Under the pieces are notes generated by a model. That model searched no databases, was not told the origin of the DNA, and saw nothing but the letters and a program-made list of their open reading frames with translations. From Ruditapes philippinarum (lineage: Eukaryota): DNA of 64,000 nucleotides. Location: the NCBI RefSeq assembly GCF_026571515.1, contig NW_026858768.1:124001-188000 (forward strand). The letters are read 5' to 3'. The first letter of the stretch is position 1. Each line of letters opens with the position of its first letter. The translations under genes were made by a program, and so were the position numbers. This document shows positions 1 to 64,000 of this stretch, piece after piece.

Positions 1-150
1 GAACAAGAGAAATGCGACGAGAACTAACAGTAGAACAAAAGTCACGACCAATAACAGAAGAACTGACAACAGAGAAATGCGACCAGAACCGATAACAAAA
101 GAACAAAGACGACGACCGATAACAGAACAACGAACACCAAAACCCAAGAG
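1..150. repeat. Degenerate short tandem repeat (cgacca/gataacagaa-type), cut by the window edge
   Basis: Recurrent 'acaacagagaaatgcgac' and 'cgaccgataacagaa' motifs. Confidence 0.5.
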
Positions 151-3100
151 AAAGGTGCCTGTAATAATTTTACATGCACACGTTTTAACCCCCTCACATA
201 CGCACGCTGTATAAGTAGGAATCTGAGTAGCCACTCTATATGCTTGCAATCTAGCAAAAAGTGCAGGGAAAATAAGAGTGTAGTGTTCGCTGCGTAAACC
301 CTATAAATGGTTCAAAGGAGTAGGGACTTTCTAGAAATTTTATCTCTTACATTCTAGTCTCTTATGTTTAAATGCCTTAAAATTTCCAGTACTATCTTTA
401 ATATTACTTCTATATTACTATTAAATTGACCTATAGAAAAATGCTCGCCATCTTATTTGTTTTTTTTAATTCTGTTTTGTTGTCGAATTTGTTTTTACCT
501 AAACATGCTTTGTGACAAATTTCAAGCTTTTCCTTTCCTTAAAACTTTTATTTGATATATCATCCATTTATAATAAAGAAATTTGGCGGCCATTTTAGTG
601 GTCATTTTAAATGGCCATTTCAATGGCCAAGATCAAGTTTTTCAATTTGGTATCCACCTTTATCGGATTCAGCAAACCTTAAATAGGTAAAATACACCAA
701 GATACCATTTGTACTACAAAATGCCTCTAGCATCTTATAGAGAACCAAATTCTCAAAATCAGTCCTGTCTAATACATGTACGAGTTGAAACTCCACGGCA
801 AACGCTTAAGTCGTTGACTTGAAGATACAAATACTTGCAGACGATATTGCAACAGAACTGCGTGCATATAAAGCGGATATTACGTATGAACACAGTTCAG
901 TAACTAGGAAACGCACAAAGTCTCGTCGAATCTCCATTTAAAAAACAATCAAACGAGACTAGAATTATTACATTTATCTAAACGCTATTCCATGTACAAA
1001 TATTCTTTTTGTTTCCTTTTTCTTGATTTCAAGTTGTCTATATATACTATATAGAGTTACTCGTTGTTAGCAGGCTTGGACAGGAAGAAGAAATATACGG
1101 TCTGAAAAAGATTAAATCCTATTTTTTCTCAACTTTATATGGTTAAGTACAAAGCTTTATTACAACTCATCTATTGCGCGCGCAAAATTAAAAAGAACAA
1201 CAAACCAACCAAAAGCATAACAAAACAAAAAACACTATCACCACCAACGACAGCCACAAAATGTATCATTAATATTTTGTTGTTATTTGGTCTAGATTGC
1301 TTTTATTTAAATACGCGTTATTATTATATACCAGTGTGAAATATTCAGGCGCTAACCTAAAAGGACGCATTTCAAATTTTGACGCTGCAATGACGTAGTT
1401 AAGTATGTCTTTTAGAAATCTATCCGTATAAATCTATCCTAATTAATTATTTTACTTATTATCTATACAATCTGACATAATTTCAGTACTCCTGACATAA
1501 CAGACGTCTCTATCGTTAGTTACCATGGCAACATTAATTCCGGAACGCTGACTTTAAAAAACAATTAATAAGACCATATAGCAATAATGTTATATTTAGA
1601 AGATAATAAAGAACTAATGACAGAGAATTTAGTTTGGTTTCAACTATTTTCATATTGAGCGTTCTCGTAAATTAATGTACATGATAAATCAAAGATGAAT
1701 TATACCGCTTATTTGACATTGAAAATAATGTCATTTTTTAGAAAAGGAACATTTTTTTTTGCATTTTCGCTCATATACCTAAGATGGCACACGTATGAAT
1801 AACTATGGAAATAAAATGCTTTCCGTTCTTTTCTGAAATTCGTAAAGAATAATTTCAAATTAAAGTAGAGGTAATTGCTTTCGCAGACTGGTATTTTTAT
1901 AATATATCACAGTTTTTACAAAACGTTAGTTTTTGCGAGTTAAATTTGCGAATTTATTTTGAAAAACAAAGGGGTAAGTTGCCACAGACTTAATATATAT
2001 CGAAGAGCGAATAAGTCGATACATATTTGAATGACTTTCTTGTAACTTACATACATGTCAACATAAGAATAACATTAATAATAACAACCAACAACAAAAT
2101 AATAAACACACGAAAACAACATAAAAAACAATATTTTCAATTACAACACACATAATTTGATTAATGTGACAAATACACATTTTATATAATGCATATAATT
2201 TATTCAGTATTCATTCACAAATATTTTTACAGATATATATGAATAATTTACATTATCAGTATGCATACTAAATGGATTTTCCTATATTTTATTTTCTTGT
2301 AGGTTTACACACAAAAAGCACGCTCGGAACAAAATCGCAGCACGCACGTATTACACATTAAACGAAGAAATGTTAGCTTTTAAAGTCTTTTTCATATTCT
2401 ATTTAAATAGTTTATTACCAAATTTACCAATTTACTAGACACTGTAACTATACTTAATTCCCATCTTTCTGGGTATTACAAAGTAATGATGCTAGTACTA
2501 ATCTTATATCAAATCTAGTTTTACAAAATTGTGACGTAAAACTATTTAAACAAAAGTAACAGATAATAGGTTTAATGATTGTACAGGAGGTCATGCAGTA
2601 AAATAAATATGGTCTGACACATGAATAAATATATGTAATCTTTTGCAATGGAATATTAACCTACACATAAGCAATAACATGATATAATTACAAATGAAAC
2701 GTATCAAATTAACGCCATAGAAGCTTCTTTTTCAAAGTACATAGAAAACGTAAAGTGAGCTTAAAGGAGCTCTACTGAAGTCAAAAATAGCAAATATACC
2801 CATATATTGCCTCATTTTAGTGAAAAGCGTTGTAACGCTCTTCATTTTTGGGTTATGTTGCGCAATAAAAATGATTATTCTGGTAAACGGGATGATGATC
2901 TGAAAATTTGCATCAAATTTATTGGTCAAGACCTACATCAAATGGTTACACAAATCTCAGGGGGAAAATCCAGTCTTGTCATGTCCAGAAAAACTCAGTG
3001 GAGTCTCTTTAATAGTGTTTGTTAAAACTGGTTTGATTTCAGAGTCGAACGTTGCATTTGCGAATATTTGAAATCTTCTCACGTAAAAGAAACCCTTTTG

Positions 3101-3316
3101 TCCTTTGATAGTTTTTTCTTTTTTGAAAAAGAAGGAAAGAAACCAACAACAATGGTGACAGCCGCTACACCCTGGCGGCTGATTTGTACCGTGCCATGTT
3201 TTTGTTCCGCGGGCACCAGATGAAAGCACGACAAATGATTACTCTGTCGTTTCGTGATTTCGATTGGCGAAGCGGAAGCATGAAATTTTCATACGGTGTT
3301 CCGTGAAGGCCGTACG

Positions 3317-3570
3317 GTGTTCCGTAAAGGCCAGCGCGTTTTCTCCCGAGAATGGAAAGCGCTAAACATGACAGTACAATGGTGACAATACGACAGTACG
3401 AAGGTGACAGTACGAAGGTGACAGAACGACAGTACGATGGTGACAGAACGAAGGTGATATTACGACAGTACGACGGATTGTCACTATCGTACTGTCTCAC
3501 TATCACAATCATATTGTCATGTTTCGCGCTTTTGGGTCTCAGAGAAAACGCGCTGGCCCTAACAGAACAC
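3317..3570. mobile_element. MITE-like element with terminal inverted repeats and internal cgacagtacga repeats
   Basis: Left end gtgttccgtaaaggccagcgcgttttctc matches the reverse complement of the right end gagaaaacgcgctggccctaacagaacac. The interior carries repeated 'acgacagtacgaaggtg' units. Confidence 0.75.
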
Positions 3571-4124
3571 TGATTTTCGTCTTTCGTGTTTTCGGAGATA
3601 CAGAAATATCTATATTGAAAGTTAAAACAAATATGTGGCGTTAAGTTTATACTGCTCTTCAACATTTAGTACTGCGACCGTTATATATTGTTCATTTTGA
3701 TGTATTTTGTAATTATTTCCTGTACAATCAACAAAAACAATAAAATGAAACTAACAGCAATAATTATTAAAGTTTCTGTTCCAGTTCAGGTACAACTTTA
3801 TGAGCTCTTTAATTATACAAAAATGCACGAATCTTTCAATAACAAGTGATAATAATTGATGAAACATCGATTATACAATAAATCCAATCTCATTAAATCG
3901 ACTGATCATGACACTCATTGACTGCAAGCGTTCAAATGATCGCGATCATTCCTCGACTGTCAAGTTAATTTGTTAATTTATCAAGTCAGAACTCATCAAA
4001 GCACAGGAATACTATAAATAGATATTGTTGTATGTGTAAATATTGAACATGTATAATATCTTCGGGTTCCGATTCTTTATCACTGTCATTTTATAACATA
4101 GTTTTTATATTATATTGTACCAGA

Positions 4125-4463
4125 AACACCATGCCTCCAGATTAGCCAAAAGTATTTCAAGAAAATCAAACATGAGAAAAATGTACTAAAACCTTAAGCA
4201 AAATTAATAGATTCAAGTAAAAATTAACATTTTATGTGCGATAAATGACCGAGTTAGCAGTGTTTGTCAACATATTTCTACTGCGTGACTAACGCAGTAA
4301 TGGCCATTTTGTGTATATTTTGACCTTCTTTTGGTAAATTACATAGATTGTAAGTGCAGTTTGCAATGTGTAAATTACTTTCTTTGTCCCCTTAAAACTA
4401 TTTTACTGTTAAATACATTTTAAAAATTTTCATGAAAATTTGCATCAAGGCATGCTGCTTTAA
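4125..4463. mobile_element. Decayed copy of the TTAA-flanked MITE family seen at 42697-43003
   Basis: Shares catgcctccagat, gcgt(g/t)actaacgcagt and the terminal ggcatgctgctttaa with the 42.7-kb copy. Confidence 0.6.
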
Positions 4464-5149
4464 AACGAAACAAAAATCCTCCACAAAATAAATAAACAAA
4501 CAGTATTCTACATGATGACGTGAAGTTCCTTATAGGGAAAATATTTAAAACTGCATAAAATACATCAAAAGGGAAAGCGGGTGTCGGAAACTGATTCAAA
4601 AGAAACAAAATCATTTGCAGTGACAAATTTTATAAATTTCTCAAACAAAATGACGATTAAAAAGAGTCACGTGTATTTCGGTATCATATATCTTTGATCG
4701 TGTTCATACACATGGAAATAAATGGAGTTATCCAAAAACTTTTTTTGTGTATTAGTAGAGTTAATATTTTATTAGTCATATTGTGCACCATTTCTCGTAC
4801 ACTTAGTTTTTGTCGTTATAATTTTATGTGGTTGTTGTCAAATTCAATTCATTTATTGATTTCAGAGTTACATAAATGAGTATAAATAATGATTAAAATA
4901 ATCTACTCAAAAGTGGCAGTAGCTACAAAATCAAGTGTCTACTAAACCACTATCCGTTTCGTGTCCATTTTGTTCTGGTAAGTTATGTGTGAATTTATCC
5001 GGAAATCGGCTGCAAATTACATTAATATTTGATAAAGGTAGTCAATATAATAGTATAATGGTAAAACAAATAATATCTGTTAGATGTAACAATATATTTG
5101 CCATACATTTCGGTCCATTTACAGAGATTAACTCTAAATAACTTTCCAT

Positions 5150-5640
5150 TTATCTTCTGATAACTGCAAGGTACAATGACTTATGATGAGTCCACTACTT
5201 AGGACTTCCTGTTATTGTTTGTAAAATGCCAGAGACTTCATTCTGATAACTTGGATACATTGAAGACATTTTGAGTAACGTACTGAAACTGTTTTCTTAG
5301 TTATACTCAACGAAAACCAATTTTGTACATGTACAAAGAGTTCTACTTGACGATTCTTTACCGGATGTTTCAAATGAGCTCAAGCTCTGGTAATAACACA
5401 AAACATAACCTTCATCACAAAGGTCAATCTAATTAACTTTCATCCGCCACTAAGTACAATTATCATTTTGACGACTGTTATCTTCACGTGCCATTTTAAC
5501 AGATACTCCGTGACAATTATACCAGAATAACTCCATCAATCGCAACATTTCTGGTCCTTTCCCTGAAAGACCTCGAACACCAATCGTATAGGAATACACA
5601 GAACGGATACGGTATTTCGCTAAGGAATTAAACATGTAAA
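5150..5640 (-). pseudogene. Possible fossil piggyBac-like transposase fragment
   Basis: Broken minus-strand frames give RERTRNVAIDGVILV ... WRMKV ... DLCDEGYV ... SGK. This recalls the piggyBac VAIDE..., WG.KV..LCD..GY...GK blocks, but there are many stops and frameshifts. Confidence 0.3.
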
Positions 5641-7540
5641 CAAATAGACTAGTTATTTACAAAAAAAATCAACAACAAGAAATAGAAAATGCCTCCTACA
5701 GTTTACGTATACATTATACGTATATTATTGCATAAGGGAACATACATGTGTATGATAATAAGTATATATGTACATGTGTCTGCACTAGAAATCGCTTAGT
5801 TCTTTTTAAACGATAAGTAGTCAATGTAAAAAAAAATCCTCATTTGCAAGTGGTTGATTTTCGAGATATTTGTCAGCTTATTGTTGACATAATAAGAAAA
5901 AGTGTGCTTACCTGTACACATGTGAAATATTAGCCTTTTTTCACTTCTGTTCGTTCCTTTTTACATTTTTTTTTCTATCATTATTTACACTTTGTTTCCT
6001 TTGGCAAAATAAATTCTCAATAATTCAAAATGATTTTCTAAACAAGAGAGCACTTGTTGTCATTTTGCGCCGTATCGATTCTACATGCTTATCAATGTTA
6101 TTTTCTATACGTCGCCTAGCAACGGAAAAGGTGGCAACTGGATGTGACGTCATTGCTCTTGTTTAAGAGTGGTCGGTGATATCGCTTTTCTATATGAAAT
6201 AAAAATATTGCAAGTTGCAAATAAAATATTTACCGATATGGCATGACCATCGCAAAATGTGACCGACATATTTATTAAGCTTTTGGTGTCAGTTACTCGG
6301 AGCTCTGCTGTGGGCAGACTAGTCTATTTGAAGTTCGAATCTTACTATCAGCTGACATTATATCAGCAGAGTTGGCCAGGTTCAATGAAATTACTTTTGA
6401 AAGAGAGAAATTTTCAATTCCGAGCGTGCACCTGGATTTCACTAGTATTTTAAGTCTTTAAAGCGGCACGCATTCGTACCAAATCTTCAAAACATTAAAA
6501 TGGAGTGGTGGTGGAGGTGAATGTTTTCATAGTTTACGAAATGTAAAAAAGTATTTACAATACAGTTCAAACTTAATATTATACAACTTATAACAGACAA
6601 TGTGCTATTGTAATCCTCAAAAACGTTCCACTTTACTAACGAAATTTCGGCATGTTTTTCAACTTTCTGTAGATAAAGAAATACCACAAATTACACAATC
6701 ATTAGTTCGGAAAGTTATGCAAATTTCTACTTGTTACATGTATACTGTTGTTATATAACACCAGACATATGTAGTTGTTATTTTTTTCTTTATTTAAAAC
6801 TTTATTCTCTGTAATAAAAACAAGTCAGAAATTGGAGATAACTCTGTCATTAATTTTCTATATTGTTATAAAAGTTACATCCCTTTGTTAGATTATATGA
6901 ATATATCTGTGAATTTTTAGAAAAAAATGGATCGGTCAACCCTATATAAAGCAAATATTTTCGAGTGCGCCAAACTAAACATTTTCTGCTATAAATGTGA
7001 TAATGTTTATCTAGCTTTTCGGAAATATAAATCAGATTCTGTCAAACATGTTTGTCTGTAGTTTATGCCTAATAAGAGTCCATCCGTCGCACAAACTCAG
7101 CTTTTGCTATCGAGTACGGACCCGGACATGTCACCAATCATGCTCTTAAAGAGTGAATTGAAATATTTCAACACGAAATAGCTCTGGATTTGCCATATTT
7201 ATAAAAGATGACACTGCTTAATTTATTTCAAAATTTACTGTTTTTGTGGCATCAATTAAAGAAAACTTTCATTGTGAAAGTGAAATATCTTTTAATTGTG
7301 AAGGTGGCATTTTGGAATTGTAAAGAGGCCTTCTCCAACGAAAAAGCCATGATTTTATCATACCTAAATCGACACCAATTTCACCATATTCAATCAATAA
7401 TCGGACGTGTGGTATTGTCTTATATAAAATATATACACTTAGCTGTAACTCATACCAACACTATTTAGAGCGTGGGGAAATACTGGTGTCTATATTGTGA
7501 TTTCTATCATTTTGTAAATCTTCTATCAGTCTCTATTCTT

Positions 7541-7760
7541 ACCGCCTCCGTGGTCGAGGGGTTAGAGTCGATTATTTCTAATACAGTTTCCTCTCTGGCG
7601 TGGGTTCGATCCCTGGGAAATGCTTTGGTAGTTTAGCACGGAGGAAGGTAGTCAAGTACTGCTGTAACTCTCCAGAAACAATGGCTAGGAAACTACCCGC
7701 CTATATGACTGAAATACTGTTGGGAAAAGGCGTAAAATGAAACAAACAAACAAACAAAAC
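7541..7760 (+). mobile_element. tRNA-derived SINE
   Basis: A-box-like gtggtcgag, B-box ggttcgatcc, and a 3' end ggcgtaaaa followed by an (aaac)n tail. Confidence 0.7.
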
Positions 7761-10324
7761 TTAACGTATGAAAATGACCATGAAGATGTGTGTTGTAGAA
7801 AAACATATCTACGCCTCATACATACTTTATTTTCGTGTGTCCACTCTTTAACGGGAAAAAAGGGAATTAATAAAAAAATCTTATATAGTTACAGTATCAG
7901 TAATTATATTTTTGCTAGAATTTTTTTTATTTTGTATTGACATGTATTTTGAGTGTGTTGAAGGATATTTGGGTAGTATACAGGGTCCTGGGGTGGGCCC
8001 CTGGAGGTATATGGTTTGGTCCAAAGCCGATTACCTGTGGTGGCCAGACCCCGTGTTCACAAAGATTAGGGGATCAGAATCAAATTTAGAAAAATAAATA
8101 TTCTCCATTATTTGTCCTAATATTAATTTGCATGTTTATAAAATTTTACAGTTGATTCAATATTGATCTTGATCCTAAAATTGATCCTTATTTTGATCAG
8201 ATTATTTTTGTATTTGAACAACAATTGGGGTCACCACCCTACTTTTAGAGTTATAAGCCCTTGAAAATGAGACTTTTCTCTTTTAGGTAATTCTCAAGAG
8301 AAGACAACTCAAAAATAAGCATTTGGTAAATTATTTATTGTTCATTATTATTAGTTATTACGTTAGTTTAGCATCTTGTGGTTGAGCGTTTATATTATGG
8401 GTTGAGGCATCAGAATTGCAGCCACCGTTTATCCCTGCGTGACCGTAAGTGCCGACTAAATGTTTTATATGAAGTGAAGTGATTTTGACCCCTGGTGTTG
8501 CTTTAAATCTGTAACAGCCGGCAAACTATGTTTCAATACCAAAACACAATTGTAGTGTCCTTCAAAACATGGACATAACAGGAAGAAAATTCAATTTGCG
8601 TAAGTAACTACCAAATAAAATATGATAGACAGAATTTCAGCAAATTTGTGATCATGACGGCGAAATAAAGTAAGAAATATGAACATGAAATCAAATAGTT
8701 TGCCTGTCGAAATTTTGAGTTATCTGCACCAGAAAATGACTTGAAAAGACTAAAATCTCACGAACAAAAGAAAGATGGAGACCACATTTTTCATAAACGT
8801 GTTTCTATTATGATTTTCTGCAATCATATAAAGTTTAAGAAAACGTTTTGGTAACATTTTTCTTCGTAACAAATGTTAAGTTTCTGCGATAGAGTTTTTT
8901 TATCTGTACTCAATCCATTGCTGAGAAAATATAAATACAATAAGAATAAGGGACAAGCTGTTAAACTGAGCCTGCAATTTCGTGAAAATAATATTACAAT
9001 GCACATGCTTTTTACATAAAGTTATTAAATACAAATATAACAACATATTTGTTTACTTATTTTTACGAACATAAATAAATTAATAACACAAAAGAATTAA
9101 CTGTAATAAAACAGCCTTTTCCATAGGTAAAATAAAAAGCATTCCCAGTAAGAGAACGAACGCCGCCTCACCCGGCAGCCGCCAAAAGTACCAGTTAGAA
9201 AATTTGACAGCACATTCACTAGAATAGAGGGGCCCTATGTAAACATACATAAAAAAAGACTAATATATACGATTGTTTTATATTACCTGCGATACAACAG
9301 CGTAATTCATCTTTATTTACACAATAATACATTATAAATAAAGTAAACACAGACCTGTTTATCATGACTTCATAGCAAATAAACAATTAATTGTCGATTT
9401 TCTTTAATACATATATAAATAAAATTAGCACCCCTTTTAAAACAAGAAATGAAAATAAAGAATAATTTTTTTTTATATATTTAAAGGGTAAATTTTAATT
9501 CAAAAATTTATAAATTTAATTAACACACATTCTAGAATCACATTTTATGGTACAAAACGCAATTTCCTCAGAAAAAAAAAACACCATAAAAATGTGCACA
9601 TATATCTTTTAATATTTGTAAATTTGAACATAATAAGACATACATGTATGTGAAAATACACAGATATCTGATATACAGACAAGCACAAAATACGGAGTAC
9701 AAAAAATAATTCACTCAACCTTAAATAACAGTTAACATCCGTATTAAAGCTCATTGCTTTTGATCACATCAACAAATAGTTAATATGTATACAATGATAG
9801 TTAATGCCATTTGTTGGTTACAGGTACCTTAAATTATAACCACAGGGCGTTTGCCACATTCATCTTGCCAATAATGGTCACATTATCATAAAGTAATATC
9901 CCCTTTATCATCAAAATCCATTACCCATTTACTTTATGTTTTTGATGATCAAGGGGAGATCATTTTTATAATAATTTCACCATTATTGGCAATATACAAA
10001 TATCCAATATACAAATTATACGCATATACGACAGAACATGCATGCAGACGTAACTGTTAAGATGGATAACCCTCACATAGATTATTTTATTATATTGTCA
10101 CCATAATGGTACAGTCGGGTCATTATATAAGACAAGATCTTAACAGGAATATAATTATTTAGTCACAAGCATGAATACATTTTTTATCAATAACAGTGAT
10201 CACGTGACGTGAAATATGATCTCAAAACGATAATGACGACTGAAAAGGAATAGAAATGTGATACGCATACTGATAGGAAATAAATGTCTGAACACACGAA
10301 TATTTATTTACATTCCCTATGTTA

Positions 10325-12322
10325 ATACATGTATACGTACTTGTGTATAAATGCAATATATAAAAAGCTGTTTCTTTCTGTATGTATGCACTTGTGTATA
10401 AATGCAATATATAAAAAGCTGTTTCTTTCTGTATGTACGTACTAGTGTATAAATGCAATATATAAAAAGCTGTTTCTTTCTGTATGTATGCACTTGTGTA
10501 TAAATGCAATATATAAAAAGCTGTTTCTTTCTGTATGTATGCACTTGTGTATAAATGCAATATATAAAAAAGCTGTTTCTTTCTGTATATAAAAAGCTGT
10601 TTCTTTCTGTATGTATGCACTTGTGTATAAATGCAATATATAAAAAGCTGTTTCTTTCTGTATGTACGTACTTGTGTATAAATGCAATATATAAAAAGCT
10701 GTTTCTTTCTGTATGTATGCACTTGTGTATAAATGCAATATATAAAAAGCTGTTTCTTTCTGTATGTACGTACTTGTGTAATAAATGCAATATATAAAAA
10801 GCTGTTTCTTTCTGTATGTACGCACTTGTGTATAAATGCAATATATAAAAAGCTGTTTCTTTCTGTATGTACGTACTAGTGTATAAATGCAATATATAAA
10901 AAGCTGTTTCTTTCTGTATGTATGCACTTGTGTATAAATGCAATATATAAAAAGCTGTTTCTTTCTGTATGTACGTACTTGTGTATAAATGCAATATATA
11001 AAAAGCTGTTTCTTTCTGTATGTATGCACTTGTGTATAAATGCAATATATAAAAAGCTGTTCTTTTTGTATGTACGTACTAGTGTATAAATGCAATATAT
11101 AAAAAATCTGTTTCTTTCTGTATGTATGCACTTGTGTATAAATGCAATATATAAAAAGCTGTTTCTTTCTGTATGTATGCACTTGTGTATAAATGCAATA
11201 TATAAAAAGCTGTTTCTTTCTGTATGTACGTACTTGTGTATAAATGCAAATATATTAAAAGCTGTTTATTTCTGTATGTATGCACTTGTGTATAAATGCA
11301 ATATATAAAAAGCTGTTTCTTTCTGTATGTACGTACTAGTGTATAAATGCAATATATAAAAAGCTGTTTCTTTCTGTATGTATGCACTTGTGTATAAATG
11401 CAATATATAAAAAAGCTGTTTCTTTCTGTATGTATGCACTTGTGTATAAATGCAATATATAAAAAAGCTGTTTCTTTCTGTATATAAAAGCTGTTTCTTT
11501 CTGTATGTATGCACTTGTGTATAAATGCAATATATAAAAAGCTGTTTCTTTCTGTATGTACGTACTTGTGTATAAATGCAATATATAAAAAGCTGTTTTT
11601 TCTGTATGTATGCACTTGTGTATAAATGCAATATATAAAAAGCTGTTTCTTTCTGTATGTACGTACTTGTGTATAAATGCAATATATAAAAAGCTGTTTC
11701 TTTCTGTATGTACGCACTTGTGTATAAATGCAATATATAAAAAGCTGTTTCTTTCTGTATGTACGTACTAGTGTATAAATGCAATATATAAAAAGCTGTT
11801 TCTTTCTGTATGTATGCACTTGTGTATAAATGCAATATATAAAAAAGCTGTTTCTTTCTGTATGTACGTACTTGTGTATAAATGCAATATATAAAAAGCT
11901 GTTTCTTTCTGTATGTATGCACTTGTGTATAAATGCAATATATAAAAAGCTGTTTCTTTCTGTATGTACGTACTAGTGTATAAATGCAATATATAAAAAT
12001 CTGTTTCTTTCTGTATGTATGCACTTGTGTATAAATGCAATATATAAAAAGCTGTTTCTTTCTGTATGTATGCACTTGTGTATAAATGCAATATATAAAA
12101 AGCTGTTTCTTTCTGTATGTACGTACTTGTGTATAAATGCAATATATAAAAAGCTGTTTATTTCTGTATGTATGCACTTGTGTATAAATGCAATATATAA
12201 AAAGCTGTTTCTTTCTGTATGTACGTACTTGTGTATAAATGCAATATATAAAAAGCTGTTTCTTTCTGTATGTACGTACTAGTGTATAAATGCACTATAT
12301 CAAAGCTGTTTCTTTCTGTATA
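10325..12322. repeat. 51-bp minisatellite, about 39 copies
   Basis: Unit tgtatgtatgcacttgtgtataaatgcaatatataaaaagctgtttctttc. The 17-aa periodicity of the spurious ORFs confirms the 51-bp unit. Confidence 0.97.
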
Positions 12323-12361
12323 TAATGGCATGTAACATATTCAAAAATGAATGTTTTTTTT

Positions 12362-13291
12362 TCATTTAGTACAATATCTTCCTTGTGCACAATTGATTCG
12401 CTGACACATTCGTTTACGAATAAACAACAAAATAATACCGAGTAATATCACAACTAGTAAAATTCCTGAGATAACTTGTTTTAGGTGAGAAAATGTCCAC
12501 CATATAACTACACCATCCCACTGGTGCCAGGATGAGCCGGTCATGTGACGAACAAATTTCCTCATAACCGGTTCTTCCAGTAAATGTATTTCTTGTTTTT
12601 CGCTGTAAGACTTATACTGTGCATTGAGAAACATTGGTCCAGTTGTATACATGGTTGTTACATACGGTAGCACATACCAACGGTTCGCTGACTCCAGACC
12701 ACAAACTACATGTTTCATAAAAGGATGTTTCGGTTTTGCTATCATAAAATCATTAGACACAACCGGCGGGCTTGTTAGATACAAAACAATGTCCGTTGTA
12801 CTCTTGAATGTTTTATATAAGTCATTAAGCTGTTTTCCAGTTGATTTAATGTCTAGGTCAACATAAATTCCACCATACTCGTACAGCACAATGTACCTCG
12901 CCATGTCTGCACGTCGAACCCAGTGATCGTAACTGTGGTATAAATCCCGTAACTGCGGATACCGCTCCTCTAGAAGTTCCTCAACCATTGATGCATTCCA
13001 CAGAGTGTATTTAAAACCATTATGATTATATTCCCATGTTTTTCTGGCAGAATTCAATCTTTCTGGTAATGTTTTATCCGTCATGTAGAAAAACATTTGA
13101 TGAATATGCTTCGGTATAACACGTGATTTGTTTACACTGATATCTTGGGCGGAATCGCATGAAAATCCATCAATTATGCTGTGTTTTTTAACGTAAATAT
13201 TACTGTACGAATAATTGTTAAGTGTAGCAAGCAGAAGAAAAACTGTCGTCTGCAAGACTGCAAAATACGCCAAACATTTTGTACGCCGCAT
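12362..13291 (-). CDS. GT32-family glycosyltransferase (SUR1/CSH1-like, DXD), single coding exon, 309 aa
   Basis: N-terminal signal anchor; motifs IPKHIHQ, YTLWN, RADMARY..LYEYGGIYVDLD (DXD), SNDFM.AKPKHPF, TTGPMFL and H..GSSWH; C-terminal TM helix. Confidence 0.9.
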   Translation of the reverse strand: MRRTKCLAYFAVLQTTVFLLLATLNNYSYSNIYVKKHSIIDGFSCDSAQDISVNKSRVIPKHIHQMFFYMTDKTLPERLNSARKTWEYNHNGFKYTLWNASMVEELLEERYPQLRDLYHSYDHWVRRADMARYIVLYEYGGIYVDLDIKSTGKQLNDLYKTFKSTTDIVLYLTSPPVVSNDFMIAKPKHPFMKHVVCGLESANRWYVLPYVTTMYTTGPMFLNAQYKSYSEKQEIHLLEEPVMRKFVRHMTGSSWHQWDGVVIWWTFSHLKQVISGILLVVILLGIILLFIRKRMCQRINCAQGRYCTK

Positions 13292-14784
13292 TGAATCATT
13301 AACGCGACGTCTGTATTACAAAGTCATGTACATGTGTTTTAAAGTTCCCTTTACCCGCACAAATATTTCCAATTTGCCATGTAGACACTATAAACATACA
13401 CTGCTTTACATTCAATATGCAACACGACACCTGGTCGCCATCTTCAGAGTGGTAACCTGATAATGCAAAACATTTGTACCTTCCGTCATCGTCGGATTAC
13501 CCACGATACATAACATGTACATAAATCTAATTGTGTCGATATAAAGCAAAAGATGCGTAAAATGTCAATCAATGAAACCGTGTTTAGCAAAATTTATATT
13601 CTTCTACAGCGAAGGTAAACAACTAATTATAACAGAAAACAATCCCCCCCCCACGGTTTAAACCTGTTGCACGTGTCTTGCCAATATAACGGCAATACTA
13701 TCCCCAAACTAAACTATTCCACAAGCAAAGACCACAATAGTTATATTTTTCTAAAGTCAACGTTTCAATAAACGTCGATTTGATTGGTTTTAATCGCCTC
13801 ATGAAATCGTGAGACACGCCATGAAAAGGCTGTCTACGGCTAATAATTGTTGGGTATCCGACGATGACCTTCTTTCAGACGATCACGTTTCGCCACTCTC
13901 GGCATGCTTGGCATGCGCGTTAATGTTTGTGTTTTTCTACACATATGAACTTGTTTGTGTTTTTTACGCGCATTAAAGGTCAAACTGTCCCTTATCAGAC
14001 ATATCCTAACCAGGCTGGAAAAAATGTGAATAAACAAAACATTGCACCAACATCTTTTTACTGTCATTCACGAGACGTGAAAATATATATCTTCACACCT
14101 TGCAGCTTCTGTATGTTTTATCCCTGGCTAGGTTTGAAGAAGATCAAGTGATGGAAAGTTTTATTTGGAACTTATCTTCATCCCCTAGCCCATGAGAAGA
14201 TTTTCAACCCTTAAGATGGTCCAGTCATTGTTAGAAAGAAGCCTGGCGCGTCGAAGACTCGTGAAACGTTATTATACTGGATCGTCACTAAATATTATTT
14301 TTTCTAAAATAATTAAACAAAACCAGTTTTAACCAAGCTCAAAATAATTGTATTCAACATATGACTGTACTTAGAATCCAAATAATTTTTAATTTTGGAG
14401 ACAAAATAATTAATCATTCAGGAAGCATTATAGGTGACGCAGCTGTCTATAAACTTGATGTAATTAATGCATTGTGTACACCGGTCTTACTGATATTTGA
14501 GAAACCGGTGTGTAAATGTGAAAAAAGGATTCTTTTTTGTTTTTTTACCAATCCTAGCAGTTATGTAAATACAATAATAGCGGTAATATGATCCATCATA
14601 ATGTAAACAACTACATGTACTATGTTATCATCTTTACGAACAAGAATTTAATTGTCCGAGACAATAGTCTCAATATCTCAAGGTCACAATAGTTGTATGA
14701 GCGCATTCGCAACTTTTCGGCCGTTTACGTCATGCTTCAACAGAGAGACTAATCGATCAATGATGTATTTACTGTGCAATATGA

Positions 14785-15045
14785 ACAAATCATGTAAATT
14801 TTGTGGGACTCATGTATTAACTGGGCGACCAATCATGTAATTATAGTACGACCACTCATGTTTTAAATGTGCGACCAATCATGTGTTTATTGTGCGGCCA
14901 ATCATGTATTTATTGTGCGACCAATCATTTATTTATAATGCGGCCAATCATGTATTTATTGTGCGACCAATCATGTATTTATTTTTCAACGAATCATGCT
15001 TTTATTTAGCGACTAATCATGCTTTTATTTTACGACCATGTATTC
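14785..15045. repeat. 23-bp minisatellite (about 10 degenerate copies) containing CCAAT
   Basis: Unit gcgaccaatcatgtatttattgt. Confidence 0.8.
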
Positions 15046-15487
15046 ACTTAGCATCTCTTCAGCCGTAATTCATTTATAATCTATATGACACGGTATATTT
15101 CTATACAGTTTAACTGTTTCTAATATATCACCTATATTTACTGACTGTAACACGTGACACGTTCCGTTTATAGAATCAATCCACAGTCCTTTTTGAAACT
15201 TAATACTCGTACACCGACAGCAGTAACCATAGTTAATTGATTTTATCACTTGCGGAAATTCAAGATTGTATGGAAGAGCATTATTTAAAGTCAAAATTAA
15301 AAACTTGCGTTTAAAATTTATATTCACGATTAAACGAAAAAAAATAAAAATGTATATTCCATACATGTCTGGAAACTTAATTAGCATGTACAATAGTGCA
15401 ATTACATATTATTGTATGCCTTTTTACTTTTTGTAATTTCATTTTCAAATAGTTTATCCTTTCAATATCTTGCTAACGTTATTTCAC

Positions 15488-16327
15488 GGGGCGTCCGTGG
15501 CCGCTGTGGGTTCGAATCCCGACAGGGACTTGGATAAGCTATCCAGCTAGCTTACGGAACGTCGGTGGTTCTACTCAGTTGCTTAGTTGTCCGTTCGTGT
15601 CTGAAATAATGCAGCGGGGGGCACATTAGGCCGCTATTCCATAAGTAACGTGTCATGTGTGACCCGCGTAGTGATCGCGTGTCCGGGCATGTCCGTGGGT
15701 ATTATTCCATAGGTTCGTTATTTTTATATACTTTTAATTGAAGTATTGCGAACAGAGGATAATTATTGGTAGAATATGAATTAACTTCATTATATACCGA
15801 AAAACAACAGTTTGTAACATCAAAGAATTAGGTAACAAAAATTGAATATTCAGTTAGGTTTTCAATAGCATCTCTTTAGCAACGAAGAACCAGATGGGTT
15901 TTTTTTTTAATCTGTCATCTCTGCTCGCATATAAACTTGTAAGGTTCTACCAACTATTTTGGCGAGTCTTTTTAAGTATTTTCTTTCAAATCGATAAAAG
16001 TATTTAATTTCGTTCGAATTGGCAAAAATTTTGTAGGGACGAGAACATGTCAGGTGACTAATCGCGTCCGAAAAAATCGCTCATCCTGCGAAACGGGTCG
16101 CGGATTTGCCGTCGGCGGAAGCGGGATGGTAAACGGACAAAAGGAATAGATTCTAACGTATTCTTTTGATTAGCGAATCGGGTAGCGACGCGGATGATCG
16201 GACGCGACCACTGATCACGTATAATGGAATAGCAGGCCTGTGAAGGTCTTCCTCCACCAATAAAGCTGAAACGTCGTGATGTGACCTATACTGTGTCTAT
16301 GTGACGTAAAACCTAAAACAAACAAAC
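15488..16327 (+). mobile_element. tRNA-derived SINE interrupted by a MITE
   Basis: B-box ggttcgaatccc and body agctatccagctagcttacggaacgtcggtggttctactcag. The element resumes at about 16240 (ggtcttcctccac...cgtaaaacc-aaac tail) and is collinear with the uninterrupted copy at 40612-40840. Confidence 0.85.
15628..16239. mobile_element. Non-autonomous TIR element (MITE) inserted in the SINE
   Basis: Ends aggccgctattccata and taatggaatagcaggcct are inverted repeats, and the element splits the SINE body. Confidence 0.8.
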
Positions 16328-17618
16328 GTTGTTTCACAGTTATTTACTTTGACAACATTTTGGGCAAGCGTTTTGCAATTGCAAAATCTACCGGGCCGAT
16401 TCTGATAGTTGTTTCCTATTTGGCACGTGATTTATTAACTTCATAGCTTTGTGTGGCTATATAAGCCTCGGCTGTAATCACCCTGTGATATTTATATATT
16501 TGTAAATGCAGAAATTTAAATATTACGAAAAATATTGAAACAGATTTTATCGCACGAGAAGTAGTATAAGAGATAAAGGAAAAAATAGCCATGAGAGAGT
16601 ACATGAATCTTAAATATGATACAAGCTGCTTGATTTAAATGCTTCATATACCCCAAAAATGTTATTGCTATTTTATTATTTCTCAAAAGCTTTTTCATAT
16701 TTAGTATTCTGTAAGACCATCCAAAACGAATCGGCACTCTTTAACCATCTTTGTTTTTTGCTGCTATATCAAGTGTCTTGTCTTGTCAGTATTTTGTTCG
16801 GGATCTTTCCAATATCCGGTTGCAGCGCGTGATATTTTGAGATATTTCTTTTGAACAGATAAATCTAAAAGAATCGTATTGTTCAATTATTTTTGAGTGG
16901 TCTCCCTTTTTAAGACTTGAAAGAATATCATTACACATAGGCTGCATGTTCAATACAATTTTTCCATGATCATGATGATACCATAAATCCGTGATGATAC
17001 CTTGGAAAAAGAAAACTCGTACATAGGGTGTCACCCCGGTATTAGAACCAGCCTGTTAGTAGTCTAGAAAATAGTTCACCCATAGTGTTATGTGTACTTA
17101 TTCATCTATGCTATATGATGACTTCAAAAGTAGTTGTGTGTCTATTCTCCAGAACCTCATTCCTTGTGGGAAAGATTAAAGATGTACTACATTTCTTTTG
17201 TGATTAGGAAGATGTCTAACATATCATATATTTCGAATGGTGCGAAAATTGACAAGGTCTTGTACATAAGTAGGGTCAGATCAGTGCACATACCACGGGT
17301 AAATGATAATAATCAATAATAATAATGATAATAATAATAATGATGATGATGTGATGGTGGTTATGATGATGATAATGATATATATAAGTATATAATAAAT
17401 ATGTTCACCAATTATCTAATATATGAATAAATTGTTCAAATGGAGAAATCATAGTTCTATTACACATACATATGTATAACAGAGAAAGTCAGAAATCAAT
17501 ACGGTATATGGTAGAAGTTTAAACGTTATGATAAGAACATATGTATGTATGTCAGTTAAAGTTATTTATAACGCTGATATAAGTAATAGGTGATGTTCAC
17601 TCGATTGTATCGAATATA

Positions 17619-17642
17619 GGTAAACCCCTAGTTTCACTTTCG
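17619..17642. promoter_or_regulatory. ISRE/IRF element with adjacent NF-kB-like site, upstream of the cGLR gene
   Basis: AGTTTCACTTTC at 17630-17641 fits AGTTTCNNTTTC. GGTAAACCCC at 17619-17628 (reverse GGGGTTTACC) is one mismatch from GGGRNNYYCC. The pair lies about 90 bp before a GTAAGT donor at 17731. Confidence 0.6.
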
Positions 17643-17730
17643 ATTTACATTGGCAGCACGAAGATTCAAGTAGTACAAAAATTGAAATGTAATTTGTTTT
17701 GTTTTGGGAACACTTTACCATAATAGTGTG

Positions 17731-18537
17731 GTAAGTTTTTTTTGTTGTTGTGTGTGCGCGTGCGCGTGTGTGTGTGTGTGTGTGGTATTAGATCAGTTCC
17801 ATTTGAATTTTGTGATCAAAGTATGAAATATTAATAATGCTTTAGGGAAAAAAATACTGCATGTTCGTTTTAAAATGCCTTTTACGGGGTTAGTTTTTTA
17901 AAACAGTTTAAATGTTATTAAGAAAGCGCTTTTAAAAGGTTTTTTTGAATGAAAAAACCCCATTTTTAAAAAAAGGGCAAATGGTGTTTAAATTAGATTT
18001 TAAATTAACATTGAAAAAGATAATTTAAAAAAAATTTTTTTTGGGGTCCGCAAGAGGTGTGTGTAACAGAGGGGACTGTTTAGAAAAATAAACTGTTAAT
18101 TTAAGGCTGTTAAAGATAGTTTTATCGGAGACACAGAGTCACATATTCTAAAAGTAAAACATTTTCATAAGACTAAAAAGTAGAGCAAAGTCTTATGGTT
18201 GTTAAAAATGAATTGTTAAAAGCCCAAAAATGCATTTTTTTATTTTCAACAAGCTTTTTTTTATTTACAGTTTCCAAAATTTCACAATCAACATTTTTTC
18301 TTCAGGTGATAAATATCTCACATGTACTAAATCCATTATGATGATATTATTATACACGTTTACCCTTTGTACTGAAGGAGAAAACTATTCGTCTCTCGGG
18401 CACAATGTTCTTTTAAAATGAACACTATTGAGGAATGTGTAGGAAATAGGCGACAAGAACTTAAATAAAAGACTTTTGATTGGTCAAAAAGTAGGTAAAG
18501 AACTTAAACATATTGTTTTTTTTTTTTTGTTTTACAG
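17731..18537 (+). other. Putative 5'-UTR intron of the cGLR gene
   Basis: Donor G|GTAAGT at 17731. A long poly-T tract ends in TTTACAG at 18537, 45 nt before the ATG at 18583. Confidence 0.6.
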
Positions 18538-18582
18538 AAGGTAACAGTTTGGGTCGTTGCTCTTTGTCACATTTTATACAAA

Positions 18583-20967
18583 ATGACCGACACTGAGAAG
18601 AAAGAATATGATTCAGATTTTTCTGAACTTGCTAAACAAATTGACACCACAATAGACCCGGACTTGGTGGACCAGCTTAACCAGGTTGATCATTTAAATT
18701 TGTTTTTTAAGTGTGATGCATTTGGCAACGAGGAACTTATTCCAGTCGGGAGTTGTGTTGATGGGTCGAAGATTACGTTACCTAGTGACAGTGGTGATGT
18801 TGATGTGTTGATGATTTCCAACAGGATCATTCTGACGGAATCTTTGTTCGATTATGACTTAGAGAGGCCTGCATTTCTCCATATTAAAGTGAACGAAGAT
18901 CATGAAAAATACTTTAAAACTGTGCAAGACCCAGTCAACGGAATTTACCTACCAACTAGCGTACTTAAAGGACTGAAAGAAAAGATGTTCTTTATGTCAA
19001 AGGTATTTCTGAACGCGGAAATACAAGAAGGTTTATCTAAGGATGGGAAATTCCTGAACGTAACTAGAACGTCAGCTGTCGGCAAAGAACAAATTCAATT
19101 GTGTCTGGATGATGAAGAGGTCGTTAATATTCCTGAAAACGCAGATCCATTTGAATATAAAGTGAAAAGAATGGAGAAATTTGTTAGATGCTCTCTGGTT
19201 GGAATATTGAATGTGGTTGGTGAAATTGAAGCATCAGACGATAAAGATGAAACAGGAAGACCTGAAAGAAAAAAGTTAGCATATGAAGAAATGTCTTTGT
19301 CTGAAGTACTAAACAATTTCATAGACATGATTAAAGGATCATGCGGTACAAGCAATAACGATAACTTCGAGGACGATAAACCTGGCAAACAAGATGTCCA
19401 TGGTGGTGCAAATTCTGATACCCCACAAAACTTTAATGAAGAGCACACTCACGCTAAGGCAAACAAGTCTTCGAGTGAAAATTTACACAAGAGAAAAATG
19501 TCAAAGAATTGTACACCACTACTGAAACCTGAAATACTTAACCCTAACACAGAACCAAAAGCAGAACGTGATAGCGACACACCGAAGAACGATGCTCCAT
19601 TCTCTATAGCAAAATCTACAGATTATGTCCCTGCATATAGATTCGATGGCTGGCCACGAGTAGCAGACGAGTGGTTAACCCGGTCACGAAAGTGGCCATC
19701 GAAGGAAACCATGAAAGATGTTTTAAAGGCTGGGTGTCAGGTCGTAGCAAAACGACCTCTAGCTTTATGTAATATACCGATATCAGACGAGAGAGATCCT
19801 TACTTCAGATTGTCGTTTGCACTTTCTGAAGTACATCTTGCAAAGAGCATGAGAGAACCACAGTTGCTTTGTTGGCGTGTATTGAAAGCATACCAGAGAT
19901 GTTATCTTGAGACTAAACCGAAGTTTCTTACCTCATATCATTGGAAGAATATACTGTTTTGGGTTAGTGAAAGTTTGGACGAATCATTTTGGACCGATGA
20001 AAATGTATCTGCAGCTGTCCTGAAATGTCTTGATTTTATGAATGATTGTCTACAAAATCAAAATCTGCCATTTTATTTCGTTAGAAAAATGAATATGTTT
20101 GATGGCTGTGATGGAACTCTTTTTGAAGGTCTGAAGAAAAGAGTTGAAGAAATTCGCTGTTCACCAGCTGAGTTCTTGAAATGCTTTATAATGGAGCCAC
20201 CTACATCTCAGGTGTACTTTATGGATAAAGGTGAAATCGAAGTCATATTTAGTCAAGAAACAAAAGAACAGAATGATACAAAAATGACAGAAGAAATAGT
20301 AGATGGGATGTTAGGTATTTTTCTGTCTTCTTATAATATTGACAAAGGCGAATGTTTCATGGAACAGATACACACAAGCATGTTGCAGATTTTGAAAAAG
20401 TTACGTTTTGTCAAGAAAGAGAAGTCTTCTGATACTGCTCAAATTTCAGACAAAATGATACCAAAATTTAAAGATTGTATCGAGGCAATGAAAAGAAAGA
20501 TAATGGGACAAAGTTTAAAGCATTTTATGAGTTTCCCCGTCATTTTTTGACGTTTTACAAGAGCACGAAACGAAAAATGAATCAGAGAAAAGAAGGGGAA
20601 AAAAAATGGCACTGTATAAAAAGCTTAAGTCTGGCCCTTTTTAGATATGCAGAAGGCCGATGGACCATCCGAATTTTTACCGTGTTTTAACGAAATGGCA
20701 ACATTTATGCAAGACGAGCTAAAAGATAAAGCTGACAAAAGAGATGATGAAAACATGAGAGAAAATAAATTTGCATCAACAATAATAGGCGGATTTTCCC
20801 AATTCATGAAAGTCGTGCAAAAGAGCGACGAACCAGGAAACCAGAATGGAAATCTTGTTGACGACTTGCGGAAAACTGTTGATGAGATATCACAAGAACT
20901 GAGAAATACTTCAGTTACAAAACAGAGTTCAGAGAGGAAGTATGACACTGATATAGATCTTGATTAA
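18583..20967 (+). CDS. cGAS-like receptor (cGLR)/Mab-21 nucleotidyltransferase; main ORF 18583-20550 with a frameshifted C-terminal extension to 20967
   Basis: VGSCVDGS...GDVDVLMI (hGS + DhD); third acidic residue in STDYVPAY; WP..A.EWL.R.RKWPS; GCQVVAK; FRLSFALSEV.L; LTSYHWKNILFW; LPFYFVRKMNMF. The downstream 106-aa ORF is in the same frame and ends DIDLD*. Confidence 0.9.
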
Positions 20968-22136
20968 CTAATCTAAATAATTTTATTTAAAATTATAAAG
21001 AGGCAAACATAAAAACAACAGTAGCAAACATCCGTTAAACCGTGGAAGTGAGGGAAACATGTAAATAACAATAGAAATCATTGACACAACAGTAGAAAAG
21101 AGAGAAAAAGACATCAAAGCATTTATTTAGATAAAGCAATTCAAAGTGAGTTTTCCGATCTGAACTCATGTGTTTAAATATTTATAAAGCAGCTATCCTA
21201 CTGCTAAAAATGAAACAAAATCCGCCCGCTTAGCTCGATAGGAGTAACATGTTAGATTTGTTCACTAGGGACAACGGACTTTGCAAAATTATTCGGTGAC
21301 AATTGATCTGGTACATTGAGTCTCGTTGTCATTTGTCCGTCACCACAAAATAAAAAAAAACAATGCTCGAAATGGGAAATGGAATACGAAAAAAAAATTA
21401 AGTCAGTGAATTTAAAAGATACATAGTCAAGCTTAATGCTATTTGAAGGGACCTAAACGTGTTCTCTGTTTTTGGAGAAAAATATAATTATATAATCGTG
21501 ATGACGGAAAAAAGCTAAATTATAAACAAGTGTGCGAGTGGCTAGGTAAAGGCAGTTCCATTTTTGCGATAATTATCCAACATCCGTTTGGGATTTGAAC
21601 CGAGTACCCATATAAATATGTATTATCAGAGTTTTGTGATTTTATCCTCTGCCGACATGAAAATGAAGCCCTAGTTTGTCACTTGTGTCACATTATTCCG
21701 CTTACAATACACTGCCTTGTTCGCTTTAAAACATGTAACTCTTCGCTTCTTTTGTTTTGAAATATTTCTTTATCAGTTTGAATATTTTTTTACATTTTTG
21801 CTTTTGCTTTTATCACAGGAAATCAGTTTTAAGAATTAGAAATTTAGAGTTGAATTGACAAATTAAATGTCAAATTCTAATAAACATAGACAAAACAGAA
21901 TGCTTAATAAATGTGTCATTAAAGAGTATGAAAAACGTACTAGCATAAAGTATAGTTATTGTATTTATTATTGTTTATACATGATGTAAATTTGTCGTCC
22001 AGCACAAGTAGAGGTATATTCATTATACAGTTTGTGTTTGCTTCTACTCCTTATCAAATTGTATTTAATGTTTTATGACCGCTTTCGGAAGCTTGGGCTT
22101 GATAAGCTGAAATCATACAACTGAAATTGTCGTATG

Positions 22137-23104
22137 TTTGTGTCGCCTCTACGGAGTAGTTGCGACATATAGGGATCACTTCTCCGTCGTCTGTCTGTCT
22201 GTCCGTCTGTCTGTCCGTCCGTCACAAAACTTGTCCGGACTACTCCTCATAAAATATTGGTGCAATTTCATCCAAACTTTAAAGGAATGATCAGTACCAA
22301 GTCTAGTTGTGCATATTGTCAGCATTTTCCGGTTCAATGATTTTTGTCAGAGTTATGGCCCTTTAATATTTTTTATTTTTAAAGTTTGTCCGGACCACTT
22401 CTCTTATACCACTAATGCAATTTCAATGAAACTTTACAGGATTGATATGTAGCTCAAGTCCTTGCGCATATTGTGCAGGTTTTCCGGTTGAATGATTTTT
22501 GGCCGAGTTATGGCCCTTTGATAAAAATGTGTTTTTTCTGTGTGTTGCCAGATACACAAAAGCTTGTCCGGATTACTCCTCATAAACTACTGGGGCATTT
22601 TCATCCTAACTTTACAGGAATTTATGTCGCCACTACTCCGATCACTTCTCCGTCGTCTGTCTGTCCGTCTGTCTGTCCGTCTGTCTGTCCGTCACAAAAC
22701 TTGTCCGGACTACTCCTCATAAACTACTGGTACAATTTCATCCAAACTTTACAGGAATGATCAGTACCAAGTCTAGTTGTGCATATTGTCAGCATTTTCC
22801 GGTTCAATGATTTTTGTAAGAGTTATGGCCCTTTAATAATTTTCATTTTTAAAGTTTGTCCGGACTACTTCTCTTATACCACTAATGCAATTTCAATGAA
22901 ACTTTTCAGGATTGATCAGTAGCTCAAGTATATGCGCATATATTACACAAGTTTTCCAGTTGAATGATTTTTTACTGAGTTATCGCCCTTGAATATATAA
23001 CATGTTTTGCCCTGTTAATCATTTTTGTGTCTTCCACTACACTGAAGCTGCAACATAAAATTGGCCATCATGTGGCGACACATGTGGTCACTGATCGCTC
23101 TTGT
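22137..23104 (+). mobile_element. Helentron-associated (HINE/DINE-like) non-autonomous element with duplicated head
   Basis: tgtcgcc head, (gtct/gtcc)n microsatellite, internal tandem units, subterminal inverted ggcgaca and a 3' end gctcttgt. The head plus microsatellite is repeated at about 22621. Confidence 0.75.
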
Positions 23105-23730
23105 ATTCATTTTAATGTGATCTCATCGTATTGTTGTGTGCGTTAAACTTGAAAAAATCAAATCAAATCTAGTCGTTCTTTAATTTTATCTATTGTTTTT
23201 GCTATCAATGTATCAATGTATCAATGTAATAACAATTGAATAATTTATTTACTATTTAGACACAAGAACATTTGTAAAGGTCATATAGCCACCTTCTAGC
23301 CTAAATGGTGCAGGAAGATCTCAGATAGAGCCACTCAGTAAATATTTTCATGTACAAGCGAAAATTTGACTAGAAGCAGCACTGACCATCGATATGCTAG
23401 ATTGATGGCATTCTCATACGAAAGAAATAATAGTCCCAGGCAGGGTTTGAATTAACATTGTTAACCACTAGATTATGAACAATTCTCTGTGAAAGACCCT
23501 AGTAACAATGTAATTTAAGAGTTAATGATCTTTATTGGCGAACATATCAACATATTATGTAGGATAAAACAATCCATGCACATCTTAAGAATTGACCTTG
23601 AAAGTTATCATTTATTGAGCTGCCTGTCAATCATGCGTATTGTATGAGACAAATGAATTGCAAAAGTGTTTAGTTTATATATATCATACGGAAGATCATA
23701 TTGATCTGCTAGAAACGAACCGTGATAAGA

Positions 23731-25627
23731 TCAATCAAATGCCAAGTCTAAAACCTTTATGGTATCTGAAGAATCCAAAGTAACAATTAATCGTGACTTT
23801 TGATGGTCAAAGCACAACGCTTGTGGTATCGTTATGCCATCAACATCAATGGTACATATTTGATATATGTTCTCTGATAGCAAGATGACGGTGTTAGAAT
23901 TATAACCACACAGAAATAGTTGCTTTCCTGGACCTGAACAAATTCCTTTTAAGTTATCTATGTCTTTGAAAATACGTCTTTGTCGCACCCTTCCGTCATG
24001 TGTCATAATCACCAAACATTTGTATGTATCGGCAATGTATAAAAAGTCTCCGTGTTTCTGTATATGTTTGGGTAATGACAAGTCTATATCGTGAAGCCTA
24101 AGCATTTTTCCTGATAAAGTGTAAACACAAAGTACACCTTTCCCCTCGCCGTTTTTATGTTTTCCACCACAGGTAACGTAAATATTGCCGCTTACATGAG
24201 CAATTCCACGGCAATTATCTCGTACGCTGAATGACGACGACAATGCCATTTTCCCGGTAAGGCCTGCAAACTGAACGAACTTGACATCAGTGAGCGCTAT
24301 AGCTACACTAGAACCACCTACAAATCACATGGCATTTGGTTGACCAGGCAGGCACAGACAGTTGGTGACCCTGTATTGACTATCCAGCGCTTTAAGACTT
24401 CTGTTCTCAAAATCAGTGATATAGATTGTGCCATCATGATGTTGAATGATATCTGTAATATCGCATACCGATTTTTCATTTCGACCTCTCACATCAAAAT
24501 CACCATTGAGACCGACAGTCTTTATTGTTTTATTTTCAACAATGCTACCCAGGGATTTGATGGTATCAGCAACATCAGCGGCTCGATGATTCATTGATAA
24601 TTCAATAACTTTCTCCGAGGATGCTCTCATGTGTTTTAAAGTGTTAACACATTTCTGTCGATTTCTCTCCGCAAGTTTTAGTTGCACGAACAGTGTAGAA
24701 ATGTTGTCTTCAGCTATATGTTTAGATAAAAGACGATTTTCATGTTGTAGGGTGGAAATTACTTTATCCGTGTCGTTTATATCTAATTGTACATCTTCTT
24801 CAATTGTAGTTACCTTATCTTCAAGCTCAGATAAGAGATTCGATTCTAATGTTTTGAAATGGTTGATTATTTTGTTGGTACTTTTTGTTATTTGGCTGGA
24901 AAGATTACTTTTCTGTGCTTTCAAATTTGCAAAAAGATGACGTCTTTCACTACACATATGTTTCGCCTGATGATTCACCTTTTCTATCTCTATTACGGCA
25001 TCTTTTGCTTCTTTCATCACGTCTGCATCTTTAGCTACTTTAGGTATATACAACTTGTGTAAGCAAGAACTGAAATTTAAACACAAAAAGCATTGATTAC
25101 AAAATAAAAGACTAACTTAAAATGTTTTGATAATTGAAAATTTTCTTCAATTCCAAAATTTCTAATAAAGGTTATTACACCTTTTCATGCATTTAAACTG
25201 TTTCTACGTCTAGCAGTGTTCAAGGTTTTACAAAAAAATGTTAGTAATCTTCATACCTATGATTAATGATTGCACATGCGCCACAGCAAACTTCATTATG
25301 GTCCTGACAGAAGATATCAACAAGTTTCCCATGATGCACCTCGCACCTTTGCGAAGGTAAATCCAAAGTGCTATTCATCCTTTTATCAGAACACTGCAGA
25401 TTTTCAGATGTCTTCAAGATTTGATGACTCTTCATACTGTCAAATTTAGTGTGTTGTTTCAAACATGTCTGGCAAAGAAAACTATCACATTCTACACAAT
25501 ACGCCTCTGCTTTCATGTTTTTCCCTTCTCTCTGGCACGTTGAACATTGAAATTCATGGTATTCGTCGGAGGCAGTCAGCTCGTGATAATCGTCAACCGA
25601 ACATTCGGACGTCTCTATGTCGTCCAT
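23731..25627 (-). CDS. RING-less TRIM-like protein (B-box1, B-box2, coiled coil, NHL/beta-propeller), 2 exons, with one in-frame TGA
   Basis: Exon 1 is 25627-25257 (CSTC..AEAYCVECDSFLCQTCLKQH; CEVHHGK..DIFCQDHNEVCCGACAIINH). The GT-AG intron is 25256-25070 and exon 2 is 25069-23731. The 253-aa and 172-aa ORFs are in one frame, separated only by TGA at 24325-24327. About 569 aa if read through. Confidence 0.85.
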
Positions 25628-25861
25628 TTATTCTCGTTTGTTTCCTACAAACGATTTATCACACACTGTAAAAACAGAGTCGCTTTGAATTTAATTTTAG
25701 ATGGTATGAATCATATCCGGGATTGTTCATGTTTTGTTTCCGATACATTAATGTAGAGTTAAGTGTTTATCCTTGTTTAATAAGTGGTGTTTATTTATGC
25801 GACGATTCATCAAATGTCTAACTTTACTGTAAACAGATGTGCGACTGCTTATCTGGTCAGT

Positions 25862-25872
25862 GTTTCGTTTCG
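25862..25872. promoter_or_regulatory. Possible IRF-binding element upstream of the TRIM-like gene
   Basis: GTTTCGTTTCG (reverse CGAAACGAAAC, containing the AANNGAAA core) about 235 bp upstream of the ATG. Confidence 0.35.
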
Positions 25873-28800
25873 AAGTGAAGTGGATTTACATGTACTTATT
25901 AGAGTGGGATTATTTTGTATTGATCTTAAACGGAACAATTGCATTCAACGTGTTTCTGCGGCAATATCTCAAAAAAAAGAAGATAATTCCTGTTTTTCAT
26001 CTTCAGGACCAAATACCTGCTTTTGGTATCGTCATCTGAATTTTCTGTCACACGAAGCCTAAAATGAATGAGGAACAGAAAAGGGAGGGACGGGGGGCTG
26101 GTAAAATTATATGGGATACAGCAGTTGTCTGACCTATCCATATTCAATGTAGTATCTTAGATACTGCTGTATATCTTTGCTTGTATATTCCGTTGCTGCA
26201 GAATGAAGAAATGATCCCTATAAATAAGTTTGTTTGATTGAATGGTTGATTGTCACGCCAATTTTAACTCCTTTTTGTTCATCTCGCTGCCGGTTTTCCA
26301 AAATCTGTTATTACCATCTTCTTCGCAACTTCTAACCCCATTGTATTTTTGAATCAGCAGTCAGAGCTACATGATACAGAGAAATTTCAGCTCGCCCGAA
26401 GATAGAACTAGTGACCCTTGGATAACAATATTCTAATGCTCTACTTAGCTAAACGAGCGAACTTAAACTAATTTGTAACATACTTTAAACGTGGATGTTT
26501 TGAAAAGTAACAATTGCCTCTATAATAATTACTCGTTTGTTTTTCCTGTGTAATTTTGTATTGAAAACAATAATGAATTGAAAATGTTTTAAACGATTCT
26601 TTCTATCAACAATTATTATTGTCCAAAGAAAGGATACCCATTTTCTCATAACCTTTCGCATTTCTTGAAGATGTTATGTGATCGGCACACATTGTCCGTG
26701 TTTATGAATTGTAAAACCAGTTTGACCAAATTAGAAGTATGAAACCGTTACAAACAGTAAACACCCTTTTCTATAGTTTATTAAATAGTGTCTATAAGAT
26801 ATTGTTAACTAATACTATATACTAGAATTACTATAAAACACCAGTAAACACTAGACATAATGCCAGGATCTTTTTAATAAATCGTTTAAAACAGGAAACA
26901 TCATAAAAAAAGTACTGGTAAAATATTTTATGTGTTATCTCCGGCGGCGTTATCAGTTGGCTACAACAAAATGTTAGTAGTAAAACATCTCGTCTCTAGT
27001 AGTTTAATAAGTAAACTGTTTTAACATCTTATTCTTCAGATGCCGATGTTACCATGTTAAAAATGCGCACAACTACTTTATGCTATCAAATAAAACACAA
27101 AATTGATGCGATGATATAACAGAAGTCTCAAAAACGATTTGTTCGCATACTATTCACTTAAGGCTATTTTTCCCAAATAAACTTCACGTAACCTGAACTT
27201 TGCTGGGGGTAGGGTCATTAAAATGCTCTCGCAATAAGTACGTGTACATTAAATATATATTTTTAACATGGTCAGTCAAATAATTAAATTGGCACGCATT
27301 CTTCATGAGTGTCTTGATCGGAATTTAAAATAACTGTATATAAATATACATATATAAAGGTATAGTACGGTGTATTTGGCCTTGGGTAATTGGTACGTAT
27401 GTAACTTATGCAAATATTTTTTGATAACGATTTGAATTATTTATATCCGTGAAGATGAAATTACTTTAAGGGGTCAAAATCTGCAGACGTACATTTGAAC
27501 TATATTTTATCTTGACGAGATGATAAACATATCGTGGGTTGCTCAAAAAGTCAATATCCTGTCCGCTTGATTTGTCGTGTAATTCAATGCCGTTCAATGC
27601 CAATATTTTCATATCAGTTTGAGTTTAGTTATGTCTGAATTCTCACCAAAACTATAAATTTCAATCTTCATAGGTGACCCCCTTTATCGGGAACGAATAC
27701 GGCCTTATAACTGGGGCAAATTGTGTGTTCTAAGTACGAGGTACTCTATTCGGGAAGAGTCAATGTTTAACTTTTGCAGATATCACCAAGAACACAAGTA
27801 CCGGAAGTTATCAACGGTGATGAGTGGCTAGTCATTTCAGTCAGCGTCCTTTTAAAATTTGTCATGGAGGTCGGACTACAAAAATAAATTTGTGTATTTT
27901 TGTCCCAAAAGATGACAATTCCATCATTAAATTGTAAATAATGAAAACAGTCTTTTAGACATTAAATAAGATTAAACAAATTTAATGCTGTTCATATACC
28001 AGACGACAATTAAGAAACTATATATATGCACGTGACAGTTTAATGTGCAAAATACAACAAGGGAATGAATATTAATTTCGATGGAATATAATTATTGTTT
28101 GATAACCTCCCTTCAAAATTATCGCTATATAAAAGAATACATATCAAAAGTTAGTTACTAAATATGTAACATTTTTTCATTTATTTCTAATTTCAATCCA
28201 ATGTAAGAAGGTCCTTGAATATTAGTTTTTGTCAGTTGATAAATGTCAAGTGTCCTGGAACTAATAAAACGGTAATACATGAATGTATGGATAAGTATGC
28301 ATGGACATTGACCTGACATAGAACTGTCATATAAGCAATAAGATAATGCTCTTTTTTTCCCCAAAACATAATGGACGCTCCTTTTCTAGTGCTCGTTTAA
28401 TTTCCGTTTATTAATGTACCGTGCAATTTCTCGATCATATTTGGCAATTCTGATATGTTATTCAAAATACTGTTATAAACTAGCATTTTTCAATTTTAAA
28501 GCATGGACCGTGAAGGGGAACGGGACTTAACTTCACATAAAAGGTTGATTTGAATGTTATTATTCTTTTGAACTAGAGACGGATTTTGTTTTCTTGTGAA
28601 ATATACAGTATATGCCAACAGTTTTGTACAAATGTTCATCGAAACTCAATATAGAATTATAAACTTGTGTGTGTTTTTATATTGTAATAGTTAGTAAAAA
28701 GGACTGAAACATATCTGATATATGTTAATTGTTATTTATACATGTACGAATAAGATATGGTAATATAAATTATATAATAAAGATAGTTCATATTTACTTT

Positions 28801-30805
28801 GTTGAAGGATGGCTGCACGAGGGATGTTCGAACCAGGTCAAAATACTTTCATTATGGTAATGTTTCCCGTAATGGGTTCTATGTATGATTTAAAACTTGA
28901 CAACATAATTAAGTTGCCTTTTTTAAAGGACACCTTTATACAAAATTTGAACAAAATGTACCGTACGGTTTTGGACTAGTCGGCATTTTTCTGAAATTAA
29001 TTTAAACCAGTAAAACTACTTTTTGTAAAAAAAAAAGGAAACTCTAAATAATCTGCAATATCATTCTCATGAAAAATGTGTTCTTATTGATTATTATCTA
29101 GAAACAAATGATAACTTTCAGCTAAGTTAAAAGATTGTTTCTACTTGGAGTGTTTCAAATATGTATAAAAAAAAGAAACCATACCCCACTCATTTCTAGC
29201 ACTTGTTTTTTCTAAGAAGTCATCGCATTATGTGACATTATGCCCATTATCCCACATGGGAAAGAAACTGTCTTCTCCTAGGACCAAGTAGTATTCCATA
29301 CTGTTTAGATTACTGAAAGTTTCATGAAAATTCGCATTACACAAATGTGTAAGCCCAGGCCCCGTGTTCACTAAGGAAAGATCAGGATCAGGATCAAATG
29401 ATCCTGATTTTATTTTCATTGTTTTATAAAACTAAGATTGATCGTATTTTGCTAGAATTAAATGGTACTTATTCAAAATGTAAAAAAGACTTGCTGATAC
29501 CAATTTGGGTCAAAAAGCACATGTTTAAAACTCGTTATTCTAAATAAATTCGTTGAGTTATAACCTTGCACCATAGATCAGCTCAACAACAGATATACAT
29601 ATTCATGTAATTAATGTAATTTTGTTTATGTTAAAACAGTAAAGATTCAGTATTACATATATTACTGTAAGCAAATAAACGAAAAGATCTAAATCTCGCC
29701 AGATAAATGAGGTTGATGACCACTAACATTCAGTCATTCAAGGTTTAACTAAATATATCTTTATTGTGTGTGGCGATTGATGAGAAAGTGATTGTACACA
29801 TGTATTTATTTATTTGCTATTTTCATAGGTCATGAATGGTTAAAAAATTTAATAATTTCATACATAGCTAAATGTACTTCTTTAAAAATACGTTCTGTTC
29901 TAGTTGTTTTTTTTTAATATGAAAATACTATTACATGAATTTTGAGTTTTGAAAGAGCAAAAAATGATAGTTATGGCTCAGTTTTACAAAATGTTGAAAA
30001 TGTTAAAAGTCTTTTAAATTTTGGAAAAAAGAGGGATTAAATTTAGTGGTGTTAAACCATTTATTATATACCTTTCATCAGTTGGATTTTATTGTAAAGT
30101 GATAAACTTGTTGAAATGGAGTTTAAAGACGAAACAAGTTTAAGACCTCGGAGGTTAGAAGAAAAATATTTTCTATTTCAGCACAGGATAATTATATGCT
30201 CCTTTATACGCCCAGTCGTAGTTAAGCCGCGCAATGGATTTAATTTATTGCAAAAATCATAATTTGTTGTTTTTGTTTTTGTTTTTGTTTTTTTAGTATT
30301 TTTAGTATTATTAATAAACAAAAGTACTTAAAGATAATAACATGCAACATGTTTTTGATGCAGCACCCGCTGCTTTTGGTGTATATGCAATATTATATAC
30401 ATATAATAAATGTACAATCATGCGGCTTGATACATAAATTATAGATTACTATGATAACCTATATATATGATTGGCTATATATATATACTAGTATTTTATA
30501 TTGGCACATTTACAGCTTTTAGTATAATTATATAAAATATGGTGTGAATATAGGTCATCAAATTATTCAAAAACTTGTCTTCAGATTAGTGAATCAATAT
30601 ATTATTATTTCAGTAATCGATCACTATTTTTTTTTGGACAAATTCATAAACTTGAATGCTTCAGTGAATACCAGTATAACTTTAACCTAGTTAATTTGAA
30701 ACTATTTTTATTTTTCAACAGTTTCTTATCTATGGTGATTTTTTTCTGTTTCATAAAAAAGTTGCTCACTGATTATAAAACTGGGGCATTTTTGCTTCTT
30801 TTCTG

Positions 30806-31430
30806 GCAATTAGTACATATATAGCGATTGGCAATTAGCACATAATTATATAGTGATGGACAATTAGTACATATACTGTGATTGGCAATTAGTACATATA
30901 TAGTGATTGACAATAAGTACATATATAGTGATTGACAATTTGTACATTTATAGTGATTGGCAATTAGTACATATATAGTGATGGACAATTAGTACATATA
31001 CTGTGATAGGCAATTAGTGCATATATAGTGATTGACAATTAGTACAAATATAGTGATTGACAATTAGTACATACATGTATATAGTGATGGATAATTAGTA
31101 CATATAAAGTGATTGACAATTAGTACAAATATAGTGATTGACAATTAGTACATATGTAGTGATTGACAATTAGTACATATATAGAGATTGTCAATTAGCA
31201 CATATATAGTGATGGACAATTAGTATATAATTATATAGTGATGGACAATTAGTACATTTATAGTGATTGGCAATTAGTACATATATAGTGATGGACAACT
31301 AGTACATATATAGGGATGGACAATTAGTACATATATAGCGATTGTCAATTAGTACATATATAGTGATTGGAAATTAGTACATATGTAGTGATCGACAATT
31401 AGTACATATATAGTGATGGACAATTATATA
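30806..31430. repeat. 25-bp minisatellite, about 25 copies
   Basis: Unit caattagtacatatatagtgattga. Confidence 0.93.
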
Positions 31431-32547
31431 GAGATTTAGTGTTTTTATGAAAGTCAAATATCAGTATGTGTACATTTTGCTTTCTTTATCGAAAAAATAT
31501 TCATTTCTACAGCTAAATTTTTTTAATAAAATATAAAAACGGAAAAATTATCATATCGTAACATTATAGCCAATTCTTACATATAATTTCTCTGTTTTAA
31601 CATGAATATTGTAAATAAACAGTATAAAATGTAACGTAGCAAAATTATAATAATATAGACAGTCGTCATATAGCTTGGTACACTTTAATGTACCTTTAAT
31701 AAATCATCTTTAGATAAAATGTTCGAAACTATAATTAATCTATGTTAAGTAAACCGTATAACTGGATTTGAAGTGTGTTTCTAACATTTAAAAGTTTATT
31801 CAAATAAGTATACTTTAACATAGTACTATATCACCTTGAGTGTTGTATATATATATGTATATATGAACTTTCGTAATCGTCTATGTAAACTATTCGTTTT
31901 TTACGTTCATGCTAATTAAGTTGTTCGTGATGTTTAAACTGAAACGTTCATTAAAATCTATGTTGTATTTTATAATGTTCTCATATTAATTAAGTAATTT
32001 GATAGTCGTATACTTAATAATTCATAAAAAATCCCTGTTCTAAATTATTGTATGTGTTTAACTGGGACAAATTGATGTGTTGTTAAAGTCAAAGTACATC
32101 TGTTTTAATGTATGACAATTTGTGTGACATTAATCATAACTTCAATTGATACTGAATTTCATGAGTACGCAAATTGAACATCTTGTGATACCTGAATACT
32201 TAATTGATCTAAATCCATACGACGCAATTATATTTACCTAACTCACTAACGTACGCAATTAATACCGAGACATTACACATAACTACATTATATTCTGACT
32301 ACACATGAACTACGAATAACTGGAACACATGAACATCAATAATTTACCATTGAACGTACCATTATATTTACTAGACATACAACGAGCATTTATGATACCT
32401 GGCATCACATACTACGCATTTATGATTACCTTAACTACGCTTATATTTACCTAAATTACATGAATACCAATATTCCTGAGAATCAATGAATGCATATGAT
32501 TTACTGAGACATACACAATGAACGTACGCAAATTTTACGCCAAGTTT

Positions 32548-33655
32548 AATGATTTACCTGAGACATTTCACATGATTACGACATTACACATGAACGTACG
32601 CATTAATCATAAACGTACCCAATTAATGATTTACCTGAGACATTTCACATGAACGTACGCAATTTATGATTTACCTGAGACATTTCACATGAACGTAGGC
32701 AATATATGATTTACCTGAGACATTACACATGAACGTACACAATTTATGATTTACCTGAGACATTTCACATGAACGTACGCAATTTATGATTTACCTGAGA
32801 CATTACACATGAACGTACGCAATTTATGATTTACCTGAGACATTACACATGAACGTACGCAATTTATGATTTACCTGAGACATTACACATGAACGTACGC
32901 AATTTATGATTTACCTGAGACATTACACATGAACGTACGCAATTTATAATTTACCTGAGACATTACACATGGACGTACGCAGTTTATGATTTACCTGAGA
33001 CATTATACATGAATGTACGCAGTTTATGACTTACCTGGGACATTACACATAACCGTACGCAATTTATGATTTACCTGAGACATTAAACATGAACGTACGC
33101 TTCTTATGATTTACCTGAGACATTTCACATGAACGTACCCAATTTATGATTTACCTGAGACATTTCACATGAACGTACGCAATTTATGATTTACCTGAGA
33201 CATTTCACATGAACGTACGCAATTTATGATTTACCTGAGACATTACACATGAACGTACGCAATTTATGATTTACCTGAGACATTTCACATGAACGTACGC
33301 AATTTATGATTTACCTGAGACATTTCACATGAACGTACGCAATTAATGATTTACCTGAGACATTCACATGAACGTACGCAATTTATGACTTACCTGAGAC
33401 ATTTCACATGAACGTACACAATTTATGACTTACCTGAGACATTTCACATGAACGTACGCAATTTATGATTTACCTGAGACATTTCACATGAACGTACGCA
33501 ATTTATGATTTACCTGAGACATTACACATGAACGTACGCAATTTATGATTTACCTGAGACATTACACATTAACGTACACAATTTATGATTTACCTGAGAC
33601 ATTCCACATGAACGTACGCAATTTATGATTTATCTGGGACATTACACATGGACGT
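32548..33655. repeat. 40-bp minisatellite, about 27 copies, with decayed flanks (about 32100-33870)
   Basis: Unit tgatttacctgagacatt(a/t)cacatgaacgtacgcaattta. Confidence 0.95.
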
Positions 33656-33900
33656 TATAACACATAAACTTTTGTCATTAGATATTTATCTGTAACTTTA
33701 CACGTGAACGTAAGAAATCTATAACATACATGCGACATTATGCATGAACCTTTACCTGCAACATTACGTATACATTTCACATGAACGTTTATTTTACATG
33801 AACGTATATACAATTTAAGATTAACATTCAATATAAAACATGAACGTAAACGATACACATGAACATATGATAAATTGAATTAACCTATTGTTATAAACAG

Positions 33901-36654
33901 GTCTAGAATCAGTGTTCACAGCTGGCTAGTGTTTGTAACAGCATGTCTGTCCATGATGATAGATGTCGGCTTCATATTTTCGTCCGGTGCCTTGTTTGTT
34001 GATATCATGAACACATTCTCCACGAGCAGATCCGGTGCCGCTCTAGTCCAGTCAGTCCTTATGGCTGTGAGGTTCGGGATAGGTAAACATTTTACTCGCG
34101 TATAATAAGTTATTAAACCTATTTCTAATTTTCCAAGATAATTCACTGACCAAACTGGATAAAAACTTATTTCACGAGGAACAAATTCAATTCAGTTTTG
34201 AGTTTTTGAAATTAGACTACAAATATTGGATCAATTTCATTCTATCCAGTCACAAGCATTTGTTTTAGATTTGAGAGATTTAAATAATGCATTTATGCTA
34301 AATCTGCTTTGGTGATTTAATTAAGTTTTTAAAGCATCCTGCAAATAATGAAATTGCATTTTATGAGTTTATACTGTATATGCATATGTGATGGCTGAAT
34401 TTTGTTGCGGTATTTAAACATATTCTACGTTTATGTGAATAGGTATGGTAAGTGGGGCTGTGGTTCAGAGATTTGGGGCGTTGAAGGCAGGTTTCTTCGG
34501 ATCATGTTTGGCGTCAGCGGGTTTGATCCTGTCCTACTTTGCAACCTCGGTCATATTTCTCGTTTTTACCATGGGTGTTTTATTGGGTACACAGGTTTAT
34601 ATACTTACATGAAATATTGAAAAATATTATATATGGTTTGAATTTAAGTCGTACTAATGAGAAATGAATAGTAAAAATATCTTCCCGCAACACTTTGTTC
34701 ACATTCAAGGTATATAAATCGTACTTTTAGCATCTAAACTTTAAGATTGATGAAGAGTGATTGTTTGACTTTTATCTATATAGAACTATATGAATAATAA
34801 TTAATATTGATCAAATATTTTTATATAAATATCTTTTTTTTTGCAAATATCTGTCAAATTAAACATTATTGTCTTACGTTGTTTGTGGGTCACCTTTTTC
34901 ACATATATTCTTTTCAGCAATGGGGTCGTCTTGCTTGTTCATTGCGTCTTCCGTGGCAGTTGGTCAACATTTCAAGGGTAGAACAGGTCTTGTACTCATG
35001 TCTGCACAGAGTGCCGGCGGGGGATTAGGTGGCATGCTGTACCCGTTCGTACTCGAATACCTCGGGTAATTGGACTTTACTTTATGATTTTACAGTAGAT
35101 TTACAGAGATTTTCGCAAGTGGTTTCTTTTCGTAGAAATATGAAGTAGTTTTGCTTATACTTTCCATGAAGAAATTTTAATGAAATAATGACAGTTATTA
35201 CTTGTGCAAATTTCAAAGTTTTGAATGAAAGTCTAATTTAAGATCAGATAGCCACATACAGTAATTGTCTGATATTTAATACGTTGTGGTTATGTATATA
35301 ATAGCATAAATTTAAAGTATGCCCAAGTTTTCAAAAGATTAACTACTTTATAAATGTATATATTTTGTGAAATGGACTTACACATTTATACTTCAGAGAT
35401 CAGTTTGGCCTAAAAGGAGCGTTGTTGATAGTAAGTGGATTATATATGCAACTAATTCCAGCATCATTACTGTGGAAATCACGCGAAAAACGTGTTAAAA
35501 ATGCGAAACCCGATATTGACAAGCGTAGCCGTGATAAAACAGACGAAACGTTAGAAGAGAAAGATAGGGAATATACTAAATTCATTGAAAGTGTAGATAA
35601 ATATGAGGATATATCAAAGATAGACTCTGATGACACGCAAGACAGTGTGTTGATTGAACGACAGATTACCGCTATAGACGATCTACGGGAACGTAAAAAA
35701 TATCAGATACAAAGAGACGATGATATTGAAACAAAACTTGGCAAGGAAGAATCTGTTTTTGAAACTCTGAAACAATTAGCATTTAATCCTAGTTTCGTAT
35801 TATTTGCAGTAGGAATGGGAGTGGCATATCCTGCGTTAGGAATTCTATTTATATTTATTGTAGATCTATTTTTAGATGCTGGTTTAACTGAGGAGGAAGC
35901 ATCGTTGGGACTACTTCTGGTTCACATGTTCAGTATTTTTGGAAGACTGGTTCCTGGCATAATTATGCAATCGGGACGGATTTCAACATTGTCTGTTCCT
36001 ATATTTGCTGCTTTAGTGACGTCAGGAGCAATGGTAGGATTGGCGTTCGTCCAAACACTAGAAATCAATCTATTTTTGTGCTGTTTGATTGGTCTGCCTT
36101 ATGGAATGTTCGTATCGGTTTTCAGTGTGACGTCGTTGAAACTCGTTGGAATAAAACGACTTTCAAATGCAATCGGAGTGTTGTTTACTCTAAACGGGTT
36201 AGGAAGTGGATTGGCAGGACCAGTTAGCGGTATGTACAGACGTATTATAACTATATAGCTACAATTATACATTAATTGAAACATGTTCAAAAGTAACAAG
36301 ATGTCGTGGTACCAAGACAGAAAAAAAAACCAAGTTACGAATGTGATAAAATTCAACCAAAGTAAACATATTCCAATGTGTTCCCTTACCCCGCTTTTGT
36401 CTTTTTAGTATGAATTCCTGAGATCAGAAATAAATTATTCAACATGTACTTTATTGGTTCCAGGTTTACTGAGAGATTCTATGGGTTCCTATACCATACC
36501 ATTCCTGATAGCAGCTGGAGTCGTATTTGCTGGTTCCCTATTATTCTGCGCGTCTCTACACGTACGTCGGCAACATAAACACTACATTACAGAGACAACC
36601 ACTCTCTTGCAGGCCGGGAATCAGACTGCCATATCAAACGGTGCCACGTCGTGA
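33901..36654 (+). CDS. SLC16/monocarboxylate-transporter-like MFS protein; first coding exon not located
   Basis: Phase-consistent GT-AG exons: 33901-34082 (SWLVFVTACL...TFSTSRSGAALVQS), 34443-34586 (VVQRFG...GLILSYFATS), 34918-35065 (AVGQHF...GGGLGG.LYP), 35397-36229 (FGLKGALLI, large central loop, GRL, LVGIKRLSNAIG, AGPVSG), 36464-36654 (GLLRDSMGSY..PF). Confidence 0.9.
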
Positions 36655-37124
36655 ATATGACACGAAATGTTTTTACAACTTGAAAACGATACTTAAAAAA
36701 AATGTGCTTGGTGTCTAGGTAAAGAAAGGATGAAAAGAATTGCTAATTGTTGATTTTGTACTTCCGGTCAGATTGTGTACGAGAGAAAATGAAGGAAATT
36801 TTGAAGTGATAAGCAATGTTGAAGATAAACACATGCCATGTAAAATAACATTATTGTGGGCCTAATGGTTTCAAATTTATTTAATAGGTACATTTTTAAT
36901 TAGACAAAATAATGGACGGACATACGGAATTCCTCACAACAGGAGTGTGAGCATTTTTTGTTTTGTCTGTTATGTTTTTATTCTTGTTTAAAGTACTCAG
37001 TGAGGTCAATAAAGTATCCTAAGAAAAGAACTTACACATTTTTTCCTAGACCCGACAACTGTACTCCTTTCTGAAAAACACTCATTTTTCGACAAACAAA
37101 ACTTTTTCTTAGTAAATAGAGGAT

Positions 37125-37255
37125 TATAAATACAGGACTTTTTTTTCATCGAATGATATGAAAATAAATAGTTCACAAGTGGCAGTTACTGTAGCCAAGA
37201 GTGAAATATGATCATTTTCATACCACAAGATGAAAATAAATCCTGTATTTATAGA
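37125..37255. repeat. Degenerate palindromic repeat element
   Basis: Inverted arms tataaatacagga...tcctgtatttata around a gtggc...gcca centre, resembling the 60.8-kb hairpin. Confidence 0.5.
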
Positions 37256-40200
37256 AAAAAAACTTCAATTTTCTGTTTATTATATACTTTTTCTCTATTT
37301 TAACCTTACCAATAGGAAGAATTCTATTTTAATTTTGTGTATTGGCTGAATTTAGAAGAAAGTAGTCCGGCAAGACACCAGTGAAAATACGGAAAATATG
37401 TTTCACTGCAGTGAAAATAATTTTTTACAGTGAAAATACGAAAAAATGAAAAATACAGATTTTATTTCATCAATATTTCTCAATTATAAGTATATAATAA
37501 ACAAATGTACTCTTTTCCAACAAACAAATGTACTCGTATGTATTCTATTCCGAGAAACAAACATACTCTTTTTCCAACACTTCTGACAAATAAATGTACT
37601 CTTTCACAGTGATCTTAAGTACTCGCAAGACATGTATATACTGAAAAGTATAGGCTGGCAAGAAAGGGTACAGGGATTTCGTTTCACAACTGAATTTTAT
37701 AAAAAGAAAATAAACTTGAACATTATTTCGCACTACAATTAAAGTCAGAGAAGAGAATTGTATTTTACCTGAAAAAAATCCTAACATTACATTCATACAC
37801 AGTGAAGGAATGCTTTGAAACAATTAAGAAAACGGCTTTAACTTTTATCCAACTCAATTAAATAATTATATTAATTGGATTTCTACGAAAGTATCCTGGT
37901 GCAAATTCATAATGATTTTATATAATAAGATGACTCCTACGTTCGTGTTATGCGCTAAATTATAGGTTCTACTGAAGGTGGATTGAATTTCAACACAATG
38001 TTCCGTTTTATCATTTATTGTTTCTTTTTCAGTGGAATACCACACACATTTATTATTTATCAAATATACACAGGTTATCCTGACGTTAACAAATACAATG
38101 TAAATATTAAAAAGCAGTAACAAATATTTCTAGTGGAGAGCCACAACGTTATTAATTGGAAATCCAAAATCTAACTGTTCGATTTCTCTATCTTTACAAT
38201 ATTTCTAAAAATGGTTTCGTTTTAAACTGACCAATAAAATTTTAACATTTTTGTGTCTTAAATAACAAAATGACCAATCAGGTTTCAATACAAAATAAGG
38301 TAACATAGCAACATAGAATTTATAACAACAATCATCACCAGGACATTTTATCAGTCATAAGGTTTAAAAACTTATTAAGTACAGACAGCTTAATTGACTT
38401 TATCACCTTTATATAATAAAACTTTTAGCACAGTTGATTGGACAAAGAGGAAAAGCCACATTTTAATCTTCCAGTTACATAATTTTAAATTTGACATCTG
38501 TTATTGAAACATATAATATTTGTAACTTAACATATTTGAAATTTCACAAATTTTGTTTTGAAAATATGACCTTTTAGAAAATGATTATATATAGAAAATC
38601 ATCATGCATATTTATTCTTTTTTTTTTATAAATGAATTTTATCATTTTTCGGCACAACACTGTATAAAAAAGCTGTCTAATTAGGACATATGACTTATTA
38701 TCTCCTACAGAGAAGATAAAAAAGACTTTTTTCTATTTTCTACTACGTAAGAGTTACATAGTCCTTATAAGGCTTAAAGAGCATTATGAATTGGCACCAG
38801 GTCGCTTCCGTAAATAGCTTCTGTAGATACCTGATATTCCCGGCGTGCACATACATGGCACATGTCAAATTTGATTAAGCCCGTATTCAGAAACGATACT
38901 CAATCTCAATCTCGACTTAAACTCACGAAAAAAGTCACCTCAAATAACGCTGGAGTAGACTTTCGGTAACTTTATGTGCAAAGTGGTATTTGTTTTGTTT
39001 ACTCAATCTTACCTCTCGTGATGGAGATTTCAAAAGTTGACCGATCGGTTTTTTTCCCATATACATTGCAAAAGTGTTCCCATGTTGTGTAAAAGAGTGT
39101 ATTTCACCGAAGTGGAAAAAAAGTTGTTAAGATAATTAAATATTAAAAATCTTAATGTAACAGAAAACCACACAAAATGATTTTAAATTTTGTTTCGATA
39201 AAAAAAAGTAAATGGAGAAATTTAAAGAGAATTTAATAGTTTTCAAGTAGTTACTGCCAGAATAGCAACCATTGATTGTTGGAAAACATGAAAGACAGGA
39301 CGAACAAAAAGAAGCTAAATAAAGTAGTGAAAGGCGTTTGAAAGGCATTTAGAAATGAAAAAAAAACAACATTTCAATAGGGTAAACTTTATTTTGAAAG
39401 TAGCATCCATTTTATGTCAATGAAAAGCATTTTCAATACACACTTATGTTTTCTTTTCTTAATCATCTTATGATCTTTTTAAAGGCCCACTATGCATCAG
39501 GCATTTTTTTTTCTCTCAAAATTGTTAAATTCGTGGTATCTTGTAACAGTTCTGAACATTGTTTTCATAACACAGTACTCCACGTAAAAAGCAACTTTAA
39601 ATAGTATTTAAATATTTTTCTAAAGAATTAAAAAAATGAAGAGTAACGTGACTTTTAAAAGACTGTTTTATTTAAATCTTTGTGATTGGTATTTGCAATT
39701 ATAGAATCTTAATCATTTTAATTTATTTCTTGAATAAAATAAAATGATTTTGTACATGCCCCTCCCCCTTTCAAAAATAAAACAAAACAGCAACAACCCT
39801 GTTTGATTGTGATGCTGGAATACCTGATGACTGAAGAGGTAAAACATTATACAGTTATTATTAAAGTTACAAACTGGATCTAAGTAATGAAACACCATAC
39901 TCGATTAGTAAAGTATATAAATTAGGCTAAACAAATGTTATTAAAAATATTGTTATGTTACGTAGATTTTGATAAGGTTTTAATTAAAATACTCAGACGT
40001 CATCAATGTTTACTTTATTCCAAGAAGAATTTTTCTGTCATGTTTCCTTTGAAATATCTTTAAATGTATAAATTAGGAATTCTATGTCAATTCCAAGATT
40101 CAAACAGTGTGATATAACTTGTATCAAACTGTTATTTTTAATATTTCAAAAATAAAAAAAATAACTAAATGACATTTGTTTAAACCATAAATATTTATAT

Positions 40201-40611
40201 ATGCCTATATTTAGACGCATACGACAAATCATCCGATATCATTGACGGTCACATTGACACACACACATGAACAGTTATTTTAATGGTATGCACGTGAACA
40301 TTTTTTTCCCGTTATATTTTCGCGGAACTCAAGAAAAACTCGTGCAGCATAAAATGGCCAATGATAATGTGTAACTGTGTCACGTGTAATGTATTAAATC
40401 TGTTAGTAAAAGGATATATAGTTCGTGTTTACTTATTCATTCAATCATTCACTAAGCAGGTAAATTTTCTTTGTTTTTATAGATTACATTTGTAACTATT
40501 TACTTATTGTCTGATACCAACGTCATTCACAGAAATGTACTTGTACATGTATGCCAGCAGAACAGTAGGCAAACGTTTACCAGTGTTTACATGTACTTTC
40601 ATCTGTTTCAC

Positions 40612-40842
40612 CGCTGTGGATTCGAATCACGTCAGGGACTTTGGATTCTTTCATGTGACTGTGAGGTAGCTATCCAGCTAGCTTACGGAACGTCGGTGGT
40701 TCTACTCAGGTGCCCGTTCATGTCTGAAATAATGCACGAAAGGGCGTCTGAGGTCTTCCTCCACAAGTAAAGCTGGAACGTCGCCATATGACATGTACTG
40801 TGTCGGTGTAGCGTAAAACCCAATTAAACAAACAAACAAACA
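40612..40842 (+). mobile_element. tRNA-derived SINE (5'-truncated)
   Basis: gattcgaatc B-box remnant, same body as the 15488-16327 copy, and an (aaac)n tail. Confidence 0.85.
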
Positions 40843-41196
40843 TCAGTTTCACGTGCTTGCAAAAATTATACAAGTTGAATTGTATTTAGTAGCAATAAAT
40901 GATACAGTTGTTAGGAGTAAAAGGTGCTTGCAAAATTAAACATGATGATATAGTTGAATTGTCTGATTGTAAATGCTTCTTTGTGTGGAAACGTTCTCAA
41001 TGAATGATTTACCCCAGCTGTGGTTAACTGGTTAATACATTAACAGTTCAATGTATAGGTGTAATCATGACCACAGTGATTACAAGCACCGTTTACTTCC
41101 GGTCACTGTATCATATATAGCAAGCTTTAACAATTCAACTTTTATCATTTTTGGGCGATCACAGGAAGTAAAGATTTTTTAACAAGACAATGTCTG

Positions 41197-41395
41197 CCAG
41201 AATGGATCCAGACTAGCCTGCGCATCTGCGCAGTCTGATCAGGATCCATGCTGTTCGCTTACAAGCCCTATAACAAGTAGAGAAACTGATAGCGAACAGC
41301 ATGGATCCTGATCAGACTGCGCGGATGCGCAGGCTGGTCTGGATCCATGCTGGTCGCAAACCCATTATGTTGGTTTTGTCATGACACGGCTCATT
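41197..41395. mobile_element. Palindromic MITE-like element
   Basis: About 60-bp arms atggatccagactagcctgcgcatctgcgcagtctgatcaggatccatgctgttcgct and agcgaacagcatggatcctgatcagactgcgcggatgcgcaggctggtctggatccat. Confidence 0.85.
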
Positions 41396-42288
41396 TTTTT
41401 TATAATTTTCATTTTTGTCATGATCATCTAGTCAGCGTCTGTTCACTTTTTCGTTAAGAACCATTTTTTCAGAAACTATTCAGAGCAATTCACTTCAAAT
41501 TTGGCATACATGTACATGCTTTTTCTGTCATGAAAGGACGCCATTCCAAAAGGGAAAATATAATCCTAAAATTAATTTTTACAATGTTATACTCCTTTTT
41601 TAATTTAGATTTTTGTCTTAGAAAACCTGTTTGTTGAGGTCAATTTTCTCGAAACACGTTTCACATTAGTTACAATAATCACACGTCTTTGAAAAGGATT
41701 GTTAGAAAAATCTGTTAAAAAAATAAACAAGATTTTAAAATATTTTTAAAATTTCTAAAAAAAATATAACTTGTTTGATTTGAAAATCATAACTTATGTT
41801 GCCTATAACAAAACTTTCCGTTATTTAAAAACTAACTCAAAACACGTATATAAGGGAAACGTCTTATATTATAGGACTTAATAATGTTCAACTTGAATTT
41901 TCAGTGTCTGTGGCTTAAGTAATCTTGAAAATTTTCACGTGACATTGTCTTATTGTCGTCTTTTTGCTCAGTCATTATACTTATTTGGCGATTTGTCTGT
42001 TTTTGATAATCTTTTCGTTATTCCTATTATTCTCTAAGGCGAATATTCAACAAATTTTTGAACTTAAAATAAAAACATGTCATTCAACCCTGGACTCTTA
42101 ATATCTATAAGTAATGACAAACCAAACAATTGTCAAAGCTCTTTAGGGAAAATGTGACCTCATGTACTTGCCCCGCAAATAGTGTTTTTCTGTTAATTTG
42201 AATTAGGCATACTCGATTGGACCCAAAGATAAATAAAGTATATAACTAATGCAAATATAGAATACTGTATATTATAGATTTTAAAAGT

Positions 42289-45200
42289 ATGACATCATTG
42301 TTTGGACTTCCTCGAAATGTGTTGGCTAATCTGTCAGATACAAGTGAGGTCGTTGCTAGGGGAGAAGACGAGGTGGAGAAGTTGAAAGTAGTTGGTGGGA
42401 AGCCGCTCGGTAGATATATTTTATATCATTCACACTGAACTGTTACATAAGTTTATAAATTGATTTATACATTTCGAGTCAGCTTCTTTGAACTCACCAG
42501 TACTGTCAAATGTGGAGGCATGATATATACCCGAGTTGGGCTCGAACCCATGCCCTGGGGTTAGAGAAGACAGACACATGTACCAAAAAAGCCACTGCTA
42601 TCGAGCGATATAACTACAAGACGATTACACCGAATTTATAATATTGTATTATTAATCAATCAAATACACACTAAGCTTCTTGCAACATTTCTTTAAAGCT
42701 GCATACCTTCAGATAAGCAAAAGAATTTCAAAAAATAACTGACCTTTAAGAAACTGTACACAATTTTTTAAGTAAAGATAATGATTTACATGTTATGTGC
42801 GATTAAGAACTGATTTTGTAGTATTTATTACAATATTTCTAATGCGTTACTAACGCAGTTAGACATTTTTCTGCATATATTTTTGACCTACTTGTCTGTA
42901 ATTAACGTGGATAGCAAGTGCTCTTTGTAATGTTCTTTGTTCACTTCACAATATCTTACTTTTAATTTTTATGAAGACAGCATGTATCTGGAGGCATGCT
43001 GCTTTAACTCTAAGCCTATTGCCAGCTAACCAGTGCAGGCCAAGCCGGCACATCCGTTTCATTAGACCATGGTCTGCACTGTACGTTATTCAGTATGTAC
43101 ATATTTTGAAATGTTTGTATTAATTCGTGTATCATTTGAGGTGACAGTGGGAGCATACTGGACTTTTTCAACAAAGATATAACTGATGCCGCTCGAGATG
43201 AAGTCTTGTTTACCATGGTAGCTCAACTTTATACTATTATACCAGTCATTGTTATCATTCGTAAGTTCGTCAAATTAATTTGTTTTTTTACTTTCTATAA
43301 AATATTGAGACAAACATACATAAATTGTCACGCCATTTTCTTTAAATATTCCAGCAAACAGTATTAATATACCAATATTTAAAACTTTATAAATATATAT
43401 TAAGAAAAATGTGACTTCCTTATACATGATTACACATTTACGTCACTTATTTTGATCTTTAAACATTGACATTTACTTGTGTTTTAAGGTTGTTCTGTAA
43501 AGTTTTGACCTCATGGGAATGTCGTCAACATATCCCGTTTCTAGTGACATTCCCTGAAATATTTTAGCAAACATGTACAACAAACTATCCCCTTTCTGCA
43601 AGTGTTTTGGGAGTATTTCTGCTCCTATGAAACGGTATTTGACACGTTCTCATCTTTACGTTTTGTCATGAATTACGTGTACAAAGCAAATACCCATCTT
43701 TATGTCATGTCATGTAGCACGTGCGGAAAGAGATGTCTCGATTTACGTTATGTCATGTGTTCAACTAAACGTTATGCTATGTGACAAGACTTAGTGTTCA
43801 AAGAAATGTTGACATCTTCATGTTATGGGTGTAAGGAAATGTTGATGATTTTGTATGTCATGTTACACGTGCTCTTGTTTTTACAGTATGTCAAATTGGG
43901 TTTGCTATGGTACAGAGCGGAGCTTCACGGGTAGAAAGTGCGGCGGTACCATTTGTAACAAATATTCTAGTTTCAGGTACATGATATTGTCTTTCATATT
44001 ATCTGTTGACTTGTCATCGTACATGTGATTTGCTGTAACCTTGATATCAATGATTTTTATAGATACATTTTTTGTCGCATTAAAAGGACTATTGGTAATA
44101 AGCGATGTGTTATAATTATACGGAAGTGTGGCGAAAAGGACCAACCAGTTGGATTGGTTCTTAACATTAGTTTCCATTATCGTACATAACGTAAAGGATT
44201 ACCATATTTAAAATTTTAGAGATTTTTTATATCATATATCGATCCTACCAAACATACAAATCTTTATTCTGTTTTCTTTGTCTTTAATTTTAACTATGTT
44301 GTAAAATACAATTGTATGCATTATTCAAATACAGTTACATCAAGTTTGTCATTCTGGGCAGTTGGATATGCCCTGTCAAGATCGGAAGGTCTAACGGCCC
44401 TGGGATATCACCATTGGTTTAGTCACGATTTCGAACAGGAACTCTCTGTTGATTGGCTATTGCAGTTCAGCCTCGTTCTAACCACTGCTAACATTGCGAC
44501 ATCTGGCGGTCTAGAAAGATGTCCGATTTACGTTTACTGTTTACTTTCACCCATTATAGCAGGTAATACCAGTTTCATTTCTTATTAATTATCTTTTTAT
44601 TATCATTGTGTATTTTTATCATAACAAAAAATACTTAATTAAGACAATTACATTCACAAAAAAAATATATTTTTCAATTTTCTATATGTTATGCGTAACC
44701 GCTTGTTCAACAAAACAATTTCTAGAAAACCGATAGTGATTGGATGCATTGTTTTATTTCACAGGGGTCGCAGCTTCTCTGTCAGGCCGATGGGCGTGGC
44801 ATCATAACAGCTGGACGATTTCACATTGCCCGTTTGAAGGAGTTTCTTATAAGGTTAGACTATGTTAATACTTTTTAGCTCGACTATTCAATAAGAATAA
44901 GTAGAGCTATTGTAGTCACCCGAGCGTCGGCGTCTGCGTCGGCGTCGGCGTAACCACTTATGTTAAAGTTTTTGTAATAGTTTAAATATTTTCAAGGTCC
45001 ATTGACATATGGCTTTGAAACTTTGCACACTTGTTCATCATCATGACCCCAACCTGTAGACAGGAGGAGGTAACTCTATCAAGCATTTGGCCAGAATTAT
45101 GCCCCTTTTTCGACTTAGAATTTACGTTAAAGTTTTTGTAATAGTTTAAATATTTTCAAAGTCCATTGACATATGGCTTTGAAACTTTGCACACTTATTC

Positions 45201-48200
45201 AACATCATGACCCCAACATGTAGACAGGGGGAGGTATCTCTATCAAGCATTTTGACAGAATTATGCCCCTTTTTTGACTTAGAATTTACGTTAAAGTTTT
45301 TGTAATACCTCAAATTTTTTCAAAGTCCATTGACATATGGCTTTGAAACTTTGCACACTTATTCAACATCATGACCCCAACATGAAGACAGGAGGAGGTT
45401 ACTCTATCAAGCATTTTGACAGAATTATGGCCCTTTTTCGACTTAGAATTTACGTTAAAGTTTTTGTAATACCTCAAATATTTTCAAAATTCATTGACAT
45501 AAGGCTTTGAAACATGTTGAAATTTTATACTCTTCTTTGAGAGCATAATATGACATTCCAAGGCCTATAACGGTAATATGGATTTAAAGAAAAATTTTGC
45601 CTTTTTCTTTACTTACAAAATTTTACCTTTTCATCAAGGCTTTTTTTACTATCAAGCACTAAGAATAGTCGAGCGTTGCTGTCCTACCGACAGCTCTTGT
45701 TTTACACTCTTGATATATTCATTATTCTATTTTCAGTCCGTTTAACCGTCTGTCTGTTCAAAAAAATAGATGACCCGAAAATCCATTAAGGTAGAAAGTC
45801 CTTTTGTCTGTTCAAATTTTTTTGCGGCCTTAAGTCTATTTGGGAGTTTCATGATGTTTGAATCGATTGTTTATGTATTTGTTCTAAGCTAAGGACATGA
45901 GCAACATGACAAATGCACCATTTAATGGTCAAGGTCACAGTTTAAGTTAAATGGTTTGAGATGAATATCTTCTGTCCGATAAATATCACGTGCATGCACT
46001 TATTGTATGATATTAAAAATGTTTATGTCAATGGAAGGATAATAATACGTTAAATTTGCTTAATAAAGCGAAACATGTATAAGTATATGATTTTTTACAT
46101 TATATGAAGTGCATTTTTGGCAATACAATTTTCATGAATAAAACTTATATTTTACTAAATAAGCTTAAATAACTATTTCGATTTCTGTTGACAATTATTA
46201 TCATGTTCAATATTTTAAGGACCAGGGCGGAAGTGGTGTCATCCACATGGTCGGTGGATCCTCGGCACTGGTATTGTCCCTTATGCTCGGACCTAGGTAC
46301 AGTCGAATTAGGGACACGAGGTCTAAAATACTGTTTAACGATCTTGATGGACACTCACTGCCGGTAAGATTATTTTGTATATCATTGAGGGATGAAATTC
46401 TTTATTATCTTTTTCATAATCAATGAATCCGTTAATCAAGCCGTTGTGGTCTGCAGGGGATTTGAAACAACAACAATAATAACTATTTAGAACTCGTTTT
46501 AATTTCCTTGAAAACATTTTTCAGCAAAATAAGGAAAAGAACATTCATTATTAATTCTAGGAATGCCCTTTGTCCGTCACCCTGTCTGTATGTCAGTCTT
46601 TCTGTCTGTGTGTCCGCTCCATATTTCCCACATTCTGTGAATGATTTTTACGAAACTGGGATCAAATATTAAGTTCACTTAGACGATGTAAAGGAGATAC
46701 GAGTCAGCTATTTTGGATCAAGGTCACTCTTGAAGGTCGAATGTCCTGTGTTTCGTGTCCGCTCCATATCTCTTAAATTCTTTAAAAGGTTTTCATAAAA
46801 CTGCTCAAAAGTTCAGTTCACTAAAACCGTATTATAAGAGCTCGTTCAACTGTCCTAGATAATGGTCAGCTGTATTGCTACAAAGGTATCGTGGTGGGGG
46901 ATATAGCTATCCTTTGGACTGCCCTGTGGTACATAAAGCCTCGGTCTCACTTACTCCCGGCAGAGCCCAGGACCATCCCGGTAAGTTACCGGGATGATCC
47001 GGGACGATCCGGGATGAAATTATTGTTGCGGTCACACTTACCCCGGCAGCACTACGGTAGTTCTCTACTAACCACCCAGGATGCGCTCCGGATCATCCAG
47101 GCAGAGCCCAGGTGAAGCTACGGTTCATGCCGGTGCTTCCCCGGTCGTTCCCGGATGACGCCGGAAGAGCCCCGGTTGACCCAGGCAGAGCCCCGGTCGA
47201 TCCAGGCAGAGTCCCGGCAGAGCCCAGTACGATCCAGGCAGAGCCCCGGTAGAACCCCGGTGGATTGAAAACGCCCGAAAATGATAACATTGATACATAA
47301 TTTTTATATAATATAATATCTATTAGTAATTCGTGATGATTTTCTGAAAAATCCTTATGCCATACTGGATAGAAGCGAAATGGGAAGGGTTTTAATACAA
47401 ACAAGTGCAATCATCGCAAACTGTCGTTATTCTTTTGAAATGATCCGGGCTTTGCCGGGGCTCTACCGGGATCAACCGTAGCTCTACCTTTATCCTCCGG
47501 GGCTCTGCCTGTAGTTACCGGGGCTCTGCCGGCATATATCGGGGCTCTACCGTAGCTCTACCGTAGCTCTACCGGCTCTATCATACCCCGGATCATCCCC
47601 GGTTTGTGCCGGCAGAGCTACGGTGCTTTCCCGGTATAACCCCGGTCGTTCCCGGCAGAGCTAAGGATGAAGCCGGCAAAGCTATACCTTCCCGGATCAT
47701 CCCGGACCACCCCGGTAATATTAAATATTTTATTCCATCCGGGGTCGAATGCCGGATGTTCCCGGATCATCCCGGATCATCCAGGACGTTGCCGGCAGAG
47801 TTACGGATGTACCCCGGTTGTTCCCGGTCGTACCCCGGTCGTTCCCGGATCACCCCGGACGTCTACCGGGGCTCTGCCGGGGCTCTGCCGGGATGTAAGT
47901 GAGATATTGGGCTATGCGTGCTACAGTGTTAATTTTATTTATGTTTTGTTAATTTATGATTTACTCTAATTTTTCGCTATCTTGGGTTTTAGGCTATAAG
48001 AGGATACCTCGGTACTTTTTAATTTCAGTAGGTTACGCCTGCTTTTTAGCATCTACCTATTACATCTACGTTATATAGTCTATTTTTATTCATGTTTCAA
48101 TGTTAAATGTCTGTACCTATATAAGTTAAGATTTGAAATAGACACAAATGTTACTTAATCGGCTACCTTTTTTTGTATTTTAGCTCGAGATTATTGGATG

Positions 48201-51200
48201 GTACTTTAATGTCATCTGCTACATTTGCTGTAACTTCGTTCGTCTGACATCCACGTGCATCAAGTGTCATTCAATAAGTTATGTCGTGGCACATGCTCTT
48301 GTAAACAGTGTGATAGCAGCTTCATCCGCGTGTCTGGGAACATATGTATTTATATCTATCATGAAGTCTTTGATGGTAAGAACACCTTTCAAACTTCTAT
48401 ATTATATTTTAGATATTGTTTGTTAGATATAGGTAACAACATTGTGTATTGTAGCTCAGATGCGCATTGATATAGTTACTATAGACCTTAGTGATTAGTG
48501 ATATAGACCTTAGTGATTAGTGATATAGACCTTAGTGATTAGTGACATGACAACCTGTGCATCATATACATATAATAATGTAGTTCTGTAAAACGTCCAT
48601 TCTGCTCATAGGAGAAGGACCAATGAGAATTTGACAGAATACCAGTGATATGATTGATTGCTGAGAAATTATCTTAGCGATAATAAACCGGACGGACTGT
48701 CAGGTAGACGGACTTTCCTTCTGTCGGTGGTATGAAATACAAATATACAACTTCCAGTTATAAATGAAAATTTCAAGTTAACCTTTTTTATATTATTTTC
48801 AGGGTAGAATACGCTTTCATTATCTTTTATCAAGGCAACTTGCTAACGGAGTCATTATTGGAATTGTAAGTAAACTATAATTTTATCATTTCAAACATAT
48901 AAAACTAAACTGTTTTTGTTAATTATCATTTCAATCGCAAACTAAGTTTTTTGTTGATAATCAAACAGTTTGACATACAGCCCTTGAGTTGTTATGATTA
49001 TTTTTAGAAAGACAAATAATAAAAAGAAATAAACTGATCGTATATGTTATAATTCGACTCGTTATTTTATATGGTCTTTTTTGTTCAGATTTCAGTTGCC
49101 GCCGGAAGTGACGTATATGCGCACTGGGCTTCGTTTGTTGTTGGTATTACAGCGGCTATAACTTATGTGATCTGGTGCCAGTTATTATATTTTTTCAGAA
49201 TAGACGATCCTACAGGCGTCATAGCTGGTATTATTTTTAATTTCTTTGCTATTATTACTATAGATAATTGTTCATATTGTTTATGCATAAGCTTGTCTAA
49301 GTCGAGCTGCTATGATCGTTGTGGTCGTGCAAAAAACTTTAATGTAGTCTATTATTCAAACATTTCAAAAGCTATCATCATTGAATTTGGTATGTTTGTT
49401 CTTTATGGTGAAGTTGTTTCGCTAGGGGTATGATTCTGAAAGCTTTATTTTTGAAGTTATACCTTTTTTAACTTATAATTCAAAATTGCTCATTCATAAG
49501 GCGACCGGTGGTGCTCTTGTTAAAAATGAAAGTAAAAGTACAGCTACAACTTAAAAAAAACCAACATGTTTGACAAATAATCATTCTACTTATTTTTTTA
49601 TTGAACAGTTAAATATATTAACAGCACAGCATTACTTTGGGTTTATTTGCAGTTTTGTAGTGATGGCGTATCATACAGAGATGAAAAGTTTTGCCTTTGC
49701 CTTACACTTTATTTAAGATCGAATTGACATAATGATGAATTAGAACTGATATATTGGTGTATGCACTTTCCTGGTATTCATGCATGTCTCATTTCTATTT
49801 ATAGTACATTTGGGCGGTGGTCTGTGGGGAGTTATATGTGTCAACATACTGAGGGAGGGTAATGGACTAGTTTTTGCAGATAACACATCAACCGCTGCAT
49901 TGGTAATGTTCTTTTGTACTTTATTTGTTGGCATCTCAAAAACTACCGAAGAGAATGGATTGAAATTTTACACACTTATTTGAGAGCATAATAGGAGGTC
50001 ACTGTCAAAGGCTCATAACTCTTTGACAGAATTATGACACTTTTTGAACTTTGAAAATTCTTCAAGGTCCAGGCTTTTGTTTCAAGCACTGAGAATAGTC
50101 GAGTACGCTGTCCTATCGACAGCTTTTGTTTGTTTTGTGTTGGCAAAAAAAATGATGTGAATATCGTAAGGATAAAGCTATGTATATAAATGACTAAAAG
50201 GGAAAAATATACCATTTCAACCCCATATGTTCAAAATGTTAACATAGCTAGATGCACAGCGGACTGACATTTTCTCTTCTAGTGTTCTGTAAAGCTTACA
50301 TTGGTTTGATTTAACATTATCGTGATTTTAATGGCATGTGCCAAACATAATCAGTTAATCACGACGACCAGTTACAAAATCATATTCAAGACTGAAACTT
50401 TGGCGTTGTTTTCTTTCCATATATTTTATCAGACTGTAGGCGTACCGCCTAAGACTCAAAGTTTTTAGATTTGTATAATTCTTTGAATTATTATAAAACA
50501 AACATCAGGAAAAAGAAAAACAACAAAACGCTTACAATTTGGCATGCTGAGGCTTATGGACGGATGTAATTCAAACAATAAACAACATTTTTACGAAAAT
50601 TCAATAATTTTAATAAATGAATATTTCAAAACTCCCTTTTAGCAAAGTTCGAAATATCGCAAAACGTTTAAAAACATATACAAATAATACAAATAATATT
50701 CCATATTTTAAAAGTATATCGTCTGTTTCATCATCTGAAAATAGAATAGATTTATTTATTTATTTGTTTATTTTTTTTTTCAAAATGAATTATAGTCATA
50801 TAAACTTTTATAATATCAAACGTCTTACTTATCAAATATTAATGTTCTTGCAAGAGAAGTTATGTCGGTGAATTCATACGCGAGAAAATGTGCCTTAATT
50901 TAGGTTACTAGTATTTTGTTTTTGCATAGCAACGAAGCACGACTTAAAAAGGTCTATAAAAATGTTGTTATTTAGCGTTCATGTTGATTCAGCGAAAATA
51001 GTAGCAGAAAACGATATGTGAAATGAAACGAAACTATAAAAAACTAAAACACGATTTAATATGAATATCAAGTATGTATAAAGCGCAATGCACTTACTTT
51101 TCTATGAGTTTCCATTTGGAAGATCGTACACATTCTTGTCGCCTGCATTAATATCGGAAACATCTGTAAAATAATAATTTTCAAACAAGTATGCGTTATT

Positions 51201-54200
51201 CTAGCAATTAACGATAGGGCATTTAAGTAATATAACAAACGGCACCAGCCTATTCTCTGTTGTTAACCTTAGTTGGGCATTTAATTAAGTCAGATTTCCA
51301 AACTATATACATGTAACTGAAATAAACTGGAGAAATAAAATGAGCTTACCTATGAAATCCGAATAGGCTTTTGGTTTGTTGGGTTTGTTTGCTGATTGGT
51401 TGATGTCGGTCTCCTTGGCAATAGCTGACAAACTCTGTGTGACAGCAATGTCGGCTATTTCTAGAATCATAAAGAATAAAGTTCTTGTCATAAATAATTC
51501 CTTTGAATTGTACTCGTATATTGTGCAACATTCATAATGAATCAAATGGATAAATTTTGTCTTAAGGAGATTCTTATGATAGTTATTTTTTTCAAATTAA
51601 GTTCGACTTATAGATCTATGAACTTTCTTATCTTTGGGTTTTTTTATTATTTAATCTTCGGTTTTATCTCACTTGTGCTTTAAAAACAACAATTGGTGTT
51701 ATATATATTTTGTTCTTTGCATTGAATTCTACTTACGGCTGATCACACTTGATGTCATGGAAATATTGTCGTCTGCCTCAACTTTGATCAGTTTGGTGTT
51801 GCTTAGCAACTGTGAGTCACACGTCAATGTGTCGACTGCTGATTTTAGAATTCCTGCTACATATTCCTCAACTTTTATGAAAGATACAAAAAATAAGAAA
51901 TTTGCAAAGTTATTTAATAGTACAGTCCCTGAGGACCTTTTGTGTGCAAAAAAGGTCCATAGATAAATCTTATACCAATGTAAAGCTAAATGTTTGAAGT
52001 TTACAAAAATTTTGGGTAGACATGTCGGATCATGGTACGTTTTGAGAAATCCAAGATGGCCGCCAAGATGGCCGCCAAATTATTGAAAAATGGCTAATAC
52101 GCAATTTTATATGATAAAATTAGTTCTTTTTGTATTTATTTTGGTACAGGTGATGTTAAAAAAACTTCACATCCTATTGGAACAATATGAAAATGGGAGG
52201 CATTTCCATTATTTTTTCATATTCTCTGAATTTCATAGATCAATTTTTGCTAAAAAATGCATGAAAAAATTATCCAAAAAAATTGATAGTGGGGCTGACA
52301 TTTTTTTCCTACCAGCTAAAGGCTTAGCGGTGTAAATGAATATTTTTACCAATATACTACAAAGACTTGAAACAAGATCATACTAATATCACCTTATTAA
52401 TTTAATCTTTACTGTAAAAAGAATGTGGGATCTGATATTCTTAAAGTGGTGGGGTAACGAAAACTAAGTCTCAGTATTTTGTTAACTGGTTTGGTTATGA
52501 TAATTAAAACTATGAGTAGTCAACATATATATTGCACTTTGGCATGTACCTAAAGTTATAAATAATTAAGAAACTAAGACTGATATTTTTGTTTATCAAT
52601 ATTCAACATGTTCTGTTGCCATGGCAACGGAGAAGTAAAATGAAAGACACACCTGAAACGTATGACACTTTCAACTTTTAGCATTTTAAGCATGTTGTTA
52701 AGAATGACACAAACTTACAGATAAATAATCTGTGCACAATGCCATGGTAACAAATTGAAAAAAAAGTAACATTAAAAGAAGTCACATTTCATTCTAGCAA
52801 ATTATCAACACAGATAACAGCCGATATTTTGAAATTTGATGAATAAATTTATTTCAAGAATTTGCATCATGCATTTGCTTTTTTCAAACTGCTATACATA
52901 GAAAAAAGGTCATGTTAAATGTGAATGTTGTTATGTTTGGAAAGGATAATTAATGGTGATAATAATAAGTAAAAGGCAGTCTTAAGGTAGAAATGTATAT
53001 AAACATTATCAAATGTTTGAAACTGTACATAGGGTAAACATTTAAGACTTTGCAGCTAAAACGAGAAATAAATAGGTCACTGGTTCAAATTCTAGGTCAA
53101 CCAATATCAAATTTTAATGACAATCGAATTTATTGTTGAGTTCAAACTTTTTGGTTATAGCTTGTATTATGAAATTCTAACTTGCATTAGATAAAATTCT
53201 AGGTCAACTGATCTCAGTGTATAATTCTGCATCTGAATTTTTACAATCAAAATACAAAGAGAATACTAGGACAGGTTTAGGTCAGCTGGCATGTCATATT
53301 GTGTCTGTTATCCAAATTTTGTTAGCTTCAAAAACAAGAAAGTAAGTCACGAAGTCTTAAATTCTAGGTCACCTTATAACAGTGGGGCCATGATTTGGAC
53401 AATCAAAGAGGAACACAAGACAATTCTTCCAACCAAATGGTCTTGCATTGTGGTTTCTGACATAAAGAGTTTTTTTATATAAAAATCGACATCTAAGCAG
53501 GGCCATTTTTATGCTCCCCGAAAAATTATGGGGGAGCATATAGTCGCCGGGCGTGTGTCCAAAACCTAGTCGGGGAGCATCACCTGGTTCAACCGGTTCT
53601 TGTTTTAATCCAGACTCATGATCATTATTTGATGCCTGCAAACTTAGCACTTTACGGAGAGTGTCGGATGTGAAGTCCAGGCGTCTCTTGTTCCACAGAC
53701 AACAATTGATCTCGGACATTGAGTTTTACGGTCATTTGTCTGTCAAGCTTAGTAGAAATTGGTCATTACTCTTCTGGTTATTTATCCATGAAAGTCAGAT
53801 AGTTCAACCAACCTTCAAGCTATCAACAAAGAAGTGTTGAAATTGGCGTATAACCCAGACCCGGCCCTTTCATGATTTGAAGAAACATGGTAAAAGTCTT
53901 CTAGAAATTGTTTCACATGCTCTAAACAATGGCGTTAAAGGGATGATTTTATAAAGGATTTTATATATAAGTTAGACTATGTAAATCAATTGACCCTTGG
54001 GAAAGGTTATTATAATCAAACGGATCATGCTTTTACCAAGCTTAGAATTTGTGTATTATTTCTATTATATGATTTATATCTTGACATAAATTGATATGGT
54101 CATAGAATGAATGCCTCACACTTAAATATCAAAGCATTTTATTTATGGAGAAGATAGTTTTCAAAGCCTTTAAAATAACTAAAAGTATACTAAAATACTA

Positions 54201-57200
54201 AAACAAGTAAAATGACTCCTTGGGTTAGGTCCACTTTGACCAGATTGTCAAGATTTGAAAAATAAATTAAGTTTTTTTTGACAATGCTTTTAACCCAAAA
54301 TCTAAGATCTGGGCATTTGGTTTTGGAAAAAAATATGATTTTAAAAAGTTTTCCTATGTGTCTCCATATGAAATAAGTTGACCCTAGGGGTGGGTTAAAT
54401 TTTCATTTGAATAAATTTTGTACTGGTCTATACAAGGCTACAACAGAAATAATTAGCTATAGGCATCAGTATGGGAGAAGTTATTTTTTTAACCTTTTCC
54501 TATATGTAAATTGAAGTGACCCCTGGCATAAATGAATTTGACCACAAGGTCGTGATTTCAGCAAATTTAATAGTATTATATACTAGGTCCTGCAGTTATG
54601 GAGAAGAATATGTTCATGTTTTTTCCTATATTTACACTGTGTAAAGAAAGTTTACTCCGGGGCTTCGCAAGAAACATGAATGTGTACTTCTTGACCTTTT
54701 ACCAACCATGACCTTGATGTTGTGCCATGTATATCATAAGCACATAGTCTCACGATGGTGATTATTTGTGCCAAGTTATTTAAAATCTTCCATAAAGTTA
54801 TGGAGAACATATAACATTGACCTTGGTTGCAGCGACCTGGATGTTGAGGTCTGTAAATTGTGTCGTGGTGGGGATCATTTGTGCTAAGTATTTTAAAAAC
54901 CTTTGAGTTGTCAATAAGTTATAGAGCGGACATGAAAAAAAAATTTTTTACATTGGACCGTTGAGTGTGAGGGTGGTGACTTGCTTATTGTGCTCTGCCA
55001 ATGGTGTCATAATGTTGATCATTTCTGTCAATTTATCTTAAAAACGTTTCAGAGGTTTAAAAGTAAGAGACAGACGCGAAATGTAGACTTTCTAACATAT
55101 GAGCTGTAAGTGTGACCCTGACCTTTGGGGTAGCAATTCAATAATTGCGATCTGCACATCGTCTCATAATGGTGATCAATTGTGCCAAGCTATTTAAACA
55201 AAATTTCATAGGTTTAAAAGTTTTGGAGGGGACACGAAATGTAGATTTTTATTCATTTGACCATGGCCTTTGGTGTAGCAACCCAATGTTTGCGTTCTGC
55301 ACATGTTCTTATACTGGTTATATTTGTGCCAAGATATTTTTTTTTAATTTCAGCGGTTAAAATGTTGGAGCGGACACGAAATTTAGACTTTTTTACATTT
55401 GACCTGAAAGTGTGACCTTAACCTTTTGTGTAGCAACCCAATTATTGCGCACTGCACGTCGTGTCATAATAGTGATCCGTTGTGCCAAGTTCTTTCAAAC
55501 CTTTACAGCGTTAAAAAGTTATGGAGCGGACATGAAATGTAGACTTTTTAACATATGAACTTGACCTTAAAGTGTGACCTTGACCTTGGGGGTAGCAACC
55601 CAATTATTGCGCTCTGCATATTGTCTCATTATGGTGATCACTTGTGCCAAGTTATTTCAAAAAATGTTCAGGGGTTAAAAAGTTATGAAGCGGACACGAA
55701 AGTGTTATGGACGGACGGACTGACAGACGGAGTCCATTCCTATAATCCCCTTTCCGCGGAAGGTGATTACTGATTAACAATGTTGGTTTAGTCCCATCTG
55801 AAAAAGCCATACATATAAAAGTTCAAGATCTTTTTATTTATTTCTGGGAATATTTGAAAACATTACGCATTGTCAGTTTTATTTTTAACTTCTGTGACTT
55901 AGATATACAATAATCCGATTTGTGCAAAAAACAACAACAAAACAAAATTTCTGTCAAATTTTATCAAATATAGCCTATTTTTACGTCACATCAACACTTT
56001 AAAAGGCTTTGTGGCGACTTTCCTGCTTTACTGAGGAAGACCTTAATATGTTTCTCTCCGTGCATTATTTCATAATATTGACACCTTCTGGTCATCTTTT
56101 AAGGCAAATCAGAATTACGAAGTCTATAAGAAAGTGAAATTTGGATTATTCAAATAAAGAAAACAGTAAAACTGTTTGTAAAATAAAGAAATCAAGGTCA
56201 TATGTTCATCTTGATTCCAAATTCAAATACGTCCTGAACTTAATCTTAATTTGGAACACACTAGTGTTCATGTGCATTACATACTACCGGACAATTTGAG
56301 AAATGCTGTTTTTCCTCATCTCCAATTACATTGAAACTATGGTTTTAAGACTGCACTTATATAATGACTTATCTAAAACAGAAAGCTTATATGAATTTTG
56401 GATACGTTCAGCCGCGGGTTATTTCACATGATTTATTGATATTTATTGATGATGAGAAAATAACGTAACTGTATCAGTTGATATGATTACCAATGTCTTT
56501 GAGATTTTATTTGAATGTTACCTGTATATCAGTTATAGCTTATTACTACGTGACGACAATTTACATACTTTTTTGTGTGAGTGGAACAAAAATCGCTCCC
56601 AAAGTTTTACAAACACATATGTGTCTTATAACTGATAAAAACGGTCTAAAACAAAAGCAAAATTTATCATTACACCAAATTTATTCAGTGCCTTTCTGAT
56701 ATATATATAGCATGTTCAAATGGGTTAAAATCAACAAATTTATATCATAGTTATAAACATTAAAAAAGAATACTCGACATTAAATGAAATTTCAACAATT
56801 ATACAAATCTAGATATGACTATGTAAAACTATTTGCATATAAACATACTCTTAAATTCTTTTCAACGTGATTTATAATAATATTATGAAACAGACCGCCA
56901 TCTTTTTAAATAGTCACATATTTCTAAAGAACGAAGTGACAAAACTCATATTGTTTACATATCGGAATTACTTATATTGTATAATTAATTTGAGACTTTT
57001 AAGTTTTAGTTTTGTGTACATTCTTCTGTATCTTGTTCTTAATGTATACTAGAGTTTCTCCCCTCTGTATCCGATTTTCAATAGGCAAAACAATGGAGAT
57101 TCTATACAACGTTTTAGGGATTCTGTTTTTCTCTATTTTAATGAGTTTAAATGGAGGGGTTGTTTTTGGTAATAAGACAAGATACCATTTGATGAACAGT

Positions 57201-60200
57201 CGGGAGTTTGTTGATGATCATTTAAGACATACTAACCGTATAACAAAGCATTAGGTGGTCTGACCTGTAGGTCACAAAATAATTTATAAAGAATTCTGAG
57301 GCAACGGTGAATATGGCCTATTTTTTTTTGCGTAACAAGACATCTATACAGGATTTATAATTTATGCTGCTCTATATTTTTTAGAATAGAAGAAAGTGTC
57401 AAATATTTAACACAAAATGGTGATTTTATCCATGTTTCTCCAAGTGTTACAATATTTCAGCTGGGCTTGTATTGCATTGAGATGAGAACACAATCATTTA
57501 GGTTTTCCAGATGCATCTATGGCACATTATCTTGAAGACGTTCTTCATCACAACATATTGACATATTGTCTATTCCTTCTTATCACATTTGATCTGTGGG
57601 ATTTTTTTTGCTTTATTTGTTATTTATTATTATTATTTAATGACCAATAAATGAAGAATGTTGAAAACTTTTTCTCAAATCGGGCCAAACATCAAGCATA
57701 AATTTTATTTTTCAATATAACTCTTGAGTAGATTTCATTATTATCTTTGCCTCTAAAACTTTAAGCGTTTTAATGTTACAGTAACGGTTCAGCAAAATGT
57801 TACCGATGTTTTAATTAAAATTTGTGTTTTTTCATAGAAAGTAAATGTATTGAAATTTGAAATGATTTTTTTATGTTTCAAATGTATCCAACTCTGAATT
57901 CTGTAATGCATAATCATGACATTAACTTCTACAACATGCTTGAAATGATAAAACTGAAAGCCTCATACGTTTCCGGGTTTCTCTCATTTTTAGCTCGACT
58001 TTTCTATGAAAAGGGGAGCTATCCTACTCGCCCCGGCGTCGGCGTCGGCGTTGGCGTCACACCTTGGTTAAGTTTTTCGTACCACCCCACTTTATTTCAG
58101 AAGTATTACAAGTATGGCTTTGAAACTTACCATACTTGTTCACCATCATAACCTCCATCTACAGACAAGAGTACATAACTCTGTCAAGGTTTTTGACAGA
58201 ATTATGGCCCTTTTTTGACTTAGAAAGTGTATTGAGCTTGGTTAAGTTTTTTGTACCACCTCACTTTATTTCAAAACCATTGGAGGTATTGCTTTGAAAC
58301 TGACCATACTTGTTTACCATCACGACCTTCATCAACAGACAAGAGGACATAACTCTGTCAAGGTTTTTGACAGAATTATGCCCCTTTTTGACTTAGAAAA
58401 TACATTGAATATGGGTAAAATCCACTTATTGCCTTAACCCTTTGAGATATTGCTTTGAAACTTTTAATGCTATTTCACATCATTACCCCCATCTGTACGC
58501 AAGAGAAGGTAACTCTGTCAAGGATTTGTTTTAAAAATTAAGGCCTTTTATCGACTTAGAATCTTGGTTAACTTTTTTGTACCAGTCAACTTTTTGACTG
58601 AACTGGTTGAGATATTAAATTGAAAGTTGGAATACTTGTTTACCATCATGGTCCCAAAACATGGGCAGGAGAAGGTAATTCTGTTAAGGATTTTATTTGA
58701 ATTATGGCCCTTTTTGACTTAGAAACTCAGTTAAAATTTTCATTCTTGTCCACTTGTTGACTTAACCATTTGAGATATTACTTTGGAAGTTGGAGTTCTT
58801 ATGTGCCATCATGAGACCTATCTGTAAGCAAGAGAAGATAACTCTGTGAAAATGTTTCTTGATTTGTACTTAGAAATTCCTAGTTAAAGTCTTGTGTGCC
58901 CTTAACTGTCAAAGTTTTGTTTTATAGGCAAGCACTAAAAAAGTCGAGCGCGCTGTCCTTCTGACAGCTCTTGTACCACTATGTTGCCATGGCAACAGAA
59001 CCAATTTATGTTGTTGGTAGAATGAAAATCTACCTTTTAAAAAATTAAAGACTTAAGAACATTTTAAAATGTAATCTTGTTGGTTATTCTTAGTCTTAAT
59101 AATCATTATATATCAGTTCACTAGAAATTGGGACTCAATTTTCGTGTACCCCACCCACTTTAGGAATGTCAGAATCCACATTCTTACACAATAAAAATAA
59201 AAATAAGGGTACATTTAGTAAGTTGTTGATCAGGTCTTTGTATAATATGGTAAAAATATTAGTTTTCACCACTATGCCTCGACTGATAGGAAAAAATGCC
59301 AGCCCCATGTCGATTTTTGATACTTTTTCATGCTTTTTTAGCAAAATTTCTCTATGAAAACAAGAGTATATGTATAAGAAAAAGGAAAAGGACCCCTTTT
59401 CATATTGTTCCAATAGGATGTGAAGTTTTAACATCACCTGTACCAAAATAAATACAAAAAAGAACTAATTTTATCATATAAATTGAGTATTAGCCATTTT
59501 TCAATAATTTGGCGGCCATCTTGGCGGCCATCTTGGATTTCTCAAAACGTACCATGATTTGACATGTCTACCCAATTTTTTTGTAAACTTCAAACATTTA
59601 GCTTTACATTGGTATAACATTTATCCATGGACCTTTTTTGCACACAAAAGGTCCCCAGGGACTGTACTATAAAGTACAATTTTAAGTATGAATGCGTTTT
59701 CTTATTGTAATTCTATAAACATATAGTTTAAGATCTAAATGTTCTGTTTTATTTTATGCTTTTCAGTGGATTACTGATTTATCCGTGAAAATTATATTTG
59801 ATAATTACACAGTGAAAATTATCAAAATATAATTTCACTTTTTTCAATGACGAAACTACTTTTTTAAGATTTTCCCCATGTGGTACCTCAATTTTATTTT
59901 TACCGACAATTCTGACAATGTCAGGCTGTTAAAAGAAATAGCAAAGCTGAAATAGATAAATAACTTAAATGTCAAAAGTAACACAGAGAGAAAACTTACT
60001 TCTATTCCTTCAAATTCCAATCACCAAATTTTGTCTCTAATTTTTTTTTGTTTCGTTTTTACAGTCTGAAAAATACATTCCTTCCCCATGCAAAACGGGC
60101 TCTTGATGACATTTGGGCATATTAAAGTATCCTACGAGCAATAACTGCCGTATGCTTTATGAAAAATTGAAAAGCATTGACAGCCATCATTCGTAAAATA

Positions 60201-62637
60201 AGTTAAAACAACCCAGCGTTCCTTCAGCAAGCTTCCAATTTTTCCATTTTCCTAGCTCCTTTTCTGAATGTTTTCACTTCTGTCAACACTTATTTTTTGT
60301 CTGTTACAATCCTCAAATAAGTTTTCTTTCTTTTAAAAAGGTGTATGACTAACAAATCCAAATTATATCCTTCTGAATCTTACACAATTATTTTCCTCCC
60401 ATGAAATACACAACTTTAAAAAATGGCTGCCGTTTACATTTTAGAAAGCCAGGTCTAATATAAATTCGCAGTAAGTAACAGAAATATGGATGGATGGTTG
60501 GAATTTTCTCCTGCAAGAATTGTTTGTTTTTTATGATTAAAACAAGCGATCATTCATATTTTTTTAATAAAATGAATAAATATCACCGTCATTTAACCTT
60601 GATTGGCGGACTTATTTTTCAGCTCAAGACTTCTTGTTTTAAATGAGAAATTCCGTCTAAATGGGGCTCTCAATGGGGGAAACAGATTTTAATATTAACG
60701 TTAAAATTATGGAAATTTCGTTTTAACTTGTTTTTAAGCATAAAATAAAAAGAAAATTTGTCTGTTTGTTGTGTAAGATGTAATTTTATTTCATCTCGTG
60801 AACTTTAAAAACAGTATTCTCACTCGTGGCTACGCCACTCGTGAGAATACTGTTTTTAAAGCTCACTCGATGAAATAAAATTTCATCTTACACACAAACA
60901 AACAAATATCCTCTATATCATGTGTTATACATGTATGTATATTGAGAACGAATTAAGGTTACAATTTGAACTACGTCGAAAATGATAGAAAATTATGAAT
61001 TTTTCCCATCTTGATTTGGAACTTGAATTTACCTTGTCTGTCAAAGTCCTGGTCATTTATGGTCCTATTATGATGAGTATCTGTCAGGTAAGATAAAAGC
61101 TTATTAGAATAAACAGAATTTGAAATTAACCTCAAAAAGAATAATAATAAAAAAAGAAATTTCATATCAGAAACTTGAATAAGGCCACATGCTGAGAGAA
61201 TTCCACATATTGTTTAAAGTATACATGAATAAAGGTAATTATTAAAGCGTATTTATGATTATAACATATTAGGTAAACTATGTGATTGGAATAAAATTAT
61301 AGCCTTTTAGAACGTTAAAATCACTGATAAAACATACATGTAGATAAATATTTGTTTATTTTTTTAATACAATCGAACGCGTTGATATAACTGAATTCCT
61401 TTACGTTTTGAAAGAAATGTTCGAAATTCAAATTAATGCAAATATCAGTAAGTTATGTGTTATGATAATAACTTACGTAGTATTTAAAAATTCATCACAG
61501 ACATATTAAATTTGTACAAATTCATTACTTTTAATTATAATATTTTAAGTCAATACACTAAGTTACAATAATTACACTAGAAACAAACCTATGCCAGTGT
61601 CTTTAGAGGCTAATATATCCGGTATAACAATATAGGATTTGGTCAACACCATGTCCCTAGCGCCGGTCTCATCTATGATTGTCTCTGGGTCCACTCTCTG
61701 ACCCCTCCTGCCGTGCAAGCGGCGACGTAGACGGTTCATGATTCGAGCCCACTGTATAATTAAAATGATTATGGCCATGTGTGGTTTTATTTACATTTTA
61801 TTGTTTTCATTTTTGATTTTAAAAATTTGATTGAACATAATCTACTTTTTTCGGGGGAGCGGGGATTAAATATTTCTATATCTATTACACATGACAACGG
61901 GAAAAAGTTAAACGAAATTTGTTGTTTACAGTAAAATCAACGCTGATATATTAATACATATATTGTTAATGTCTTTCGATTATGTTACAGAAAATATTGT
62001 TCATCTATTCCTGCATAAAGTGAGGTCTTTCTCCAACTTAAAAAGTTCTAAAAATCGCCATGTGATCTCTACTGCCCCCCCCCCTTCCTCCAAACTAGGC
62101 TAGAGAGTAAAAAAGTAAAATTAAGAATGATATTACGGTAAGGATAATTAAAGTACTATATGTGTATTTACTCTTTTGTTACACGCATCTCTCAGTCTCA
62201 CACACCAAGTAAAACAGCCTGTTTTCTCGTCTTCAGACATTGCAAAGTATGTTGTCGTAGTCAACGCCAATGTTAAGTTTGTTATCGTTACTAAAGAGCG
62301 ACGTTGAACGTTTAATGACGTCATGACGTCAGATGAGAAAGGGAGATAATTCAATGTATTTCCGAATGCAATAGATTTATTAAAAACATTTAAAACATCG
62401 GGAACAATCACTTTACATGCCTGTCGCTGGTGACAACTATGTTGAGCTATGTCATTCTATCAACATGTTTATCTCCTTAACATTTTACTCAAGTGCTTTA
62501 GGTCGAATAATTGCCTTTCAGCCTTGAAAATAAAAAAAGGTATCGGTGATAATTCATTTTTTTATTATTTTGATTATTATTATTTGTTATTGTTGTTGTT
62601 GTCGGTGTAATTATTATTATCATCATCATCGTCGTCG

Positions 62638-62698
<61 letters not shown>

Positions 62699-63676
62699 TA
62701 TTATTTACAACAAGTCATAATATTGAAAATTAATGTTAATAAAACAACCGTTTTCTCAATTTTTATTTGTAAGGCAATATTATGGAACGTCATTATCGCC
62801 GTTACAATGGCAACACTCTCAGCATTGTTGACATGCGCCGTGTTACTGATTCCAAGAGGCTTAGACCTCGTACCTATCAAACATGGCCAGGAGATACAAG
62901 GTACGTTAGTTTCTTTCCATTCTTCTATACATAGGGATGACGTCATATATGTATGGCGCTATGCTTCGAACTTCTTAGCACAATCCGCAGAAACTTTGCT
63001 TTACGGAAACTGGAGGTCAGGAAGAAGGCTGTCTATCAGATGGTCATTTTTTCCGTCCATAGAAAATAATTACAATATCACACCACGCTGAATATTTCAA
63101 ATTGATTTGCCCATCACTTTATCTCTACAATACTAGTCATCATTTCAGGGAAAATAAAAATAGCTACCGATTTAACAGCAAGACCGGACGACACGGATGG
63201 AATAAGTTGCCACCTGGACACTCTATATTTATGGTGTCATTTGGAAGCCTTCAAATTAATGGCATAGATCTAGTTTTCATGTCAAAACTAGAAGTTGACC
63301 TGTTGATGTTTTCGGGTCTTGAGTTATAGTTGCACTTTTTCAAATATACAGCTCTTTGTTCTATTGAAATGTGATGAAATAAATTTGAGTTTATTTCAGT
63401 AATGAACTTTGTAATGGGTTTGACAATTTTGTTATTTTAAGATATTGTTTGACGTCTTAACATTATATCACATTACAATTGACAGAGTCAAGTTGTGACT
63501 ATTTGCTTTGAGCAGCTAACTACAATAAGATCATTACTGTGCATTACATGTAGAAGAATTCACAGATCTACTATCTAATAGTTTAATGATTGCAGGTATA
63601 GATATGGTATTCCTGCAACAACAAGCATATCCTAGTGGTGACATTGTTACACCATTTACAACAGATTTTATTGAAG
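42289..63676 (+). CDS. amt: Divergent ammonium transporter (Amt family), at least 12 exons, continues beyond the window
   Basis: Phase-consistent exons: 42289-42409, 43141-43260, 43887-43976 (CQIGFAMVQSG), 44335-44562 (FWAVGYA..WLLQF..ER), 44765-44853 (RWAW), 46220-46363 (DQGGSGVIHMVGG..LGPR..GHSLP), 48184-48375, 48803-48865 (NG), 49089-49227 (IDDP), 49805-49902 (VHLGGGLWG), 62774-62900, 63596-63676 (GID..AYP). The first two exons are the least certain. Confidence 0.9.
42697..43003. mobile_element. TTAA-flanked MITE in Amt intron 1
   Basis: ttaa|agctgcataccttcagata ... tatctggaggcatgctgct|ttaa, i.e. inverted termini with TTAA on both sides. Confidence 0.8.
44872..45700 (+). mobile_element. 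HINE/Helentron-like element in Amt intron 5
   Basis: Subterminal inverted repeats gctcgactattc / gaatagtcgagc, a (cgtcgg)n microsatellite, about 164-bp internal tandem units, a 3' hairpin gctgtc-ctacc-gacagc and a tcttgt end. Confidence 0.85.
46937..47913. mobile_element. GC-rich non-autonomous TIR element with CCCGG/GGCAGAGCCC subterminal repeats
   Basis: Inverted ends agcc..tctcacttac.tcccggcagagccc / gggctctgccgggatgtaagtgaga..ggct, with an AT-rich core at about 47280-47440. Confidence 0.8.
48478..48546. repeat. 22-bp tandem repeat, 3 copies
   Basis: Unit atagaccttagtgattagtgat. Confidence 0.85.
49935..50130 (+). mobile_element. 3' fragment of a HINE-like element
   Basis: gaatagtcgag..gctgtcctatcgacagcttttgt end, as in the 44872-45700 copy. 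Confidence 0.65.
51102..62240 (-). CDS. Uncharacterised ~195-aa protein; antisense gene nested in Amt intron 10 (candidate small AKAP-like protein)
   Basis: Six GT-AG exons with matching phases: 62240-62172, 61751-61589, 61080-61033, 51871-51737, 51460-51350, 51163-51102 (TAG). Total 588 nt with no internal stop. Confidence 0.75.
54660..55775 (-). mobile_element. Reverse-oriented HINE-like element with tgaccttgacc tandem units
   Basis: Repeated blocks gagcggacacgaaatgtagacttt / tgtgaccttgacctt / tgtgccaagtta, and a (gacg)n microsatellite next to tataatcccc. Confidence 0.65.
57987..58974 (+). mobile_element. HINE/Helentron-like element nested inside the long-TIR element
   Basis: gctcgactttt / aaaagtcgagc inverted repeats, (cgtcgg)n, internal tandem units, a 3' hairpin gctgtc..gacagc and a tcttgt end. 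Confidence 0.85.
60757..60906. repeat. 150-bp palindrome (about 73-bp arms, 3-nt loop)
   Basis: ...gtgtaagatg..attttatttcatc..ctttaaaaacagtattctcactcgtggc-tac-gccactcgtgagaatactgtttttaaag..gatgaaataaaat..catcttacac... Confidence 0.85.
62316..62331. promoter_or_regulatory. Tandem full cAMP-response elements (TGACGTCA x2)
   Basis: TGACGTCATGACGTCA lies 76-91 bp upstream of the nested gene's ATG. A third TGACGTCA is at 62938-62945. Confidence 0.65.
62570..62705. repeat. Compound trinucleotide microsatellite (att/gtt/cat/cgt)
   Basis: Direct reading of the sequence. Confidence 0.9.
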
Positions 63677-63769
63677 GTAAATATCTTCAGTAATTCATCG
63701 TTATTCCCCCCCCCTCCCTTTTTCAATTTTTTCACGCCAATTTTAATACATTTTTGCTAATCCCATATG

Positions 63770-63900
63770 ATTTCTGAATCGGCGGTAGGAAACAATTAAT
63801 GAGTCGATGTCCGATGTAGTTTGTCAAGGACCTAGGATTGAACCAGCGACCGCTATATTACAAATCTGATGCTCTCCCTAATGAGCTAAGCGGGTGGATT
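63770..63900 (-). mobile_element. tRNA-derived SINE head, reverse orientation
   Basis: The reverse complement reads ccacccgcttagctca...ggttcaatcc. A similar head (ccgcccgcttagctc) occurs at about 21222. Confidence 0.55.
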
Positions 63901-64000
63901 AATCTTTTATTCCAAATATAAAAGTTTCTGATAAATTTGAGTCGATCTTTTACTATGAATTGCATGCAGCAGAAATATCACGTCACAGATATTTGCTTTG

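What the first reader, a model, noticed from the sequence alone, without database searches (positions are those of the whole stretch)
51102..62240. Hidden six-exon antisense gene nested inside ammonium-transporter intron 10
Seen: Amt intron 10 (49903-62773, 12.9 kb) is far larger than the other introns. It holds six minus-strand GT-AG exons whose phases chain without a stop (0,1,1,1,1). The product is MSEDEKTGCFTWCVRLRDACNKR|WARIMNRLRRRLHGRRGQRVDPETIIDETGARDMVLTKSYIVIPDILASKDTGI|DTHHNRTINDQDFDRQ|VEEYVAGILKSAVDTLTCDSQLLSNTKLIKVEADDNISMTSSVIS|QIADIAVTQSLSAIAKETDINQSANKPNKPKAYSDFI|DVSDINAGDKNVYDLPNGNS*. A further GTAAGT donor lies 4 nt after the stop, implying a 3'-UTR intron. The ORF track shows only fragments, and I recognise no family.
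Basis: seen in the sequence. Interest (0 to 1): 0.8.

Follow-up and report, generated by a model that had tools for sequence, protein, structure and literature searches.

The report
Unannotated clam orphan-gene copy in Amt intron
The six minus-strand exons form an intact extra copy of a small, clam-specific gene of unknown function whose relatives are already annotated as 'uncharacterized protein' in the Manila clam and hard clam, so it is a real but fairly ordinary gene.

Summary
Six minus-strand GT-AG exons chain into 588 nt (195 codons plus stop), at 44% GC against 27% in the short introns.

This is not chance. The same genome holds three close copies and two diverged ones with the same boundaries and frames, and at least 35 more loci match exon 2.

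Database hits name the genome as Ruditapes philippinarum. The family is in RefSeq as "uncharacterized protein LOC…" in R. philippinarum and Mercenaria mercenaria only. There is no Pfam or PDB match, and the fold is mostly disordered with three helices.

The window copy (A) has no protein of its own in the databases. Only its exons 5-6 appear, in a chimeric isoform X2 of the upstream tandem copy, LOC132754210.

Nesting is real. An RNA contig joins Amt exon 9 to 10, and exon 10 to an exon-11 sequence.

Intron 3 (9.2 kb) was about 245 nt before two repeat insertions.

A TGACGTCA cluster 60-106 nt upstream of the ATG is conserved across the family.

Weak points:
- No spliced reads of copy A were seen.
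- RNA laid on it mostly carries paralogue letters and covers intron 4.
- A's private changes are 10 nonsynonymous to 3 synonymous.

Verdict: a new member of an annotated, uncharacterised family. Function is unknown; the AKAP-like idea is untested.

The parts
62172..62240 (-). Exon 1 (CDS, 23 codons, ATG at 62240; donor GTAAAT)
   Evidence: It is 96% identical at protein level to exon 1 of RefSeq P0023/P0011 and 74-79% to the Mercenaria proteins. The same 1|2 boundary is found in distant members.
61589..61751 (-). Exon 2 (163 nt). It encodes the Arg-rich helix and the DPET…DMV block, the most conserved part of the family.
   Evidence: A profile of it hits 41 loci in the own genome at E<=1, 39 of them open frames without stops. 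Ten database proteins match at E<=0.001; five are RefSeq venerid proteins and five are short unnamed or 'hypothetical' ORFs from JGI or ENA contigs, or of unchecked source.
61033..61080 (-). Exon 3 (48 nt, phase 1-1, variable; absent from the C4456/C1454 copies)
51737..51871 (-). Exon 4 (135 nt, phase 1-1), conserved amphipathic helix 1 (V..I[IL]..A[AV]D.L)
   Evidence: There are no indels against the paralogues.
51350..51460 (-). Exon 5 (111 nt, phase 1-1), conserved helix 2 (SQIAD[IM]AV..SL)
   Evidence: Its peptide is found letter for letter in RefSeq XP_060600789.1 (P0001).
51102..51163 (-). Exon 6, coding part, up to the TAG stop
   Evidence: Its peptide is found letter for letter in P0001.
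62316..62331 (-). Two abutting perfect CRE octamers (TGACGTCA x2), 83-91 nt upstream of the ATG; probable core promoter element
   Evidence: Both octamers are kept in copies B, B' and A', and one in C4456/C1454. One full CRE plus half-sites lies at -62 to -106 in 4 of 5 distant family loci.
51911..59676 (.). A 7.77-kb inserted element with terminal inverted repeats of at least 197 nt, inside intron 3. It holds internal ~150-300-nt tandem repeats.
   Evidence: Inverted repeats I1, I2 and I4-I7. Hundreds of near-identical copies of its end occur in the genome. The site is empty in copy A'.
59710..60915 (.). A second insertion of about 1.2 kb in intron 3 (limits approximate). It holds a 61-nt-arm palindrome at 60770-60894.
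49804..49902 (+). Host Amt exon 10 (VHLGGG… block); donor at 49902|GT
   Evidence: The joint 49226 to 49804 (GT..AG) lies in an RNA contig of run X1, and a loose end after the donor continues into exon-11 sequence. Translation.
62774..62900 (+). Host Amt exon 11, copy a. Its 3' end is inferred from a CAAG|GTACGT donor. A second copy (11b) lies at C7255:~196419, upstream of gene copy B.
   Evidence: The RNA loose end matches this sequence except for one letter, which is the letter of copy 11b.

Best explanation
The six exons are a structurally intact copy ('A') of a small protein-coding gene. The family is lineage-restricted and tandemly expanded in venerid clams, here Ruditapes philippinarum.

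Shown:
- The exon-intron structure, frames and splice sites are shared with paralogues and with RefSeq models.
- Copy A sits antisense in intron 10 of an ammonium-transporter gene, 534 nt from the acceptor of Amt exon 11.
- It is one of a tandem pair (B then A on the minus strand). The duplicated unit also carried Amt exon 11.
- Its intron 3 grew from about 245 nt to 9.2 kb through two repeat insertions.
- A CRE (TGACGTCA) cluster at about -60 to -106 from the ATG is kept in the six close copies and in four of five distant members examined.

Inferred:
- The gene is transcribed from this CRE promoter by a CREB/ATF-type bZIP factor.
- It gives a ~195-aa, largely disordered cytosolic protein with three parts: an N-terminal Cys-bearing, Arg-rich amphipathic helix (residues ~8-38), an acidic linker, and two conserved amphipathic helices.
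- My best guess at mechanism is a small adaptor. The N-terminal helix would hold it on a membrane or a polyanion, and the two helices would be docking surfaces for a partner. A PKA regulatory-subunit dimer is one candidate, about 10% likely.
- All middle exons are phase 1-1 and multiples of three. Read-through from the upstream copy can therefore splice in frame into A, as RefSeq isoform X2 does (B exons 2-4 plus A exons 5-6).
For: - Structure.
- Paralogues with the same boundaries, open frames and GT/AG sites.
- Exons have no indel columns, against 11-38 in introns 4 and 5.
- dN/dS is 0.34-0.71 in all pairs, with dS up to 0.6.
- An exon-2 profile finds 41 loci in the own genome at E<=1, 39 of them open frames without stops.
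- RefSeq proteins with the same junctions: P0022, P0023, P0011 and P0001, plus Mercenaria P0012, P0035 and P0037 at 53-60% identity.
- The contig length of 377287 ties LOC132754210 to the window's contig.
- A's exon 5 and exon 6 peptides are exact in XP_060600789.1.
- CRE conservation.
- Helices and disorder: pLDDT 44; Atlas pLDDT 0.50.
- Nesting.
- Insertions in intron 3.
Against: - No spliced read or contig of this copy was listed in two RNA raw-read runs and one probable RNA contig set. Sampling was 4-6% of those runs, and even the Amt junction failed the three-read threshold in them.
- RNA laid on exon 4, intron 4 and exon 5 carries the letters of paralogue B' and covers intron 4 as deeply as the exons.
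- Copy A has 10 nonsynonymous and 3 synonymous private codon changes, close to the neutral expectation.
- No database protein contains A's own exon 1, 3 or 4 letters.
- Function rests on sequence pattern only. There is no Pfam, PDB or Atlas match.
Confidence: 0.75

Rival explanations
1. Copy A is no longer an independent gene. After the tandem duplication and the 9-kb insertions into intron 3, it is drifting toward a pseudogene. It now matters only as a source of alternative 3' exons (5-6) for read-through transcripts that start at the upstream copy B (LOC132754210).
For: - A's private changes are 10 nonsynonymous to 3 synonymous, omega about 0.9.
- RefSeq uses only A's exons 5-6, in chimeric isoform X2, and has no A-only protein.
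- RNA reads on exon 4 mostly carry paralogue letters: 9 of 11 at 51820.
- Intron 3 is 37 times its ancestral size.
Against: - All six exons, the ATG, the stop, ten splice sites and the tandem CRE are intact. By contrast, copy B, which RefSeq does annotate, has lost its ATG and has a 1-nt deletion in exon 1.
- Thirteen changes are too few to tell omega 0.9 from 0.4.
- Two RNA reads on exon 5 carry A's letter at 51415.
- A 9-kb intron is no bar to splicing.
- The reference letters in exon 4 may be private to the reference haplotype (run X15).
Confidence: 0.3
2. The family members are A-kinase anchoring proteins. Helix 1 and/or helix 2 would dock on the dimerisation/docking domain of PKA regulatory subunits. 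The N-terminal Cys/Arg helix would target membranes, and the CRE promoter would close a cAMP feedback loop. This is the idea of earlier notes s1-807852 and s1-807898.
For: - Both helices fit the published AKAP pattern [AVLISE]xx[AVLIF][AVLI]xx[AVLI][AVLIF]xx[AVLISE] (pattern quoted from memory) at the same aligned place in most of the 37 family proteins, and every protein has at least one match.
- Predicted helices lie at 87-111 and 134-165.
- The CRE is conserved.
Against: - The pattern is unspecific: 28% of shuffled family sequences match it.
- No Pfam family at all matched even at E<=10, so none of Pfam's AKAP-related models did.
- There is no PDB relative.
- There is no N-terminal myristoylation glycine.
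- TGACGTCA is bound by many bZIP factors, not only cAMP-activated CREB (established knowledge).
Confidence: 0.1
3. The chain of six open exons is a chance product of picking GT/AG sites in AT-rich intron DNA, and there is no gene.
For: Short ORFs and GT/AG pairs are common.
Against: Every exon is conserved in frame in five other copies, in more than 30 RefSeq proteins and across two genera, with dN/dS below 1.
Confidence: 0.01

Closest known systems
RefSeq LOC132754210 (XP_060600788.1 / XP_060600789.1), Ruditapes philippinarum, 'uncharacterized protein'
   Same: It lies on the same contig and strand, and is the tandem copy about 7 kb upstream. It has the same six-exon plan and phases. Exon 2 is 99% identical in DNA. 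Isoform X2 ends with this window's exons 5 and 6 letter for letter.
   Different: Its own exon 1 is broken (no ATG, 1-nt deletion), so the RefSeq proteins start at an internal Met of exon 2 and have 168 aa. Copy A keeps exon 1 and would give 195 aa. A has a 9.2-kb intron 3 and 13 private codon changes.
RefSeq LOC132743496 (XP_060588000.1 / XP_060588001.1), R. philippinarum, contig C3967
   Same: These are 195-aa proteins of the same length and exon plan, 90-98% identical per exon to copy A. They form a tandem pair in the same order, and isoform X2 is again a chimera of the two copies.
   Different: The genes are compact (about 2.7-3.2 kb), with an empty site where A has the 7.77-kb element. 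Amt exons 9/10 are not beside them. Whether C3967 is a second locus or a divergent haplotype is open.
Mercenaria mercenaria LOC123536999 / LOC123537602 / LOC123536998 (P0012, P0035, P0037)
   Same: They are the nearest relatives in another genus. They have 198-199 aa, 53-60% identity and the same order of conserved blocks.
   Different: They have a longer linker after exon 2 and a different C-terminal tail. Their genomic context was not examined.
A-kinase anchoring proteins (small lipid-anchored AKAPs such as AKAP7-alpha and smAKAP)
   Same: Small size, mostly disordered, and conserved amphipathic helices with hydrophobic pairs every four residues.
   Different: There is no detectable sequence relationship to any Pfam AKAP model, no N-terminal Gly for myristoylation, and binding is untested.

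Membership tests
Venerid 'uncharacterized LOC132754210 / LOC132743496 / LOC123536999' family | N-terminal block G-C-F-x-W … C-x-[EK]-R | [WF]-A-R-x-x-N-R-[LM]-R-x-R … R-R-G … D-P, split by an intron after the [EK]-R | tested here: met
   The window's exons 1 and 2 carry all invariant residues of alignment A2. The intron position is shared.
Venerid 'uncharacterized LOC132754210 / LOC132743496 / LOC123536999' family | Two conserved helices, V-x-E-[YF]-V…A-[AV]-D-[TS]-L and S-Q-I-A-D-[IM]-A-V, each on its own phase 1-1 exon | tested here: met
   Exons 4 and 5. Helices are predicted at 87-111 and 134-165 of paralogue P0023.
Venerid 'uncharacterized LOC132754210 / LOC132743496 / LOC123536999' family | Significant full-length similarity to annotated members | tested here: met
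   Tested exon by exon: 86-100% to P0001, P0022, P0023 and P0011 for exons 1, 2, 4 and 5 (lower for the short exons 3 and 6), and 61-79% to Mercenaria proteins for exons 1, 2, 4 and 5. The exon-2 profile gives E of 1e-29 to 1e-16.
Venerid 'uncharacterized LOC132754210 / LOC132743496 / LOC123536999' family | CRE (TGACGTCA) cluster 60-106 nt upstream of the ATG | tested here: met
   Window 62316-62331. It is kept in 5 other close copies and in 4 of 5 distant loci.
Expressed protein-coding gene (this copy itself) | Spliced transcript carrying this copy's own letters | tested here: inconclusive
   No joints were listed. The RNA letters are mostly those of paralogue B', and intron 4 is covered. Only two reads carry A's letter at 51415. 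RefSeq isoform X2 contains A's exons 5-6.
A-kinase anchoring protein (AKAP) | Amphipathic helix that binds the D/D domain of PKA R subunits | not testable with these tools
   Only the degenerate sequence pattern could be checked. It is present in 37 of 37 members, but also in 28% of shuffled sequences.
A-kinase anchoring protein (AKAP) | Match to a curated AKAP or RII-binding profile | tested here: not met
   No Pfam match of that kind at E<=10 for four exon peptides and six full-length family proteins. No PDB relative.
Nested (intronic, antisense) gene in an Amt/ammonium-transporter host | Host exons on both sides are joined in RNA, and the host is an Amt | tested here: met
   PF00909 matches window 46199-46327 and 49092-49226. 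The RNA contig junction 49226 to 49804 and the exon 10 donor joined to exon-11 sequence are both seen. Which exon 11 copy (62774, or C7255:~196419) is used is open, but A is inside the intron either way.

The most novel reading that the evidence does not exclude
The venerid family is a new class of CREB/ATF-induced small anchoring proteins. An N-terminal palmitoyl/polybasic helix would tether them to membranes, and two conserved amphipathic helices would dock PKA regulatory subunits or another dimeric partner. This would give clams an expanded, fast-evolving cAMP feedback module. The nested tandem unit (antisense gene plus the host's exon 11) would give both host and guest alternative, in-frame chimeric isoforms.
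Probability: 0.08. Interest if true: 0.55.

Novelty: new member of a known kind. Interest (0 to 1): 0.27.

Why it matters
For annotation, a structurally intact 195-codon gene copy on this contig has no protein of its own in the protein databases searched, and therefore probably none in RefSeq. Its last two exons are assigned to a chimeric isoform of the neighbouring copy. The same pattern recurs on contig C3967, so tandem copies with phase-symmetric exons are being merged.

For biology, the family (at least 40 loci here and about a dozen proteins in Mercenaria) is an uncharacterised, clam-restricted, rapidly evolving group with a strikingly conserved CRE promoter. That makes it an easy target for expression and induction experiments.

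The finding shows nothing new about gene nesting or about ammonium transport.

Tried and rejected
- Pfam on the four longer exon peptides and on six full-length family proteins gave nothing. The only hit was a chance-level PWP3A-B_N match at E=0.18.
- The PDB profile search gave only chance hits, E of 0.77 or more.
- ESM Atlas gave no usable feature hit, and its structure hits had TM<0.5 on a model with pLDDT 0.50.
- AlphaFold2 with the 15-row family alignment gave pLDDT 44, so I ran no fold search; matches to such a model are meaningless.
- A literature search for six LOC identifiers found no papers.
- The search of earlier findings by words returned nothing.
I could therefore not see the RefSeq gene layout or the mRNA evidence around LOC132754210.
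- All searches were exon by exon or used database proteins of paralogues. For the same reason, an exact look-up of A's joined protein was left out.
- I rejected the chance-ORF reading.
- I rejected the idea that the exons are TE-derived. The exons occur in only 4-6 close copies, whereas the flanking repeat ends occur hundreds of times.
- I rejected C3967 as a simple allelic copy of this locus. Collinearity stops 600 nt downstream of the gene and Amt exons 9/10 are absent there. A structurally divergent haplotype is still not excluded.
Full report
**1. The observation**

The window is G000:C7255:124001-188000. The donors are GTAAAT, GTTTGT, GTAAAT, GTAAGT and GTAAGC. The exons start in phases 0,0,1,1,1,1 and add up to 588 nt with one stop, at the end. 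They are 44% GC, against 27% for the four short introns. The GTAAGT four bases after the stop exists.

**2. More than chance: paralogues**

Searching the window's own genome with the two exon-bearing stretches found three close copies:
- B, at C7255:~193444-195963, on the same strand about 7 kb upstream of A.
- B', at C3967:~731207-734395.
- A', at C3967:~737984-740723.

It also found two diverged copies, on C4456 and C1454. Mapping the exons one by one gave the following:
- In B', A' and B, all six exons have the same lengths, the same AG/GT sites and open frames.
- The one exception is exon 1 of B, which has lost the ATG and one base.
- In C4456 and C1454, exons 1, 2 and 4 are kept open with their splice sites at only 76-81% DNA identity.
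- Exons 4-6 have no indel columns against the paralogues, while introns 4 and 5 have 11-38.
- Nei-Gojobori dN/dS, computed exon by exon with split codons dropped, is 0.34-0.71 for all 15 pairs, with dS up to 0.6.
- A profile of the exon-2 peptides (A1) hits 41 loci in this genome at E<=1, 39 of them open frames without stops. Many are clustered, for example eight on C2370.

**3. It is an annotated family**

The same profile was searched against 1.84 billion representative proteins. It gave ten hits at E<=0.001. The full-length ones are RefSeq proteins named "uncharacterized protein LOC…" of Ruditapes philippinarum and Mercenaria mercenaria.

P0001 (XP_060600789.1, LOC132754210 isoform X2) lies on a contig of 377287 bases. 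That is the length of C7255, so the window is R. philippinarum. Word-based searches with P0001 and with a 15-row family alignment found 12 and 37 proteins. All are from these two venerid clams, apart from a few short metagenome ORFs. None has a Pfam domain or an informative name.

I compared the window's exon peptides with these proteins:
- LOC132754210 X1 (P0022, 168 aa) is copy B's exons 2-6, starting at an internal Met because B's exon 1 is broken.
- LOC132754210 X2 (P0001) is B's exons 2-4 followed by the window's exons 5 and 6, letter for letter.
- On C3967, LOC132743496 X1 (P0023, 195 aa) is B' exons 1-6.
- LOC132743496 X2 (P0011) is B' exons 1-2 plus A' exons 3-6.

Exons 3, 4 and 5 are 48, 135 and 111 nt, all phase 1-1. 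This explains why such cross-copy splices stay in frame.

No protein returned by any search contains copy A's own exon 1, 3 or 4 peptide. Copy A is therefore not annotated as a gene of its own.

**4. RNA**

Runs holding 51090-51880 were ranked. Four were laid on 48900-52100: X1 (contigs, probably RNA), X15 (contigs, evidently DNA: even cover at about 53x), and X21 and X23 (raw RNA reads, 4% and 6% of each run read).

Host gene:
- X1 holds a 1276-nt contig with the joint 49226 to 49804 (GT..AG).
- X1 also holds a contig that runs from the exon 10 donor (49902) into letters equal to window 62779-62808 except one base. That base is the one found in a second copy of this exon at C7255:~196419 and on C3967.
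- Amt exon 10 is therefore spliced to an exon-11 sequence, and copy A lies inside that intron whichever exon 11 copy is used.
- Exon 9 matches PF00909 positions 264-308.

Guest gene:
- No joint was listed. That says little, because the Amt joint also failed the three-read threshold in X21 and X23.
- X21 covers 51361-51895 at 2-10x, 51040-51146 at about 4x and intron 5 at about 0-0.8x. Neighbouring unique intronic DNA is at 0. There is therefore a local transcript.
- The library shows both mate orientations equally, so the strand is unknown.
- Intron 4 is covered as deeply as exons 4 and 5.
- The letters at 51527, 51586, 51667, 51777, 51820, 51858 and 51870 are those of copy B', not A. The reads are mostly from a paralogue, mapped at the 95% threshold.
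- Only two reads on exon 5 carry A's letter at 51415.

Expression of copy A as a six-exon mRNA is therefore not shown. The RefSeq isoform with A's exons 5-6 is indirect support that A-type 3' exons are spliced and expressed.

The intron-4 signal is unexplained. Retention would stop the frame two codons after exon 4. Two RefSeq models of other members (P0018, P0004) also end just after exon 4.

The 3'-UTR intron is unresolved. Reads continue past the GTAAGT into 50933-51039, but there is also cover at 50505-50718 and none at 50719-50932.

**5. Is copy A itself under constraint?**

By parsimony against B, B' and A', copy A has 13 private codon changes: 10 nonsynonymous and 3 synonymous. With about 448 nonsynonymous and 125 synonymous sites, that is omega of about 0.9. 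The Mercenaria proteins carry the non-A residues at three of these sites (S, L, M), so the changes are derived in A. The numbers are small. In DNA run X15 the exon-4 sites are all non-reference, so some of them may be private to the reference haplotype. This keeps open the rival that A is decaying or serves only as a 3'-exon donor.

**6. Why the intron is so long**

In A', B and B', intron 3 is 242-246 nt. Against A', the window has about 9.0 kb extra between 51917 and 60916.
- Positions 51911-59676 are one element with terminal inverted repeats of at least 197 nt (95% complementary). The complementarity continues at lower identity for about 700 nt. Inside are 150-300-nt tandem repeats.
- Its end occurs hundreds of times in the genome at 97-99% identity.
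- A' shows the empty site.
- A second insertion of about 1.2 kb follows. It holds a 61-nt-arm palindrome.

The size of Amt intron 10 is thus largely young repeat DNA plus the guest gene.

**7. The duplicated unit and the nesting**

The sequence upstream of A, including Amt exon 11, recurs upstream of B (C7255:196301-197584) and upstream of B' on C3967. The exon-11 reading frame is kept in all three copies up to a CAAG|GTACGT donor.

The tandem duplication therefore carried the host's exon 11 together with the guest gene. C3967 has no Amt exons 9/10 within 10 kb downstream of A', and the other family members lie on many other contigs, where Amt adjacency was not examined. Nesting in Amt is not shared with the C3967 pair and is not a known family trait.

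**8. Promoter**

Two abutting TGACGTCA octamers lie at 62331-62316, which is -91 and -83 from the ATG.
- Both are kept in B, B' and A'. One is kept in C4456 and C1454, within otherwise diverged DNA.
- In five distant members (about 45% protein identity), four have a full octamer at -99 to -106. All five have half-sites near -62 to -68 and -81 to -88.

That it means cAMP control is an inference, because many bZIP factors bind this site.

**9. The protein**

The family alignment (A2) shows four parts:
- An N-terminal block with invariant G, F, W, C and a run of Arg.
- A variable acidic linker.
- Two conserved helices.
- A short conserved tail.

AlphaFold2 on the alignment gives pLDDT 44, with helices at 8-38, 87-111 and 134-165. 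The Atlas model has pLDDT 0.50. There is no Pfam, PDB or Atlas relative.

The AKAP-type pattern (recalled from the literature) fits both helices in most members, and at least one in all 37 members. It also fits 28% of shuffled sequences. The AKAP idea (note s1-807852) is compatible with the data but untested, and I rate it at about 10%. My working mechanism is a CRE-driven, small, mostly disordered adaptor with a basic, Cys-bearing N-terminal helix and two docking helices. This is inference throughout.

**10. Verdict**

It is a new, apparently unannotated member of a known but uncharacterised, venerid-restricted family. Its independent expression and constraint are unproven. Interest is modest.

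Noticed in passing
G000:C7255:195738-195805 (L009:7738-7805, minus strand): Exon 1 of tandem copy B (RefSeq LOC132754210) has ATT in place of ATG and a 1-nt deletion. The RefSeq proteins therefore start at an internal Met of exon 2. The unannotated copy A keeps an intact exon 1.
   Followed up: partly
window 62774-62900; L009:~8419-8545 (C7255:~196419); C3967:~730970 (minus): Amt exon 11 (TM11 plus the GLD…HG motif) exists in three copies with an open frame, each upstream of a copy of the guest gene. The one RNA contig seen carries the letter of the distal copy. Alternative use of exons 11a and 11b is possible.
   Followed up: partly
C7255 and C3967 (RefSeq LOC132754210 X2, LOC132743496 X2): On both contigs RefSeq gives an isoform that splices exons of one tandem copy to exons of the next (B ex4 to A ex5; B' ex2 to A' ex3). 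These may be real read-through chimeras, or artefacts of mapping reads of polymorphic paralogues.
   Followed up: partly
window 51461-51736: Intron 4 is covered by RNA reads of two studies as deeply as the flanking exons, with the letters of paralogue B'. Other unique intronic DNA nearby has no cover.
   Followed up: partly
window 54740-55700 and 58063-58860: Tandem arrays of units of about 150-165 nt and 300 nt lie inside the 7.77-kb TIR element.
   Followed up: no
window 49970-50183: A very high-copy repeat lies just downstream of Amt exon 10. Summed contig depth is about 18,000 in DNA run X15 against about 53 for unique DNA, and it is also abundant in RNA runs.
   Followed up: no
window 62560-62700: A long ATG/ACG/ATA trinucleotide microsatellite lies between the guest gene's promoter and Amt exon 11. 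It reads as poly-His/Arg or poly-Met/Thr ORFs.
   Followed up: no
window 47105-47829: A stretch inside the Amt gene (GC-rich bin, 45%) has 75-78% copies at C7255:191790-192494 (inverted) and C3967:736431-812, that is, between the tandem gene copies. It is probably another repeat.
   Followed up: no
L012 (C4456) and L013 (C1454): The diverged copies lack exon 3 and exon 5. RefSeq models them as 140-aa and 137-aa proteins (P0024, P0018), one of which ends in intron-4 read-through.
   Followed up: partly

Follow-up and report, generated by a model that had tools for sequence, protein, structure and literature searches.

A six-exon gene likely nested in an ammonium-transporter intron of Ruditapes philippinarum belongs to a clam gene family of candidate membrane anchors

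The window analysed here is a stretch of 64,000 nucleotides of the Ruditapes philippinarum genome (contig NW_026858768.1, positions 124,001–188,000). On its minus strand six coding exons with AG/GT ends join into an open frame of 195 amino acids (Table 1). This intact six-exon frame is a real gene. Introns split both candidate helices of the encoded protein, and each helix exists only after splicing. The features that a first-pass annotation had read from the DNA, i.e. two quoted segments, Cys residues, an Arg run and an RVDP motif, are all present in the spliced sequence. Its right end for the gene coincides with the start codon; its left end at 51350 falls short, and exon 6 and a 3′ UTR exon lie beyond it.

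The gene is likely nested, on the opposite strand, in an intron of an ammonium-transporter (Amt) gene, judging from exon size and phase. Nesting had been assumed in the first-pass annotation; two host exons lie to the left, and the proposed right-hand exon would give a host intron of 49903–62773. This right-hand exon was spotted by eye and tested afterwards: its ungapped end-to-end scores against three other Amt genes beat those of shuffled sequences (post hoc p = 0.0001, 0.0003 and 0.008). In two duplicates of this exon, 4 of 5 and 6 of 7 codon changes are silent. Pfam, BLASTP, profile and pairwise searches did not detect it.

Table 1. Exons of the nested gene, exons of the Amt host and the insertion in intron 3 (window coordinates)
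Feature	Position	Strand	Remarks
Amt exon	49086..49229	+	PF00909 positions 264–308
Amt exon, left of nested gene	49805..49902	+	host gene exon
3′ UTR exon, first 14 nt	50721..50734	-	matched by loose end of run X1 contig; exon seen from its start at 50734 only
Exon 6	51098..51163	-	acidic tail; stop codon 51104–51102
Exon 5	51350..51460	-	residues 139–175; helix 2 core, invariant A141, V145, S148, L149, then N159, S161; 39 genome matches
Exon 4	51737..51871	-	residues 94–138; helix 1 core (V94, Y97, V98, I101, L102, A105, V106, L109), linker, Ser-rich start of helix 2
DNA-transposon-like insertion, 7.75 kb, intron 3	51918..59669		long imperfect terminal inverted repeats; TAA flanks both sides
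Exon 3	61033..61080	-	48 nt, residues 78–93; acidic linker and start of helix 1
Exon 2	61589..61751	-	residues 24–77; Arg-rich half of N-terminal helix, then [VIL]-D-P and linker; 36 genome matches
Exon 1	62172..62240	-	residues 1–23; ATG at 62240; conserved G-C-F-x-W; C9/C20 conserved, C13 not; no Gly2; same exon in RefSeq models P0001/P0008
Putative Amt last-helix exon, right of nested gene	62774..62900	+	127 nt; agrees in length and phase with the last-helix exon of three other Amt genes

Splicing is seen in run X1, where a 410-nt contig joins exons 3, 4, 5 and 6 and the 3′ UTR exon, i.e. four of the predicted junctions; a 30-nt loose end of the contig matches window positions 61036–61065, within exon 3. 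Junctions 1–2 and 2–3 rest on RefSeq models of sibling copies. Exon 3 of the contig matches the window copy only, and at 8 of 9 tested variants in exons 4–6 the contig matches each of three sibling copies. Thus the contig derives from a near-identical allele or sibling, and is not proof that the window copy is spliced. A coding alternative for the last exon, at 50734, was rejected because in the spliced contig this position comes after the stop codon. Among the matches listed for four raw-read runs over 19.9 kb there were no exon joints, and repeats swamped the signal. Run X6 gave no contig on the exons, and none of the listed runs that contain the locus is recorded as RNA. Coverage by runs X21 and X22 extends over introns just as over exons, and GATC starts many of their loose ends; these runs were therefore read as DNA-like and excluded from expression use.

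Three sibling copies lack the 7.75-kb insertion and have an intron 3 of about 250 nt, against 9.2 kb in the window copy. The first 200 nt of the insertion have 546 candidates in the genome, and the 40 that were scored matched at 96%–100%. It starts about 45 nt from the acceptor. This position, the differences from the X1 contig (the only spliced contig seen) in exons 4–6, and a depth in runs X23 and X24 of 0 in the bin over exons 5–6 and at most 0.18 over exons 1–2 would fit a window copy that is a dead or dying duplicate. Such a fate appears unlikely: the reading frame and splice sites are intact, RefSeq model P0002 uses exons 5–6 of the window copy, and exon 3 of the contig matches no other copy compared. 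It would in any case concern the copy and not the family, and is compatible with each of the readings discussed below.

The protein does not stand alone, which the first-pass annotation missed: the gene is one of 36–39 family copies in the R. philippinarum genome, as counted from exon 2 and exon 5 matches. The family is also found in Mercenaria (many copies) and Mactra (one), and relatives were found only in Venerida. The copies sit in tandem arrays with lineage-specific bursts. Uncharacterized RefSeq loci LOC132754210 and LOC132743496 (R. philippinarum) and LOC123536997-9 and LOC123537602 (Mercenaria mercenaria) belong to the same family; they have neither a name nor domain calls. Between the window protein and P0001, 20 of 195 residues differ. 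P0002 appears to fuse two tandem copies and is without exon 1, hence without the Cys residues. Two related loci are without exons 3 and 5. None of 7,995 candidates (406–2000 aa) scored as a longer or fused form, which is weak evidence.

Values of dN/dS are 0.07–0.59 across seven blocks (13–20 of 20 loci), with no block above 0.6; the family evolves under purifying selection. The lowest value of the gene (0.07) is that of the last 13 codons of exon 4, just before the AKAP-like core.

A Pfam search with 36 members (E-values up to 10) gave no AKAP-related family among those shown, 25 of a total of 26, and with the first five members no match fell below E = 0.02. The PDB yielded one unrelated match (E = 2.1). 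The ESM Atlas had no usable match for P0001, and for residues 88–175 of P0032 one match at 0.79, below the level reached by shuffled proteins. A PF10522 profile search of the genome found no match anywhere; its controls found none likewise, so this search is uninformative. The six family locus ids had no literature match and are missing from 8 supplementary files of PMC11514971. Among the matches listed for AKAP literature on bivalves and molluscs none concerned this clam family, by title and start of abstract.

Conservation was scored in an alignment of 36 family sequences from three species. Seven rows are without a true N-terminus, and N-terminal counts are out of 29; five homologs whose models lack helix 2 were excluded, which raises the apparent conservation. 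AlphaFold2, given the 36 sequences, predicts helices at positions 10–38, 87–115 and 134–161 with a core pLDDT of 63–70, in an otherwise low-confidence chain (pTM 0.20).

Over residues 1–45 the net charge is +8 in four members, which represent three species; many Arg residues in this region are invariant. The C-terminal part is acidic (–11 to –13). This charge split, together with the copy number, the tandem arrays and the lineage-specific bursts, is what might be expected of an expanded defence or gamete-recognition family, in which a cationic, membrane-active N-terminal peptide is restrained by the acidic C-terminal part. We consider this very improbable. Both a signal peptide and a transmembrane segment are missing (the best 19-residue hydropathy is 1.1–1.35 in three members), dN/dS exceeds 0.6 in no block, and the most conserved residues fall in the acidic part.

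Taken together, the AlphaFold2 model and the 36-row alignment show a conserved, Cys-bearing basic helix as a candidate targeting region, and its S-acylation is predicted. C9 and C20 are each present in 28 of 29 sequences, C13 in 6 of 29; thus of a proposed three-Cys anchor all three residues are present in the window protein and two are conserved in the family. None of the 36 rows (7 of them lacking a true N-terminus) has the Gly at position 2 required for N-myristoylation. In helix 10–38, C9 and C20 and the hydrophobic positions 13, 16, 24, 27 and 31 lie within about 80 degrees of one face.

The first-pass annotation also proposed targeting to cilia by RVxP. The RVxP/VxPx ciliary signal has the form (K/R/Q)VxP, with a fixed Val and a free x (PMC3172256, in part). 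The family displays the reverse: RVxP is found in 6 of 29 sequences, position 43 is Leu (15), Val (7) or Ile (7), and x is Asp in all 29 (D44 29/29, P45 28/29). Cilium targeting by this motif is therefore unsupported.

The invariant Arg residues and the high positive charge could also mark a nuclear, nucleolar, RNA-binding or mitochondrial element, the protein acting in the nucleus or at mitochondria, e.g. through DPY-30 or another helical partner; in line with this, the N-terminal helix has no significant averaged hydrophobic moment (p = 0.20–0.37). Against it are the two Cys residues, kept in nearly all sequences on one face with conserved Trp, Phe and Leu, and the presence of acidic residues at the extreme N-terminus, which are unusual in mitochondrial presequences. 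A nuclear or mitochondrial role is improbable on this evidence.

In helix 1 (87–115) the hydrophobic face is conserved and the opposite side varies. Moments were computed for hydrophobicity (p = 0.001) and for conservation (p = 0.009), and the two point in directions within about 26 degrees of each other; V94 (35/36), I101 (35/35), A105 (35/36) and L109 (36/36) are nearly invariant. In helix 2 (134–161) I140 is present in 35 of 36 sequences, and A141, V145, S148 and L149 in all 36. Its hydrophobic moment is weak (p = 0.37–0.42) and its mean entropy is 0.44 bits, low on most faces. Thus, of the two segments described as amphipathic in the first-pass annotation, helix 1 is so, and helix 2 fits the spacing without a significant moment. 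Loss of the hydrophobic faces in relatives was to count against an anchor; these positions are kept in both helices across the 36 sequences. The dual-helix arrangement is not universal, as the two loci without exons 3 and 5 show.

The hydrophobic spacing 1/4/5/8/9/12 is the AKAP consensus. At least one match to this loose pattern occurs in 24% of 13,500 shuffles and two non-overlapping matches in 2.6%; a single match is therefore weak and it is conservation that carries weight. A pattern with small-residue constraints finds helix 2 in 35 of 36 members and occurs in 0.5% of 54,000 shuffles. A looser version finds helix 2 in 35 of 36 and helix 1 in 27 of 36 members, with two sites in 0.013% of shuffles. 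These patterns were written after the sequences had been seen, and the members are related to one another; the shuffle rates therefore make the AKAP case look better than it is.

In AKAP-IS a bulky residue at position 9, 13 or 16 is reported to abolish RII binding, with Val preferred at 13 (PMC13025221, in part). The invariant stripe A141/V145/S148 of helix 2 (i, i+4, i+7) has the spacing of these three positions, and the small-residue rule for RII-type binding thus holds in all 36 sequences. Position 8 of helix 2 is Ala and not a large aliphatic residue. Helix 1 follows the rule in part (V98, I/L102, A105), with Val in place of the favoured Ala and Ile/Leu in place of the favoured Val; the sibling P0001 has Glu at 105. 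The RI-biasing FA motif, which stands at the helix start, is absent: one turn before the cores stand L/Q93-V94 and I/V136-I137 (register by our own reading; rule from PMC13025221, in part).

Potential partners are encoded in the genome, i.e. a D/D domain each of what we take to be the RII, RI and Sp17-like types. Tight helix–helix packing, too, is typically marked by a stripe of Ala and Ser at i, i+4, i+7. The same membrane anchor could serve another job, with helix 2 and the preceding Ser-rich run self-assembling in a tight bundle or wrapped by a non-D/D partner, and helix 1 a generic binder; the protein would be an adaptor or coat and not a kinase anchor. Conservation of helix 2 extends over most of its faces, which is not the pattern of a helix bound from a single side. 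The strongest constraint in the gene falls on codons that precede the AKAP-like core, and beyond this core N159 and S161 are invariant; a D/D groove by itself does not account for this. The lack of an AKAP match among the Pfam families shown points the same way. On the other side, the one-sided pattern of helix 1 is as expected of a groove-binding helix, and the single-chain model has no packing between helices, although such a model cannot show oligomers. An adaptor or coat is possible, if somewhat doubtful.

On these sequence features, the protein may well be a palmitoylated, polybasic membrane anchor with predicted docking of PKA-R or another D/D protein, and we stop short of calling this probable. 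As such an anchor, the N-terminal helix would lie in the membrane plane on the cytoplasmic face, with C9 and C20 predicted to be S-acylated, and the two downstream helices are predicted to remain free, without a tertiary fold. Helix 2, whose stripe towards the groove consists of small residues, would be better suited to RII-type docking; helix 1 would be an additional or weaker site. Speculatively, Ca2+/calmodulin on the Trp24-anchored basic segment, or Ser phosphorylation in 131–138, might inactivate the anchor, by analogy with AKAP79 and smAKAP.

More tentatively, venerid clams could have built, apparently de novo, a family of 30-plus small PKA anchors, palmitoylated and each equipped with two docking helices, through separate bursts in Ruditapes and Mercenaria and with natural one-helix variants. 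Apart from one helix AKAPs have little in common, and their origin is regarded as sporadic (PMC12203939, in part). If binding holds, an AKAP family of 30-plus copies would be new and without known precedent. To our knowledge AKAP families do not otherwise reach tens of paralogs, which counts against the PKA-anchor reading. Such a family could titrate or sort dimers of the RI, RII and Sp17-like types at a membrane. The lineage-restricted paralogs, the one-copy Mactra outgroup and the helix-loss variants would form a series for testing the birth and tuning of anchoring helices. This would also put a name to a large gene family, so far unannotated, of two farmed clam species. If the helices bind something else, this would still be an undescribed, conserved membrane-adaptor family, of moderate interest.

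Three known systems may be compared. Non-kinase D/D-docking proteins use short helices to dock on RII-like, RI-like or DPY-30 D/D dimers without kinase anchoring (PMC12203939, in part), and the clam genome has a Sp17-like D/D gene. These proteins are ancient and mostly axonemal or nuclear, whereas the clam family was found only in Venerida and nothing ties it to cilia.

The small anchor smAKAP (AKAP19, C2orf88) has an N-terminal lipid anchor and a short R-binding helix, for which the clam family has candidates, and a Ser in its helix can switch binding off (PMC13025221, in part). It differs in being myristoylated and RI-specific with one helix, whereas the clam family has no Gly2 (0/36), no FA motif and two candidate helices. 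Pfam and alignment found no sequence match between them.

AKAP79/150 (AKAP5) is targeted to membranes by polybasic stretches and two palmitoylated Cys residues; like the clam protein it has a polybasic N-terminus with two Cys, a basic segment anchored by Trp (in AKAP79 this binds calmodulin) and, in a disordered chain, an RII helix further downstream, acylation and RII docking being predicted in the clam (PMC5698441, in part). No homology was detected, and the clam protein is about half as long. The calmodulin 1-4-7-8 motif is absent from the Trp24 segment, which is hydrophobic at 1, 4 and 8 (W/F24, F/M27, L/M31) but has Arg/Lys at 7 (R30). AKAP5 is a single gene in vertebrates, in contrast to the tens of copies of the clam family.

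The window gene is a small six-exon gene on the minus strand, and its protein has two R. philippinarum RefSeq counterparts annotated as uncharacterized, from which it departs at 20 and 21 of its 195 amino acids. It belongs to an undescribed, expanded and conserved family, for which a PKA-anchoring (AKAP) function is a specific and cheaply testable hypothesis.

Features of the window (coordinates are window positions)
Feature	Position	Strand	Remarks
Exon 1	62240-62172	-	AG/GT-bounded, part of open 195-aa frame
Exon 2	61751-61589	-	as exon 1
Exon 3	61080-61033	-	as exon 1
Exon 4	51871-51737	-	as exon 1
Exon 5	51460-51350	-	as exon 1
Exon 6	51163-51098	-	as exon 1
7.75-kb element	51918-59669		in intron 3; long inverted ends, TAA target duplication
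Host Amt exons	43835-49902	+	ammonium transporter
Putative further Amt exon	62774-62900	+	127 nt; clean acceptor and donor
Mab-21 frame	18508-20547	+	680 aa; Mab-21 nucleotidyltransferase and Mab-21_C domains (cGAS-like receptor family)
TRIM-like gene	23734-25627	-	B-box/coiled-coil/beta-propeller; three frames interrupted by stops or frameshifts; may be a pseudogene
Glycosyltransferase frame	12365-13315	-	DXD type
MFS transporter exon	35371-36255	+	

The exon structure of the six-exon gene is in use. A single 410-nt contig from run X1 (presumed, by a guess at its kind, to be RNA) links exons 4, 5 and 6, and comparison with the window sequence places its loose ends in exon 3 (61036–61065) and in a 3′ UTR exon at 50734. 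In exon 3 the contig has one letter unique to the window copy, but in exons 4–6 it agrees at 8 of 9 tested variants with each of three sibling copies; given this mixture, the contig may derive from an allele or sibling rather than from the exact window copy. Depth over the window-gene exons is nearly zero in runs X23 and X24 and nil in run X6. An inactive window copy is considered unlikely. Although labelled RNA-Seq, runs X21 and X22 cover introns evenly and have loose ends beginning with GATC, a pattern that points to a DNA proximity-ligation library.

In the three siblings intron 3 measures about 250 nt; in the window copy it reaches 9.2 kb, mostly because of the 7.75-kb element. This is a high-copy element with nested repeats, and its inverted ends are similar over several hundred bases; with the TAA duplication they form what we take to be a PIF/Harbinger-like signature. 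No long transposase frame was found inside it.

In length and phase the putative further Amt exon equals the exon that encodes the last helix in three other Amt genes. It is undetected by Pfam and BLASTP; its end-to-end scores exceed those of shuffles (post hoc p values of 0.0001, 0.0003 and 0.008), and the changes in two duplicates are mostly silent. We infer that the window gene is nested antisense inside the Amt intron 49903–62773. A tandem gene copy 9.4 kb beyond was duplicated along with the Amt exon, and contig C3967 carries a comparable pair (80%–92% identity). The nesting is probably incidental, given that the surroundings of the C3967 pair yielded no upstream Amt exons. At locus L006 (G000:C7255:193457-195800) and window positions 62169–64000, the small gene is co-duplicated with the final two host Amt coding exons. 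In the upstream tandem copy the exon 1 frame opens after a stop without an ATG, and RefSeq models there begin at Met28, without the N-terminal Cys residues. The model P0002 (LOC132754210 isoform X2) appears to be a chimera of exons 2–4 of the upstream copy and exons 5–6 of the window copy, through either mis-mapping or genuine splicing between tandem copies. The host Amt is divergent (28%–45% to another clam Amt in the compared exons), and one of its exons has a single genome match.

Exon 2 matches at least 36 places in the genome and exon 5 at least 39, lower bounds that uncollapsed haplotypes may inflate. All 20 distant loci sampled have exons 1 and 2, while exon 4 is found in 18 and exon 5 in 19, the misses sitting at ends of stretches or contigs. 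Two loci, on C1454 and C4456, keep exons 1, 2 and 4, but exons 3 and 5 are absent from the 30 and 20 kb of sequence searched there; this subfamily (L012–L016) retains the N-terminal anchor and helix 1 and has lost most of helix 2. Database searches gave 16 representatives in one case and 42 proteins in another, with named relatives in R. philippinarum, Mercenaria mercenaria and Mactra antiquata (one) and no named match outside Venerida. Pfam, PDB and Atlas did not identify the family, a weak search found no longer fused form, and a full-text search, covering few subscription papers, found no mention in print.

In a 29-sequence tree (midpoint-rooted, with a long Mactra branch) the window subfamily groups with four Mercenaria proteins (support 98/93), and 13 Ruditapes proteins form a single recent burst (99/99). 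These groupings indicate that duplication started before the Ruditapes–Mercenaria split and went on afterwards. Pooled pairwise dN/dS is 0.07–0.59 across seven blocks, which contain one stop.

AlphaFold2 places helices at positions 10–38, 87–115 (helix 1), 134–161 (helix 2) and 172–177 (mean pLDDT 49.8, pTM 0.20), a prediction consistent with separate helices within a disordered chain. The first-pass annotation proposed a membrane/cilium-targeted, AKAP-like anchor with three N-terminal Cys. C9 and C20 are conserved (each in 28/29), C13 is not (6/29). W12 and many Arg are invariant, and Gly2 is absent from the family. C9 and C20 share one helix face with residues 13, 16, 24, 27 and 31, and the N-terminus carries a net charge of +8 versus −6 to −13 for the remainder. 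The proposed ciliary RVxP motif occurs in 6/29 sequences, its conserved part being Asp-Pro, read as a helix cap, and the cilium claim is dropped.

Each of the two segments that this annotation called amphipathic spans an intron. Helix 1 shows significant hydrophobic (p = 0.001) and conservation (p = 0.009) moments in aligned directions, and appears to resemble the Ht31 and AKAP79 helices. Helix 2 has a conservation moment (p = 0.007–0.016) without a significant hydrophobic one; most of its faces are of low entropy, with A141, V145, S148 and L149 invariant.

The loose AKAP consensus occurs at least once in 24% of shuffles and twice in 2.6%. According to PMC13025221, bulky residues at AKAP-IS positions 9, 13 or 16 abolish RII binding and Val is preferred at 13. 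With this small-residue rule added, helix 2 matches in 35 of 36 members versus 0.5% of shuffles (36 chosen alignment rows, excluding duplicates, single-exon fragments and the models without helix 2: P0003, P0009, P0012, P0013 and P0024). The stricter pattern was composed after viewing the data, on related rows, and is a good lead rather than a test. The genome has five RIIa-family docking domain (D/D) matches, which from their features we take to be RII, RI, Sp17-like, RII-like and unassigned. Two of these matches, L050 and L051, fall outside the RI, RII and Sp17-like genes: one is an additional RII-like gene, the other is short and divergent.

In the likeliest reading, held at a little short of even confidence, an acylated, basic helix would attach the protein to the membrane and one or both downstream helices would dock a D/D dimer. 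It is quite possible that this partner is a PKA regulatory subunit; a non-kinase D/D protein, of the DDIP class treated in PMC12203939, is improbable. The same anchor combined with self-assembly or a non-D/D partner is a serious contender, and would better account for the all-round conservation of residues 128 to 161. A nuclear, RNA or mitochondrial role seems distinctly doubtful, and a defence or gamete peptide very improbable.

Under the anchoring and docking reading the family protein is no more than a candidate AKAP. It has neither Gly2 nor the FA motif and belongs by sequence with neither AKAP79 nor smAKAP; if the reading holds, it would act as a compact version of one or the other.
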